Shown: positions 1-39,527 of the stretch, piece by piece | Position numbering within the stretch: position 1 is the stretch's first letter | Layout of the letters: the number at the start of each line of letters is the position of its first letter | From: a virus | Direction: 5' to 3' (one strand) | UHGV virus genome: UHGV-0152919 | DNA length: 39,527 nucleotides | Program-made: the position numbers and the translations under genes | Notes under the pieces: generated by a model | What the model saw: only the letters and a program-made list of their open reading frames with translations | Databases searched by the model: none | Told to the model about the DNA's origin: nothing

Positions 1-64
1 TGAACCCGTTGCGCTTAAGGAACTTGTACGCAATCTGACAGAGTTCGCGGTGTGTTAACGCCAT
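1..64 (-). CDS. 5' end of a minus-strand gene running off the window (first ~21 codons, MALTHRELCQIAYKFLKRNGF...)
   Basis: ATG at 64-62 preceded by AGGAGA Shine-Dalgarno on the minus strand; open to window edge. Confidence 0.3.
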   Translation of the reverse strand, partial: MALTHRELCQIAYKFLKRNGF

Positions 65-65
65 A

Positions 66-254
66 TCACTCTCCTTTAGTGCGCAAGTGGTTTTTCCAGC
101 GGTTTTGCGCCGCGCTGGGCTTTTTGCAAAAACCACAATCCATCATCCCGTAATATTTCATCAACCCCATCCGTCGGTTGCTGAGTCTCACCCACTGCCA
201 GACGCCAGGAGCGTTTCTACGAACTAACAGAATCTTTGCTTTACGGTTTTTCAT
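66..254 (-). CDS. small hypothetical protein (62 aa, Cys-containing)
   Basis: ORF track; co-oriented with the surrounding minus-strand operon; no recognisable domain. Confidence 0.3.
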   Translation of the reverse strand: MKNRKAKILLVRRNAPGVWQWVRLSNRRMGLMKYYGMMDCGFCKKPSAAQNRWKNHLRTKGE

Positions 255-426
255 CGCTTTGCTCTCCTGCGTCTCTTTGCTGCTCGTCGTGCCGCTGCAA
301 TACCGGTATGGCGGCGCTTTGGTGCCGGGATGATGTTGTCAGCCATCAGGACATGTGGCTTTGCAATTAGCGCAGAAGCCCAAAAACGAGTCGGGTACGG
401 TAACAAGCCGATACATGCCACACGCA

Positions 427-915
427 CTACTCACCTCCGTTGATGCGAATGCCTGTTGCAATGCTGTTTATGATGCTGTCAGTGCATGGGGTAGAAAGCT
501 GGGCATCTCCAGCAATTTTCATGACATCAACATCTGCATATCGAATACCGAGGTGTATCAGACCGGCTATACCTGACTTAAGCCGAGCATTTTCCATAAA
601 CAGATCCTTTGCCCGCTGTTTTTCTGCCTCAAGCTCAACGCGCAACTTCCCTACCGTTAGCGCAATATCCTCGTTCTCCTGGTCGCGTGATTTGATGTAT
701 TGCTGGTTCCTTTCCCGTTCATCCAGTAGTGCCAGCACGGTTTCTGGTCCGGCCAGAAATTTGAAGGCGTTGAGCGCATCAATATCCACACCGTAATCTT
801 TAAGTTCCTGTTCACTTAACAAATCATCATCAGCTGGCAACATTAACAGGCGTTCCATTGCTGGAATTGCACGTTCCGCCGCCTCACGCAGTGCCTGGTA
901 ATTAATTTCGCTCAC
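427..915 (-). CDS. hypothetical coiled-coil protein, possibly Ead/Ea22-like; GTG start
   Basis: ORF track; likely GTG start at 915 (VSEINYQALRE...) preceded by AAGGAGG; N-terminal QALRE motif recalls Ead/Ea22-like prophage proteins (from memory). Confidence 0.5.
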   Translation of the reverse strand: MSEINYQALREAAERAIPAMERLLMLPADDDLLSEQELKDYGVDIDALNAFKFLAGPETVLALLDERERNQQYIKSRDQENEDIALTVGKLRVELEAEKQRAKDLFMENARLKSGIAGLIHLGIRYADVDVMKIAGDAQLSTPCTDSIINSIATGIRINGGE

Positions 916-1151
916 TGGTTGCCTCCTTTGCGGAGTTGCGCTGCGATGCACGAAAAAAAAGACTCCCGAGTGTGACAGTTAAGAGCTGGTGCGAACGCCG
1001 CGTTAAGAACGGCGGAATCACAGCCGTCATCAATATAGAGCGCAATTTTTTTCTCCAGGCGCGCTTTGGCTTCCTGCAACTGCATACCCCGGCACGCACG
1101 CGGGATATAATCAGCAATTTGAGCGATAGCTTTTTCGTTCTGTTTAAACAT
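912..1151 (-). CDS. small hypothetical protein (79 aa)
   Basis: ORF track; stop overlaps the start of the downstream gene, suggesting coupling. Confidence 0.4.
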   Translation of the reverse strand: MFKQNEKAIAQIADYIPRACRGMQLQEAKARLEKKIALYIDDGCDSAVLNAAFAPALNCHTRESFFSCIAAQLRKGGNQ

Positions 1152-1347
1152 GCTTCACCTCGATAGGCTTGATGGTGTCTAACAGCAGTCGGCGGCGCGT
1201 ATTTTCTGCAAAATGGCGGCGTCCAGTTTCTTTGTGGTAAAACTCGTTTTTGCCAACGACCCACATCCGCTCTGTTTGGTGCAGTTTTTTTACCTTCGGG
1301 CCATCTTTGGTGATCACGGTACCGGTATGGGTTTTTACGATTGTCAT
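1144..1347 (-). CDS. small hypothetical protein (67 aa)
   Basis: ORF track; start overlaps the stop of the upstream PAPS-reductase-like gene (ATGA-type overlap). Confidence 0.4.
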   Translation of the reverse strand: MTIVKTHTGTVITKDGPKVKKLHQTERMWVVGKNEFYHKETGRRHFAENTRRRLLLDTIKPIEVKHV

Positions 1348-2222
1348 GCCACTACCTCTTCGAATTTCAACTCCAATTGGTCACCCCAGATTTCACATGA
1401 TTCGGAACACGAACCAGTATCAAACCGCTTGGCCTGCACCATCGCCTGATACAAATTTCTGTAGTCGCTGTCGGCATACATTCTGGCAATCCCGTCAAGC
1501 GTCAGGTGACCACGGTACATAACGTCTTTACCTGTTCTGCGATGACCATCCCTGACGTGTTTGCCTGTAACCAGTTCATTAAAAACCCGCATCAGACCTG
1601 GTTCGTCTTTACATGCAAGCCCCAGCTTTTGCGTTGACTTTTTGATGCAAAAAACACAGTTCCCGAGGTGCTCCGGTATTTGCAAATCAAAAGGTTGTTT
1701 TCGCCACCACCGGATAACATCCGACTTATCAAAATCTGACAGTTCGGCAAGATACCGGACGTCCGGTTTCGGTTTCAGCCTACGGGGTTCGTCCGCACGA
1801 ATACCGAGCCATGTGATGTAATTCCCTCGCCCAAAATGGTCATCGCAATATTTCGTGAAAGGGGTGAGTTTTAGCCTGTCGGTACAGAACGCGCCGCCGA
1901 TGTATGGCGTACCGTACTTTTTAACCATGTCCATAAACGGTTTAAGCACCGGCATTCGCGTCTGAATATCCTTTGGTTCCCATTCCGTATAACCATTTGG
2001 CTGCCCAAGTTCTGGATTTATATCGACCTGCAACACCGTTAGCGGTACGTTCCAGAACTTCACAACCTCACGAATAAAGCGATACGTCAGAGGATGTTCA
2101 CAGCCGGTATCCATAAAAATGAAATGGACGCTAGCGCCAGCTTTTCGCTGTGCTTCCATCAGATGAACGAGATAAGCCGATGTTCGTCCACCTGAAAAGC
2201 TGACGACTTGATGCATACTCAC
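1344..2222 (-). CDS. PAPS reductase-like PP-loop ATP pyrophosphatase family protein
   Basis: N-terminal SFSGGRTS PP-loop motif typical of the PAPS reductase/CysH-like superfamily; 292 aa. Confidence 0.7.
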   Translation of the reverse strand: MSMHQVVSFSGGRTSAYLVHLMEAQRKAGASVHFIFMDTGCEHPLTYRFIREVVKFWNVPLTVLQVDINPELGQPNGYTEWEPKDIQTRMPVLKPFMDMVKKYGTPYIGGAFCTDRLKLTPFTKYCDDHFGRGNYITWLGIRADEPRRLKPKPDVRYLAELSDFDKSDVIRWWRKQPFDLQIPEHLGNCVFCIKKSTQKLGLACKDEPGLMRVFNELVTGKHVRDGHRRTGKDVMYRGHLTLDGIARMYADSDYRNLYQAMVQAKRFDTGSCSESCEIWGDQLELKFEEVVA

Positions 2223-2225
2223 GGT

Positions 2226-2954
2226 TTATTCCTGAATGCGCTTAAACTCGATTACCCACACCCAGGGATTAGCGTTCCAGCTTTCTTCACCATAGATGGA
2301 TTCCCACAGGCGCTGGAACGCAACCTTGGCCATTGCGAAATCCCCCTTGGGAGTAAGGAATGTTCCCGGGTGATCAGGAAGCAAACTTCCAGCAGGCGGA
2401 ACGCCCTCAGCCCTTGCATCGCATTCGCTGATATCGTTCAACCGTTCAACGCGCACGTTGGTAATTTCCAACAGAATGCGTGATGCCCATCGCGGCATGT
2501 GAATTGATGGACGCCACCCACCATCAAACTTTTCATTCACAGTGTGAGGTTTCCAGTCGGCATCATCGGGTATCGACCATAAGCCGTAATCACCAGGTTT
2601 TTGCTCGCAACTGGCCCGATAAATCCTTGCTGCGTTCTTCTCATCGCCACGACAAAGGTTGTCGTTCCAGTCCACACTGCAACCATCCTCATTGCCTAAT
2701 ATCGCCCATGTTTCACGAACCCAAATTCGATCGCCGACGATACCAAATGGGCAATTGAAAACACTGCTTACACCATCAGCCCCGTACCACTGAAAACCTG
2801 CACCAATTTTTCTAACCATCACTGGTGCTTCTGGACCAACTTCCGCAGGCTGATTTTTCATTATCCGCCGCGTCTGCGTTTTCCTTCCTTCGAGGATGGC
2901 CCGGACCATCTCATCGTTGAAAATCATGCCGCGCTCTTTCACTTCGCCTTTCAT
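2226..2954 (-). CDS. conserved hypothetical phage protein (242 aa)
   Basis: ORF track; ATG at 2954 preceded by AAGGGGGA; no confident domain call. Confidence 0.55.
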   Translation of the reverse strand: MKGEVKERGMIFNDEMVRAILEGRKTQTRRIMKNQPAEVGPEAPVMVRKIGAGFQWYGADGVSSVFNCPFGIVGDRIWVRETWAILGNEDGCSVDWNDNLCRGDEKNAARIYRASCEQKPGDYGLWSIPDDADWKPHTVNEKFDGGWRPSIHMPRWASRILLEITNVRVERLNDISECDARAEGVPPAGSLLPDHPGTFLTPKGDFAMAKVAFQRLWESIYGEESWNANPWVWVIEFKRIQE

Positions 2955-2963
2955 GCATCCCCC

Positions 2964-3050
2964 TTACCCATGTGCGACGATGCCGCCAAAAGTGATAGAG
3001 AACAGCCAGAAATAGATCGCGGCCATAATGATTTTGAATGCCGTGTTCAT
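2964..3050 (-). CDS. micro-ORF, 28-aa hydrophobic peptide (MNTAFKIIMAAIYFWLFSITFGGIVAHG)
   Basis: Manual translation; AGGAG 8 nt upstream of ATG; below the 60-aa cutoff of the ORF track; single predicted transmembrane segment. Confidence 0.35.
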   Translation of the reverse strand: MNTAFKIIMAAIYFWLFSITFGGIVAHG

Positions 3051-3132
3051 ATTTTCAGCTCCTGTGATTGATTGGATACATGCCGCGCCTTGCGGCATGT
3101 TTTTATTTTCACTTTCTCTGTTTTAAAAATCA

Positions 3133-3149
3133 AGATTTATTAGAGCAAT
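3133..3149 (-). promoter_or_regulatory. C1-repressor operator-like site (16/17 match to ATTGCTCTAATAAATTT on minus strand)
   Basis: Plus strand reads agatttattagagcaat; overlaps the stop codon of the upstream gene. Confidence 0.5.
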
Positions 3150-3655
3150 TATTGTTGGTGGAGAAGCGCGTTTTCATACTCCCTGACCATTAACGTAAGT
3201 ACGCCGTGACTCCTGAAAACACGCGCCACTTCAATCTTATCTTCCAGCGCGAACGCAATTTTACTTAGACCAATTTTCTTCAGGAGATCAATCTTTGCTG
3301 GACCGTCATTTCTGTCATCGGTGGCAGGACGCATAGATAGCAAAGGCTCAGCCCCGTTTGTTACGTACTTCCGCAGCCAGGCTCGTGTTTTATCCCTTGC
3401 GATCTCACAGCGCCCGGTTACAAACCAGACCGTGTAAACGTTAAATAACTGGCGCACCATATCAATAACTGGAGTGATGGGAGTATCGGTGTCACAGGCG
3501 AGATTAAACTCGTTCCAGTCCTTTGTTAATGCACCTTTACCTGGTGGCGGAAGCAAATGCAGTCTGTCTTCAGTTGCCTCTGATATTGTTCCATCAATAT
3601 CGACTATGACGATATACGGACGTTCCTGGTGTGCATGTTTATTGAAAATACTCAA
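3149..3655 (-). CDS. HAD-superfamily phosphatase resembling the 3'-phosphatase domain of T4 polynucleotide kinase/phosphatase
   Basis: DIDGT (DxDGT) motif I near N-terminus; VTGR and DDR motifs in the same order as the T4 Pnkp C-terminal domain (from memory). Confidence 0.6.
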   Translation of the reverse strand: MSIFNKHAHQERPYIVIVDIDGTISEATEDRLHLLPPPGKGALTKDWNEFNLACDTDTPITPVIDMVRQLFNVYTVWFVTGRCEIARDKTRAWLRKYVTNGAEPLLSMRPATDDRNDGPAKIDLLKKIGLSKIAFALEDKIEVARVFRSHGVLTLMVREYENALLHQQ

Positions 3656-3727
3656 ATGCCCTCCTCATTGGACGAAAAAAATGCTGGTGGGCGCACTCCA
3701 CCAGCATTAAAAGTGACACTGTAACTG

Positions 3728-4990
3728 TCAGCGAACGTAAATAGTGCCGCCGTTCTCTTTTTCCCATGCATCGCTACGTGCATAGCAAACATCGAGAAGT
3801 CTTCTTGCCGCTGTTTCCTCTAAACCCAATTCGACAACCAACTGCTCATGACGGCGGGTAACCACATCAAACAGGGTATGCAGCCCTTTAGCTGCCAGAT
3901 CATCAATAAATCCCGGTTCGAACGGCAGCTCTGCCTCTGCCAACATAACCTCTTGCGCCCACTCAACTCGACGGACCAGTTCCGGGCGGCGGCTTTCCAT
4001 CTCTTTACAGATCAATTCATGGAAGAACTCTACCCAACCTTCCGGCTGGAACTCGCGGAAAATGGCCAACGGCTGGAAGTTTGGCATCAACCATTCGTTG
4101 ATCCGGATATCAATGGCATAGCCCATGTCGCAGCAGAACTGATAAGCAAAGTCCAGCTTAGAAACGATATAAGGACGCTCGTTATTGAACTCTTTAGGCG
4201 ATGAGATCCCATAAGCCAGGAGGCGCGGGAAGAAGGAGATTTGCCCTAACGTCGGATGAAGTTTGCTTGCAGGGAAACGGCGCTCAGTAATGCCATACAT
4301 TTCCTTCTTGAGCGTCGCAAATTTGGCATTCTCATTAACCAGCGCGGTAACCTCTGCTTTTTTATTAGCAAATGCCACGCGCGCCTCGCTTGCATCTTTA
4401 ATAGTTTTTTTGAGCTGTTGGTTAAGGTCGGCGACCTGCTTACGCAGTTCCTGTCGCTCGCTTTTAGCTTTGTTATAGCGTTTCTCAAGGTTAAAAGGAT
4501 CAAGTTTCATGATCTCTTTATATTGAGATTTTAGCGTTGAAATCTGTGAGTTCCGCAGTTCAACCATCGCGGTCATTTCATTGAGTTTTGTTTCCAGCTC
4601 AATGCTTATACGTTCGGCATTATCAGCACGCTGGTTGGCGTCATGCGTCGCATCGTCGATCGCGTCCTGTTGCTGGCGTTTCAAATGTTCAATTTCCAGC
4701 TGAAGCTCTTCAATTTCTTTACCCTTCAGACCGAGATCCAACTGCATATTTTCAGCTGCATCTACCAGGGAGTTATGGCTATCAGCTTCTGCGTTATAAA
4801 CATCAATAAGCTGTGCGTGAAGCATCTCCGCTGACTGAACCGCATTATCAAAAAAACGCGCTGTGAGGTCATCACAACTAACGCGGCGTTGCGCGGCCCG
4901 GATGTTCTGGATAATGGCCGGGATACCGGCATTCAGGACGTCAGGGATAGATACATTTTCGATTGATTGGTTTTGTGCTGAAGTGATCAT
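3728..4990 (-). CDS. hypothetical protein with long central coiled coil (420 aa)
   Basis: ORF track; heptad-rich E/K/Q/L segment in the N-terminal half; no catalytic motif recognised. Confidence 0.6.
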   Translation of the reverse strand: MITSAQNQSIENVSIPDVLNAGIPAIIQNIRAAQRRVSCDDLTARFFDNAVQSAEMLHAQLIDVYNAEADSHNSLVDAAENMQLDLGLKGKEIEELQLEIEHLKRQQQDAIDDATHDANQRADNAERISIELETKLNEMTAMVELRNSQISTLKSQYKEIMKLDPFNLEKRYNKAKSERQELRKQVADLNQQLKKTIKDASEARVAFANKKAEVTALVNENAKFATLKKEMYGITERRFPASKLHPTLGQISFFPRLLAYGISSPKEFNNERPYIVSKLDFAYQFCCDMGYAIDIRINEWLMPNFQPLAIFREFQPEGWVEFFHELICKEMESRRPELVRRVEWAQEVMLAEAELPFEPGFIDDLAAKGLHTLFDVVTRRHEQLVVELGLEETAARRLLDVCYARSDAWEKENGGTIYVR

Positions 4991-4991
4991 T

Positions 4992-5210
4992 TCAAAGTTC
5001 CGTATTAGCTTGTGCTTCGGTCATTTTTCCTAAGTATGAAGGAGGAAGGACTACGCAATTTGTATCCAGTCCCTCACCTATGGCAGCCTGTAAAATTCTG
5101 GCTAAGGTGAGTCTCTTGTTGCGATACCTGGTGATGACATGCCTGATACCGCCGGTCGGCGTAACAAAGGCGATCAGCCAGTAGTGATATTTCCGTCGGA
5201 ATGGCCACAT
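4992..5210 (-). CDS. small hypothetical protein (72 aa)
   Basis: ORF track; sits immediately downstream (minus strand) of the operator/terminator/operator element at 5225-5290. Confidence 0.4.
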   Translation of the reverse strand: MWPFRRKYHYWLIAFVTPTGGIRHVITRYRNKRLTLARILQAAIGEGLDTNCVVLPPSYLGKMTEAQANTEL

Positions 5211-5224
5211 AGTGCACCTTGTAG

Positions 5225-5241
5225 ATTGCTCTAATAAAAAA
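5225..5241 (+). promoter_or_regulatory. C1 operator-like site (attgctctaataaaaaa, 14/17)
   Basis: Motif match on plus strand; paired with an inverted copy at 5274-5290. Confidence 0.45.
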
Positions 5242-5266
5242 CGTGATGAGTGTACATCACGTTTTA
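5236..5266 (-). terminator. intrinsic terminator-like hairpin (8-bp stem acgtgatg/catcacgt) with T-run on the minus strand
   Basis: Inverted repeat 5241-5248/5255-5262 flanked by an A-run (plus strand), i.e. a T-run on the minus strand; downstream of gene 5292-5993. Confidence 0.45.
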
Positions 5267-5273
5267 AAAATAT

Positions 5274-5290
5274 GGAATTATTAGAGCAAT
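5274..5290 (-). promoter_or_regulatory. C1 operator-like site (minus strand attgctctaataattcc, 14/17)
   Basis: Motif match; abuts the stop codon of gene 5292-5993. Confidence 0.45.
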
Positions 5291-5291
5291 A

Positions 5292-5993
5292 TTATTCTGA
5301 TTCTCGCTCAAAAAATGAGCTGATAAGGGGAAGCCAATCCTCTGACACTTCGCGAGGTCGCGGTTTGCCGTGGAAAAAGATTATTCGGCAGTCTTTTGGT
5401 AATGCCCCATTCCCCCTGGAGTAACGCGCGCTCGCATATTTTGAACCAGGTTCCACAACATCGGCCTTGTAACTTACAAACCATCCTGGATACAGATCCT
5501 GAAATGCTGGTGTATCATCGCCCATAACCTTTCGTAAGAACCCCTGATCACCCCAGCATTCAGTAGTAACACAACGAGCAATCCAACCTTCCGGATCTTG
5601 CCAGAATGCACTCCAGATATGCGCTTTTACACTATTTGGTATCCACAGGGCACCGCTGCCACGATATTGTGGATGGTAAAAATCCCTAAGCATGGTGAAG
5701 CTGGTTGGTGGATGCTCTAGGATTGGGCGTATATCACCGGCAATAACCGTGTCCAAATCCAGATAGAACAGATCATCGGTTATATCCGGTCGGAACAACT
5801 CGATTTTCGCCCACCAGCCACGGCACTTTTGCCACTGGTTGATCAATGGGACAACTTTGACGCCAGGTACATGTAAACGCTTCAGGTCTGTCAGGCAAAT
5901 AATTTCATAGCCTTTTGGCAGTTGATTAACCAGCCACTGCACATCGGAAGCGTTATAGTCACCACCAGAGCGAAAAACTAAAGCAATCTTCAT
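5292..5993 (-). CDS. putative nucleotide-sugar (glycosyl)transferase-like protein
   Basis: 233 aa; YLDLDTV DxD-like motif and N-terminal Rossmann-like beta-alpha pattern; assignment tentative. Confidence 0.5.
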
Positions 5994-6682
5994 GCTGCAC
6001 CATCACCTTTCACTTTCATCAATGTCAGGTTTCCGCAAAATACGGCACCAGTGTCGATATACTGCTGATTCCAGAATGTCTTCGGGCTTTTCACCGGAGT
6101 GTGACCAAAGATAAAACGATCTGCGCCCGAAATTTCGCCACCAATATCATCCATCGAATCACTGATACGCTCGCGCGCCCAGACAACGTTGAAAAGCGGC
6201 ACCTCCTTACCGAATTGGTATTCATTATCCGGATAGTCGGCATGGGCTATAACGATAGTTTCTTGCCCCGTGTTCAACTCAATGATATAGGGCAGACGCT
6301 TTACCAGCTCCACCAGCGCCCAGGCTAATATTTCCTGATCAGTGTCCAGCATGAAGAACCATTGTCCGCCATTCATTAGCCAGTTATTCACGTTGCCATC
6401 TGGACTTAACGCATCAATCATCAGCCGCTCATGGTTCCCCATCACTGCCCTGAACCAGGGCATCTGCAATAGTTCCAGACATTCGACATTTTCAGTACCG
6501 CGATCGATAAGGTCGCCGACCGATATCAGTAAATCCTGCGCCGGGTCAAAATCCACACGATGGAGTTCGGACATCAGTCTGGTGTAGCAACCATGCAGAT
6601 CACCAACAACCCAGACATTCCTGTATTTGGTACCGTCGATACGGTGATAAATTGTGGGTGCCATCATGTATTCTTCAGCCAT
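5990..6682 (-). CDS. ppp: serine/threonine protein phosphatase, lambda-PPase type (P1 Ppp-like)
   Basis: GDLHG, GDLIDRG and GNHE metallophosphatase motifs; near-collinear with the lambda phosphatase sequence from memory ([15 protein letters not shown]...). Confidence 0.9.
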
Positions 6683-7290
6683 TCTTTAAGAGTCATCTGC
6701 GGAATACCTCCCATTTTCCCGCATGAAACAACGTCAATCTGTTCACGCGCAGACTGGAATAACAAAGGCAGGTGACTTAGATTTTTTGGCGTGCCGCCGG
6801 AGTGAACGCGTAGTTCTTGCGTAGCGTCAACGCCCACCAGAGCTACATGTTTGAATCCGATATGGAAAGCCAGGTTCAGAGCACCATATGCACTATTGCC
6901 GCTGGCAATTTCATTCTCATCTTCGCAAAGGCCGAAATGTGCGGACCAGCGCCACGCCCACCACTCGGGAGAATTCGTATTTTTTGGCTCCATGCCGCGT
7001 TCAGCCACACGACGGAAGCACAGAACGCCATCTCTGACTTCACGTTCTTTAACATCGGGTAGTGCCATGCAATAACAAACACCACGGCGACGGCGGCCAC
7101 GACCAACGCGCCGCATATTGTCTGGGGATGGATCAAGGGTGAAAAAATAAGAAGCGCGGTTAAGCCAGTCGATGGCCCCATTGACCGCTATAATCGGCAC
7201 TCCGCGCGGCGCAACAAAGTTTGCGGCGCTTGGGCCACTGCCGACGATAATAACGCGATCACTGCCTCTAAATTTATTCTTGGGAAACAT
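6664..7290 (-). CDS. Rossmann-like GSGPS-motif protein, paralog of the next gene (possibly MptE/DUF115-like)
   Basis: IIVGSGPS...IIAVN...[11 protein letters not shown]...VALVGVD motifs shared with the 7188-7850 product. Confidence 0.5.
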
Positions 7291-7850
7291 TGAATTGCAC
7301 TGCTCCTACTTGCATTCAAAATATGTAAATCTGCGTGTTTTTTGCGGGTATCCAGGAACTGCTGTTGCCATTTTGAAATAGACACCTGCGTTGGATTCCG
7401 TAGTGCTTGAGGGTGCGCGCCATGCCAATGAAGGCCGTTTTGCAGAGAACAGTCATAGCCGACTAATACCACTACTTCAGCCCCTGATTCAGCAGCCAGA
7501 CTGATAGCCTGCGCGCCGCTATTTACCCCTTCCGCCGGTCCACAATATCGCCTGTACTCCAACGAAAATGATTTCGCCGCCGCCAGGTTGGCTGTCACTT
7601 TGCGGAATCTCCCTCCCGGTATGGTGGATCCGTATTGCTTCCACCATGACAAATCACCGGCGTATAAGGCATAAATGTCATCGAACATCTGCCAGGAATT
7701 GTTAACCGCGATGATTGAACAGCCAGTTTTTTCTATAGCAGCACAGTCCTCACGAGTGAGTGACGGTCCGCTACCGACACAAAAAACAGTCCTAGTCGCC
7801 CTGGGTGGTATGTTCATTCTCAGCTGCAAATTCAGCCTCCAGGCGAGCAT
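7188..7850 (-). CDS. Rossmann-like GSGPS-motif protein, paralog of the previous gene
   Basis: FCVGSGPS...IIAVN...NSGAQAISLAA...VVLVGYD; start may be an internal Met; overlaps the downstream gene by ~100 nt. Confidence 0.5.
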   Translation of the reverse strand: MLAWRLNLQLRMNIPPRATRTVFCVGSGPSLTREDCAAIEKTGCSIIAVNNSWQMFDDIYALYAGDLSWWKQYGSTIPGGRFRKVTANLAAAKSFSLEYRRYCGPAEGVNSGAQAISLAAESGAEVVVLVGYDCSLQNGLHWHGAHPQALRNPTQVSISKWQQQFLDTRKKHADLHILNASRSSAIQCFPRINLEAVIALLSSAVAQAPQTLLRRAECRL

Positions 7851-7980
7851 TCATTTCAGCGATTACAGGGTCCACTACAGCATCTGTTTCCTGTTCATTA
7901 CGCGGCATGACCGATGCCAGCGACTCATAATTAACCTTGGATGACACGATTATTCTCCCGATGTTAAAGTGCACTACCAC
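7792..7980 (-). CDS. small acidic hypothetical protein (62 aa)
   Basis: ORF track only; overlaps the start of the next gene. Confidence 0.3.
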   Translation of the reverse strand: MVVHFNIGRIIVSSKVNYESLASVMPRNEQETDAVVDPVIAEMNARLEAEFAAENEHTTQGD

Positions 7981-8013
7981 AAAGAGCTTGCATGCACTAA
8001 TTAATTTATTATT

Positions 8014-8592
8014 TTAAGCAGCATGCAACCACTTATCGCCGTTCAATACTTGCTCAATAGCCTCACCCTTTTTAAGACTTATGTATTCCAGGATGGCGGT
8101 AATCGCTTGTTCTGCACCATACGCAAGAACAACGTAGTAGCCTTCCTCTCTAAGCCTGCGCATCCAGGCGATCTGCTCTTTCGTCGGGGCTTTACCATTT
8201 GGTTCTTTAAGCTCAATTCGCATGCCGTGATAAATACCGCATGCTTTATCGAGACTCATGTCCGGATAACCTTTTTTCTGCCCTTCAGCCTTCATTTTCC
8301 CGGCGGTTGCTTTTGAACGCTTCCCTCCGTTAGGCGTTGCATGCAACAGCTCATAGATGTCAGGGTGCTTGCGTTCGAAGTAATCAAAAATGAAAACCTG
8401 CTCGAAGTGCTCGCAATTTCCGTCGCGCAGGTCTGGGTTCTTTGCCAGTGCTGCAAGTGCCTTCGCATGTGGAGAAACTTCTTTTACCGGCGCAAGCGAT
8501 AAGAATGGATCCTTTTTGGTTTTTGGCCTGGACCGCCCCTTATTTCGACGCTCACTAAAAGCCTGAAACTCTTCCTCAGTAAAGCGCAACAT
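8014..8592 (-). CDS. VRR-NUC domain nuclease (PD-(D/E)xK fold)
   Basis: GYPDMSL...IELKEPNGK...Q motif pattern characteristic of VRR-NUC. Confidence 0.7.
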   Translation of the reverse strand: MLRFTEEEFQAFSERRNKGRSRPKTKKDPFLSLAPVKEVSPHAKALAALAKNPDLRDGNCEHFEQVFIFDYFERKHPDIYELLHATPNGGKRSKATAGKMKAEGQKKGYPDMSLDKACGIYHGMRIELKEPNGKAPTKEQIAWMRRLREEGYYVVLAYGAEQAITAILEYISLKKGEAIEQVLNGDKWLHAA

Positions 8593-8594
8593 AA

Positions 8595-29204: not shown

Positions 29205-29232
29205 AAAGTCAACAAGTGACTTTCAATAAAAT
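29205..29232 (+). promoter_or_regulatory. candidate late promoter: palindrome AAAGTCAACAAGTGACTTT followed by TAAAAT -10
   Basis: 7-bp inverted arms aaagtca/tgacttt at 29205-29223; -10 at 29227-29232; 50 nt upstream of the capsid gene. Confidence 0.45.
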
Positions 29233-29283
29233 CTCTTCCGAAAAGGGATTCACACAAGTGCCTTGTGTTTAAGGAAGAGTAAA

Positions 29284-30990
29284 TTGAGTAACTTACGCGA
29301 ATACCAGAATCGTATTGCAGATATCGCAAAACGCTCTAAAGCTGTGCTTGGCTGGGCAAGCACTGCGCAGTTCGGTACTGATAACCAATTCATTAAAGAT
29401 GATGCCGCGCGTGCCGCATCTATCCTTGAAGCTGCACGTAAAGACCCAATTTTTGCGGGTATCTCTGATAATGCCACCGCTCAAATCGCTACAGCGTGGG
29501 CAAGTGCACTGGCTGACTACGCCGCAACACATAAATCTATGCCACGTCCGGAAATTCTGGCCTCCTGCCATCAGACGCTGGAAAACTGCCTGATTGAGTC
29601 CACCCGCAATAGCATGGACGCCACCAATAAAGCGATGCTGGAATCAGTCGCGGCAGAGATGATGAGTGTTTCTGACGGGGTTATGCGTCTGCCTTTATTC
29701 TTGGCGATGATCCTGCCTGTTCAGTTGGGGGCAGCTACCGCTGATGCGTGTACATTCATTCCGGTTACGCGTGACAAGTCCGAAATCTATGAAATCTTTA
29801 ACGTAGCGGGTTCTTCTTTTGGCTCCTATGCTATTGGTGATGTTCTGGACATGCAATCCGTTGGCGTGTACAGCCAGTTGCGCCGCCGCTATGTGCTGGT
29901 TGCAAGCTCCGACGGCACCAGCAAAACTGCAACCTTCAAGATGGAAGATGTCGAAGGTCAGAATGTCCCGATTCGCAAAGGTCGCACAAACATCTACGTT
30001 AACCGTATTAAGTCTGTTGTTGATAACGGCTCCGGTACTCTGCTTCACACATTCAATAACAAAGCAGGCGAACAAATCACTGTTACTTGCTCTTTGAATT
30101 ACAACGTTGGTCAGATTGCCCTGTCGTTCTCCAAAGCGCCGGATAAAGGCACTGAGATCGCCATTGAGGCGGAGATCAATATAGAAGCAGCTCCTGAGCT
30201 GATCCCACTTATCAACCACGAAATGAAGAGTTACACCCTGTTCCCAAACCAGTTCGTCATCGCGGCTGAGCACACGGTACAGGCGGCGTATGAAGCACAG
30301 CGTGAATTTGGTCTGGATCTTGGCTCCCTACAGTTCCGCACCCTGAAGGAATACCTATCCCATGAGCAAGATATGCTTCGTCTTCGTATCATGATTTGGC
30401 GAACTCTTGCGACCGACTCCTTTGATATTGCACTACCAGCTAACCAGACCTTTGATGTGTGGGCAACCATCATTCGAGGCAAATTCCAGACGGTATATCG
30501 CGGTATTATTGAGCGTGTTAAATCTTCTGGTGCGATGGGGATGTATGCCGGTGCTGATGCGGCATCTTTCTTCAAACAATTGCCGAAGGATTTCTTCCAG
30601 CCAGCAGAAGATTACATCCAGACCCCATACGTCCACTACATTGGCACTCTGTTCGGCAACGTCAAAGTGTTCGAAGTACCAGAAGGTATTTGTACGAACC
30701 TGACCGCCGACGGTATCCAGTTCAGCCCAATGGATGTGCTGTGCTACGTCCGTGATGAAAATCCGGGCAAAGCGGGCTTCGTAACTGGTGATGCAGTCCC
30801 GGCTGTCCCATTCCAGCATCCGACCACCCCGGCACTAGTCAACCGAACCACTCTGTGGGGTTCGGCTATCAACGATATGCATCCACGCAACGGTGCTGAC
30901 TACTTCACCCGTGTAACTCTGACTATGGCAAAAAATGGCGGAATTAACTTCCTGACCGGTAACACGATTGATGCTGGTGACTCTGAGTAA
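29284..30990 (+). CDS. putative major capsid protein precursor (P1 gp23-like); probable TTG start
   Basis: ~569 aa; AAGGAAG RBS 6 nt before TTG at 29284; first gene after the late promoter; position matches P1 gene 23 as I remember the map. Confidence 0.65.
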   Translation: MSNLREYQNRIADIAKRSKAVLGWASTAQFGTDNQFIKDDAARAASILEAARKDPIFAGISDNATAQIATAWASALADYAATHKSMPRPEILASCHQTLENCLIESTRNSMDATNKAMLESVAAEMMSVSDGVMRLPLFLAMILPVQLGAATADACTFIPVTRDKSEIYEIFNVAGSSFGSYAIGDVLDMQSVGVYSQLRRRYVLVASSDGTSKTATFKMEDVEGQNVPIRKGRTNIYVNRIKSVVDNGSGTLLHTFNNKAGEQITVTCSLNYNVGQIALSFSKAPDKGTEIAIEAEINIEAAPELIPLINHEMKSYTLFPNQFVIAAEHTVQAAYEAQREFGLDLGSLQFRTLKEYLSHEQDMLRLRIMIWRTLATDSFDIALPANQTFDVWATIIRGKFQTVYRGIIERVKSSGAMGMYAGADAASFFKQLPKDFFQPAEDYIQTPYVHYIGTLFGNVKVFEVPEGICTNLTADGIQFSPMDVLCYVRDENPGKAGFVTGDAVPAVPFQHPTTPALVNRTTLWGSAINDMHPRNGADYFTRVTLTMAKNGGINFLTGNTIDAGDSE

Positions 30991-31016
30991 TCAGGGGAAG
31001 CTCTCCGTTTAACATA

Positions 31017-31035
31017 GCGCCCCCGCGCGGGGCGC
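31017..31035 (+). other. GC-rich stem-loop (7-bp stem gcgcccc/ggggcgc) between capsid and sheath genes
   Basis: Perfect inverted repeat with no following T-run; candidate mRNA-stabilising or partial-termination hairpin. Confidence 0.4.
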
Positions 31036-31050
31036 ATAACAGGGAAAGTT

Positions 31051-32640
31051 ATGTCTCAATATTCAATTCAACAGTCATTAGGTAATGCATCCGGCGTCGC
31101 GGTTAGCCCGATCAATGCCGATGCGACGTTATCTACCGGTGTTGCATTAAATAGCAGCTTGTGGGCTGGTATTGGCGTATTTGCGCGTGGCAAGCCGTTT
31201 ACTGTTCTTGCGGTTACTGAGTCCAATTACGAAGATGTTCTTGGCGAACCGCTGAAGCCGTCTTCCGGCTCACAGTTTGAACCAATTCGCCATGTGTACG
31301 AAGCTATTCAGCAAACGTCTGGTTATGTTGTCCGTGCTGTTCCGGATGATGCGAAGTTCCCGATTATTATGTTCGATGAATCAGGCGAACCGGCTAACAG
31401 TGCGTTGCCATACGGTTCTGAAATTGAACTTGATAGCGGCGAAGCCTTTGCTATCTACGTTGATGATGGTGATCCGTGTATTTCACCTACCCGTGAGTTA
31501 ACCATCGAAACGGCAACAGCGGACAGCGCGGGTAATGAACGCTTCCTCTTAAAACTGACCCAGACGACTTCGCTCGGTGTGGTAACGACCCTGGAGACAC
31601 ACACTGTGTCTTTGGCGGAAGAAGCGAAAGATGACATGGGCCGCTTGTGTTATCTGCCTACGGCTCTGGAAGCCCGTTCTAAATATCTGCGTGCGGTTGT
31701 TAATGAAGAGCTGATTTCTACAGCGAAAGTAACAAATAAAAAATCGGTGGCATTCACTGGCGGTACCAATGGCGATCAGTCGAAAATCTCAACCGCTGCT
31801 TACCTGCGTGCGGTTAAAGTGCTGAATAATGCGCCGTACATGTACACCGCTGTTCTTGGCCTGGGCTGCTATGACAATGCGGCTATCACCGCATTAGGTA
31901 AAATCTGTGCAGATCGCCTGATTGATGGCTTCTTTGATGTCAAACCGACATTAAGGTACGCAGAAGCACTAACAGCTGTTGAGGGTACCGGTTTACTTGG
32001 TACCGATTATGTAAGCTGTTCTGTCTATCACTACCCGTTCTCCTGCAAAGACAAATGGACCCAATCCCGTGTGGTCTTCGGTCTGTCTGGCGCGGCGTAT
32101 GCGGCGAAAGCTCGTGGCGTCAAGAAAAACTCTGATGTCGGCGGTTGGCATTACTCACCGGCTGGTGAAGAACGTGCCGTCATTGCTCGTGCGTCAATTC
32201 AACCGCTGTATCCGGAAGATACCCCGGACGAAGAAGCAATGGTCAAGGGCCGTCTCAATAAAGTATCTGTTGGCACCTCTGGCCAGATGATCATCGACGA
32301 TGCTTTAACTTGCTGCACGCAGGATAACTATCTGCACTTCCAGCACGTCCCATCCCTGATGAATGCAATCAGTCGTTTCTTTGTCCAGTTAGCCCGACAG
32401 ATGAAGCATAGCCCGGACGGTATTACTGCGGCTGGCCTGACTAAAGGGATGACCAAACTTTTAGATCGCTTTGTCGCCTCCGGCGCTCTGGTGGCTCCTC
32501 GTGATCCCGATGCTGACGGTACAGAACCGTATGTGCTGAAAGTTACGCAGGCGGAATTCGATAAATGGGAAGTAGTCTGGGCCTGCTGCCCGACTGGCGT
32601 AGCCCGTCGTATCCAGGGCGTACCGCTGCTTATTAAGTAA
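31051..32640 (+). CDS. putative contractile tail sheath protein (P1 gp22-like)
   Basis: 529 aa; lies between the capsid gene and the tube-like genes; identification by size and synteny. Confidence 0.6.
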   Translation: MSQYSIQQSLGNASGVAVSPINADATLSTGVALNSSLWAGIGVFARGKPFTVLAVTESNYEDVLGEPLKPSSGSQFEPIRHVYEAIQQTSGYVVRAVPDDAKFPIIMFDESGEPANSALPYGSEIELDSGEAFAIYVDDGDPCISPTRELTIETATADSAGNERFLLKLTQTTSLGVVTTLETHTVSLAEEAKDDMGRLCYLPTALEARSKYLRAVVNEELISTAKVTNKKSVAFTGGTNGDQSKISTAAYLRAVKVLNNAPYMYTAVLGLGCYDNAAITALGKICADRLIDGFFDVKPTLRYAEALTAVEGTGLLGTDYVSCSVYHYPFSCKDKWTQSRVVFGLSGAAYAAKARGVKKNSDVGGWHYSPAGEERAVIARASIQPLYPEDTPDEEAMVKGRLNKVSVGTSGQMIIDDALTCCTQDNYLHFQHVPSLMNAISRFFVQLARQMKHSPDGITAAGLTKGMTKLLDRFVASGALVAPRDPDADGTEPYVLKVTQAEFDKWEVVWACCPTGVARRIQGVPLLIK

Positions 32641-32649
32641 GGGAATACA

Positions 32650-33465
32650 ATGAGCAAAAACTTTTTTCAATCCGGGGCATTTTTGGGGAATGGACTGTCC
32701 CGTTTCGCTTTGAACTCTGATCCTGTGCAGCTGATGGAGTCTGCCCGAGCAAGCGCCGAACCGCCAACAGATCCGGTTATTAATAATAATCCGGAACCGG
32801 CGGCACAGACTAACGATAACGTTCCATCTGCCCCGGCTCCAGAGCAAATCCTGGAAGGGAAAGACGGTAAAGAATGGACCGTCGAACAGGCGCACCAGAT
32901 GATTCTGGAAGCTGCAAATCGAAGTGCTATGCAGAATGCGTTGAGTGATGCGGCCGACGCCGTTTTCTCCTGGGCTGATAGCGGTGATCTGACTTTCGAC
33001 TCCCTTGATGGTTTCGTTCAGGCTATCGCTGGTATCTCTGATGACGACGACTCCGAAGTTACAGAAGAACAGGACGATGCCTATAACGAAGCATGGGCAA
33101 ATGTTGCTGACTTCCTCGCAGCATGCGGTGTAGATGATGACCTGATCGAAGCACTGGCTGACGATGAAGACGACGACGCTGCTGCTGATGTTGGTGCCTC
33201 TATCGCTGGTTTAGATAGCGACGACCGCGACGAACTGGAAGCGGCGTTTGTTGTTGCTGGCACTTCTGATGAAATGCTGACTGAAGCATTTAAGAAGGTT
33301 GTTCGTAACGGTGAGATCAAACTCATCCGTAAACGCCTGCGTAAAAAACGTCTGACTGCGGCTCAAAAATCGGCGCTGAAAAAAGCGCGTCGAAAAGCCC
33401 AGACCGGCGCGGCAAAACTTGCCCGCAAAAAGTCAATGAAACTGCGCCGTAAGCGCCTTGGCTAA
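32650..33465 (+). CDS. hypothetical virion protein with strongly acidic core and K/R-rich C-terminal tail (P1 gp21 position)
   Basis: Runs of D/E at residues ~120-200, then KRLRKKRLTAAQKSALKKARRKAQ... C-terminus. Confidence 0.55.
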   Translation: MSKNFFQSGAFLGNGLSRFALNSDPVQLMESARASAEPPTDPVINNNPEPAAQTNDNVPSAPAPEQILEGKDGKEWTVEQAHQMILEAANRSAMQNALSDAADAVFSWADSGDLTFDSLDGFVQAIAGISDDDDSEVTEEQDDAYNEAWANVADFLAACGVDDDLIEALADDEDDDAAADVGASIAGLDSDDRDELEAAFVVAGTSDEMLTEAFKKVVRNGEIKLIRKRLRKKRLTAAQKSALKKARRKAQTGAAKLARKKSMKLRRKRLG

Positions 33466-33500
33466 AGGAGGAGGCCGGAGAACTCCGGCCTTTAACTTGA

Positions 33501-34082
33501 ATGGCACCTATACCTTATGGGGTTTACAGCCAGGCTGACGGTGTATCGCCATTTCTGAAAGTTACTTTAACGAACTCTCAGTACCAGGTTACCGGATATA
33601 TCAGCCAGGGAGCGGCAATGAACATGGCCCAGAATTGGGAAGCGCCGTTTACCGGTATGTCCATGGGATCTGTTTCTGGTGCTCTGGGTGGTTTTGTGCA
33701 AGTAGGTACTGAAACAACGTCGGTTGCCCGTTGGAATAGCTTAATGGTTTGGGAAGGGGGGACTCCGCCGACGTTCACGCTGCCTGTAACTTTCATTGCT
33801 TTGAACAATCCATTCATTGAAGTTTCAGGCGCTATCGCCGCGTTGACAGCCATGATTAGCCCGGAACTAAAAGCGGCCAATGTTGGTGGTCGAATCCCGG
33901 AGCGCGTGACGCTAAACATTGGTCGCCGGATCAACATCACCGATGTCGCCATCCAGGACTTAAGTTTTGATCTCGATGCGCCAAGGGACAGTAATGGATA
34001 TTTCCTGAAAAACACCGTCAACCTCCAGTTGACCGGTTCTTCGATATATAACAGCTCCGATATTGTTCGGGCGTTCCAGTAA
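33501..34082 (+). CDS. putative tail tube-family or tail assembly protein (193 aa)
   Basis: ORF track; preceded by a stem-loop plus RBS; adjacent to the tube gene. Confidence 0.5.
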   Translation: MAPIPYGVYSQADGVSPFLKVTLTNSQYQVTGYISQGAAMNMAQNWEAPFTGMSMGSVSGALGGFVQVGTETTSVARWNSLMVWEGGTPPTFTLPVTFIALNNPFIEVSGAIAALTAMISPELKAANVGGRIPERVTLNIGRRINITDVAIQDLSFDLDAPRDSNGYFLKNTVNLQLTGSSIYNSSDIVRAFQ

Positions 34083-34093
34083 AAGGATTTTAT

Positions 34094-34603
34094 ATGGGGC
34101 ACAATAACACTAAGGGAAACCGTAAATTTATTAAGGGCCGCTATACTGCCAACGCGGCCAAAGGCGAACGACTGGTATCTTCTGAATTCCAGCTCACTTT
34201 TGCAGGCCATGAAGATATCAGCGTACTGGTTCGCACGTCGCAAATCCCTGAAATGACACGCGAGGATGTGGAGGACTATGGTCCGAATGGTGTGAAGTTC
34301 AACCAGCATGGACCAATTCGAAACTCTGGGGAAATCCAGGTCCAGTGCGTGGAGACTATCGAAGGCGATATTCTTCAGTTCATCAAGGATCGCATTGCGG
34401 CGAAGGACTATGTTGATATCACGATGGCTGCTACCCCTGAATCCAAATCTTCCGGGGTTAACGCTGTGACAAAAGCTGCTACAACAATTGAAATGTTGGA
34501 CTGCAAAATCTACAGTGATGCAATCGACTTTAGTACCGAAGATGTGACTGCCGCTGTGCGCCCGTCACTTCGTATCGTCTACAACTGGATTGAGTGGGAT
34601 TAA
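34094..34603 (+). CDS. tub: tail tube protein (T4 gp19-like)
   Basis: 169 aa; FQLTFAG near N-terminus and C-terminal YNWIEWD resemble T4 gp19 (from memory); symbol by analogy to P1 tub. Confidence 0.6.
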   Translation: MGHNNTKGNRKFIKGRYTANAAKGERLVSSEFQLTFAGHEDISVLVRTSQIPEMTREDVEDYGPNGVKFNQHGPIRNSGEIQVQCVETIEGDILQFIKDRIAAKDYVDITMAATPESKSSGVNAVTKAATTIEMLDCKIYSDAIDFSTEDVTAAVRPSLRIVYNWIEWD

Positions 34604-34623
34604 GAGTCATCCCTTGTATTTTA

Positions 34624-34647
34624 AAGCTCCTTCGGGAGCTTTTTTTA
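34624..34647 (+). terminator. rho-independent terminator after the tail tube gene
   Basis: agctcc-ttcg-ggagct hairpin followed by ttttttt. Confidence 0.75.
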
Positions 34648-34774
34648 TAACTATTTTATATAAGAATGCATCGATAACATTGTCTTGAGTTTTATGTTAG
34701 ATTATTAATGTTCTAATAAACTACAATTATTGAGGTAGATGTTTGTGCCTGTACTGTTAAAGGGGGACTCTAAA

Positions 34775-35371
34775 ATGGCTGTGATTCCAATGTCGTACTC
34801 CCCGGGTACTGTCGCTCGTCGATTTTCGATCCTGGACGGAGTTACCATCCAGGGTGTGCTTTACCAGGTTATATGGGATTCCAAAACCCCATTTGCAGCT
34901 GTAATAGAGGCTGCGCCTTCTGTTATCGATGGTGATATGCGCCATAAGGTTGTCGCTACTCTTGAACTTCAACGTCGCCCGCAGCTTGAAGGCGTACTGG
35001 TAAGGAAGTTCTGGGAGGATAGCGATGTTGCCCAGATTGAAGGTATCGTGGTTGATGGAACCGTCCGGGATGTCGGTTTAGCTACTTTTGTTTACGAAAC
35101 CGTAGCCTCAAAAGCTGGTGTTGTTTTGCTCAGTGATAATGAGCAATACGAAGGTGGAAAAGCTCTTTGGCAACACATCGCCCGTCGCTCTTCCGAGCTA
35201 AAAGTGTTTATCCTCGACACCGATGCCGCTCAGTATTACCCGTTTGACGGCGAACGTGTTTGCTATGACGGGGTAAGTATTCCTGAATCCGAGATATGGA
35301 GTGAACACCCAGATCGAAGTAAGCATGGGGTTGTTCTGGTCGCTGAATCCATAATTGGAAAGGCGGCATAG
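34775..35371 (+). CDS. hypothetical protein (~199 aa)
   Basis: ATG at 34775 preceded by AGGGGGA; ORF track frame 34739-35371; degenerate operator-like motif aatgttctaataaacta at 34707-34723 upstream. Confidence 0.5.
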   Translation: MAVIPMSYSPGTVARRFSILDGVTIQGVLYQVIWDSKTPFAAVIEAAPSVIDGDMRHKVVATLELQRRPQLEGVLVRKFWEDSDVAQIEGIVVDGTVRDVGLATFVYETVASKAGVVLLSDNEQYEGGKALWQHIARRSSELKVFILDTDAAQYYPFDGERVCYDGVSIPESEIWSEHPDRSKHGVVLVAESIIGKAA

Positions 35372-35553
35372 CAGTAAAAAATTCCTTGCTCCTAAAAAGG
35401 GGAGAGGGCTAATCTACGTATGCTAAGCATAGATATGGCCTCAGATTAATGTTAAGCGTCTTGCAGGACGCGTAATGTTATCTGGGGCTTTCTTCTATCT
35501 GCTTGTCGGGTAATGCCTGAAGCAGATAGCCTCAAGCACCCGCAGCGATTGTA

Positions 35554-35799
35554 TCAATGTCTGGCTTTTTTTCTATAGAAATCACCTGGAAGGGTGAATA
35601 TCCACATCAGAAGAAATGTTGCAGCAAACATGATCCCTAATGGCCAGACCGCGCCAAAGAAAATCCATACTAAGATCTCCTCTGCTCGTTCTTTGCGGTC
35701 GATATCGACAAGCATTTTTCGGCTGATCATGTATACACAGAAGCCAATACAAACATATCCTGCAAAAGCGATCGCTAACTGTAAAAAATCAGATTGCAT
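35554..35799 (-). CDS. small membrane protein (~81 aa, two predicted TM helices)
   Basis: Internal ATG at 35799 with GAGG RBS; hydrophobic segments IAFAGYVCIGFCVYMI and ILVWIFFGAVWPLGIMFAATFLLMWIF. Confidence 0.45.
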   Translation of the reverse strand: MQSDFLQLAIAFAGYVCIGFCVYMISRKMLVDIDRKERAEEILVWIFFGAVWPLGIMFAATFLLMWIFTLPGDFYRKKARH

Positions 35800-35829
35800 C
35801 TCCGACCTCAAACTGAAAACGCCAGGTGA

Positions 35830-35846
35830 CTCCAGATTAGAGCAAT
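35830..35846 (-). promoter_or_regulatory. partial C1 operator-like motif (attgctctaat core only)
   Basis: Plus strand ctccagattagagcaat; 11/17 match concentrated in the conserved half. Confidence 0.3.
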
Positions 35847-35849
35847 CTA

Positions 35850-36695
35850 TCACCCTCTGAATCCTGCCGGTATACCCCATTTTTCGTTATCTTTATTTTT
35901 GGCTAAAACCGCATTAAGAGCTTCGTTTACCGTCATGCAATGCGGCAAATTATCGAAGTTTGATACCCCGCCAATATCAGGAGAACGCTTGTTCTTCAGG
36001 TAAGCATATTTCCGCGCTGCCGCCTCTACTTTCTGCTTGAACTCATGTTTTTGTGCGCGTTTTTTGGATAACCGCAGATTGTCAGCCTTTGCTTTTGTCT
36101 CAGCGATCCATGAAGTCAATTTTTTGAGTCTGCTCGTTCCGGCACCGCCGGAAACTGATCTTTTTGTTTTTTTAACTTGTGACTTCTTATTCTTTATTGC
36201 CACGTCATCCTGACAGGGGGAGGGGGTATCATTTTGACATGGGGGTGTGGATAAAAAATTAAATAAAGCCAATGTCTTAGCGAGAACAGCTTTAACCTTG
36301 GTTGCCGCTGAAGAGATCTTTAATTTGCTTTCAATCAGCGCATTTTTGGCTTGTTGTGCGAAGGCCAAAAAGGATGGTGTAAACCGGTACAGGTTAGCGC
36401 GACGTTCACGGTGATCGCCGATAACAATCTCTACAGACAGGATTCCTTTGTTTACAGCTTCACGGAATGCACGAACGACGGTTGATTGGCTATAACCAGT
36501 TTCTGCCGCGATCAGGCGGTGAGGCTTGTGAATGAAGTATTCACTGGTTGTTGCCGCGAGATTTGCACATTGCGACAGGATATGCCCGGCGCTACGGGAT
36601 AGACCGGAGTGTGTTACAAAGCAGGCCAATTCATAGCCAGAAAAAGTAAAATCGCTCATCGTTATACAGCTCAGGAAAGTGACTTTAGCCAGCAT
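35850..36695 (-). CDS. repL: lytic replication initiator RepL
   Basis: 281 aa; N-terminal winged-helix-like region and K-rich C-terminus; immediately downstream of kilA as in P1. Confidence 0.8.
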   Translation of the reverse strand: MLAKVTFLSCITMSDFTFSGYELACFVTHSGLSRSAGHILSQCANLAATTSEYFIHKPHRLIAAETGYSQSTVVRAFREAVNKGILSVEIVIGDHRERRANLYRFTPSFLAFAQQAKNALIESKLKISSAATKVKAVLAKTLALFNFLSTPPCQNDTPSPCQDDVAIKNKKSQVKKTKRSVSGGAGTSRLKKLTSWIAETKAKADNLRLSKKRAQKHEFKQKVEAAARKYAYLKNKRSPDIGGVSNFDNLPHCMTVNEALNAVLAKNKDNEKWGIPAGFRG

Positions 36696-36724
36696 TACAA
36701 TGCTGGTGGTTCTTACTACGTCTG

Positions 36725-37525
36725 TTAGCGCGTTGCCGCGACAGGTACCAGCACACCAGCATCAAGCAATCGCTTCATCAGCCACTGCTGACCTTTGCCG
36801 GTTATACGAGTCGTGAAAGAAATCCTGCTTCCATTGCTTGTATCGATCACGGTTTCTTTAAGGGTGAAATACCCACGGGATATGTATTCTTGTTTGGGGA
36901 CGTTCCTGCGTTCACCGGTTGCGATCAGAATTCCGTTATCACGCAACCAGGTGAAGAGATAGTTTTGGCCCAGGCCGAGCACTTTGGCATAGTTGCCGAT
37001 TAGAACCCCGCTGGCGGTAGCAACGCGTTCAGCGAATTCGACTTTAGGTGCATCCATAAGCATTTTTTGCTCCAGCCGTTGCTTTTGCTCTGCCAGGTCG
37101 GCAGCCAAACGGAGAGCTTCAGGGAGACTCTGCGGAATAGCAGGTTGTAATCTTCCGGTTCGATAGTCGATAAATGTCTGGTTTACCTTCAGCCGAAACG
37201 CGGGAGAAATCCAGCCTGCGTACTCCACAGCGAGCAATTCATGGGCAAAAGTGCCGCCGCCACGGCCTTCGAACGAAACTATGCAATTCTGCATAGTTTC
37301 TTTTTCAAGCTCTTCGATGAGCTGTTTAGCTGACAGCGTTCTTAGCCATTGAGCTGGCGCTTTATGGGCACCGAGTCCGCTCGCTCTGTGTAGAGCATTA
37401 AGGTTGTAACGGCCAGCGCGGTCGGTCGTAATTTCAACACCACAAATAACGGGCAGAGTGGTTGAAGGATCGACATTTTGATGAAGGTTTGATATATTCA
37501 TATCCGCATTGAATGTTTGTTGCAT
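36725..37525 (-). CDS. kilA: KilA (KilA-N domain plus antirepressor-like C-terminal domain)
   Basis: 266 aa; the KilA-N fold is named after this P1 protein; C-terminal half is a paralog of the Ant C-terminus (shared LPEALRLAA..LAEQK..LEQ motif). Confidence 0.8.
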   Translation of the reverse strand: MQQTFNADMNISNLHQNVDPSTTLPVICGVEITTDRAGRYNLNALHRASGLGAHKAPAQWLRTLSAKQLIEELEKETMQNCIVSFEGRGGGTFAHELLAVEYAGWISPAFRLKVNQTFIDYRTGRLQPAIPQSLPEALRLAADLAEQKQRLEQKMLMDAPKVEFAERVATASGVLIGNYAKVLGLGQNYLFTWLRDNGILIATGERRNVPKQEYISRGYFTLKETVIDTSNGSRISFTTRITGKGQQWLMKRLLDAGVLVPVAATR

Positions 37526-37594
37526 TTTTTCTCCAAATTTGCATCAACCTTCAATCACCAGCTCGAAATGGTGATTCTTTGCACTTAGAAAACG

Positions 37595-37611
37595 AAATTT
37601 ATTAGAGCAAA
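37595..37611 (-). promoter_or_regulatory. C1 operator-like site (16/17) upstream of kilA-repL (Op53-like)
   Basis: Plus strand aaatttattagagcaaa in the ant-kilA intergenic region. Confidence 0.65.
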
Positions 37612-37689
37612 TTTTTCTGGCTCGATCCAGATCGGGTTGGACGATCTGCTCAGAAACCTGCCAGTTTGCTGGCAGGTTTTTTTCTTTTG

Positions 37690-38733
37690 TTAACCTATTG
37701 CTACTGGTTTTAACAAACCAGCATCAAGTAGCTTGCGAGTTAACCACTGCTGGCCTTTACCCGTTAATTGGGGCGTCAGCCGTATCTGGTAGCCATTTTC
37801 ATCATCCAGCACCACTTCTTTCACCGTGAAATACCCGGCGTTAATGTACTGCTGGCGCGGTACGTTTTTGCGCGCACCAAAAGCCATGAGAATGCCGTTC
37901 TGGCGCAACCATGAGAAAAGGGCGTTTTGCTTAAGTCCAACGACCTTTGCAAAGTTCCCGATCAGGATTCCATTAGCCACTGATACCCGGTCGGCAAAAT
38001 CGACTTTAGGGGCTGCGGCCACCAGCTGTTGTTCCAGCTGCATTTTCTGTTCTGCCAACTCGGCAGCCAGGCGTAGAGCTTCTGGTAATGTTTGGGGGAT
38101 CGATGGGGCAGGGGAGTTTGCCTGCTGCAATTCTTCCAGTTTGTCGATCAGCGAACGGCGGACCGCTTTTGACTCGCGCGCGGCGACTCGCAGGGCTTGT
38201 TTGTAGGTCATGGTGATGACCTCAAAAGAGCGCCCAGCCCTTGTGCCATGGGATTTTGCACTTTTTGTGTAAAATTCACCTTCAAGTTCATCGAGTATTT
38301 TTTCGATGAATTTATTGTTTCTAACCTCTGGTTCTCCACATAACTTGCGTGCCTCATTGACCATCTTCAACAATGTTTGGCTGTCGATTGTGTCTCCGGT
38401 GTTGGGGATGATATTCACGGCTGGTGCTGGCGTAGCTGACGTAACAGGTGCTGTTTTTTCAACATTCAAATTATTACCGGTCATTCTATGTGCCTCCTTT
38501 CTTATTTCTGCTGCCACTGTTGCGTAACGTAGACGTCCTTGTTCAATCAAATAATCCCTGATCTCGGCTATCAGTAGCCTGTTGATCACAGCCTTATCTG
38601 TTCGGGTATAAAAACGCCTGGTTATCATGAAATAGTTAGCAATTGCGCCGGGGATCTCCCGTGTCGGCATACAGGCAGTATGCAAAGCGATCGCTTCGGC
38701 TATTTCATTACGGGTGACGAGAGGTTTTTTCAT
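37690..38733 (-). CDS. ant1: antirepressor Ant (Ant1; an in-frame internal start would give Ant2)
   Basis: 347 aa; Ant/KilA-type C-terminal domain; ATG overlaps the icd stop (ATGA). Confidence 0.85.
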   Translation of the reverse strand: MKKPLVTRNEIAEAIALHTACMPTREIPGAIANYFMITRRFYTRTDKAVINRLLIAEIRDYLIEQGRLRYATVAAEIRKEAHRMTGNNLNVEKTAPVTSATPAPAVNIIPNTGDTIDSQTLLKMVNEARKLCGEPEVRNNKFIEKILDELEGEFYTKSAKSHGTRAGRSFEVITMTYKQALRVAARESKAVRRSLIDKLEELQQANSPAPSIPQTLPEALRLAAELAEQKMQLEQQLVAAAPKVDFADRVSVANGILIGNFAKVVGLKQNALFSWLRQNGILMAFGARKNVPRQQYINAGYFTVKEVVLDDENGYQIRLTPQLTGKGQQWLTRKLLDAGLLKPVAIG

Positions 38734-38951
38734 AAACCCCCCTGAACGTCGGCAGAGAAGGGGAGGTTCCAGTAACTAAGTGAATTGCGCGAGTTAGTAG
38801 AAAAACGGGCAGTAAAAATGCAGGGGCCATCAGGCAATTGAGAGCGTGCTTCGTCTTCAGTTGCTGCGATAACGAAGTGATAGTGGTGTTTTTTACAGGA
38901 ATAGAAACGCCAGATGAATTCTGGGCGTGTGCAAGGATTGGCATTAACCAT
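38730..38951 (-). CDS. icd: Icd-like small protein (73 aa), translationally coupled to ant
   Basis: 73-aa ORF ending in ATGA overlap with ant; TGAGG RBS; position between the c4 leader and ant. Confidence 0.7.
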   Translation of the reverse strand: MVNANPCTRPEFIWRFYSCKKHHYHFVIAATEDEARSQLPDGPCIFTARFSTNSRNSLSYWNLPFSADVQGGL

Positions 38952-39264
38952 AGTTACGGCCTCACTAACAGGTTTAACAACCTGCTACCCGCTGTCAAAC
39001 AGGTGGCAGGACGTGACAGGGTTGACAGACTGGCGTTAGTGAAACCAGCAGGCCGAAGCCTCCCCATCACGCCCCACCATAATTCGGGCGTAACGCGGTT
39101 TACGGACACAAAAATACCGCAATATCGGAAATCTGCGGTTGTCCGCACTAACATTCAGGCTGTCAAACCCGGTCGCAGAATTTGCTACGACGGTGGAACT
39201 ATAAGCCTGAACGATTAAAAGGTCAATATGATGCGAAAAGATAGCATTCGCGACTTAAAAATAC
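38952..39264 (-). ncRNA. immI leader expected to contain the c4 antisense RNA and its target repeats (exact RNA ends not determined)
   Basis: Non-coding stretch between the Op51-like operator and icd, with repeated TTGACAG/CTGTCAA segments capable of pairing; assignment from knowledge of P1 immI. Confidence 0.35.
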
Positions 39265-39281
39265 AAATTTATTAGAGCATT
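39265..39281 (-). promoter_or_regulatory. C1 operator-like site (16/17) upstream of the c4-icd-ant operon (Op51-like)
   Basis: Plus strand aaatttattagagcatt. Confidence 0.65.
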
Positions 39282-39377
39282 ATTTGTTTAATAAATACAC
39301 AGTTGGATCTAATAACCTCTTTTTTTTAAAGGCGAAAATATGTACCCTAAATGAGTTATAAGGCAGGTGAGGTTATA

Positions 39378-39509
39378 ATGAGAAAACTATTACTACCGTT
39401 ATTATTTATGGCTGGGACTGTTAATGCAGCATCAAGCGTAAAGGAGATTTGTACCGATTATACGAAATACCTTGGGCACGTTTACGCCTTTGCGATCAAT
39501 GACTATTAA
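39378..39509 (+). CDS. small secreted-peptide-like ORF (43 aa, N-terminal signal-like segment)
   Basis: Manual translation MRKLLLPLLFMAGTVNAASSVKEICTDYTKYLGHVYAFAINDY; AGGTGAGG RBS 7 nt upstream; below the ORF-track cutoff. Confidence 0.3.
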   Translation: MRKLLLPLLFMAGTVNAASSVKEICTDYTKYLGHVYAFAINDY

Positions 39510-39527
39510 TCCATGCGTAGGAGTGGA

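Follow-up and report, generated by a model that had tools for sequence, protein, structure and literature searches.

The gene at positions 1344-2222 (minus strand) of the window, the whole 39,527-nucleotide stretch of virus genome UHGV-0152919 that was analysed, is, by sequence comparison, an orthologue of ninC of phage lambda and is not a new gene. Its product appears, from its motifs and relatives, to be a cysteine-rich enzyme of the DndC/SspD type, predicted to bind ATP, and not a CysH of sulfate assimilation. It is tentatively proposed, with a confidence somewhat short of even, that NinC is an early-expressed PP-loop enzyme of the Fe-S or persulfide type, which would act on DNA and provide counter-defence against phosphorothioate-dependent restriction.

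The open reading frame encodes 292 amino acids from a GTG codon at 2222 or 290 from an ATG at 2216, the latter being the start assigned by PGAP in an identical plasmid gene. The window protein aligns without gaps to lambda NinC, all 290 residues being covered at 79% identity. An earlier note on this DNA had described here a PAPS-reductase-like enzyme with an SFSGG PP-loop, and both loop and fold are present: the loop reads SFSGGRTS, the Pfam family PF01507 (PAPS_reduct) is matched with 37.5 bits, above its cut-off of 22.5, though only over residues 6-72, and phrog_424 ('PAPS reductase') is matched with an E-value of 1e-92. The AF2 model for this NinC homologue has a pLDDT of 86.8. Homologues of the window protein number 5,063 at E<=1e-5, and those at E<=1e-3 form 1,598 clusters at 50% identity; with relatives in the thousands, the reading frame is a genuine conserved gene and no chance occurrence. 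Of 5,426 complete E. coli genomes, 423 (approximately 8%) contain the allele of the window, its carriers including Stx-converting phages and P1-like plasmid prophages. P1-like plasmids of E. coli hold identical genes that are already annotated, and the family carries the database name 'phosphoadenosine phosphosulfate reductase family protein' and the PHROG category 'moron, auxiliary metabolic gene'. Lambda ninC is a non-essential accessory early gene (PMC10695390), and the function of its product is uncharacterised (PMC3224144). No functional studies of NinC were found in the literature searched, nor was any report of a biochemical activity, cofactor or DNA product for the family, which counts against the proposed function.

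The window is a P1-like phage in which a lambdoid cassette of the Stx-phage type, ninC-orf67-orf79-ead, replaces pmgU and pmgV downstream of pmgT. The junction between P1 backbone and cassette lies at 2214-2259, with P1 similarity from 2260 rightwards and Stx-phage similarity at 619-2213, the left end of which falls inside ead. The operon begins with the pmgT homologue (2226-2954, minus strand; phrog_874, E 6.8e-95), whose product matches P1 PmgT at 99% identity over 232 amino acids before it diverges, indicating that the cassette recombined just after codon 232. The earlier note had seen the gene as the distal end of an enzyme island followed by two tiny coupled reading frames, a description that held in its outline. 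Upstream of ninC there are indeed pmgT, pap (with a PNKP-type phosphatase domain), pmgS, pmgQ and ppp (a metallophosphatase), but ninC is not indigenous to this island, having arrived with the lambdoid cassette. Downstream, on the same strand, orf67 (1144-1347; phrog_1226) starts within an overlap with the ninC stop codon (ATGA), orf79 (912-1151; phrog_1344) overlaps the orf67 stop by 8 nt at its start (ATGTTTAA), and the GTG start at 915 of an Ead/Ea22-like gene (427-915; Pfam Ead_Ea22, E 9.6e-33) overlaps the orf79 stop (GTGA). Both small genes belong to families of unknown function, and neither has a match in Pfam, NCBIfam or PADLOC. The coupled reading frames are therefore real, but they accompany only 8 near-identical ninC alleles among 80 viral loci, and ead directly follows ninC in loci L013, L014 and L027. 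For these reasons orf67 and orf79 were rejected as obligatory partners of NinC and are cassette passengers.

A P1 C1-repressor operator, ATTGCTCTAATAAATCT, with one mismatch, is located upstream of pmgT (3133-3149, minus strand) at the position of P1 OpmgT/Op88. The window contains nine C1 operator sites, whereas 0.22 would be expected, and no minus-strand terminator-like site was found between this operator and ninC. With the operator at this location upstream of pmgT, ninC falls within a C1-repressed, lytically expressed operon.

Conservation of motifs was scored over 108 cluster representatives of 29-54% identity; all motif coordinates below are on the minus strand. The predicted ATP/pyrophosphate-binding PP-loop (residues 8-15; 2178-2201) retains S10, G12 and S15 in at least 104 of the 108 representatives each and G11 in 100. 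A threonine stands in this loop (SGGRTS) where classical PP-loops, of the SGGxDS form through which ATP pyrophosphatases hydrolyse ATP to AMP and PPi, carry a Mg-binding aspartate; this substitution counts against the proposed function; threonine or serine occupies the position in all 105 of the sequences that align there. The DTGxE motif (residues 38-42; 2097-2111), located from alignments to CysH and APS reductase and common to PAPS and APS reductases, has T39, G40 and E42 conserved in at least 102 of 108. The CTDRLK motif (C113-K118; 1869-1886) is identical to that of DndC, with C113 kept in 107 representatives and K118 in every one, and the RADE motif (R142, D144 and E145; 1788-1799), conserved in at least 107, aligns with GVRRDES of DndC. 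In the GNCVFCIKK motif (G187-K195; 1638-1664), G187, N188, C189 and K195 are invariant and C192 is present in 107 of 108, the CxxC pair C189/C192 providing predicted metal or Fe-S ligands. The protein ends in an acidic tail (pI 4.05) containing GSCSESCE (1392-1415), which is predicted to be flexible (pLDDT below 50 from residue 267) and whose C272 and C276 are found in 91/93 and 95/95 of the sequences that reach it. This tail might supply a fourth cluster ligand, carry persulfide, or do both.

The window protein carries the entire motif set of the NinC family (SxSGGRTS, TGxE, C113...K118, RxDE, GNCxxCxKK and the C-x3-C tail), in which five cysteines are conserved family-wide: C113, the CxxC at 189/192 and the pair in the CSESC tail. 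The near-invariance of the PP-loop, C113, K118, RxDE, GNCxxCxKK, C272 and C276 argues for an active enzyme. In DndC, Cys146 and a CxxC are the reported ligands of a [4Fe-4S] cluster, with a fourth cysteine on a flexible loop (PMC12193691). NinC C113 corresponds to the [4Fe-4S] ligand of DndC and APS reductase, and its CxxC appears, from motif order and position, to be equivalent to the CxxC of both enzymes, an equivalence that falls outside the confident part of the NinC-DndC profile alignment. Four Fe-S enzymes are among the structural neighbours of the NinC model; the Fe-S-dependent sulfurtransferases of this fold, namely DndC, APS reductase, TtuA/NcsA and LarE, bind a [4Fe-4S] cluster through three or four cysteines. 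These motifs, together with the relatives considered next, fit the suggestion of the earlier note that the protein is a repurposed enzyme of adenylyl transfer or thiolation; they point to an adenylation/sulfur-transfer type that would work on nucleic acid.

Among defence-system models SspD is the best match (E 1.4e-13, 49 bits over 122 of 277 model positions), and distant members of the NinC family match SspD positions 3-208 of 277 with E-values of 1e-12 to 1e-17. In a profile alignment, FCTDRLK and GIRADE of NinC fell on WCTDRLK and GVRRDES of a bona fide Rhizobium DndC, and hhalign of the NinC family against DndC gave a probability of 96.6% (E 6.7e-10); the C-terminal half of the global hhalign alignment is unreliable, the tail being placed on the DndC loop cysteine and the CxxC being skipped, and it was therefore not used for ligand assignment. 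Like DndC, NinC possesses CTDRLK and a downstream CxxC, the CxxC being equivalent by position only. The match to the DndC equivalog TIGR03183 is 17.8 bits against a cut-off of 290.4, and that to the PADLOC DndC model has an E-value of 4.6e-4. With none of the curated models of DndC, SspD and CysH does the score come anywhere near family level, which is counted against the proposed function, and no solved structure of DndC or SspD was among the PDB matches to NinC. A profile search had been expected to separate the CysH, DndC-like, QueC-like and other PP-loop families: it removed QueC, and left the protein below the CysH and DndC thresholds. The informative relatives are SspD, DndC and an anti-Dnd gene of a Vibrio phage.

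The genomic company of ninC bears on the same question. When open reading frames around ninC in 80 viral loci were clustered, the commonest neighbours were repressor, cII, O/P/DnaB, NinB, NinF, NinG, Q and lysis genes, and no sulfur-mobilising or Dnd/Ssp-type partner was found among the commonest families. Likewise, neither dndB/D/E nor sspA/B/C/E neighbours of ninC were found in the window or in the other loci examined. Because DndC and SspD need DndD/E, SspB/C and a desulfurase, the occurrence of NinC without these partners counts against the proposed function. Two leads from the literature, the anti-Dnd papers on the JSS1_004 kinase and the PAPS reductase effector in NAP-based defences, proved irrelevant to NinC.

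Associations with DNA methyltransferases recur across the family. Fusions join the NinC domain to Dam (PF05869), on either side of it, and to a D12-class adenine methyltransferase, and one protein of 968 amino acids consists of a C5-methyltransferase, NinC and Dam, in that order. In the 80 viral loci Dam was fused to NinC in 9, immediately upstream of ninC in 4 and within about 2 kb in 3, and in one prophage an unfused Dam gene overlaps the start of ninC by 4 nt. A NinC-like gene also lies two genes from an N-6 DNA methylase in Acinetobacter conjugative plasmids. The 160-residue N-terminal extension of phrog_424 had been considered as a possible ParB fusion, which was ruled out, such extensions being Dam domains. 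No Dam gene adjoins ninC in the window, and the C5 and N6A methyltransferase of this phage, Dmt, is encoded at 18964-21228, 17 kb away.

A link to phosphorothioate defence comes from Vibrio phage 44E38.1, in which p0018, over its residues 1-280, shares 56% identity with residues 3-282 of the window protein. A phage became able to infect a host with Dnd when p0018 and p0019 were transferred jointly (bioRxiv 10.1101/2021.05.05.442762), and p0018 is the sole member of the NinC family with a defence-escape phenotype. The joint transfer of the two genes and the Dam domain of p0018 mean that the PAPS-like domain alone is not proven to be responsible. The p0018 gene belongs to the anti-Dnd locus of Piel et al. 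(2022). A prophage of A. baumannii with a lone 'sspD' is statistically associated with Ssp-positive genomes (PMC12421847); its product matches the SspD profile weakly, with an E-value (1.3e-14) similar to that of NinC.

The ninC gene came into the P1-like phage on a lambdoid early-region cassette, landing in the pmgT operon, and repression of this operon by C1 implies that NinC is produced once the phage is derepressed or infects a cell, and that lysogens lack it. According to the proposed mechanism, NinC, with its adenine-nucleotide alpha-hydrolase (PAPS-reductase) fold, would bind ATP and may hold a [4Fe-4S] cluster or a metal on C113, C189, C192 and one tail cysteine, while sulfur could reach it as persulfide from the host cysteine desulfurase (IscS). 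The enzyme might then act on replicating phage DNA in the manner of SspD and DndC and leave a phosphorothioate-type 'self' mark, working alone, with a DNA methyltransferase that gives it DNA contact, or plugged into Dnd/Ssp partners of the host. Phage marked in this way would escape phosphorothioate-dependent restriction (DndFGH, SspE and similar systems), also in E. coli, and in hosts that have no such defences the gene would be dispensable, in agreement with ninC not being essential in lambda and with the patchy, mosaic occurrence of the family. Phosphorothioation is not known from lambda DNA, although this phage has been used very widely, and this speaks against an autonomous modification in E. 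coli K-12. A bolder version, regarded as doubtful, is that NinC proteins are minimal, single-polypeptide DNA sulfur-modification enzymes that need only host IscS and a DNA-binding partner, which might be a methyltransferase (Dam or Dmt, for example) that is fused to NinC, encoded next to it or encoded elsewhere. If so, lambda, Stx and P1-like phages would carry a conditional and overlooked DNA modification that disarms Dnd/Ssp-type immunity.

Other explanations share parts of this evidence. NinC may be an active PP-loop/Fe-S enzyme on DNA whose chemistry is not backbone phosphorothioation, for example thiolation or amination of an adenylated base carbonyl, performed jointly with the fused adenine or cytosine methyltransferases. 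This alternative, which predicts general anti-restriction protection and not protection specific to Dnd/Ssp, is considered unlikely: phosphorothioation enzymes are the nearest relatives in sequence and the owners of the CTDRLK signature, escape from Dnd is the one phenotype tied to the family, and methyltransferase fusion may merely join two independent anti-restriction modules. It is less probable again that NinC modifies RNA, most plausibly tRNA by a thiolation or lysidine-like reaction, and so tunes translation or shields tRNAs from anticodon nucleases. Structural similarity of NinC to tRNA-modifying PP-loop enzymes is at the level of that to APS reductase, which is counted against the preferred reading of NinC as a counter-defence enzyme on DNA, and a role in RNA would make sense of the position in P1 beside Pap, a PNK-type end-healing phosphatase. 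However, it was the insertion of the cassette that brought ninC close to pap, and lambda and Stx phages do not have this arrangement. The tRNA-binding and Zn-finger domains known from TtuA, NcsA and TilS are missing from NinC, and the curated TilS model gives 16 bits against a cut-off of 606. Furthermore, its fusion and neighbour partners are DNA methyltransferases, and its best sequence matches are SspD and DndC. The lack of the partner proteins of DndC and SspD, the homology of NinC to the modification subunit of the targeted systems and the replacement of the PP-loop aspartate by threonine would also suit a decoy, a look-alike that poisons phosphorothioation/restriction complexes of the host or soaks up persulfide sulfur and leaves the phage nucleic acid itself unmodified. 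A decoy is judged very unlikely, since nucleotide-binding and cysteine motifs that stay near-invariant down to approximately 29% identity are the pattern of an enzyme and not of a binding mimic, blocked host modification would expose host DNA and not shield that of the phage, and fusion to active-looking methyltransferases suggests DNA-directed catalysis.

The least credible explanation, and one largely refuted, is that ninC is an auxiliary metabolic gene encoding a true PAPS/APS reductase that boosts sulfate assimilation of the host during infection. The database name and PHROG category agree with it, as do the best solved-structure matches of the NinC model, which are APS and PAPS reductases. 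On the other hand, an ECGLH motif (EC[GA][LIV]H) was found nowhere in the window protein, whose C-terminus reads GSCSESCEIWGDQLELKFEEVVA, and similarity to CysH is confined to the N-terminal ~70-100 residues, with alignments to CysH structures in the PDB reaching residues 5-99 at most. The CysH equivalog (PRK02090) scores 21.9 bits against a cut-off of 154, over residues 5-82 only, and the TM-score to CysH is 0.38 of the query, ~165 of 292 residues superposing. In addition, the PP-loop of NinC is glycine-rich and of the ATP-pyrophosphatase type, whereas that of CysH is degenerate, and the genes around ninC serve DNA replication, recombination and methylation. A housekeeping CysH, which the earlier note had also doubted, was thus rejected on the missing ECGLH motif, the N-terminal restriction of the similarity and the score below the equivalog cut-off; the clear assignment to a CysH with ECGLH that the note had named as a refutation of its view was looked for and did not emerge. 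A QueC-like enzyme was excluded as well, as neither a match to the QueC model nor queD, queE, folE or dpdA neighbours were found.

Few genes of lambda still lack a function, and ninC is among them; the likeness of NinC to DndC and SspD, its anti-Dnd relative and its methyltransferase partners lead to a simple and directly testable hypothesis. If the counter-defence hypothesis is true, an old orphan gene would be explained and a compact counter-defence module defined, which might be useful for engineering phages across phosphorothioate-based barriers. Because it has already been proposed in print that phage genes resembling PAPS reductase counter phosphorothioate systems, the gain is one of consolidation and not of discovery.

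Phage lambda NinC (orf-290, NP_040635) has the same size and motifs and differs in its setting: in lambda the gene lies in the pR/nin region after ninB, whereas in the window it is part of an ea-type early-left cassette, as it is in Stx phages of the PA2 type. The Vibrio protein p0018 ('Dam methyltransferase with PAPS reductase domain') shares with the window protein the PP-loop, CTDRLK, CxxC and GSCSESCE tail, but it continues into a C-terminal Dam domain, whereas the window protein stands alone and ends after the cysteine tail. CysH and APS reductase (PDB 6vpu, 1sur and 2goy) carry a CC pair and ECGLH that are absent from NinC, in which a single C113 replaces the CC of the ligand pattern CC...CxxC and the CxxC is present; relative to CysH, NinC also has an extra C-terminal region of ~100 residues. 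SspD of the SspABCD system (single-strand DNA phosphorothioation) is similar in size, shares the PAPS-reductase fold and is the best-scoring characterised family for NinC, although the scores of ~50-60 bits are far under the level of true SspD proteins, and the family-specific C-terminal helical region and cysteine tail of NinC are unlike SspD. DndC of the DndABCDE system (double-strand DNA phosphorothioation), a [4Fe-4S] ATP pyrophosphatase, is longer (380-540 amino acids against ~290 in NinC) and has SGGKDS as its PP-loop where NinC has SGGRTS, while the set of one cysteine, a CxxC and a cysteine on a flexible element in NinC resembles the cluster-ligand set of DndC.

The gene at window 1344-2222 (-) forms one unbroken ORF of 292 codons in the ORF list, with a GTG start; an in-frame ATG at 2216, the start chosen by the NCBI pipeline for the identical gene of plasmid CP088429.1, would give 290 aa. 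Its translation carries the PP-loop SFSGGRTS at residues 8-15 and matches Pfam PAPS_reduct over residues 6-72 only (37.5 bits, threshold 22.5) and the phage family phrog_424 ('phosphoadenosine phosphosulfate reductase') from end to end (E 1e-92). Downstream, orf67 (1144-1347, -) overlaps the stop of the enzyme gene with its start (ATGA), orf79 (912-1151, -) overlaps that of orf67 (ATGTTTAA), and an Ead/Ea22-like gene (GTG start at 915, -) overlaps that of orf79. Both small ORFs are real and tightly coupled, and the observation in the earlier note of a PP-loop gene followed by two tiny coupled ORFs is therefore confirmed.

The protein aligns without gaps to lambda NinC (orf-290) at 79% identity over 290 residues and is its orthologue. 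Lambda ninC is non-essential (PMC10695390), and NinC is counted among the poorly understood proteins of the phage (PMC3224144); no functional study of it was found in the literature searched. The usual place of ninC in lambdoid prophages is the nin region, directly 3' of ninB. Some of these prophages have an HNH endonuclease gene inserted after ninB, directly 5' of ninC at loci L007 and L009 (both 5402-6004, +) or of a Dam gene at L011 (4950-5477, +), and the DnaB helicase has a LAGLIDADG (intein-like) insert at L007 (2526-4919, +) and L063 (1831-4224, +). At L023 (4411-5010, +) and about ten Stx-type loci, a gene matching phrog_318 'deoxyribonucleoside 5'-monophosphate phosphatase' stands immediately 5' of ninC; the window has no gene of this type. 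A 55%-identical homologue on a Moritella-like contig (L012) lies near a protein of 548 aa that weakly matches DUF4942 (8563-10209, +) among genes without annotation, a setting that is not lambdoid and could prove informative.

The window represents a P1-like phage or plasmid prophage (Punavirus). From 2260 to 7000, across pmgT, pap, pmgS, pmgR, pmgQ and ppp, its identity to P1 is 98.5%; the ninC homologue is absent from reference P1. Positions 619-2213 are about 92.6% identical to lambdoid Stx-converting phages of PA2/Oslovirus type, in which the same string of PAPS reductase, 67-aa, 79-aa and ead genes is part of the early-left operon, 3' of the recombination genes. Similarity boundaries place the junction at 2214-2259, within the 3' end of pmgT (2226-2954, -), whose product has 242 aa versus 309 in P1; it is 99% identical to P1 PmgT over 232 residues, then continues for 10 unrelated codons to the stop, and has no Pfam, NCBIfam or PADLOC match. 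The lambdoid cassette has thus replaced pmgU/pmgV and the subsequent genes 3' of pmgT. At 3133-3149, where P1 has OpmgT/Op88, lies an operator for the P1 C1 repressor (one mismatch), and no terminator-like site was found on the minus strand between it and the ninC homologue; the gene is therefore expected to stay silent in the prophage and to be expressed upon derepression or infection. At up to three mismatches, the P1 operator consensus ATTGCTCTAATAAATTT has nine matches in the window versus 0.22 expected by chance (3133-3149, 5225-5241, 5274-5290, 8898-8914, 18946-18973, 22479-22495, 37595-37611 and 39265-39281), a spread consistent with a P1-type immunity circuit. The Pap homologue (3149-3655, -) matches the HAD phosphatase domain of polynucleotide kinase/phosphatase (PNKP; Pfam E 7.8e-12) and phrog_415 'polynucleotide kinase'; it is an enzyme of the type that heals nucleic-acid ends rather than a generic acid phosphatase. 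The PmgP and PmgO homologues (6664-7290 and 7188-7850, both -) have weak, sub-threshold MptE-like matches; RefSeq names P1 PmgO an alpha-2,3-sialyltransferase.

Neither the arrangement nor the gene is new. The gene is real; as a NinC homologue it is ordinary, widespread and annotated before, and its cassette is a lambdoid one that was transplanted. Several IncY P1-like plasmids carry the stretch from pmgT to ead at 100% identity, with the gene annotated as 'phosphoadenosine phosphosulfate reductase family protein', and at least 80% of the stretch is covered in 25 plasmid records. Counting matches that span at least 80% of the query, the window allele occurs in 423 of 5,426 complete E. coli genomes, at 516 chromosomal and 77 plasmid places. 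The family comprises 5,063 proteins at E<=1e-5 and 1,598 50%-identity clusters at E<=1e-3. A NinC-like gene also occurs on MOBF conjugative plasmids of Acinetobacter (about 141 plasmid records), as in A. baumannii plasmid NZ_CP096719.1 (L095, 5001-5774, +; 33% identity over residues 1-208). It is surrounded by genes for H-NS, thermonuclease and DUF2786, with an N-6 DNA methylase two genes away, a cluster that resembles a plasmid anti-defence region.

NinC domains are repeatedly joined to DNA methyltransferases. Dam (PF05869) is N-terminal to the domain in P0123 and P0126 and C-terminal in P0125, P0127, P0155 and P0075, a D12-class adenine methyltransferase is fused to it in P0128, and a 968-aa protein (L062, 3582-6488, +; IMG/VR UViG_2850135801_000009) combines, in this order, C5-cytosine methyltransferase, NinC and Dam in one 'polyvalent' DNA-modification enzyme. 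Across 80 viral loci, NinC and Dam are fused in nine, Dam lies immediately 5' of the NinC gene in four, and in a further three it is a same-strand neighbour at up to about 2 kb; in an E. coli prophage (L011) a stand-alone Dam gene and the start of ninC share 4 nt. The window encodes a 754-aa P1 Dmt homologue (18964-21228, -) with an N-terminal C5-cytosine and a C-terminal D12-class N6-adenine methyltransferase, and therefore holds, unfused, the domain types of the triple fusion; next to it, an ORF of 339 aa (21225-22244, -) contains the RdgC domain in full length (E 8.5e-98). When all neighbour ORFs were clustered, no desulfurase, sulfur carrier or Dnd/Ssp partner was found near NinC genes; all that turned up were ordinary early genes of lambdoid type.

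The fusion protein P0075 corresponds to p0018 of Vibrio phage 44E38.1, a 'Dam methyltransferase with PAPS reductase domain'. Between its residues 1-280 and residues 3-282 of the window protein, identity is 56%, GSCSESCE tail included. Transfer of p0018 and the adjacent p0019 to a sensitive sister phage allowed it to infect Vibrio crassostreae with Dnd-dependent resistance, which Piel et al. credit, at least partly, to the acquired PAPS domain (bioRxiv 10.1101/2021.05.05.442762). In a survey of Aca-regulated operons, phage PAPS reductases appear as homologues of DndC/SspD and as candidate genes against phosphorothioate defence (PMC13551039). An A. baumannii prophage with a lone 'sspD', read by its authors as marking phage DNA, is statistically associated with Ssp-positive genomes, and its match to the SspD profile (E 1.3e-14) is similar to that of NinC here (PMC12421847).

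The earlier note proposed a PP-loop protein other than CysH and named a clear housekeeping CysH as the outcome against it; tested on this point, the proposal held. The window protein has no ECGLH-type motif, its alignments with solved PAPS/APS reductases cover residues ~5-99 only, and it scores 21.9 bits against the curated CysH equivalog, whose cut-off is 154; housekeeping CysH is therefore rejected, and a genuine sulfate-assimilation gene is essentially excluded. In the comparison with solved structures, other PP-loop enzymes score nearly equally ([4Fe-4S] LarE 12.2, TilS 12.0, NcsA 11.9, TtuA 11.6), and QueC, clearly lower at 8.1, is therefore excluded.

The best defence-system model for the protein is SspD (E 1.4e-13), ahead of BrxP and DndC, and all ten distant family members compared (31-37% identity) match SspD positions ~3-208 of 277 at 1e-12 to 1e-17; NinC is thus a sister family of SspD, not a member. 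In the most likely mechanism, NinC, as a PP-loop enzyme expressed early, would probably hold an Fe-S cluster, accept persulfide on a mobile cysteine tail and act on phage DNA in the SspD/DndC manner, and phosphorothioate-dependent restriction would then treat the phage as self; to be targeted to DNA it may need a methyltransferase or the Dnd/Ssp proteins of the host. The analysis shows that the protein is NinC, together with its fold, its conserved motifs, the linkage to methyltransferases, the operon context and the homology to the anti-Dnd gene, whereas use of ATP, the cluster, sulfur transfer, the DNA substrate and an E. coli phenotype are what we infer for NinC. Against such a mechanism stand the lack of partner genes, the joint transfer of two genes in the Vibrio test, a PP-loop Thr at the position of Asp in classical ATP pyrophosphatases, and an equally high structural similarity to tRNA-modifying enzymes; there are also no known reports of phosphorothioate in lambda DNA, which counts against it too. 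The foremost alternative is that NinC, together with the methyltransferases to which it is linked, modifies DNA in some other way. Modification of tRNA ranks next, and a decoy role third; the decoy role fits less well with the conservation pattern, which is that of an enzyme equipped with a site for a nucleotide and another, built on cysteines, for a metal or a persulfide. The SspD/DndC-type reading gives the old orphan lambda gene ninC a sharpened hypothesis that is cheap to test.

When the NinC family profile is aligned to a Rhizobium DndC, bona fide by its dndC-dndD cluster, NinC '...KYGTPYIGGAFCTDRLKLTPF...' pairs with '...KGYPSPNMTMRWCTDRLKIQP...' and 'GIRADE' with 'GVRRDES'; hhalign of the family against DndC gives a probability of 96.6% (E 6.7e-10). 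For E. coli B7A DndC, the reported [4Fe-4S] ligands are the motif cysteine Cys146 and a downstream CxxC (Cys280/283), common to APS reductase, and a flexible loop bears a fourth cysteine (PMC12193691). NinC likewise has C113 within CTDRLK, kept in 107 of the 108 cluster representatives used for conservation counts (29-54% identity); K118 is kept in all 108, and R142, D144 and E145 each in at least 107. C41, C126 and C204 of the window protein are not conserved. The invariant GNC189-x-x-C192-x-KK (G187, N188, C189 and K195 in 108/108, C192 in 107/108) would by motif order, in a region where the alignment is not confident, correspond to the CxxC of DndC and APS reductase. The candidate counterpart of the flexible-loop cysteine is the C-terminal tail GSC272SESC276E, disordered in the predicted model (pLDDT <50 from residue 267), with C272 kept in 91/93 and C276 in 95/95 of the representatives that reach it.

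Follow-up and report, generated by a model that had tools for sequence, protein, structure and literature searches.

The C1 operators of bacteriophage P1 recur in a segment of a P1-like phage-plasmid

Introduction

The primary immunity repressor of bacteriophage P1, C1, binds each of its asymmetric 17-bp operator sites, and C1 footprints on these 17-mers have been published. Binding is tightened by the co-repressor Lxc/Bof, while the anti-repressors Coi and Ant1/Ant2 release C1. The sites are annotated in the reference genome, and their biochemical mapping dates from the 1980s and 1990s. As with the C1 operators, the CI operators of phage lambda at OL and OR serve an immunity repressor and overlap early promoters. 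The lambda sites, however, are two-fold symmetric, bound by dimers and clustered at two loci. P1 possesses 22 C1 operators with the asymmetric consensus ATTGCTCTAATAAATTT (PMC8546580). Its genes ssb, dmt, kilA and ban, regarded as being under C1 control, were induced upon heat inactivation of the C1.100 repressor (PMC4713147).

The layout of these sites also resembles that of the stoperators and operators of gp71 from the cluster A mycobacteriophage L5. There, a single repressor acts at more than 20 asymmetric sites across the genome, whose orientation follows the direction of transcription and many of which lie in short intergenic gaps (PMC9283540). The C1 operators share the stoperator trait of being asymmetric, dispersed and co-oriented with transcription. 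In contrast, L5 stoperators are 13-mers from a different host. A block to elongation has been demonstrated for L5, and the likeness to C1 is one of site layout, with no homology between the repressors being claimed.

Here, a set of 17-mers is described in a 39,527-nucleotide stretch of virus genome UHGV-0152919, the whole of which is referred to as the window and which represents part of a replicon.

Results

The window aligns with P1 at about 99% identity over five collinear blocks and corresponds to the reverse complement of P1 positions 47.9-85.2 kb. It is almost certainly part of a P1-type phage-plasmid (Punavirus), with the 17-mers being the operators of C1. Among complete plasmids, the nearest is NZ_LR890200.1, with 99.5% identity over 97% of the query. 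For the first 25 kb of the window, 352 plasmid records reach a coverage of 80% or more. Neither c1 nor coi was found in the window. In NZ_LR890200.1, a gene for 'phage repressor protein C1' lies about 11 kb beyond the left end of the window, and the replicon of the window probably carries the C1 repressor as well, with its gene outside the window.

The motif is strongly enriched. With up to three mismatches allowed, ATTGCTCTAATAAATTT has nine matches in the window, compared to 0.22 +/- 0.42 expected from 100 dinucleotide-preserving shuffles, none of which reached nine. A matrix built independently from seven P1 operators, all outside the window, detected 10 sites scoring at least 14 bits versus 0.55 expected (300 shuffles) and eight sites scoring at least 18 bits versus 0.05 expected. 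The best score per shuffled window averaged 13.9 bits. The sequence-only reading had placed the nine strong matches correctly in position and strand, except that the partner of the site at 18957 starts at 18946 and not at 18945.

Eleven positions in the window correspond one-to-one to P1 protein_bind features (Table 1), and all 11 share position, strand and neighbouring genes with the P1 operators. The description of the 17-mers as C1-operator-like was borne out, as the nine strong sites (Op51, Op53, Op68, Op72a/b, Op82, Op86a/b and Op88) and the site at 7991 are each identical in sequence, at orthologous positions, to features labelled 'phage repressor C1' in AF234172. The last of these, Op83, is annotated in P1 but had been overlooked in the sequence-only reading. 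The eleventh position is Op55, which retains 11 of 17 bases and is degenerate in the window. P1/window homology stops inside this site, between operator positions 11 and 12, and the six 3' bases differ from P1 because another gene module follows repL in the element of the window. The motif is thus the long-known set of C1 binding sites of P1; the finding is correct and already known.

Table 1. C1 operators, a weak candidate and C4 RNA features in the window. Operators in the first column carry their new names from GenBank AF234172, and the second column gives the former P1 names.
Feature	Former name	Position	Strand	Sequence or match	Location
OpmgT	Op88	3133..3149	-	ATTGCTCTAATAAATCT	178 nt upstream of pmgT (2226-2954, -)
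OpmgRb	Op86b	5225..5241	+		Inverted partner of Op86a; 14 nt upstream of pmgR ATG
OpmgRa	Op86a	5274..5290	-	ATTGCTCTAATAATTCC	77-bp context matches P1 exactly
Oppp	Op83	7991..8007	+	CATGCACTAATTAATTT; 4 mismatches, 17.2 bits	Between pmgM and pmgN; reads against pmgN-ppp genes
O26	Op82	8898..8914	+	ATTGCACTAATAATTTT	Divergent pmgL/gene 26 intergenic region; 72 nt upstream of gene 26 (8987-9364, +)
Obanb	Op72b	18946..18962	+	ATTACACTAATAAATTT	Inverted pair with Op72a
Obana	Op72a	18957..18973	-	Perfect consensus match	dmt stop codon at 18964-18966
Odmt	Op68	22479..22495	-	ATTGCTCTAATAAATAT	About 71 nt upstream of uhr-hrdC-dmt; divergent from upfC
Weak candidate		34707..34723	+	AATGTTCTAATAAACTA; 13.2 bits	Segment absent from P1; 15 nt upstream of 210-aa ORF
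Orlf position	Op55	35830..35846	-	ATTGCTCTAAT (first 11 bases) kept; 6 mismatches, <10 bits	3' of repL
OrepL	Op53	37595..37611	-	TTTGCTCTAATAAATTT	69 nt upstream of kilA-repL
C4 RNA (Rfam)		38999-39084			
a1b1 targets of C4 RNA		39152-39204			
Oc4	Op51	39265..39281	-	AATGCTCTAATAAATTT	Upstream of c4 RNA-icd-ant

Two weaker copies had also been proposed. Neither stands by its sequence score. The one at 35830 holds as the Op55 position, while the candidate at 34707 scores at chance level, below the mean of the best shuffled scores, and is unsupported as an operator though not disproved. That SJ46 and RCS47 conserve it carries no information, the intergenic region being 98% identical throughout, and the Cronobacter phage JK004 lends no support, as the gene downstream of bplB is unrelated there. 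A further match at 14777 (+), at the junction of the overlapping genes ban and dbn, was rejected, as P1 has no annotation there and its score of 11.7-13 bits is at chance level.

The operators precede units of immunity (c4-icd-ant, Op51), lytic replication (kilA-repL, Op53, and ban, Op72) and methylation (dmt, Op68), in addition to the pmgR and pmgT blocks (Op86 and Op88). The controlled units agree with those named from the DNA alone. The assignment of Op82 to gene 26 is ambiguous because the sigma-70 promoters annotated over this site in P1 point in the opposite direction, toward pmgL. That the sites form one regulon is supported by their identity to the P1 operators; with no c1 in the window, their attribution to one repressor follows from homology with P1.

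Eight of the nine primary sites in the window are oriented with transcription, as had been proposed, and the same is true of 16 of 17 across the whole of P1 (binomial p ~1.4e-4). The site at 5225 had been taken for the sole exception, which does not hold since Op83 breaks the rule and is the one real exception in the window. The proposal that the sites often overlap the stop codon of the preceding gene stood only in part. Op72a contains the dmt stop codon and Op88 overlaps that of pap by 1 nt. The distance from the preceding stop codon is 1 nt for Op86a (after pmgQ) and 3 nt for Op55 (after repL), and none of Op51, Op53, Op68 and Op82 is close to one.

Promoter coordinates in the P1 record, carried over to the identical sequence, overlap the operators. 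Specifically, operator positions 2-7 (TTGCTC) form the annotated -35 element at Op72a (P1ban), Op86a (PpmgR) and Op88, and positions 6-11 (TCTAAT) form the -10 element of PkilA (P53) at Op53. At Op51, Op68 and Op88, a -35 element starts at the 3' end of the site, that at Op51 belonging to P2c4 (P51a). A generic sigma-70 and terminator scan was too strict to pick up most promoters linked to operators. Its promoter-like matches were confined to Op88 and the operator of the c4 promoter, so the overlap with promoters rests mainly on the P1 annotation. A single fixed layout, with the -35 element at positions 2-7 and the -10 element at positions 25-30, fits Op72a, Op86a and Op88 but fails for Op51, Op53, Op68 and Op82, and was rejected as a general rule. 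The agreement between operator orientation and the direction of transcription probably arises because promoter hexamers lie inside or beside an asymmetric site.

The P1-like phage JK004 provides a more distant comparison, with about 71% nucleotide identity over the compared region and a C1 that is 76% identical to that of P1. Its operators are unannotated, and it contains 18 matches to the 17-mer consensus versus 0.15 expected. It follows the same orientation rule, with 16 of the 18 sites oriented with transcription. Orthologous sites are present at Op68, Op72, Op86a/b, Op88, Op94 and the c1-coi region, and those at Op68, Op86a/b and Op88 form conserved islands in otherwise diverged DNA. Judging from this pattern, the operators are kept by selection in a diverged relative that retains C1. 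The arrangement differs in detail, as the JK004 ban operator consists of two direct copies, whereas the window has an overlapping inverted pair. JK004 also carries an extra, anti-oriented operator-like site fused to the bplB terminator. No JK004 counterpart was found for Op83, and none for Op82 upstream of the gene 26 homologue.

Discussion

The operators would act by overlapping or abutting the sigma-70 promoters of early and lytic operons, namely c4-icd-ant, kilA-repL, uhr-hrdC-dmt, the tRNA-ban operon, pmgR-pmgS and pmgT. Bound C1 would therefore be expected to block RNA polymerase during plasmid lysogeny. Upon loss of C1, all C1-controlled units would then be turned on together. At two loci, the sites form inverted pairs. 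Op72a and Op72b overlap by 6 bp and form a divalent operator, while Op86a and Op86b flank a hairpin, the A-run of Op86b being the complement of the hairpin U-run.

While the finding leaves the knowledge of P1 unchanged, the C1 regulon appears to have been kept intact in the P1-like element of the window. In practice, the operator set allows the many P1-like phage-plasmids of the Enterobacteriaceae to be annotated, and it reveals accessory genes that were put under C1 control in the lineage of the window. Unlike in P1, the genes 3' of pmgT, under Op88, include a PAPS-reductase-like ORF and an Ead/Ea22-like ORF. Additionally, the orientation statistics, repeated in a phage of about 71% identity, attach a number to a rule that is only implicit in the P1 annotation.

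Operators in short co-directional gaps may also act as orientation-dependent roadblocks to read-through from upstream, which would add to control at promoters. The candidates are Op55, Op72a, Op86a and Op88, together with Op94 outside the window. All share the orientation of the upstream gene and are within 0-3 nt of its stop codon, and five JK004 sites are placed likewise. L5-type repressors, moreover, bind as monomers to more than 20 asymmetric sites oriented with transcription, and reversal of a site abolishes repression (PMC9283540). However, every candidate also overlaps or adjoins a promoter annotated in P1, which means that initiation control by itself accounts for where the sites lie and how they are oriented, and no data on an elongation block by C1 were found in the literature searchable here. 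Overall, this additional role seems unlikely.

Rather more doubtful is the broader proposal that C1 operators are directional 30-nt cassettes that, at operon junctions, stop read-through in an orientation-dependent manner, and that their short cores serve as junctions for mosaic exchange among P1-like phages. The layout consists of the 17-mer, a conserved T5 tract at +21 to +25 and then TAA, and the P1/window breakpoint inside Op55 hints at exchange at conserved operator cores. The T-tract 3' of the operators and the possible stoperator-like roadblock role are the only loose ends.

It is very improbable that the motif mainly serves RNA polymerase as a common early-promoter cassette, with TTGCTC as the -35 element and a -10 element about 17 nt downstream, and that promoter function instead of repressor binding accounts for its conservation and orientation. 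The annotation of TTGCTC as -35 at three operators, the conserved T-tract and TAA downstream of operon-heading operators and the strict co-orientation with transcription are consistent with such a cassette. However, the most conserved positions, 3-11 and 15, reach well past a -35 hexamer, and the site may lie at the -35 element, at the -10 element or upstream of the -35 element of the annotated promoter. The inverted partners Op72b, Op86b and Op99b and the internal Op99c carry the motif without that architecture, and both the P1 record and the literature describe C1 binding sites. Finally, there is next to no prospect that the matches are chance copies of an AT-rich word in AT-rich intergenic DNA, a reading that the shuffle controls refute in the case of the nine strong sites and that is opposed by the conservation of sites between diverged flanks in JK004, although the weakest candidates, 34707 and 14777 (11.7-13.2 bits), do fall within the range of the best shuffled scores.

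P7 and other Punavirus phage-plasmids share the consensus, and the cargo between their operators differs only mosaically. The P7 record annotates two C1 sites at Op86, as in the window. Relatives among the Punavirus phage-plasmids comprise P7, SJ46, RCS47 and JL22, in addition to several hundred plasmids of E. coli, Klebsiella and Salmonella.

Identity of the repeated 17-mers

The sequence of the window is that of a P1-type phage (Punavirus). By megablast against phage records it shares 98-99% identity with Escherichia phage P1 (AF234172 / NC_005856) in reversed orientation, and direct BLAST against P1 47,000-90,000 showed that P1 85,182 -> 47,894 is covered by five collinear blocks. The segments without a P1 counterpart are listed in the table. 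PLSDB contains 352 plasmids with coverage of at least 80% over the first 25 kb; identity reaches 99.5% in the best of them, and there is no exact match.

The GenBank record of P1 contains curated protein_bind features with the label 'phage repressor C1', C1 being the primary immunity repressor of this phage. By alignment these features map one-to-one onto eleven window positions, and in 10 of the 11 mapped operators the sequence is identical to that of P1. The P1 genome possesses 22 C1 operators that share this asymmetric 17-bp consensus (PMC8546580), and ssb, dmt, kilA, and ban have been handled as C1-controlled, with induction measured after heat inactivation of C1.100 (PMC4713147). Judged by sequence, position, and conservation, in all of which they agree with P1 C1 operators, the window 17-mers are members of the P1 operator set. 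The observation of repeated 17-mers is confirmed, and its earlier interpretation as a C1 regulon is supported with minor corrections, the sites being already known. All nine strong sites of the sequence-only reading are P1 operators with the coordinates and strands proposed, save for the partner of 18957, whose start is 18946 and not 18945; Op83 (7991, +) was absent from its list.

Operators, low-scoring candidates, and segments without a P1 counterpart in the window
Feature	Position	Strand	3' T-tract	Remark
OpmgT / Op88	3133	-	yes	mapped from P1
OpmgRb / Op86b	5225	+		mapped from P1
OpmgRa / Op86a	5274	-	yes	mapped from P1
Oppp / Op83	7991-8007	+	yes	mapped from P1
O26 / Op82	8898	+	yes	mapped from P1
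Obanb / Op72b	18946	+		mapped from P1
Obana / Op72a	18957	-		mapped from P1
Odmt / Op68	22479	-	yes	mapped from P1
Orlf / Op55	35830-35846	-		mapped from P1
OrepL / Op53	37595	-	yes	mapped from P1
Oc4 / Op51	39265	-	yes	mapped from P1
Low-scoring candidate	34707	+		13.2 bits
Low-scoring candidate	14777	+		11.7 bits
Low-scoring candidate	5971	-		11.5 bits
Segment without P1 counterpart	1-2259
Ead/Ea22-like ORF	427-951	-		E = 1e-32
Uncharacterised 120-aa ORF	within 427-2222	-
PAPS-reductase-domain ORF	1344-2222	-		Pfam E = 3e-9
Segment without P1 counterpart	17870-18037			short ~140 bp insertion near plp
Segment without P1 counterpart	24290-25164
Segment without P1 counterpart	34645-35836
Uncharacterised 210-aa ORF	34739-35371	+
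sok antitoxin RNA match	35367-35541	-		Rfam RF01794, 89.7 bits
Small ORF, ~81-aa hydrophobic protein	ATG at 35799			preceded by GAGG

With at most three mismatches, ATTGCTCTAATAAATTT occurs nine times in the window, compared to 0.22 ± 0.42 times in 100 dinucleotide-preserving shuffles, none of which reached nine. To avoid circularity, a weight matrix was built from seven P1 operators outside the window (Oref, Oprt, Ossb, Olpa, Oc1a, Oc1d, and Oc1e), and its scan was compared with 300 shuffles of the window. The scan gave 10 sites against 0.55 expected at 14 bits or more and 8 against 0.05 at 18 bits or more. The next candidates after the ten real sites score 11.5-13.2 bits, which does not exceed what the top hit of a shuffled window reaches on average (13.9 bits). 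One of these is 34707 (+), previously proposed as a weaker copy, which also lies in a P1-absent segment and is without an annotated counterpart. The other proposed weak copy, 35830 (-), is correct in position, which is that of Op55, but it has six mismatches, scores below 10 bits, and keeps only ATTGCTCTAAT because the homology between P1 and the window stops within the operator.

Promoters and controlled genes

The transcription units assigned to these operators from sequence alone match c4 RNA-icd-ant, kilA-repL, uhr-hrdC-dmt, the tRNA-ban operon with its three tRNAs, pmgR-pmgS, and pmgT, and Rfam confirmed the C4 RNA and its a1b1 targets. In the P1 record, promoters lie over or beside the operators. 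Specifically, the -35 element of P1ban, PpmgR, and P2pmgT is TTGCTC at operator positions 2-7, the -10 element of PkilA is TCTAAT at positions 6-11 of Op53, and the -35 elements of P2c4, Pdmt, and P1pmgT begin at the operator 3' end. Promoter blocking is the established mechanism of repression and fits this layout of operators and promoters; the identical sequence suggests that it would also operate here. Among the operator promoters, a generic promoter scan recovered only those of Op88 and c4. Generic sigma-70 consensus matches are rarer in the window than in shuffles, 7 vs 24.9 ± 3.9 in 1-20000 and 15 vs 24.7 ± 5.9 in 20001-39527, and terminator-like hairpins are more common (30 vs 20.3 and 40 vs 21.1, respectively).

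Neither c1 nor coi, an anti-repressor gene, was found encoded in the window by tblastn; in the closest complete plasmid, a 'phage repressor protein C1' is located ~11 kb past the left end of the window. Downstream of pmgT and under Op88, P1 pmgU-pmgV is replaced by other ORFs (427-2222, -), an arrangement shared with phage JL22 and many plasmids. Their location suggests that these accessory genes have come under C1 control.

Orientation and the T-tract

Eight of the nine primary operators in the window are co-oriented with the operon they precede. Over all of P1 the proportion is 16/17 (binomial p ~1.4e-4), where Oref, Oprt, and Ossb were identified by the motif ahead of ref, prt, and ssb, where Olpa, Oc1a, Oc1c, Oc1d, and Oc1e were taken from the annotation, and where the inverted partners Op72b, Op86b, and Op99b were not counted. 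The orientation rule proposed earlier stands to this extent, but Op83 breaks it by reading against pmgN-ppp. The assignment of Op82 is ambiguous because the overlapping predicted sigma-70 promoters P1pmgL and P2pmgL point opposite to gene 26, with which this operator is co-oriented. Op83 has a downstream T-tract of its own with TAAG. It points across pmgM and pmgL in the direction of Op82 and the gene 26 tail operon, and may therefore be part of a rightward transcript (antisense or leader) instead of the ppp operon. The most economical reason for the orientation would be directional promoter hexamers inside or adjoining the asymmetric site. Functionally, the pattern resembles the operator/stoperator system of cluster A mycobacteriophages, in which the repressor binds as a monomer to more than 20 asymmetric sites oriented along the direction of transcription (PMC9283540); homology of the repressors is not claimed.

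A conserved T-tract at positions +21 to +25, in most cases with TAA behind it, is common to the operators that head an operon; it lengthens the 17-mer into a cassette of ~30 nt, at ~1 bit per position across 12 primary operators. It is absent from Op72b, Op86b, and Op99b. The T-tract could be part of a promoter (the -10, or a -35 beginning at position 17) or a contact of the complex between C1 and its co-repressor Lxc.

In 5222-5293 (-), a terminator-like hairpin lies between Op86a and Op86b, AAAACGUGAUG...CAUCACGUUUU followed by a U-run, of which the A-run of Op86b is the complement. The folding energy of the whole region is -26.9 kcal/mol (z = -10.5).

Conservation in a distant phage

A distant relative of P1, Cronobacter phage JK004 shows ~71% nucleotide identity across pmgQ-pmgS, and its C1 is 76% identical to that of P1. 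It possesses 18 matches at no more than three mismatches vs ~0.15 expected; 16 of the 18 point in the same direction as the annotated gene that follows, and five adjoin the stop codon of the preceding gene. About half of the operators in its loci L006 and L007 have the T-tract. In pairwise alignment, the 17-mers at Op86, Op88, and Op68, together with both Op86 arms, are conserved islands within flanks that are 70-80% identical or unalignable, a pattern that is the signature of purifying selection on operator sites as read from the alignment. The stem of the Op86 hairpin differs in sequence in JK004 (L006 22972-23041) but is still paired, GAAGCAUGGUG/CGCCAUGUUUU, and the changes are therefore compensatory. 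Op82 and Op83 have no counterpart in JK004. The design of Op86b recurs at 13242-13258 (+) of L007, where the T-run of the terminator of bplB is fused to an anti-oriented site, ATTGCTCTAATAAAAAA. In contrast to the overlapping inverted pair of P1, the JK004 ban operator (L007 29881-29925, +) consists of two direct copies 28 bp apart.

Possible exchange of modules at operators

Homology to P1 ends inside Op55, at position 11/12, and in the adjoining segment P1 rlfA-rlfB-pmgF is replaced by three other features (34645-35836). No intact hok ORF of at least 25 aa accompanies the sok match in this segment. The break within Op55 suggests, from one case, that modules may be exchanged at junctions located in operator cores. 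Elsewhere, at 24290-25164, the position of P1 upfA is taken by an ORF of the N4 gp49 / Sf6 gp66 family (24298-24657, E = 1e-33) and an uncharacterised 133-aa ORF.

Follow-up and report, generated by a model that had tools for sequence, protein, structure and literature searches.

Pap of P1-like phage-plasmids, a predicted stand-alone Pnkp-type HAD phosphatase

What does a Pnkp-type phosphatase do in a phage genome in which no kinase or RNA ligase partner is recognized? This question is raised by two neighboring open reading frames (ORFs) in a viral DNA of 39,527 nucleotides (UHGV-0152919, the whole of which we call the window), which a first-pass annotation had read as a HAD phosphatase gene next to a gene for a coiled-coil protein, in a genome that carries its own tRNAs. 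We found that the window is a P1-like phage-plasmid with 98.8% nucleotide identity to P1 in this region, and that the two ORFs are pap, annotated in P1 as "putative acid phosphatase," and pmgS, both of them genes already known and named in P1 (Table 1). The gene order pmgR-pmgS-pap-Op88-pmgT is identical to that around P1 Pap (AAQ14064 / YP_006560, "putative P1 acid phosphatase"), from which the window copy differs only allelically, with a mosaic patch in the N-terminal half of the gene. The closest protein cluster to the window Pap is 99% identical and has the NCBI name "3'-phosphatase," while the 2004 P1 annotation described pap as an acid phosphatase or nucleotidase. As a sequence feature, then, pap changes little, being an annotated P1 gene whose cluster is already called a 3'-phosphatase.

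Table 1. Features of the pmgR-pmgS-pap region, with positions in the window
Feature	Position	Strand	Description and basis
C1 operator Op88 (= OpmgT)	3133..3149	-	One mismatch to consensus; P1 annotation
pap	3149..3655	-	Predicted stand-alone Pnkp-type HAD (DxDxT) phosphatase, 168 aa, TTG start
HAD motif IV, E138-D139 (predicted Mg2+ ligands)	3239..3244	-	Aligns with T4 Pnkp D277-D278
D117 to K121 (motif III lysine)	3293..3307 (K121 = 3293-3295)	-	Aligns with T4 Pnkp D254, K258
HAD motif II, T80-G-R82	3410..3418	-	Aligns with T4 Pnkp S211-G-R213
HAD motif I, D19-I-D21-G-T23	3587..3601	-	Aligns with T4 Pnkp D165-V-D167-G-T
Shine-Dalgarno GAGGAGGG	3659..3666	-	5' of pap TTG start; direct sequence reading
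Terminator-like hairpin	3680..3708	-	Between pmgS and pap; 11-bp stem, then U-run; consensus scan
pmgS	3728..4990	-	420-aa coiled-coil protein; ORF, PHROG 1660, P1 annotation
pmgR	4992..5210	-	72-aa protein, first gene of the operon; ORF and P1 annotation
C1 operator Op86b	5225..5241	+	Pattern match and P1 annotation
C1 operator Op86a (= OpmgRa)	5274..5290	-	At pmgR promoter; pattern match and P1 annotation

The TTG start codon of pap is preceded by GAGGAGG and is kept in the P1-like loci examined, and the sequence 5' of the gene consists of the hairpin and the pmgS stop codon, with no kinase domain there. Of 63 P1-like loci, 61 have an undamaged pap, and the gene is under purifying selection, with a dN/dS of 0.095.

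Only one Pfam family, HAD_PNKP (PF25109), scores above threshold with Pap (E = 7.8e-12; 46 bits, with the cut-off at 27.6 bits); the runners-up, LNS2 (15.6 bits) and Acid_phosphat_B (PF03767; 14.9 bits, under a 27-bit cut-off), both fall below their own cut-offs. Pap also matches PHROG 415 at 3e-57, and an NCBIfam search gave no match. In the reverse direction, a profile of the Pap family matches Pnkp1 at 5e-28 and T4 Pnkp at 1e-23 and 1e-22, with a class C acid phosphatase as the next best match at 8.7e-5. An AlphaFold2 model built on a 124-sequence alignment reached a pLDDT of 93.9 and was used in place of a run on 9 sequences, which gave a pLDDT of 61 and was set aside. The predicted fold has the Rossmann-like HAD core, and the solved structures nearest to it are Pnkp phosphatase domains. 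Both the profile and the predicted fold thus place Pap with Pnkp, and not in another HAD subfamily such as the sugar-phosphate phosphatases. Together they indicate that Pap is a stand-alone Pnkp-type HAD phosphatase of the clade that includes the phosphatase domain of T4 Pnkp.

The active site, as far as it can be read from the alignment, agrees with this placement. HAD motifs I to IV of Pap stand in canonical order, far above chance, so the motif order for which the first-pass annotation had proposed a likeness to T4 Pnkp holds. The roles of D165, D167, S211, K258, and D278 in T4 Pnkp catalysis have been described (PMC3592404), and all of the T4 catalytic residues are matched in Pap (D165/D19, D167/D21, S211/T80, R213/R82, D254/D117, K258/K121, D277/E138, and D278/D139). 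Within the 124-sequence family alignment, D19, D21, T23, K121, and D139 are invariant and R82 is kept in at least 90% of the sequences. The one D-to-E change among the matched residues, D277 to E138, is conservative and common to most stand-alone relatives, some of which have aspartate at this position. On this basis D19 is the predicted nucleophile and D21 the predicted acid/base of Pap. The protein would be a catalytically competent, Mg2+-dependent phosphomonoesterase that works through an aspartyl-phosphate on D19, with the phosphate held by T80 and K121 and the metal by D19, D139, and E138. Apart from the glutamate, Pap differs from T4 Pnkp in an insertion of approximately 10 to 25 residues after motif I, which is found across the Pap family and could alter substrate access.

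Pap also differs from the T4 enzyme (PDB 1LTQ, 5UJ0) in having no N-terminal P-loop kinase domain, as the first-pass annotation had noted. The 168-aa protein contains no Walker A motif and so lacks the 5'-kinase that makes Pnkp bifunctional within one polypeptide. Among six-frame ORFs of at least 80 aa, the only Walker A motif ([AG]x4GK[ST]) in the 39.5-kb window is in the ORF at 14786-16174(-), which, from its position on the P1 map, we read as the gene for the DnaB-like helicase Ban of P1. The bacterial Pnkp1 of the Pnkp1-Rnl-Hen1 RNA repair complex (PDB 4XRP) is kinase-fused, unlike Pap, and acts as part of a heterohexamer that also contains Rnl and Hen1 (PMC4411300).

A phosphatase without a kinase had been regarded as an unusual variant, but the survey of relatives shows the reverse. 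Among the sequences retrieved, 123 are 140 to 215 aa long and have the DxD motif, and only 4 to 7 carry a kinase, making the kinase-less form the commonest architecture among the closest relatives of Pap. Homologues of Pap occur in 1,175 phage records, and kinase-less phosphatases of this type make up thousands of protein clusters, approximately 7,900 in all. The PHROG 415 proteins of T1-like (Drexlerviridae), Kagunavirus, Drulisvirus, and Krischvirus phages resemble Pap in size (approximately 145 to 180 aa) and in having no kinase, are 35 to 40% identical to it, and share its conserved residues, among them a motif IV of the form LED[RK]. These relatives are variously labeled "polynucleotide kinase," "acid phosphatase," or "3'-phosphatase"; the first of these names, used in many phage records for proteins of 145 to 180 aa, needs correction, as no kinase domain is present.

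We scanned the 5-kb flanks of 21 distant viral loci with homologues, using a 16-sequence subset as the search alignment; the sampled neighborhoods are few and phylogenetically clustered. A dNMP kinase (phrog_139, 1e-51) lies within approximately 2 kb downstream of the homologue in 8 of these loci, and a 5'-3' exonuclease, an endonuclease VII, and an Mre11-like exonuclease lie upstream in 4, while in 9 the flanks gave no match to any of the families sought. In phage DLP4, a DNA ligase gene adjoins the homologue, and in Krischvirus W115, nrdAB does, although this record has two matching places, the second of which may be a full-length Pnkp. The PHROG 415 relatives sit in DNA and nucleotide metabolism modules, whereas P1 pap follows pmgS in a repressor-controlled unit. 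In T1-like and Kagunavirus phages, the phosphatase gene is followed by a small P-loop gene, which was considered as a split-off polynucleotide kinase and rejected, as it is the dNMP kinase (phrog_139, 1e-51 and 1e-44). An Mre11-like exonuclease, unrelated to the P1 lambda-phosphatase homologue Ppp, accounts for the metallophosphoesterase beside the Kagunavirus homologue.

The first-pass annotation had also pointed to the adjacency of pap and pmgS. PmgS matches PHROG 1660 at 4e-194, and the coiled coil claimed for it is seen as weak SMC, Rad50, and TPR-type matches over residues ~58 to 235; its C-terminal part can be aligned with the helix-hairpin-helix domains that distant homologues carry, one such homologue (P0201) matching HHH_5 at 1.7e-7. 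Phage D6 keeps pmgR-pmgS without pap beside them, and in a diverged P1-like element two extra genes interrupt the adjacency, one of which, directly upstream of pap, is a DEDD gene of the Rv2179c-like 3'-5' exoribonuclease family (3e-50). The linkage is synteny within the P1 lineage. In published CRISPRi and deletion screens of P1, carried out on laboratory E. coli, pap and pmgS are nonessential, and their deletion or knockdown gives no phenotype and no plaquing defect; pmgR, in contrast, is essential by deletion, the loss of which leaves unjoined heads and tails. The paper on the P1 virion proteome mentions neither Pap nor PmgS by name in its main text. PmgS does not fit the "head morphogenesis" label of PHROG 1660 in the sense of one needed for infectious virions, because it is nonessential, is under C1 control rather than that of a late promoter, and goes unnamed in that text. 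We found no experimental basis for the label "PmgS-like head morphogenesis."

C1 operators lie on both sides of the pmgR-pmgS-pap unit, and the operator pattern occurs at 9 sites where 0.22 would be expected. The P1 annotation of Op86a states that it "controls expression of pmgR and pmgS," and Op88, which abuts the pap stop codon, marks where the following transcription unit (pmgT) begins. In this arrangement pap would be the distal gene of a C1-repressed unit and should therefore switch on once repression is lifted. The hairpin 3' of pmgS folds with a free energy of -18.1 kcal/mol (z = -2.4) and is a putative terminator that may attenuate pap expression.

We propose that Pap is most likely an accessory, C1-repressed early 3'-phosphatase that acts on DNA ends or 3'-deoxynucleotides, where we infer both the substrate and the role. 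Yeast Tpp1 and plant ZDP, which are HAD-type DNA 3'-phosphatases without a fused 5'-kinase, offer a functional analogy to Pap and belong to another HAD family, the eukaryotic PNKP type (PNK3P). The substrate class would be a 3'-phosphate on deoxyribose, that is, DNA 3'-phosphate ends, deoxynucleoside 3'-monophosphates, or both, and the product a 3'-OH that polymerases, ligases, and 3'-5' exonucleases could use. Pap would act alone, without a kinase or ligase partner, in a function that is dispensable on laboratory E. coli. The phosphatase of T4 Pnkp hydrolyzes DNA 3'-phosphate ends and 3'-dNMPs (24 per second with 3'-dTMP) and does not hydrolyze 3'-rNMPs (PMC3592404). We also count in favor of this reading the Pnkp-type family and fold, the complete active site, the purifying selection, the flanking C1 operators, and the gene contexts described above, with the DEDD exonuclease of the diverged P1-like element among them. 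Against a DNA 3'-phosphatase we counted that T4 Pnkp and Pnkp1, both of the characterized relatives, act in RNA repair in vivo, along with the insertion after motif I, the small number and clustering of the neighborhoods, and the lack of a deletion or knockdown phenotype. Our literature searches found no published assay of Pap or of any stand-alone phage Pnkp-like phosphatase, and simple enzymology on P1 Pap would give the whole family a substrate.

The first-pass annotation had raised tRNA repair for the phosphatase, and a role of this kind would have Pap remove 2',3'-cyclic or 3'-phosphates from RNAs, tRNAs among them, that host anticodon or HEPN nucleases have cut, as the opening step of repair, with the kinase and ligase supplied from elsewhere. 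That the closest characterized relatives are RNA-repair enzymes and that P1 has three tRNA genes speak for such end healing, but we regard it as very unlikely. Heal-and-seal repair combines a 5'-kinase and an RNA ligase in one genome, and neither a Pnk-type kinase nor a T4 Rnl1-type RNA ligase was recognized in P1 or the window: a phmmer search of all six-frame ORFs of both, seeded with four Pnk kinase domains, two dNMP kinases, a T4-type Rnl1, and a DEDD exonuclease, gave a best E value of 0.3, with seeds few enough that kinases of very distant sequence and ligases of other families may have been missed. Pap is set apart in this way both from T4 Pnkp with its partner ligase and, as to the kinase and the Rnl1-type ligase, from the Pnkp1-Rnl-Hen1 system. 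Likewise, none of the 21 distant viral loci has a polynucleotide kinase or RNA ligase within 5 kb of the homologue. E. coli RtcB joins 3'-phosphate or 2',3'-cyclic-phosphate ends to 5'-OH ends, and dephosphorylation alone would therefore make the ends unligatable by this enzyme. The three tRNA genes of the window (Met-CAT, 16434-16509; Thr, 18137-18212; Asn, 18215-18290), which are the counterparts of P1 trnI, trnT, and trnA, lie 13 to 15 kb from pap and pmgS in another part of the P1 map. The absence of a phenotype on laboratory hosts also counts against tRNA repair, though such hosts lack these nucleases. Nothing links pap to tRNA repair, and what stands of the first-pass annotation is the stand-alone Pnkp-type phosphatase, without an unusual architecture, a repair context, or more than synteny with pmgS. 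Pap might instead remove 3'-phosphates or cyclic phosphates from host RNAs after their cleavage; these RNAs would then be open to 3'-5' exoribonucleases and closed to RtcB resealing. T4 Pnkp removes both RNA 3'-phosphates and 2',3'-cyclic phosphates (PMC3592404), pap is in a repressor-controlled early unit, and the diverged P1-like element has its exoribonuclease-family gene upstream of pap. However, the Rv2179c-like family includes DNA exonucleases, the insertion is seen in one lineage only in a comparison that did not extend to the IMG/VR locus L072, which has a similarly diverged Pap, and the other gene contexts point to DNA and dNMP metabolism, so we consider this unblocking of RNA improbable.

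A phosphatase of free mononucleotides (3'-dNMP, 5'-dNMP, or pAp) that tunes nucleotide pools overlaps with the DNA 3'-phosphatase that we prefer because 3'-dNMPs are substrates in both. The second tier of structural and profile neighbors of Pap consists of nucleotidases, namely class B and C acid phosphatases and AphA; homologues in other phages have a dNMP kinase or nrdAB beside them; T4 Pnkp itself hydrolyzes 3'-dNMPs; and the insertion that follows motif I could constrict the way into the active site. Yet the Acid_phosphat_B score is below threshold, and no hydrophobic stretch resembling a signal peptide is present in the Pap N terminus (MSIFNKHAHQERPY), in contrast to the class B and C enzymes, which are secreted, so that Pap has neither the family score nor the secretion signal of that class. 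We judge an enzyme devoted to free nucleotides unlikely, if somewhat less so than RNA unblocking. The historical "pmg" (putative morphogenetic) labels, the MptE/DUF115-like pmgO and pmgP upstream, the match of pmgQ to a glycosyltransferase PHROG, and the requirement of pmgR for head completion could make Pap a sugar-phosphate or protein phosphatase that acts with PmgO, PmgP, and PmgQ or with PmgR and PmgS. No sugar-phosphatase family scores with Pap, though, the glycosyltransferase-like genes are upstream of the annotated pmgR promoter and operators, pap and pmgS deletions plaque without defect, and neither name appears in the main text of the virion-proteome paper; a part in glycosylation or morphogenesis is thus most improbable. 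A wider proposal, to which we also assign a low probability, is that stand-alone Pnkp-type phosphatases, Pap included, are a widespread phage countermeasure that edits 3' ends. They would strip 3'-phosphates or 2',3'-cyclic phosphates left by defense nucleases on phage DNA or cellular RNA, or destroy 3'-phosphorylated nucleotides sensed by defense, and with the coiled-coil, HHH-like PmgS, and the DEDD exonuclease in some relatives, might form an early end-processing module. If this were true, a phenotype would be seen only on wild hosts with the matching defense.

The genes ppp, pap, and pmgT superficially resemble the PUA-Calcineurin-HAD defense system, which was ruled out by HAD subtype, by motif IV, and by PADLOC, which gave no hit for Pap, Ppp, or PmgT. 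The HAD protein of that system is a C1-capped type I HAD with a GDxxxxD motif IV, the residues D7/D9, T122, K180, and G204/D205/D210, and an alpha-helical cap, and its partner is a PUA-Calcineurin fusion (PMC12871103). In Pap, which we set apart from it by description, motif IV is of the DD type (E138-D139), and motif I is followed by only a short insertion. An ASCH-like reading of PmgT came from one insignificant match (E = 0.89). Ppp, two genes upstream, was also considered as a partner; its gene precedes the pmgR promoter and operators annotated in P1, and the pairing remains speculation. Lambda phosphatase has 2',3'-cyclic phosphodiesterase activity (PMC2190708). On the 3' side of pmgT, the window has a NinC-like PAPS-reductase-family gene where P1 has pmgU and pmgV.

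The window derives from a P1-like phage-plasmid of the genus Punavirus; over positions 2260-7900 it matches phage P1 (AF234172, 79542-85182) with 98.8% identity. ORF calling returned the two ORFs at exactly the coordinates first proposed; they are pap and pmgS, which encode the HAD phosphatase Pap and the coiled-coil protein PmgS. The pap gene was previously known and annotated; the nearest protein cluster, at 99% identity, holds 2,547 member sequences under the NCBI name "3'-phosphatase." Positions 1-2260, notably the PP-loop ORF, are non-P1 sequence, and the DNA of this segment is ~92% identical to a NinC/PAPS reductase-annotated region of Stx-converting phages.

Features of the pap region (window positions)
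Feature	Position	Strand	Description	Basis
PP-loop ORF	1344-2222	-	PAPS-reductase, SspD/DndC-like PP-loop protein in place of P1 pmgU and pmgV	Pfam PF01507, 3e-9; PADLOC SspD, 1.4e-13
pmgT	2226-2954	-	N-terminal ILEGRKTQTRR resembles ASCH/PUA-type motif	
28-codon ORF	2964-3050	-	MNTAFKIIMAAIYFWLFSITFGGIVAHG; hydrophobic; AGGAG upstream; between Op88 and pmgT start	
Op88	3133-3149		C1 operator; abuts pap stop codon, begins pmgT unit	operator match, P1 annotation
pap	3149-3655	-	168 aa; "putative P1 acid phosphatase"	P1 annotation (2004)
Hairpin	3680-3708		terminator-like, between pmgS and pap; 11-bp stem, U-run, -18.1 kcal/mol	
pmgS	3728-4990	-	420 aa; "putative morphogenetic function; coiled-coil domain"	P1 annotation
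Op86b	5225-5241		C1 operator	operator match, P1 annotation
Op86a	5274-5290		C1 operator	operator match, P1 annotation
pmgQ, ppp, pmgP, pmgO	5292-7850	-	the other three genes flank lambda-type phosphatase Ppp	

The assignment of Pap to the Pnkp-type HAD phosphatases was borne out by Pfam, by profile comparison with the PDB and by the residue map. HAD_PNKP (PF25109) was the sole Pfam family to pass its curated threshold (46 bits versus 27.6), with the runners-up, LNS2 and Acid_phosphat_B, under threshold at ~15 bits. A single-sequence PDB search with Pap barely detected Pnkp1, the kinase-phosphatase of the bacterial Pnkp1-Rnl-Hen1 RNA repair complex; a profile from nine close homologues matched both Pnkp1 and T4 Pnkp, and a 124-sequence family profile aligned over the whole domain with Pnkp1 (4XRP, 5e-28) and the T4 phosphatase domain (5UJ0/1LTQ, 1e-23 and 1e-22), the next match being a class C acid phosphatase at 8.7e-5. 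The AlphaFold2 model from the 124-sequence alignment has a mean pLDDT of 93.9. In the profile alignments, Pap D19, D21, T80, K121 and D139 correspond to T4 D165, D167, S211, K258 and D278, which PMC3592404 describes as the nucleophile, the acid/base, two phosphate contacts and a Mg2+ ligand, respectively; R82, D117 and E138 correspond to R213, D254 and D277. The family alignment shows no variation at D19, D21, T23, K121 and D139, and at least 90% of its sequences share R31, D57, R82 and D113, among other residues. The Pap family differs from T4 Pnkp in a 10- to 25-residue insertion after motif I and in having E-D rather than D-D in motif IV. Because the catalytic residues are present and conserved across the family, Pap looks, by sequence, like a fully competent enzyme, and we predict with high confidence that it is an active phosphomonoesterase.

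When 1.84 billion representative proteins were searched exhaustively with a profile, 7,949 clusters reached an E value of ≤0.001 and 2,167 reached ≤1e-10. Among the retrieved sequences, 123 were 140 to 215 aa long with a DxD motif, only four carried an N-terminal Walker A kinase, one carried a C-terminal one, and two more were long enough to accommodate a kinase, a count that is no unbiased census because the ranking favors proteins resembling the stand-alone query. The form without a kinase domain, which the first-pass annotation had called a variant, is thus the common one among these sequences. By tblastn, a homologue is present in 1,175 of 50,697 phage records, mostly T1-like phages of Klebsiella and Escherichia, Kagunavirus, Drulisvirus and Krischvirus. 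These are variously annotated as "polynucleotide kinase," "acid phosphatase" or "3'-phosphatase," the first being an over-annotation for stand-alone homologues since the kinase domain is absent.

A link to tRNA repair had been suggested for Pap, in a genome with its own tRNA genes. The window has three, corresponding to P1 trnI, trnT and trnA and lying 13 to 15 kb from pap. We searched all six-frame ORFs of the complete P1 genome and the window with four Pnk kinase domains, T4-type RNA ligase 1 (Rnl1), two dNMP kinases and a DEDD exonuclease, and found no match better than an E value of 0.3; the only Walker A motif in window ORFs of at least 80 aa lies in the ORF matching helicase Ban by position. 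Likewise, no Pnk kinase or Rnl1 occurred within 5 kb of the Pap homologue at any of 21 distant viral loci. At 8 of these, a dNMP kinase lies within ~2 kb downstream, and at 4, a 5'-3' exonuclease, endonuclease VII and an Mre11-like exonuclease lie directly upstream. The homologue adjoins a DNA ligase in Stenotrophomonas phage DLP4 and endonuclease VII in a Drulisvirus, and nrdAB adjoins one of two matching places in the record of Krischvirus W115. Although the loci sampled are few and phylogenetically clustered, these neighborhoods point consistently to DNA or deoxynucleotide metabolism, not RNA ligation, and the link to tRNA repair is not upheld. Moreover, Escherichia coli RtcB requires a 3'-phosphate or cyclic phosphate, so a lone phosphatase would block, not aid, host RNA resealing.

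The biochemical precedent of T4 agrees with this direction: PMC3592404 reports that the phosphatase domain hydrolyzes DNA 3'-phosphate ends and 3'-dNMPs and does not hydrolyze 3'-rNMPs. Pap would most likely be an accessory, early-expressed 3'-phosphatase acting without a partner, and DNA ends or 3'-deoxynucleotides are its probable substrate class, a preference we hold with moderate confidence. We found no enzymology in the literature for Pap or any stand-alone relative.

On the minus strand, Op86a and Op86b are followed by pmgR, pmgS, the hairpin, pap and Op88, and the window contains nine C1 operator matches versus 0.22 expected by chance. The operators place the pmgR-pmgS-pap unit under repressor control and no late promoter is annotated for it, which speaks against a role that is purely late and morphogenetic. 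On the 3' side of the hairpin, pap has a strong Shine-Dalgarno sequence and then its conserved TTG start; in a transcriptome preprint, pap and pmgS fall into one group by response to hfq deletion. Downstream, the P1 record has nothing annotated at the 28-codon ORF. PmgT has 242 aa in the window versus 309 aa in P1; its sole PDB match, ASC-1, was insignificant (E value of 0.89), and one locus encodes a distant Pap homologue with a PmgT homologue 4.4 kb further downstream.

The pap gene is intact in 61 of 63 P1-like loci, with a dN/dS of 0.095 against a second allele group. Its synonymous divergence (0.25) is far above that of adjacent pmgS (0.03), and the excess localizes to positions 3300-3650, the N-terminal half, so pap is mosaic. 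This patch is 88 to 94% identical to other P1-like elements, while its flanks are 99 to 100% identical; P1 and the window differ there mainly at 3501-3600. The mostly synonymous changes suggest exchange with a diverged allele.

Across P1-like elements, the pmgR-pmgS-pap order persists even where identity falls to 51% for PmgS and 59% for Pap. The most diverged such element (Logan SRR27421428) has a DEDD Rv2179c-like 3'-5' exonuclease (3e-50) and a 101-aa ORF between pmgS and pap (contig positions 7135-8001), and phage D6 keeps pmgR-pmgS with pap absent from the 9-kb locus examined. Thus, the pairing is lineage-specific synteny. In D6, tRNA-Asn, tRNA-Thr and tRNA-Ser (locus positions 6414-7119) lie ~1.2 kb downstream of pmgS, in pap's place; the intervening gap is unannotated and has no Pap match. 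Aeromonas phage phiARM81mr carries a PmgS-like gene amid genes for exonuclease VIII, RecT and Dam. PmgS residues ~356-405 align both with a helix-hairpin-helix domain (HHH_5, 1.7e-7) in a distant homologue and with an RNA-polymerase-alpha-CTD-like segment of phiARM81mr p13; in P1 PmgS, the helix-hairpin-helix motif is degenerate and below scoring. These alignments offer a lead that PmgS may bind DNA.

A CRISPRi screen found pap and pmgS non-essential, in agreement with a P1 deletion library that it cites. In that library, 24 of 29 knockouts had no plaquing defect and unchanged anti-restriction activity; pmgR was essential, its deletion leaving unjoined heads and tails. The "head morphogenesis" label of PmgS appears to have no experimental basis. 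Upstream of pmgR, PmgO and PmgP have weak MptE-like/DUF115 matches, PmgO matches sialyltransferase-like PHROG 4603 (4e-74) and PmgQ matches a glycosyltransferase PHROG, so pmgQ-ppp-pmgP-pmgO may be a glycosylation cluster under "morphogenetic" labels.

What the first reader, a model, noticed from the sequence alone, without database searches (positions are those of the whole stretch)
6664..7850. Tandem overlapping paralogs with a GSGPS nucleotide-binding motif
Both products share (I/F)(V/C)VGSGPS, IIAVN and NS..A..LA....G...V.LVG(Y/V)D, indicating an ancient duplication. One copy carries an Arg-rich insertion ([12 protein letters not shown]). The motif pattern resembles MptE/DUF115-like nucleotide-sugar transferases, a family not classically tied to phage biology. 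The reading frames overlap by about 100 nt.
Basis: inference. Interest (0 to 1): 0.55.

Follow-up and report, generated by a model that had tools for sequence, protein, structure and literature searches.

The report
Phage P1 paired sugar-transferase genes pmgO/pmgP
Two overlapping genes of the classic phage P1 (pmgO and pmgP, long labelled 'putative morphogenetic') are ancient duplicates of a small sugar-transferase-like enzyme. With the neighbouring gene pmgQ they form a three-enzyme cassette, conserved in many phages of Gram-negative bacteria, that most likely attaches sugars to a protein; the target is not yet identified.

Summary
The window is a P1-like phage, 99.2% identical to P1, and the two ORFs are the annotated genes pmgO (7188-7850, minus strand) and pmgP (6664-7290, minus strand), which overlap by 103 nt.

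- **Paralogy.** Pairwise BLASTP detects only the N-terminus (E=0.003). Family profiles align over almost their full length (hhalign 98.1%, E=1.2e-13).
- **Cassette.** The pair nearly always occurs with PmgQ, a GT8-like DxD glycosyltransferase. This holds in prophages and phages of alpha-, beta- and gamma-proteobacteria and Bacteroidota. It is backed by natural O-P, P-Q, Q-P and Q-P-methyltransferase fusions.
- **Accessory genes.** Methyltransferase, sulfotransferase and extra glycosyltransferase genes are inserted in the cassette.
- **Location.** In 11 of 30 loci it lies just downstream of the major capsid gene. In some bacterial chromosomes it lies among adhesin genes.

Best reading: a cytoplasmic protein-glycosylation cassette, probably acting on virion proteins and possibly drawing on host CMP-Kdo. 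Donor and acceptor are inferred, not shown. P1 knockouts have no plaque phenotype. The genes are known; their function is not.

The parts
7188..7850 (-). pmgO (220 aa). A minimal DUF115/Maf/GT42-fold enzyme and the first member of the paralogue pair. Met12 at 7817 is a possible alternative start.
   Evidence: - ORF and P1 annotation.
- phrog_4603 at 4e-74, and PF01973 sub-threshold at 5.7e-5.
- AF2 model with pLDDT 85.6.
- Family invariant residues G28 P29 S30 N50 D66 S111 G112 G131 D133 H141 H143.
6664..7290 (-). pmgP (208 aa). The second paralogue, more conserved than PmgO, with a ~40-residue insertion relative to PmgO.
   Evidence: - ORF and P1 annotation.
- phrog_2111 at 3e-132.
- AF2 model with pLDDT 93.3.
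- Foldseek: MptE HPPK 6e-4, Cst-I/II about 1e-2.
- Family invariant residues N37 D53 N132 S133 G153 D155 H173.
7188..7290 (-). The 103-nt pmgO/pmgP overlap. pmgP is in the -1 frame relative to pmgO.
   Evidence: - Sequence.
- Every adjacent O->P pair in 9 loci overlaps by 4-133 nt.
- In the four enterobacterial loci examined (window, L087, L088, L003) the pmgP ATG sits across the Cys codon of PmgO's CF(P/Q) motif.
7761..7775 (-). GSGPS motif of PmgO (residues 26-30).
   Evidence: It aligns with GNGPS of the sialyltransferase Cst-II in the HMMER alignment.
7228..7242 (-). GSGPS motif of PmgP (residues 17-21), encoded inside the overlap.
7452..7523 (-). Second shared motif of PmgO, NSG...LVGYD (residues 110-133).
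   Evidence: It aligns with Cst-II ITSG...LSGID.
6826..6897 (-). Second shared motif of PmgP, NSA...LVGVD (residues 132-155).
7078..7113 (-). Arg-rich loop of Pmg[13 protein letters not shown] (residues 60-71).
   Evidence: In the family alignment R61, R68 and V71 are at least 90% conserved and Y73 is invariant. The P1 clade carries two extra residues.
5292..5993 (-). pmgQ (233 aa). A GT8-like DxD glycosyltransferase and the third core member of the cassette.
   Evidence: - phrog_1962 'glycosyltransferase'.
- The family profile hits GT8 structures: AgtA 7e-6 and glycogenin 2e-4.
- DLDT and FHGxPRP motifs.
- Co-occurs with PmgP in 25 of 28 viral loci and in all 27 PmgP-bearing phage records.
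5990..6682 (-). ppp, a NinI/lambda-type Ser/Thr phosphatase inserted between pmgP and pmgQ. It is found there only in P1-like phages.
   Evidence: Metallophos 9e-16 and phrog_246. It is absent from the cassette outside P1-like loci.
7792..7947 (-). pmgN (51 aa as annotated), the first gene of the operon. It overlaps pmgO by 59 nt.
   Evidence: It is found only in P1-like loci.
7991..8007 (+). C1 repressor operator Oppp (Op83), placed by transferring the P1 record's annotation (AF234172). The predicted promoter PpmgN lies at about 8020-8046.
   Evidence: Annotation of AF234172 mapped onto the window, using window = locus L001 + 999.

Best explanation
pmgO and pmgP are anciently duplicated, single-domain enzymes of about 200 aa. 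They have the DUF115 (PF01973) / Maf / GT42 sialyltransferase fold. Together with the GT8-like PmgQ they form a soluble, cytoplasmic three-enzyme glycosylation cassette.

Proposed mechanism, with the status of each step:
1. The two paralogues each keep the nucleotide-sugar-binding constellation: GxGPS, the AVN asparagine, an acidic residue, NS(G/A), and GxD. They diverge after the GxD motif (HWHGxH in PmgO, NLSHLP in PmgP), so they probably catalyse two different transfers. Motif conservation is shown; activity is inferred.
2. By analogy with every characterised glycosyltransferase of this fold, the donor is a CMP-activated ulosonic acid. No sugar-nucleotide synthesis genes were seen beside the cassette in the annotated loci. 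The only such donor available in E. coli K-12, and in Gram-negative hosts generally, is CMP-Kdo. This step is inferred.
3. PmgQ adds an alpha-linked hexose from a UDP-sugar. This is inferred from its similarity to GT8 enzymes.
4. In other phages, methyltransferases, a sulfotransferase or extra glycosyltransferases tailor the glycan. Gene content is shown; function is inferred.
5. The acceptor is most likely a protein made late in infection, probably a virion surface protein. This is inferred from gene position.

The overlap and the chain of overlapping genes (pmgN/O/P/ppp/Q) most simply provide translational coupling, so that the partners are made together.
For: **Homology and fold**
- Paralogy: hhalign 98.1%, E=1.2e-13.
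- PmgP model: MptE, then Cst-I/II.
- PF01973 hits on many homologues, one of them above Pfam's cut-off.

**Cassette**
- O, P and Q co-occur in 18 species-level genome loci spanning alpha-, beta- and gamma-proteobacteria and Bacteroidota. A Longimicrobiales locus has P and Q only.
- In 28 diverse viral contigs, Q is present in 25 and O in 24.
- In deposited phages, all 27 PmgP-bearing records also carry PmgQ.
- Natural fusions: O-P (P0051), P-Q (P0179, P0252), Q-P (P0262), Q-P-methyltransferase (P0228), methyltransferase-P (P0263).
- PmgQ is GT8-like.
- Of the 15 ORFs inserted inside the cassette, most are sugar-tailoring types: 4 class-I and 2 FkbM methyltransferases, a sulfotransferase, a GT2 and a nucleotide-diphospho-sugar transferase.

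**Acceptor**
- In 11 of 30 loci a major capsid gene is among the two ORFs just upstream.
- Head-completion, connector or gp10-like genes were scored in 16 of 57 downstream ORFs.
- In Pseudescherichia and Serratia chromosomes the cassette genes are interleaved with Big_1 / inverse-autotransporter adhesin genes.
- All operon proteins are soluble, with no transmembrane segment.

**Donor precedent**
- Maf enzymes, which have the same Pfam domain, put Kdo from the host CMP-Kdo pool onto Ser/Thr of flagellin in E. coli BL21 (bioRxiv 10.1101/2020.06.03.131540; PMC11339370, abstract).
- Every host seen so far is Gram-negative.
Against: - No biochemical data exist for any member. No glycosylated P1 protein is known.
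- P1 pmgO, pmgP, ppp and pmgQ are dispensable for plaque formation.
  - The deletion study reports 24 of 29 knockouts without a plaque or anti-restriction defect. It does not name these genes in its main text (PMC9024508).
  - The CRISPRi paper's table lists all four as nonessential and cites that study (PMC10695390).
- PmgO and PmgP were not among the newly virion-associated Pmg proteins in the P1 proteome. This is expected for enzymes, and the authors did not look for glycans.
- The P1 proteins themselves score below Pfam's PF01973 threshold.
- Sequence similarity to Cst-II and WaaZ is not significant (hhalign 6-16%).
- The same fold also houses pyrophosphokinases (MptE, thiamine pyrophosphokinase).
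- The cassette is not always in a structural module.
  - In EP_H11 it lies among small genes that are all annotated 'hypothetical protein', with no recognisable structural gene nearby.
  - In some lambdoid prophages it lies next to the lysis genes.
- Catalytic residues could not be mapped by superposition.
Confidence: 0.55

Rival explanations
1. The cassette remodels host LPS or another lipid-linked glycan. PmgO and PmgP would act like WaaZ (a Kdo III transferase), and PmgQ like the GT8 core glycosyltransferases WaaO/WaaJ, at the cytoplasmic face of the inner membrane. This would change the LPS core, which is the P1 receptor. The effect would be to limit superinfection or to stop progeny adsorbing to cell debris.
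For: - Faint WaaZ similarity:
  - TIGR04437 at E=0.1 on the PmgP N-terminus.
  - A Pfam WaaZ_KDO_III 'faint' hit on the O-P fusion.
  - hhalign against E. coli WaaZ at E about 2e-3, colinear over the C-terminal half.
- PmgQ belongs to the same broad GT8 group as WaaO/WaaJ, and the profile hits LgtC weakly.
- All hosts carry LPS.
- That the P1 receptor is the LPS core is established knowledge; it was not tested here.
Against: - The hhalign probabilities are only 14-16%, and the TIGR04437 score is 11.9 bits against a cut-off of 200.
- The best structural match is a protein O-glycosyltransferase, Maf.
- The best PDB matches of PmgQ (AgtA, glycogenin, then a GT8 entry, 5gvv) are mainly GT8 enzymes that build glycans on proteins rather than LOS enzymes (the substrate classes are my own knowledge).
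- The proteins have no membrane anchor.
- In P1 the operon sits behind a C1 operator, so it is off in lysogens.
- PmgP stays more than 50% identical across hosts that presumably have very different LPS cores.
- The cassette sits between capsid and connector genes, or among adhesin genes.
Confidence: 0.17
2. PmgO and PmgP are small-molecule pyrophosphokinases or kinases, like MptE or thiamine pyrophosphokinase, rather than glycosyltransferases.
For: - The top Foldseek hit of PmgP is M. jannaschii HPPK/MptE (6e-4).
- The Pfam family is named after MptE.
Against: - PmgP is obligately linked, and sometimes physically fused, to a GT8-like glycosyltransferase and to methyl- and sulfotransferases typical of glycan tailoring.
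- No pterin or thiamine pathway genes lie nearby in any locus examined.
Confidence: 0.07
3. They are structural or morphogenetic virion proteins, as the historical names imply (pmg = putative morphogenetic; hdm = head morphogenesis in P7). The enzyme-like fold would have been co-opted for a non-catalytic role.
For: - P1 and P7 annotations.
- The PmgO homologues of PAJU2 (ORF010) and Eowyn are annotated 'structural protein'.
- The genes lie in head-neck gene clusters.
Against: - The deletions are reported as nonessential (citing PMC9024508), and these proteins are not among the virion-associated Pmg proteins of the P1 proteome.
- The residues that are invariant across phyla are the nucleotide-sugar-site motifs, not surface patches.
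- The families also occur in non-phage adhesin islands.
- The basis of the PAJU2 and Eowyn labels could not be checked.
Confidence: 0.05
4. The cassette glycosylates phage DNA, as a base hypermodification that protects against restriction.
For: Phage glycosyltransferases that hypermodify DNA are known (bioRxiv 10.1101/2023.12.21.572611, listed).
Against: - No hydroxymethylase, TET-type dioxygenase or other base-activating gene accompanies the cassette in any locus.
- P1 DNA is not known to be glycosylated (established knowledge).
- The deletions did not change anti-restriction activity.
- The fold is that of CMP-ulosonic acid transferases.
Confidence: 0.03

Closest known systems
Maf (motility-associated factor) flagellin nonulosonic-acid O-glycosyltransferases, e.g. 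Magnetospirillum magneticum Maf, PDB 5mu5. Their central domain is PF01973/DUF115.
   Same: - Same Pfam domain.
- Cytoplasmic, soluble enzymes that act on a protein destined for a surface structure.
- Maf enzymes can use host CMP-Kdo in E. coli.
   Different: - PmgO and PmgP are 208-220 aa, catalytic domain only. Maf is about 630 aa with flanking N- and C-terminal domains.
- No flagellar gene context.
- They come as a diverged pair plus a GT8-like partner.
- Sequence identity is about 16%.
- Activity is untested.
GT42 sialyltransferases Cst-I and Cst-II of Campylobacter jejuni (PDB 2p56, 1ro7).
   Same: - N-terminal G(N/S)GPS motif and the (T/N)SG...G(I/Y)D motif align.
- PHROG and RefSeq already label PmgO 'alpha-2,3-sialyltransferase'.
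   Different: - Sequence similarity is not significant: hmmsearch E=0.2 and hhalign probability 6%.
- The equivalent of catalytic His188 is unresolved.
- E. coli K-12 makes no CMP-Neu5Ac, so the database name is almost certainly wrong as to donor.
- Cst enzymes act on lipooligosaccharide.
MptE, the archaeal 6-hydroxymethyl-7,8-dihydropterin pyrophosphokinase (PDB 8sd5).
   Same: - Eponym of PF01973.
- Similar size, about 215 aa.
   Different: - A kinase chemistry.
- No pterin pathway context here.
- PmgO and PmgP are linked or fused to glycosyltransferase and sugar-tailoring genes.
WaaZ (GT73), the Kdo III transferase of the E. coli K-12 LPS core.
   Same: - Would use the donor proposed here, CMP-Kdo.
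- Faint, colinear similarity over the C-terminal half.
   Different: - Far below family thresholds.
- A lipid-linked acceptor.
- A single enzyme within the waa operon.
Virion glycosylation in mycobacteriophages (Che8-type glycosyltransferases acting on capsid and tail-tube proteins).
   Same: Phage-encoded cytoplasmic glycosyltransferases that decorate virion proteins. This is the kind of system proposed here. It is cited only from my own knowledge and from titles.
   Different: Different enzyme families and Gram-positive-type hosts. Glycosylation there was shown experimentally, whereas here it is only inferred.

Membership tests
Pfam PF01973 (MptE-like / DUF115 / Maf_flag10) | Whole-protein score at or above Pfam's gathering cut-off of 34.6 bits. 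| tested here: not met
   PmgO scores 23.4 bits and PmgP 20.9 bits, matching only the last ~35 model positions.
Pfam PF01973 (MptE-like / DUF115 / Maf_flag10) | Family-level link: close homologues are recognised by the model over most of its length. | tested here: met
   - Many PmgO- and PmgP-family proteins carry precomputed PF01973 hits.
- P0215 scores 44.1 bits over model positions 15-166 of 171. Several other PmgP relatives score 20.8-27.7 bits over similar spans.
Pfam PF01973 (MptE-like / DUF115 / Maf_flag10) | The three-dimensional fold of solved members (Maf 5mu5, MptE 8sd5). | tested here: met
   - PmgP: Foldseek probability 1.00 to 8sd5.
- The models are confident, with pLDDT 85.6 and 93.3.
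Maf flagellin glycosyltransferases | Three-domain architecture of about 600 aa, with N- and C-terminal helical domains flanking the GT domain. | tested here: not met
   PmgO is 220 aa and PmgP 208 aa. Only 165 residues align, against a 632-residue target.
Maf flagellin glycosyltransferases | Location in flagellar glycosylation or nonulosonic-acid biosynthesis loci. | tested here: not met
   About 60 loci were examined. The contexts are phage head or lysis modules, or adhesin islands. None is flagellar, and none carries pse/leg/neu genes.
Maf flagellin glycosyltransferases | Catalytic acidic residues (E324 and D415 of M. magneticum Maf) and a conserved Ser. | tested here: inconclusive
   Both families have invariant acidic residues (PmgO D66 and D133; PmgP D53 and D155) and an invariant Ser (S111; S133). 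Their structural equivalence to the Maf residues could not be checked, because no residue-level superposition output was available.
CAZy GT42 (Cst-I / Cst-II sialyltransferases) | Significant sequence similarity to GT42 members. | tested here: not met
   - The PmgO profile against PDB gives E=0.2. The PmgP profile gives no hit at E<=10.
CAZy GT42 (Cst-I / Cst-II sialyltransferases) | Modified GT-A (single Rossmann) fold with an N-terminal GNGPS nucleotide loop. | tested here: met
   [not shown]
CAZy GT42 (Cst-I / Cst-II sialyltransferases) | A CMP-Neu5Ac donor and the catalytic base His188. | not testable with these tools
   The donor needs biochemistry. The low-confidence alignment places His188 near PmgO's NxSR motif. 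Conserved His residues exist (PmgO H141, H143, H146; PmgP H173), but their role is unknown.
WaaZ / GT73 (NCBIfam TIGR04437, Pfam PF27901) | Score above the equivalog cut-off of 200 bits. | tested here: not met
   11.9 bits at E=0.1 on PmgP residues 8-43 only. hhalign probability against E. coli WaaZ is 14-16%.
MptE-type pyrophosphokinase (function) | ATP-dependent pyrophosphoryl transfer, within a pterin or thiamine pathway context. | tested here: not met
   The context part was tested: there are no pathway genes, and glycosyltransferase, methyltransferase and sulfotransferase partners are found instead. The activity itself is not testable here.
CAZy GT8 (for the partner PmgQ) | DxD motif and a C-terminal HxxGxxKPW-type motif, with sequence similarity to GT8 enzymes. 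| tested here: met
   - D79 and D81 (DLDT) and H208 are invariant, and FHGxPRP is nearly invariant.
- The profile against PDB gives AgtA 6.9e-6, glycogenin 1.7e-4, 5gvv 2e-3 and LgtC 0.13.
- Pfam PF01501 itself is only marginal, at E=0.18 in 2 of 15 members.

The most novel reading that the evidence does not exclude
Phage P1 and many other phages of Gram-negative bacteria decorate a virion protein with a short Kdo-containing glycan; some bacterial islands may do the same to adhesins. In some lineages the glycan would be methylated or sulfated. It would be built from the host's CMP-Kdo pool by two minimal Maf-like transferases (PmgO and PmgP) and a GT8-like hexosyltransferase (PmgQ).

This would be the first natural Ser/Thr-O-Kdo protein glycosylation. 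It would also be the first virion-glycosylation system described for Gram-negative phages.
Probability: 0.2. Interest if true: 0.85.

Novelty: new variant of a known kind. Interest (0 to 1): 0.55.

Why it matters
P1 is one of the most used phages in genetics, yet the operon pmgN-O-P-ppp-Q has carried the placeholder label 'putative morphogenetic function' since the genome paper.

- **What this work provides.** It shows that O, P and Q form a conserved glycosylation cassette. The cassette is spread over myo-, sipho- and jumbo phages of Gram-negative hosts, and also over some bacterial adhesin islands. This gives the operon a concrete hypothesis that can be tested at once, because the single-gene deletions already exist.
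- **If the acceptor is a virion protein.** Virion glycosylation would extend from mycobacteriophages to Gram-negative phages. That bears on phage immunogenicity, stability and therapy.
- **If the donor is CMP-Kdo.** It would reveal a protein modification so far seen only as a promiscuous side reaction of Maf enzymes.
- **As tools.** The roughly 200-aa enzymes would be attractive minimal scaffolds for glyco-engineering.
- **If wrong.** The result still corrects the database name 'alpha-2,3-sialyltransferase', and it flags missed or split ORFs in several phage records.

Tried and rejected
1. **Pairwise BLASTP.** It gave only a 36-residue N-terminal match, so family profiles were needed.
2. **Other libraries.** NCBIfam and PADLOC gave nothing meaningful. 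An anti-defence-system assignment was dropped.
3. **First IMG/VR scan.** It returned only near-identical P1 copies and was useless for context. I repeated it with a distant family member placed first in the query alignment.
4. **afdb50 fold library.** It was not available, so the PmgP model could not be compared with an AlphaFold WaaZ model.
5. **WaaZ and Cst-II single sequences against the profiles.** Probabilities were 5-16%. This is too weak to assign a family or to map the catalytic His.
6. **Programmed -1 frameshift fusing PmgO to PmgP.**
   - pmgP is in the -1 frame, and the overlap contains A_AAT_TTA and T_TTC_CCA heptamers in the pmgO frame.
   - AAATTTA is not conserved in relatives, and TTTCCC(A/T) is dictated by the Cys-Phe-Pro codons.
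   - A heptamer of this form is expected by chance about 0.13 times in 100 nt.
   - I rejected it as unsupported.
7. **Ser/Thr-rich C-terminal extension on neighbouring capsid proteins** (the mycobacteriophage pattern). None was found.
8. **Literature searches.** Searches for pmgO/pmgP function, for DUF115 or MptE in phages, and for capsid glycosylation in Gram-negative phages found no functional study.
9. **PAJU2 'structural protein' label.** Its basis could not be traced.
Full report
**What is there.** The window is a P1-type phage (Punavirus). Positions 5000-8700 are 99.2% identical to phage P1 and 98.0% to P7.

The finding's coordinates are exactly two minus-strand ORFs, 7188-7850 (220 aa) and 6664-7290 (208 aa). 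These are the annotated P1 genes pmgO and pmgP, called hdmB and hdmC in P7. They lie in the operon pmgN-pmgO-pmgP-ppp-pmgQ, which follows a C1 repressor operator (Op83/Oppp). Neighbouring genes in the operon overlap by 59, 103, 19 and 4 nt.

**Check of the observation.** All quoted motifs are present. The only slip is a one-residue spacing error in the long motif.

- Pairwise BLASTP detects only the N-terminal 36 residues (E=0.003).
- I collected homologues of each protein (51 and 328 hits) and aligned 34 and 37 of them (A1 and A2).
- The two profiles align over 161 columns, almost end to end, with probability 98.1% and E=1.2e-13.
- Each protein also cross-hits the other's PHROG family.

The duplication is therefore real. 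It is also old, because both paralogues are separately conserved in hosts from different phyla.

The Arg-rich stretch (PmgP residues 60-71) is not an insertion. It is a conserved basic loop (R61, R68, V71, Y73) that is two residues longer in the P1 clade. The true insertion relative to PmgO is the roughly 40 residues that follow, including the SPEWWxWRW motif.

**The overlap.** The pmgP ATG lies within the codons CAA TGT (Gln-Cys) of PmgO's conserved C-terminal 'CFP' motif, with an AGGAG 12 nt upstream.

Constraint is partitioned within the overlap. The first half encodes the conserved PmgO C-terminal helix and the unconserved PmgP leader. The second half encodes the conserved PmgP GSGPS strand and an unconserved PmgO tail.

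All nine adjacent O->P pairs examined overlap, by 4-133 nt, and eight have P in the -1 frame. The ATG-inside-the-Cys-codon arrangement is shared by the enterobacterial loci examined. More distant members have ordinary 4-13 nt coupling overlaps. I read this as translational coupling. A programmed frameshift is not supported.

**What the proteins are.** AlphaFold models built from the family alignments are confident, with pLDDT 85.6 and 93.3.

- PmgO by Foldseek: Maf is the top hit.
- PmgP by Foldseek: MptE first, then Cst-I/II.

At the sequence level the P1 proteins fall below Pfam's PF01973 threshold. Many relatives carry the domain, and one passes the cut-off over nearly the whole model.

Both paralogues keep the same constellation: GxGPS, the AVN asparagine, an Asp, NS(G/A), and GxD. 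They differ after GxD, with HWHGxH in PmgO and NLSHLP in PmgP. This suggests two active enzymes with different acceptor or linkage specificity. No transmembrane segment is predicted in any operon protein, and PmgO and PmgP are basic, with pI 9.3-9.5.

**The pair is part of a three-gene cassette.** PmgQ was previously unassigned in Pfam. It has invariant DxD (DLDT) and a nearly invariant FHGxPRP motif. Its family profile hits GT8 structures: AgtA 6.9e-6, glycogenin 1.7e-4, 5gvv and LgtC.

Co-occurrence of O, P and Q:
- Species-representative genomes: 18 loci, including Enterobacterales, Zhongshania, Microbulbifer, Methylophilaceae, Brevundimonas, Sinomicrobium (Bacteroidota) and a Longimicrobiales MAG.
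- Diverse IMG/VR contigs: 28 loci, with PmgQ in 25 and PmgO in 24. The three loci lacking PmgQ end within about 1.4 kb downstream of pmgP.
- Deposited phage genomes: PmgO in 73 records, PmgP in 27 and PmgQ in 32. All 27 PmgP records also hit PmgQ.

Gene order varies (O-P-Q, O-Q-P, Q-P). Ppp is inserted only in P1-like phages.

An exhaustive profile search found 573 PmgP-family clusters. Among them are natural fusions, which I confirmed with my own HMMs and Pfam:
- O-P: P0051
- P-Q: P0179 and P0252
- Q-P: P0262
- Q-P-methyltransferase: P0228
- methyltransferase-P: P0263
- P plus a second DUF115-like domain: P0290 and P0301

ORFs inserted inside the cassette are mostly class-I or FkbM methyltransferases. 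There is also a carbohydrate-type sulfotransferase, a GT2 and a nucleotide-diphospho-sugar transferase. This is the gene content of a glycan-building and glycan-tailoring pathway. It is not that of a kinase or a structural module.

**Where the cassette sits.** I took a Pfam census of the two ORFs on each side in 30 non-redundant loci.

- Upstream: HK97-type major capsid protein in 11 ORFs, portal in 4, ClpP protease in 2, Rz-type lysis proteins in 2-3.
- Downstream: head-completion protein in 7, gp6-like connector in 5, HK97 gp10-like in 4, tail-completion protein in 3.

Explicit examples:
- Pseudomonas and Gilvimarinus prophages: terminase-portal-ClpP-capsid-[O][P][Q]-connectors.
- Phage D3: the PmgO homologue directly follows the capsid gene.
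- Some lambdoid prophages: the cassette lies between the Q antiterminator, the lysis genes and terminase.
- EP_H11 (111 kb): it lies among small genes all annotated 'hypothetical protein'.
- Pseudescherichia chromosomes: no phage genes were called in the 18.6-kb locus shown, and O, P and Q are interleaved with inverse-autotransporter/invasin Big_1 adhesin genes.
- Serratia plymuthica: PmgO precedes two Big_1 proteins.
- Two further loci: a Q-P pair abuts chaperone-usher fimbrial operons.

The common theme is proteins that end up on an exposed surface, such as capsids, adhesins and perhaps fimbriae. This is the logic of Maf, which glycosylates flagellin in the cytoplasm before export.

**Mechanism proposed.**
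- Shown: paralogy; fold; the conserved nucleotide-sugar motifs; obligate linkage and fusion with a GT8-like enzyme and tailoring enzymes; positional linkage to capsid and adhesin genes.
- Inferred: PmgO and PmgP transfer a CMP-activated ulosonic acid; PmgQ adds a UDP-hexose; the acceptor is a protein.

CMP-Kdo is the obvious donor for three reasons. No sugar-nucleotide synthesis genes were seen beside the cassette in the annotated loci. All hosts seen are Gram-negative. CMP-Kdo is the only CMP-ulosonic acid in E. coli K-12.

There is a direct precedent. Maf enzymes expressed in E. coli BL21 O-link Kdo from the host pool onto flagellin Ser/Thr (bioRxiv 10.1101/2020.06.03.131540; PMC11339370).

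My graded confidence is:

| Claim | Confidence |
|---|---|
| Paralogues | >0.95 |
| Glycosyltransferase-type enzymes | ~0.8 |
| Joint glycan-building cassette with PmgQ | ~0.75 |
| Protein acceptor | ~0.5 |
| Virion protein acceptor in P1 | ~0.35 |
| CMP-Kdo donor | ~0.3 |

**What argues against.** There is no biochemistry for any member and no known P1 glycoprotein.

- The P1 deletion study reports that 24 of 29 single-gene knockouts had no plaque or anti-restriction defect. Its main text does not name these genes (PMC9024508).
- The CRISPRi paper lists pmgO, pmgP, ppp and pmgQ as nonessential and attributes the same result to that study (PMC10695390).
- PmgO and PmgP are not among the Pmg proteins found in the virion proteome. 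This is compatible with enzymes.
- The fold also houses pyrophosphokinases.
- Similarity to Cst-II and WaaZ is not significant.
- An LPS-core-remodelling role cannot be excluded. It would pair a WaaZ-like enzyme with a GT8 enzyme, as in the waa operon.

**Known or new.** The genes are known and annotated. PHROG and RefSeq already call PmgO an 'alpha-2,3-sialyltransferase', a name that is almost certainly wrong as to donor.

I found no paper describing any of the following:
- the O/P paralogy
- the O-P-Q cassette
- its fusions
- its linkage to capsid and adhesin genes
- any function

I therefore rate it a new variant of a known kind: minimal, paired Maf/GT42-fold transferases in a phage-borne cassette. 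Interest is moderate. It would be high if virion or Kdo-protein glycosylation is confirmed, and the existing P1 deletion mutants make that directly testable.

Noticed in passing
window 7792-7980 (pmgN) and 7792-7850 (overlap with pmgO): pmgN (51-62 aa, acidic, pI 4.2) overlaps pmgO by 59 nt and occurs only in P1-like loci. CRISPRi knock-down of pmgN scored as essential, although its deletion is viable (PMC10695390). This could be a polar or regulatory effect on the operon. The pmgO start is also uncertain: neither ATG 7850 nor Met12 at 7817 has a clear Shine-Dalgarno sequence.
   Followed up: partly
window 7263-7287 (inside the pmgO/pmgP overlap): Two X_XXY_YYZ heptamers, T_TTC_CCA and A_AAT_TTA, lie in the pmgO frame, with pmgP in the -1 frame. 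On paper a -1 slip would produce an O-P fusion like the natural fusion P0051. AAATTTA is not conserved in relatives, and the other heptamer is forced by the Cys-Phe-Pro codons, so this is probably chance.
   Followed up: yes
window 5990-6682 (ppp): A lambda NinI-type Ser/Thr phosphatase is inserted between pmgP and pmgQ. This is seen only in P1-like phages (and in D6 as an isolated gene). Whether it acts with the glycosylation cassette is unknown.
   Followed up: partly
L095:7280-7561, L105:8154-8552, L113:5061-5354, L121:421-702, L125:4651-4935, L130:5258-5596: In several HK97-like prophages a small ORF (94-133 aa) lies between the major capsid gene and the PmgO homologue. It has a short N-terminal domain (weak DUF7210 and phiKZ gp35 decoration-protein hits) and a disordered Pro/Ala/Ser/Thr-rich tail with motifs such as SASPAG. 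It is a possible decoration protein and a candidate glycan acceptor.
   Followed up: partly
L004:2014-4404, L099:7274-9604, L191:6738-9616: Enterobacterial chromosomes carry a recurring arrangement, holin - PmgQ - PmgP - lysozyme - DUF2514 (spanin-like). It resembles a lysis-cassette-derived (type 10-like) secretion module. In Serratia it lies next to lipase, lipoxygenase and Big_1 protein genes.
   Followed up: no
L189:1241-14359 (Pseudescherichia chromosome): PmgO, PmgP and PmgQ homologues are interleaved with four Big_1/invasin-type genes, including a 1166-aa inverse autotransporter. No phage genes were called in the 18.6-kb locus. The layout of the three cassette genes recurs in five Pseudescherichia or related genomes (L089-L093).
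   Followed up: partly
L107:5691-6409 (phage D3 orf6.5/orf7); L194:7001-7603 (phage EP_H11): These look like annotation errors in public records.
- D3 orf6.5 and orf7 appear to be one continuous PmgO-like ORF (5813-6409, 198 aa).
- In EP_H11 the PmgP homologue is not annotated at all, probably because it overlaps its neighbour.
   Followed up: partly
L108:4974-5543 (PAJU2 ORF010); L110:4998-5570 (Klebsiella phage Eowyn): PmgO homologues are annotated 'structural protein'. In D3, PAJU2 and Eowyn, PmgO is not accompanied by PmgP and PmgQ. Its neighbours are instead a 275-296-aa protein (phrog_6804 in D3) and a ~205-aa protein that is a methyltransferase in D3 (phrog_6564). I checked the PHROG and Pfam assignments only for D3. 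This would be a second type of cassette. The basis of the 'structural' label could not be traced.
   Followed up: partly
window 8014-8592 (pmgM): PmgM, also labelled 'putative morphogenetic', has a VRR-NUC / Holliday-junction-resolvase-like C-terminal domain (Pfam 3e-4; phrog_5702 at 5e-27). It is therefore more likely a nuclease than a structural protein.
   Followed up: no
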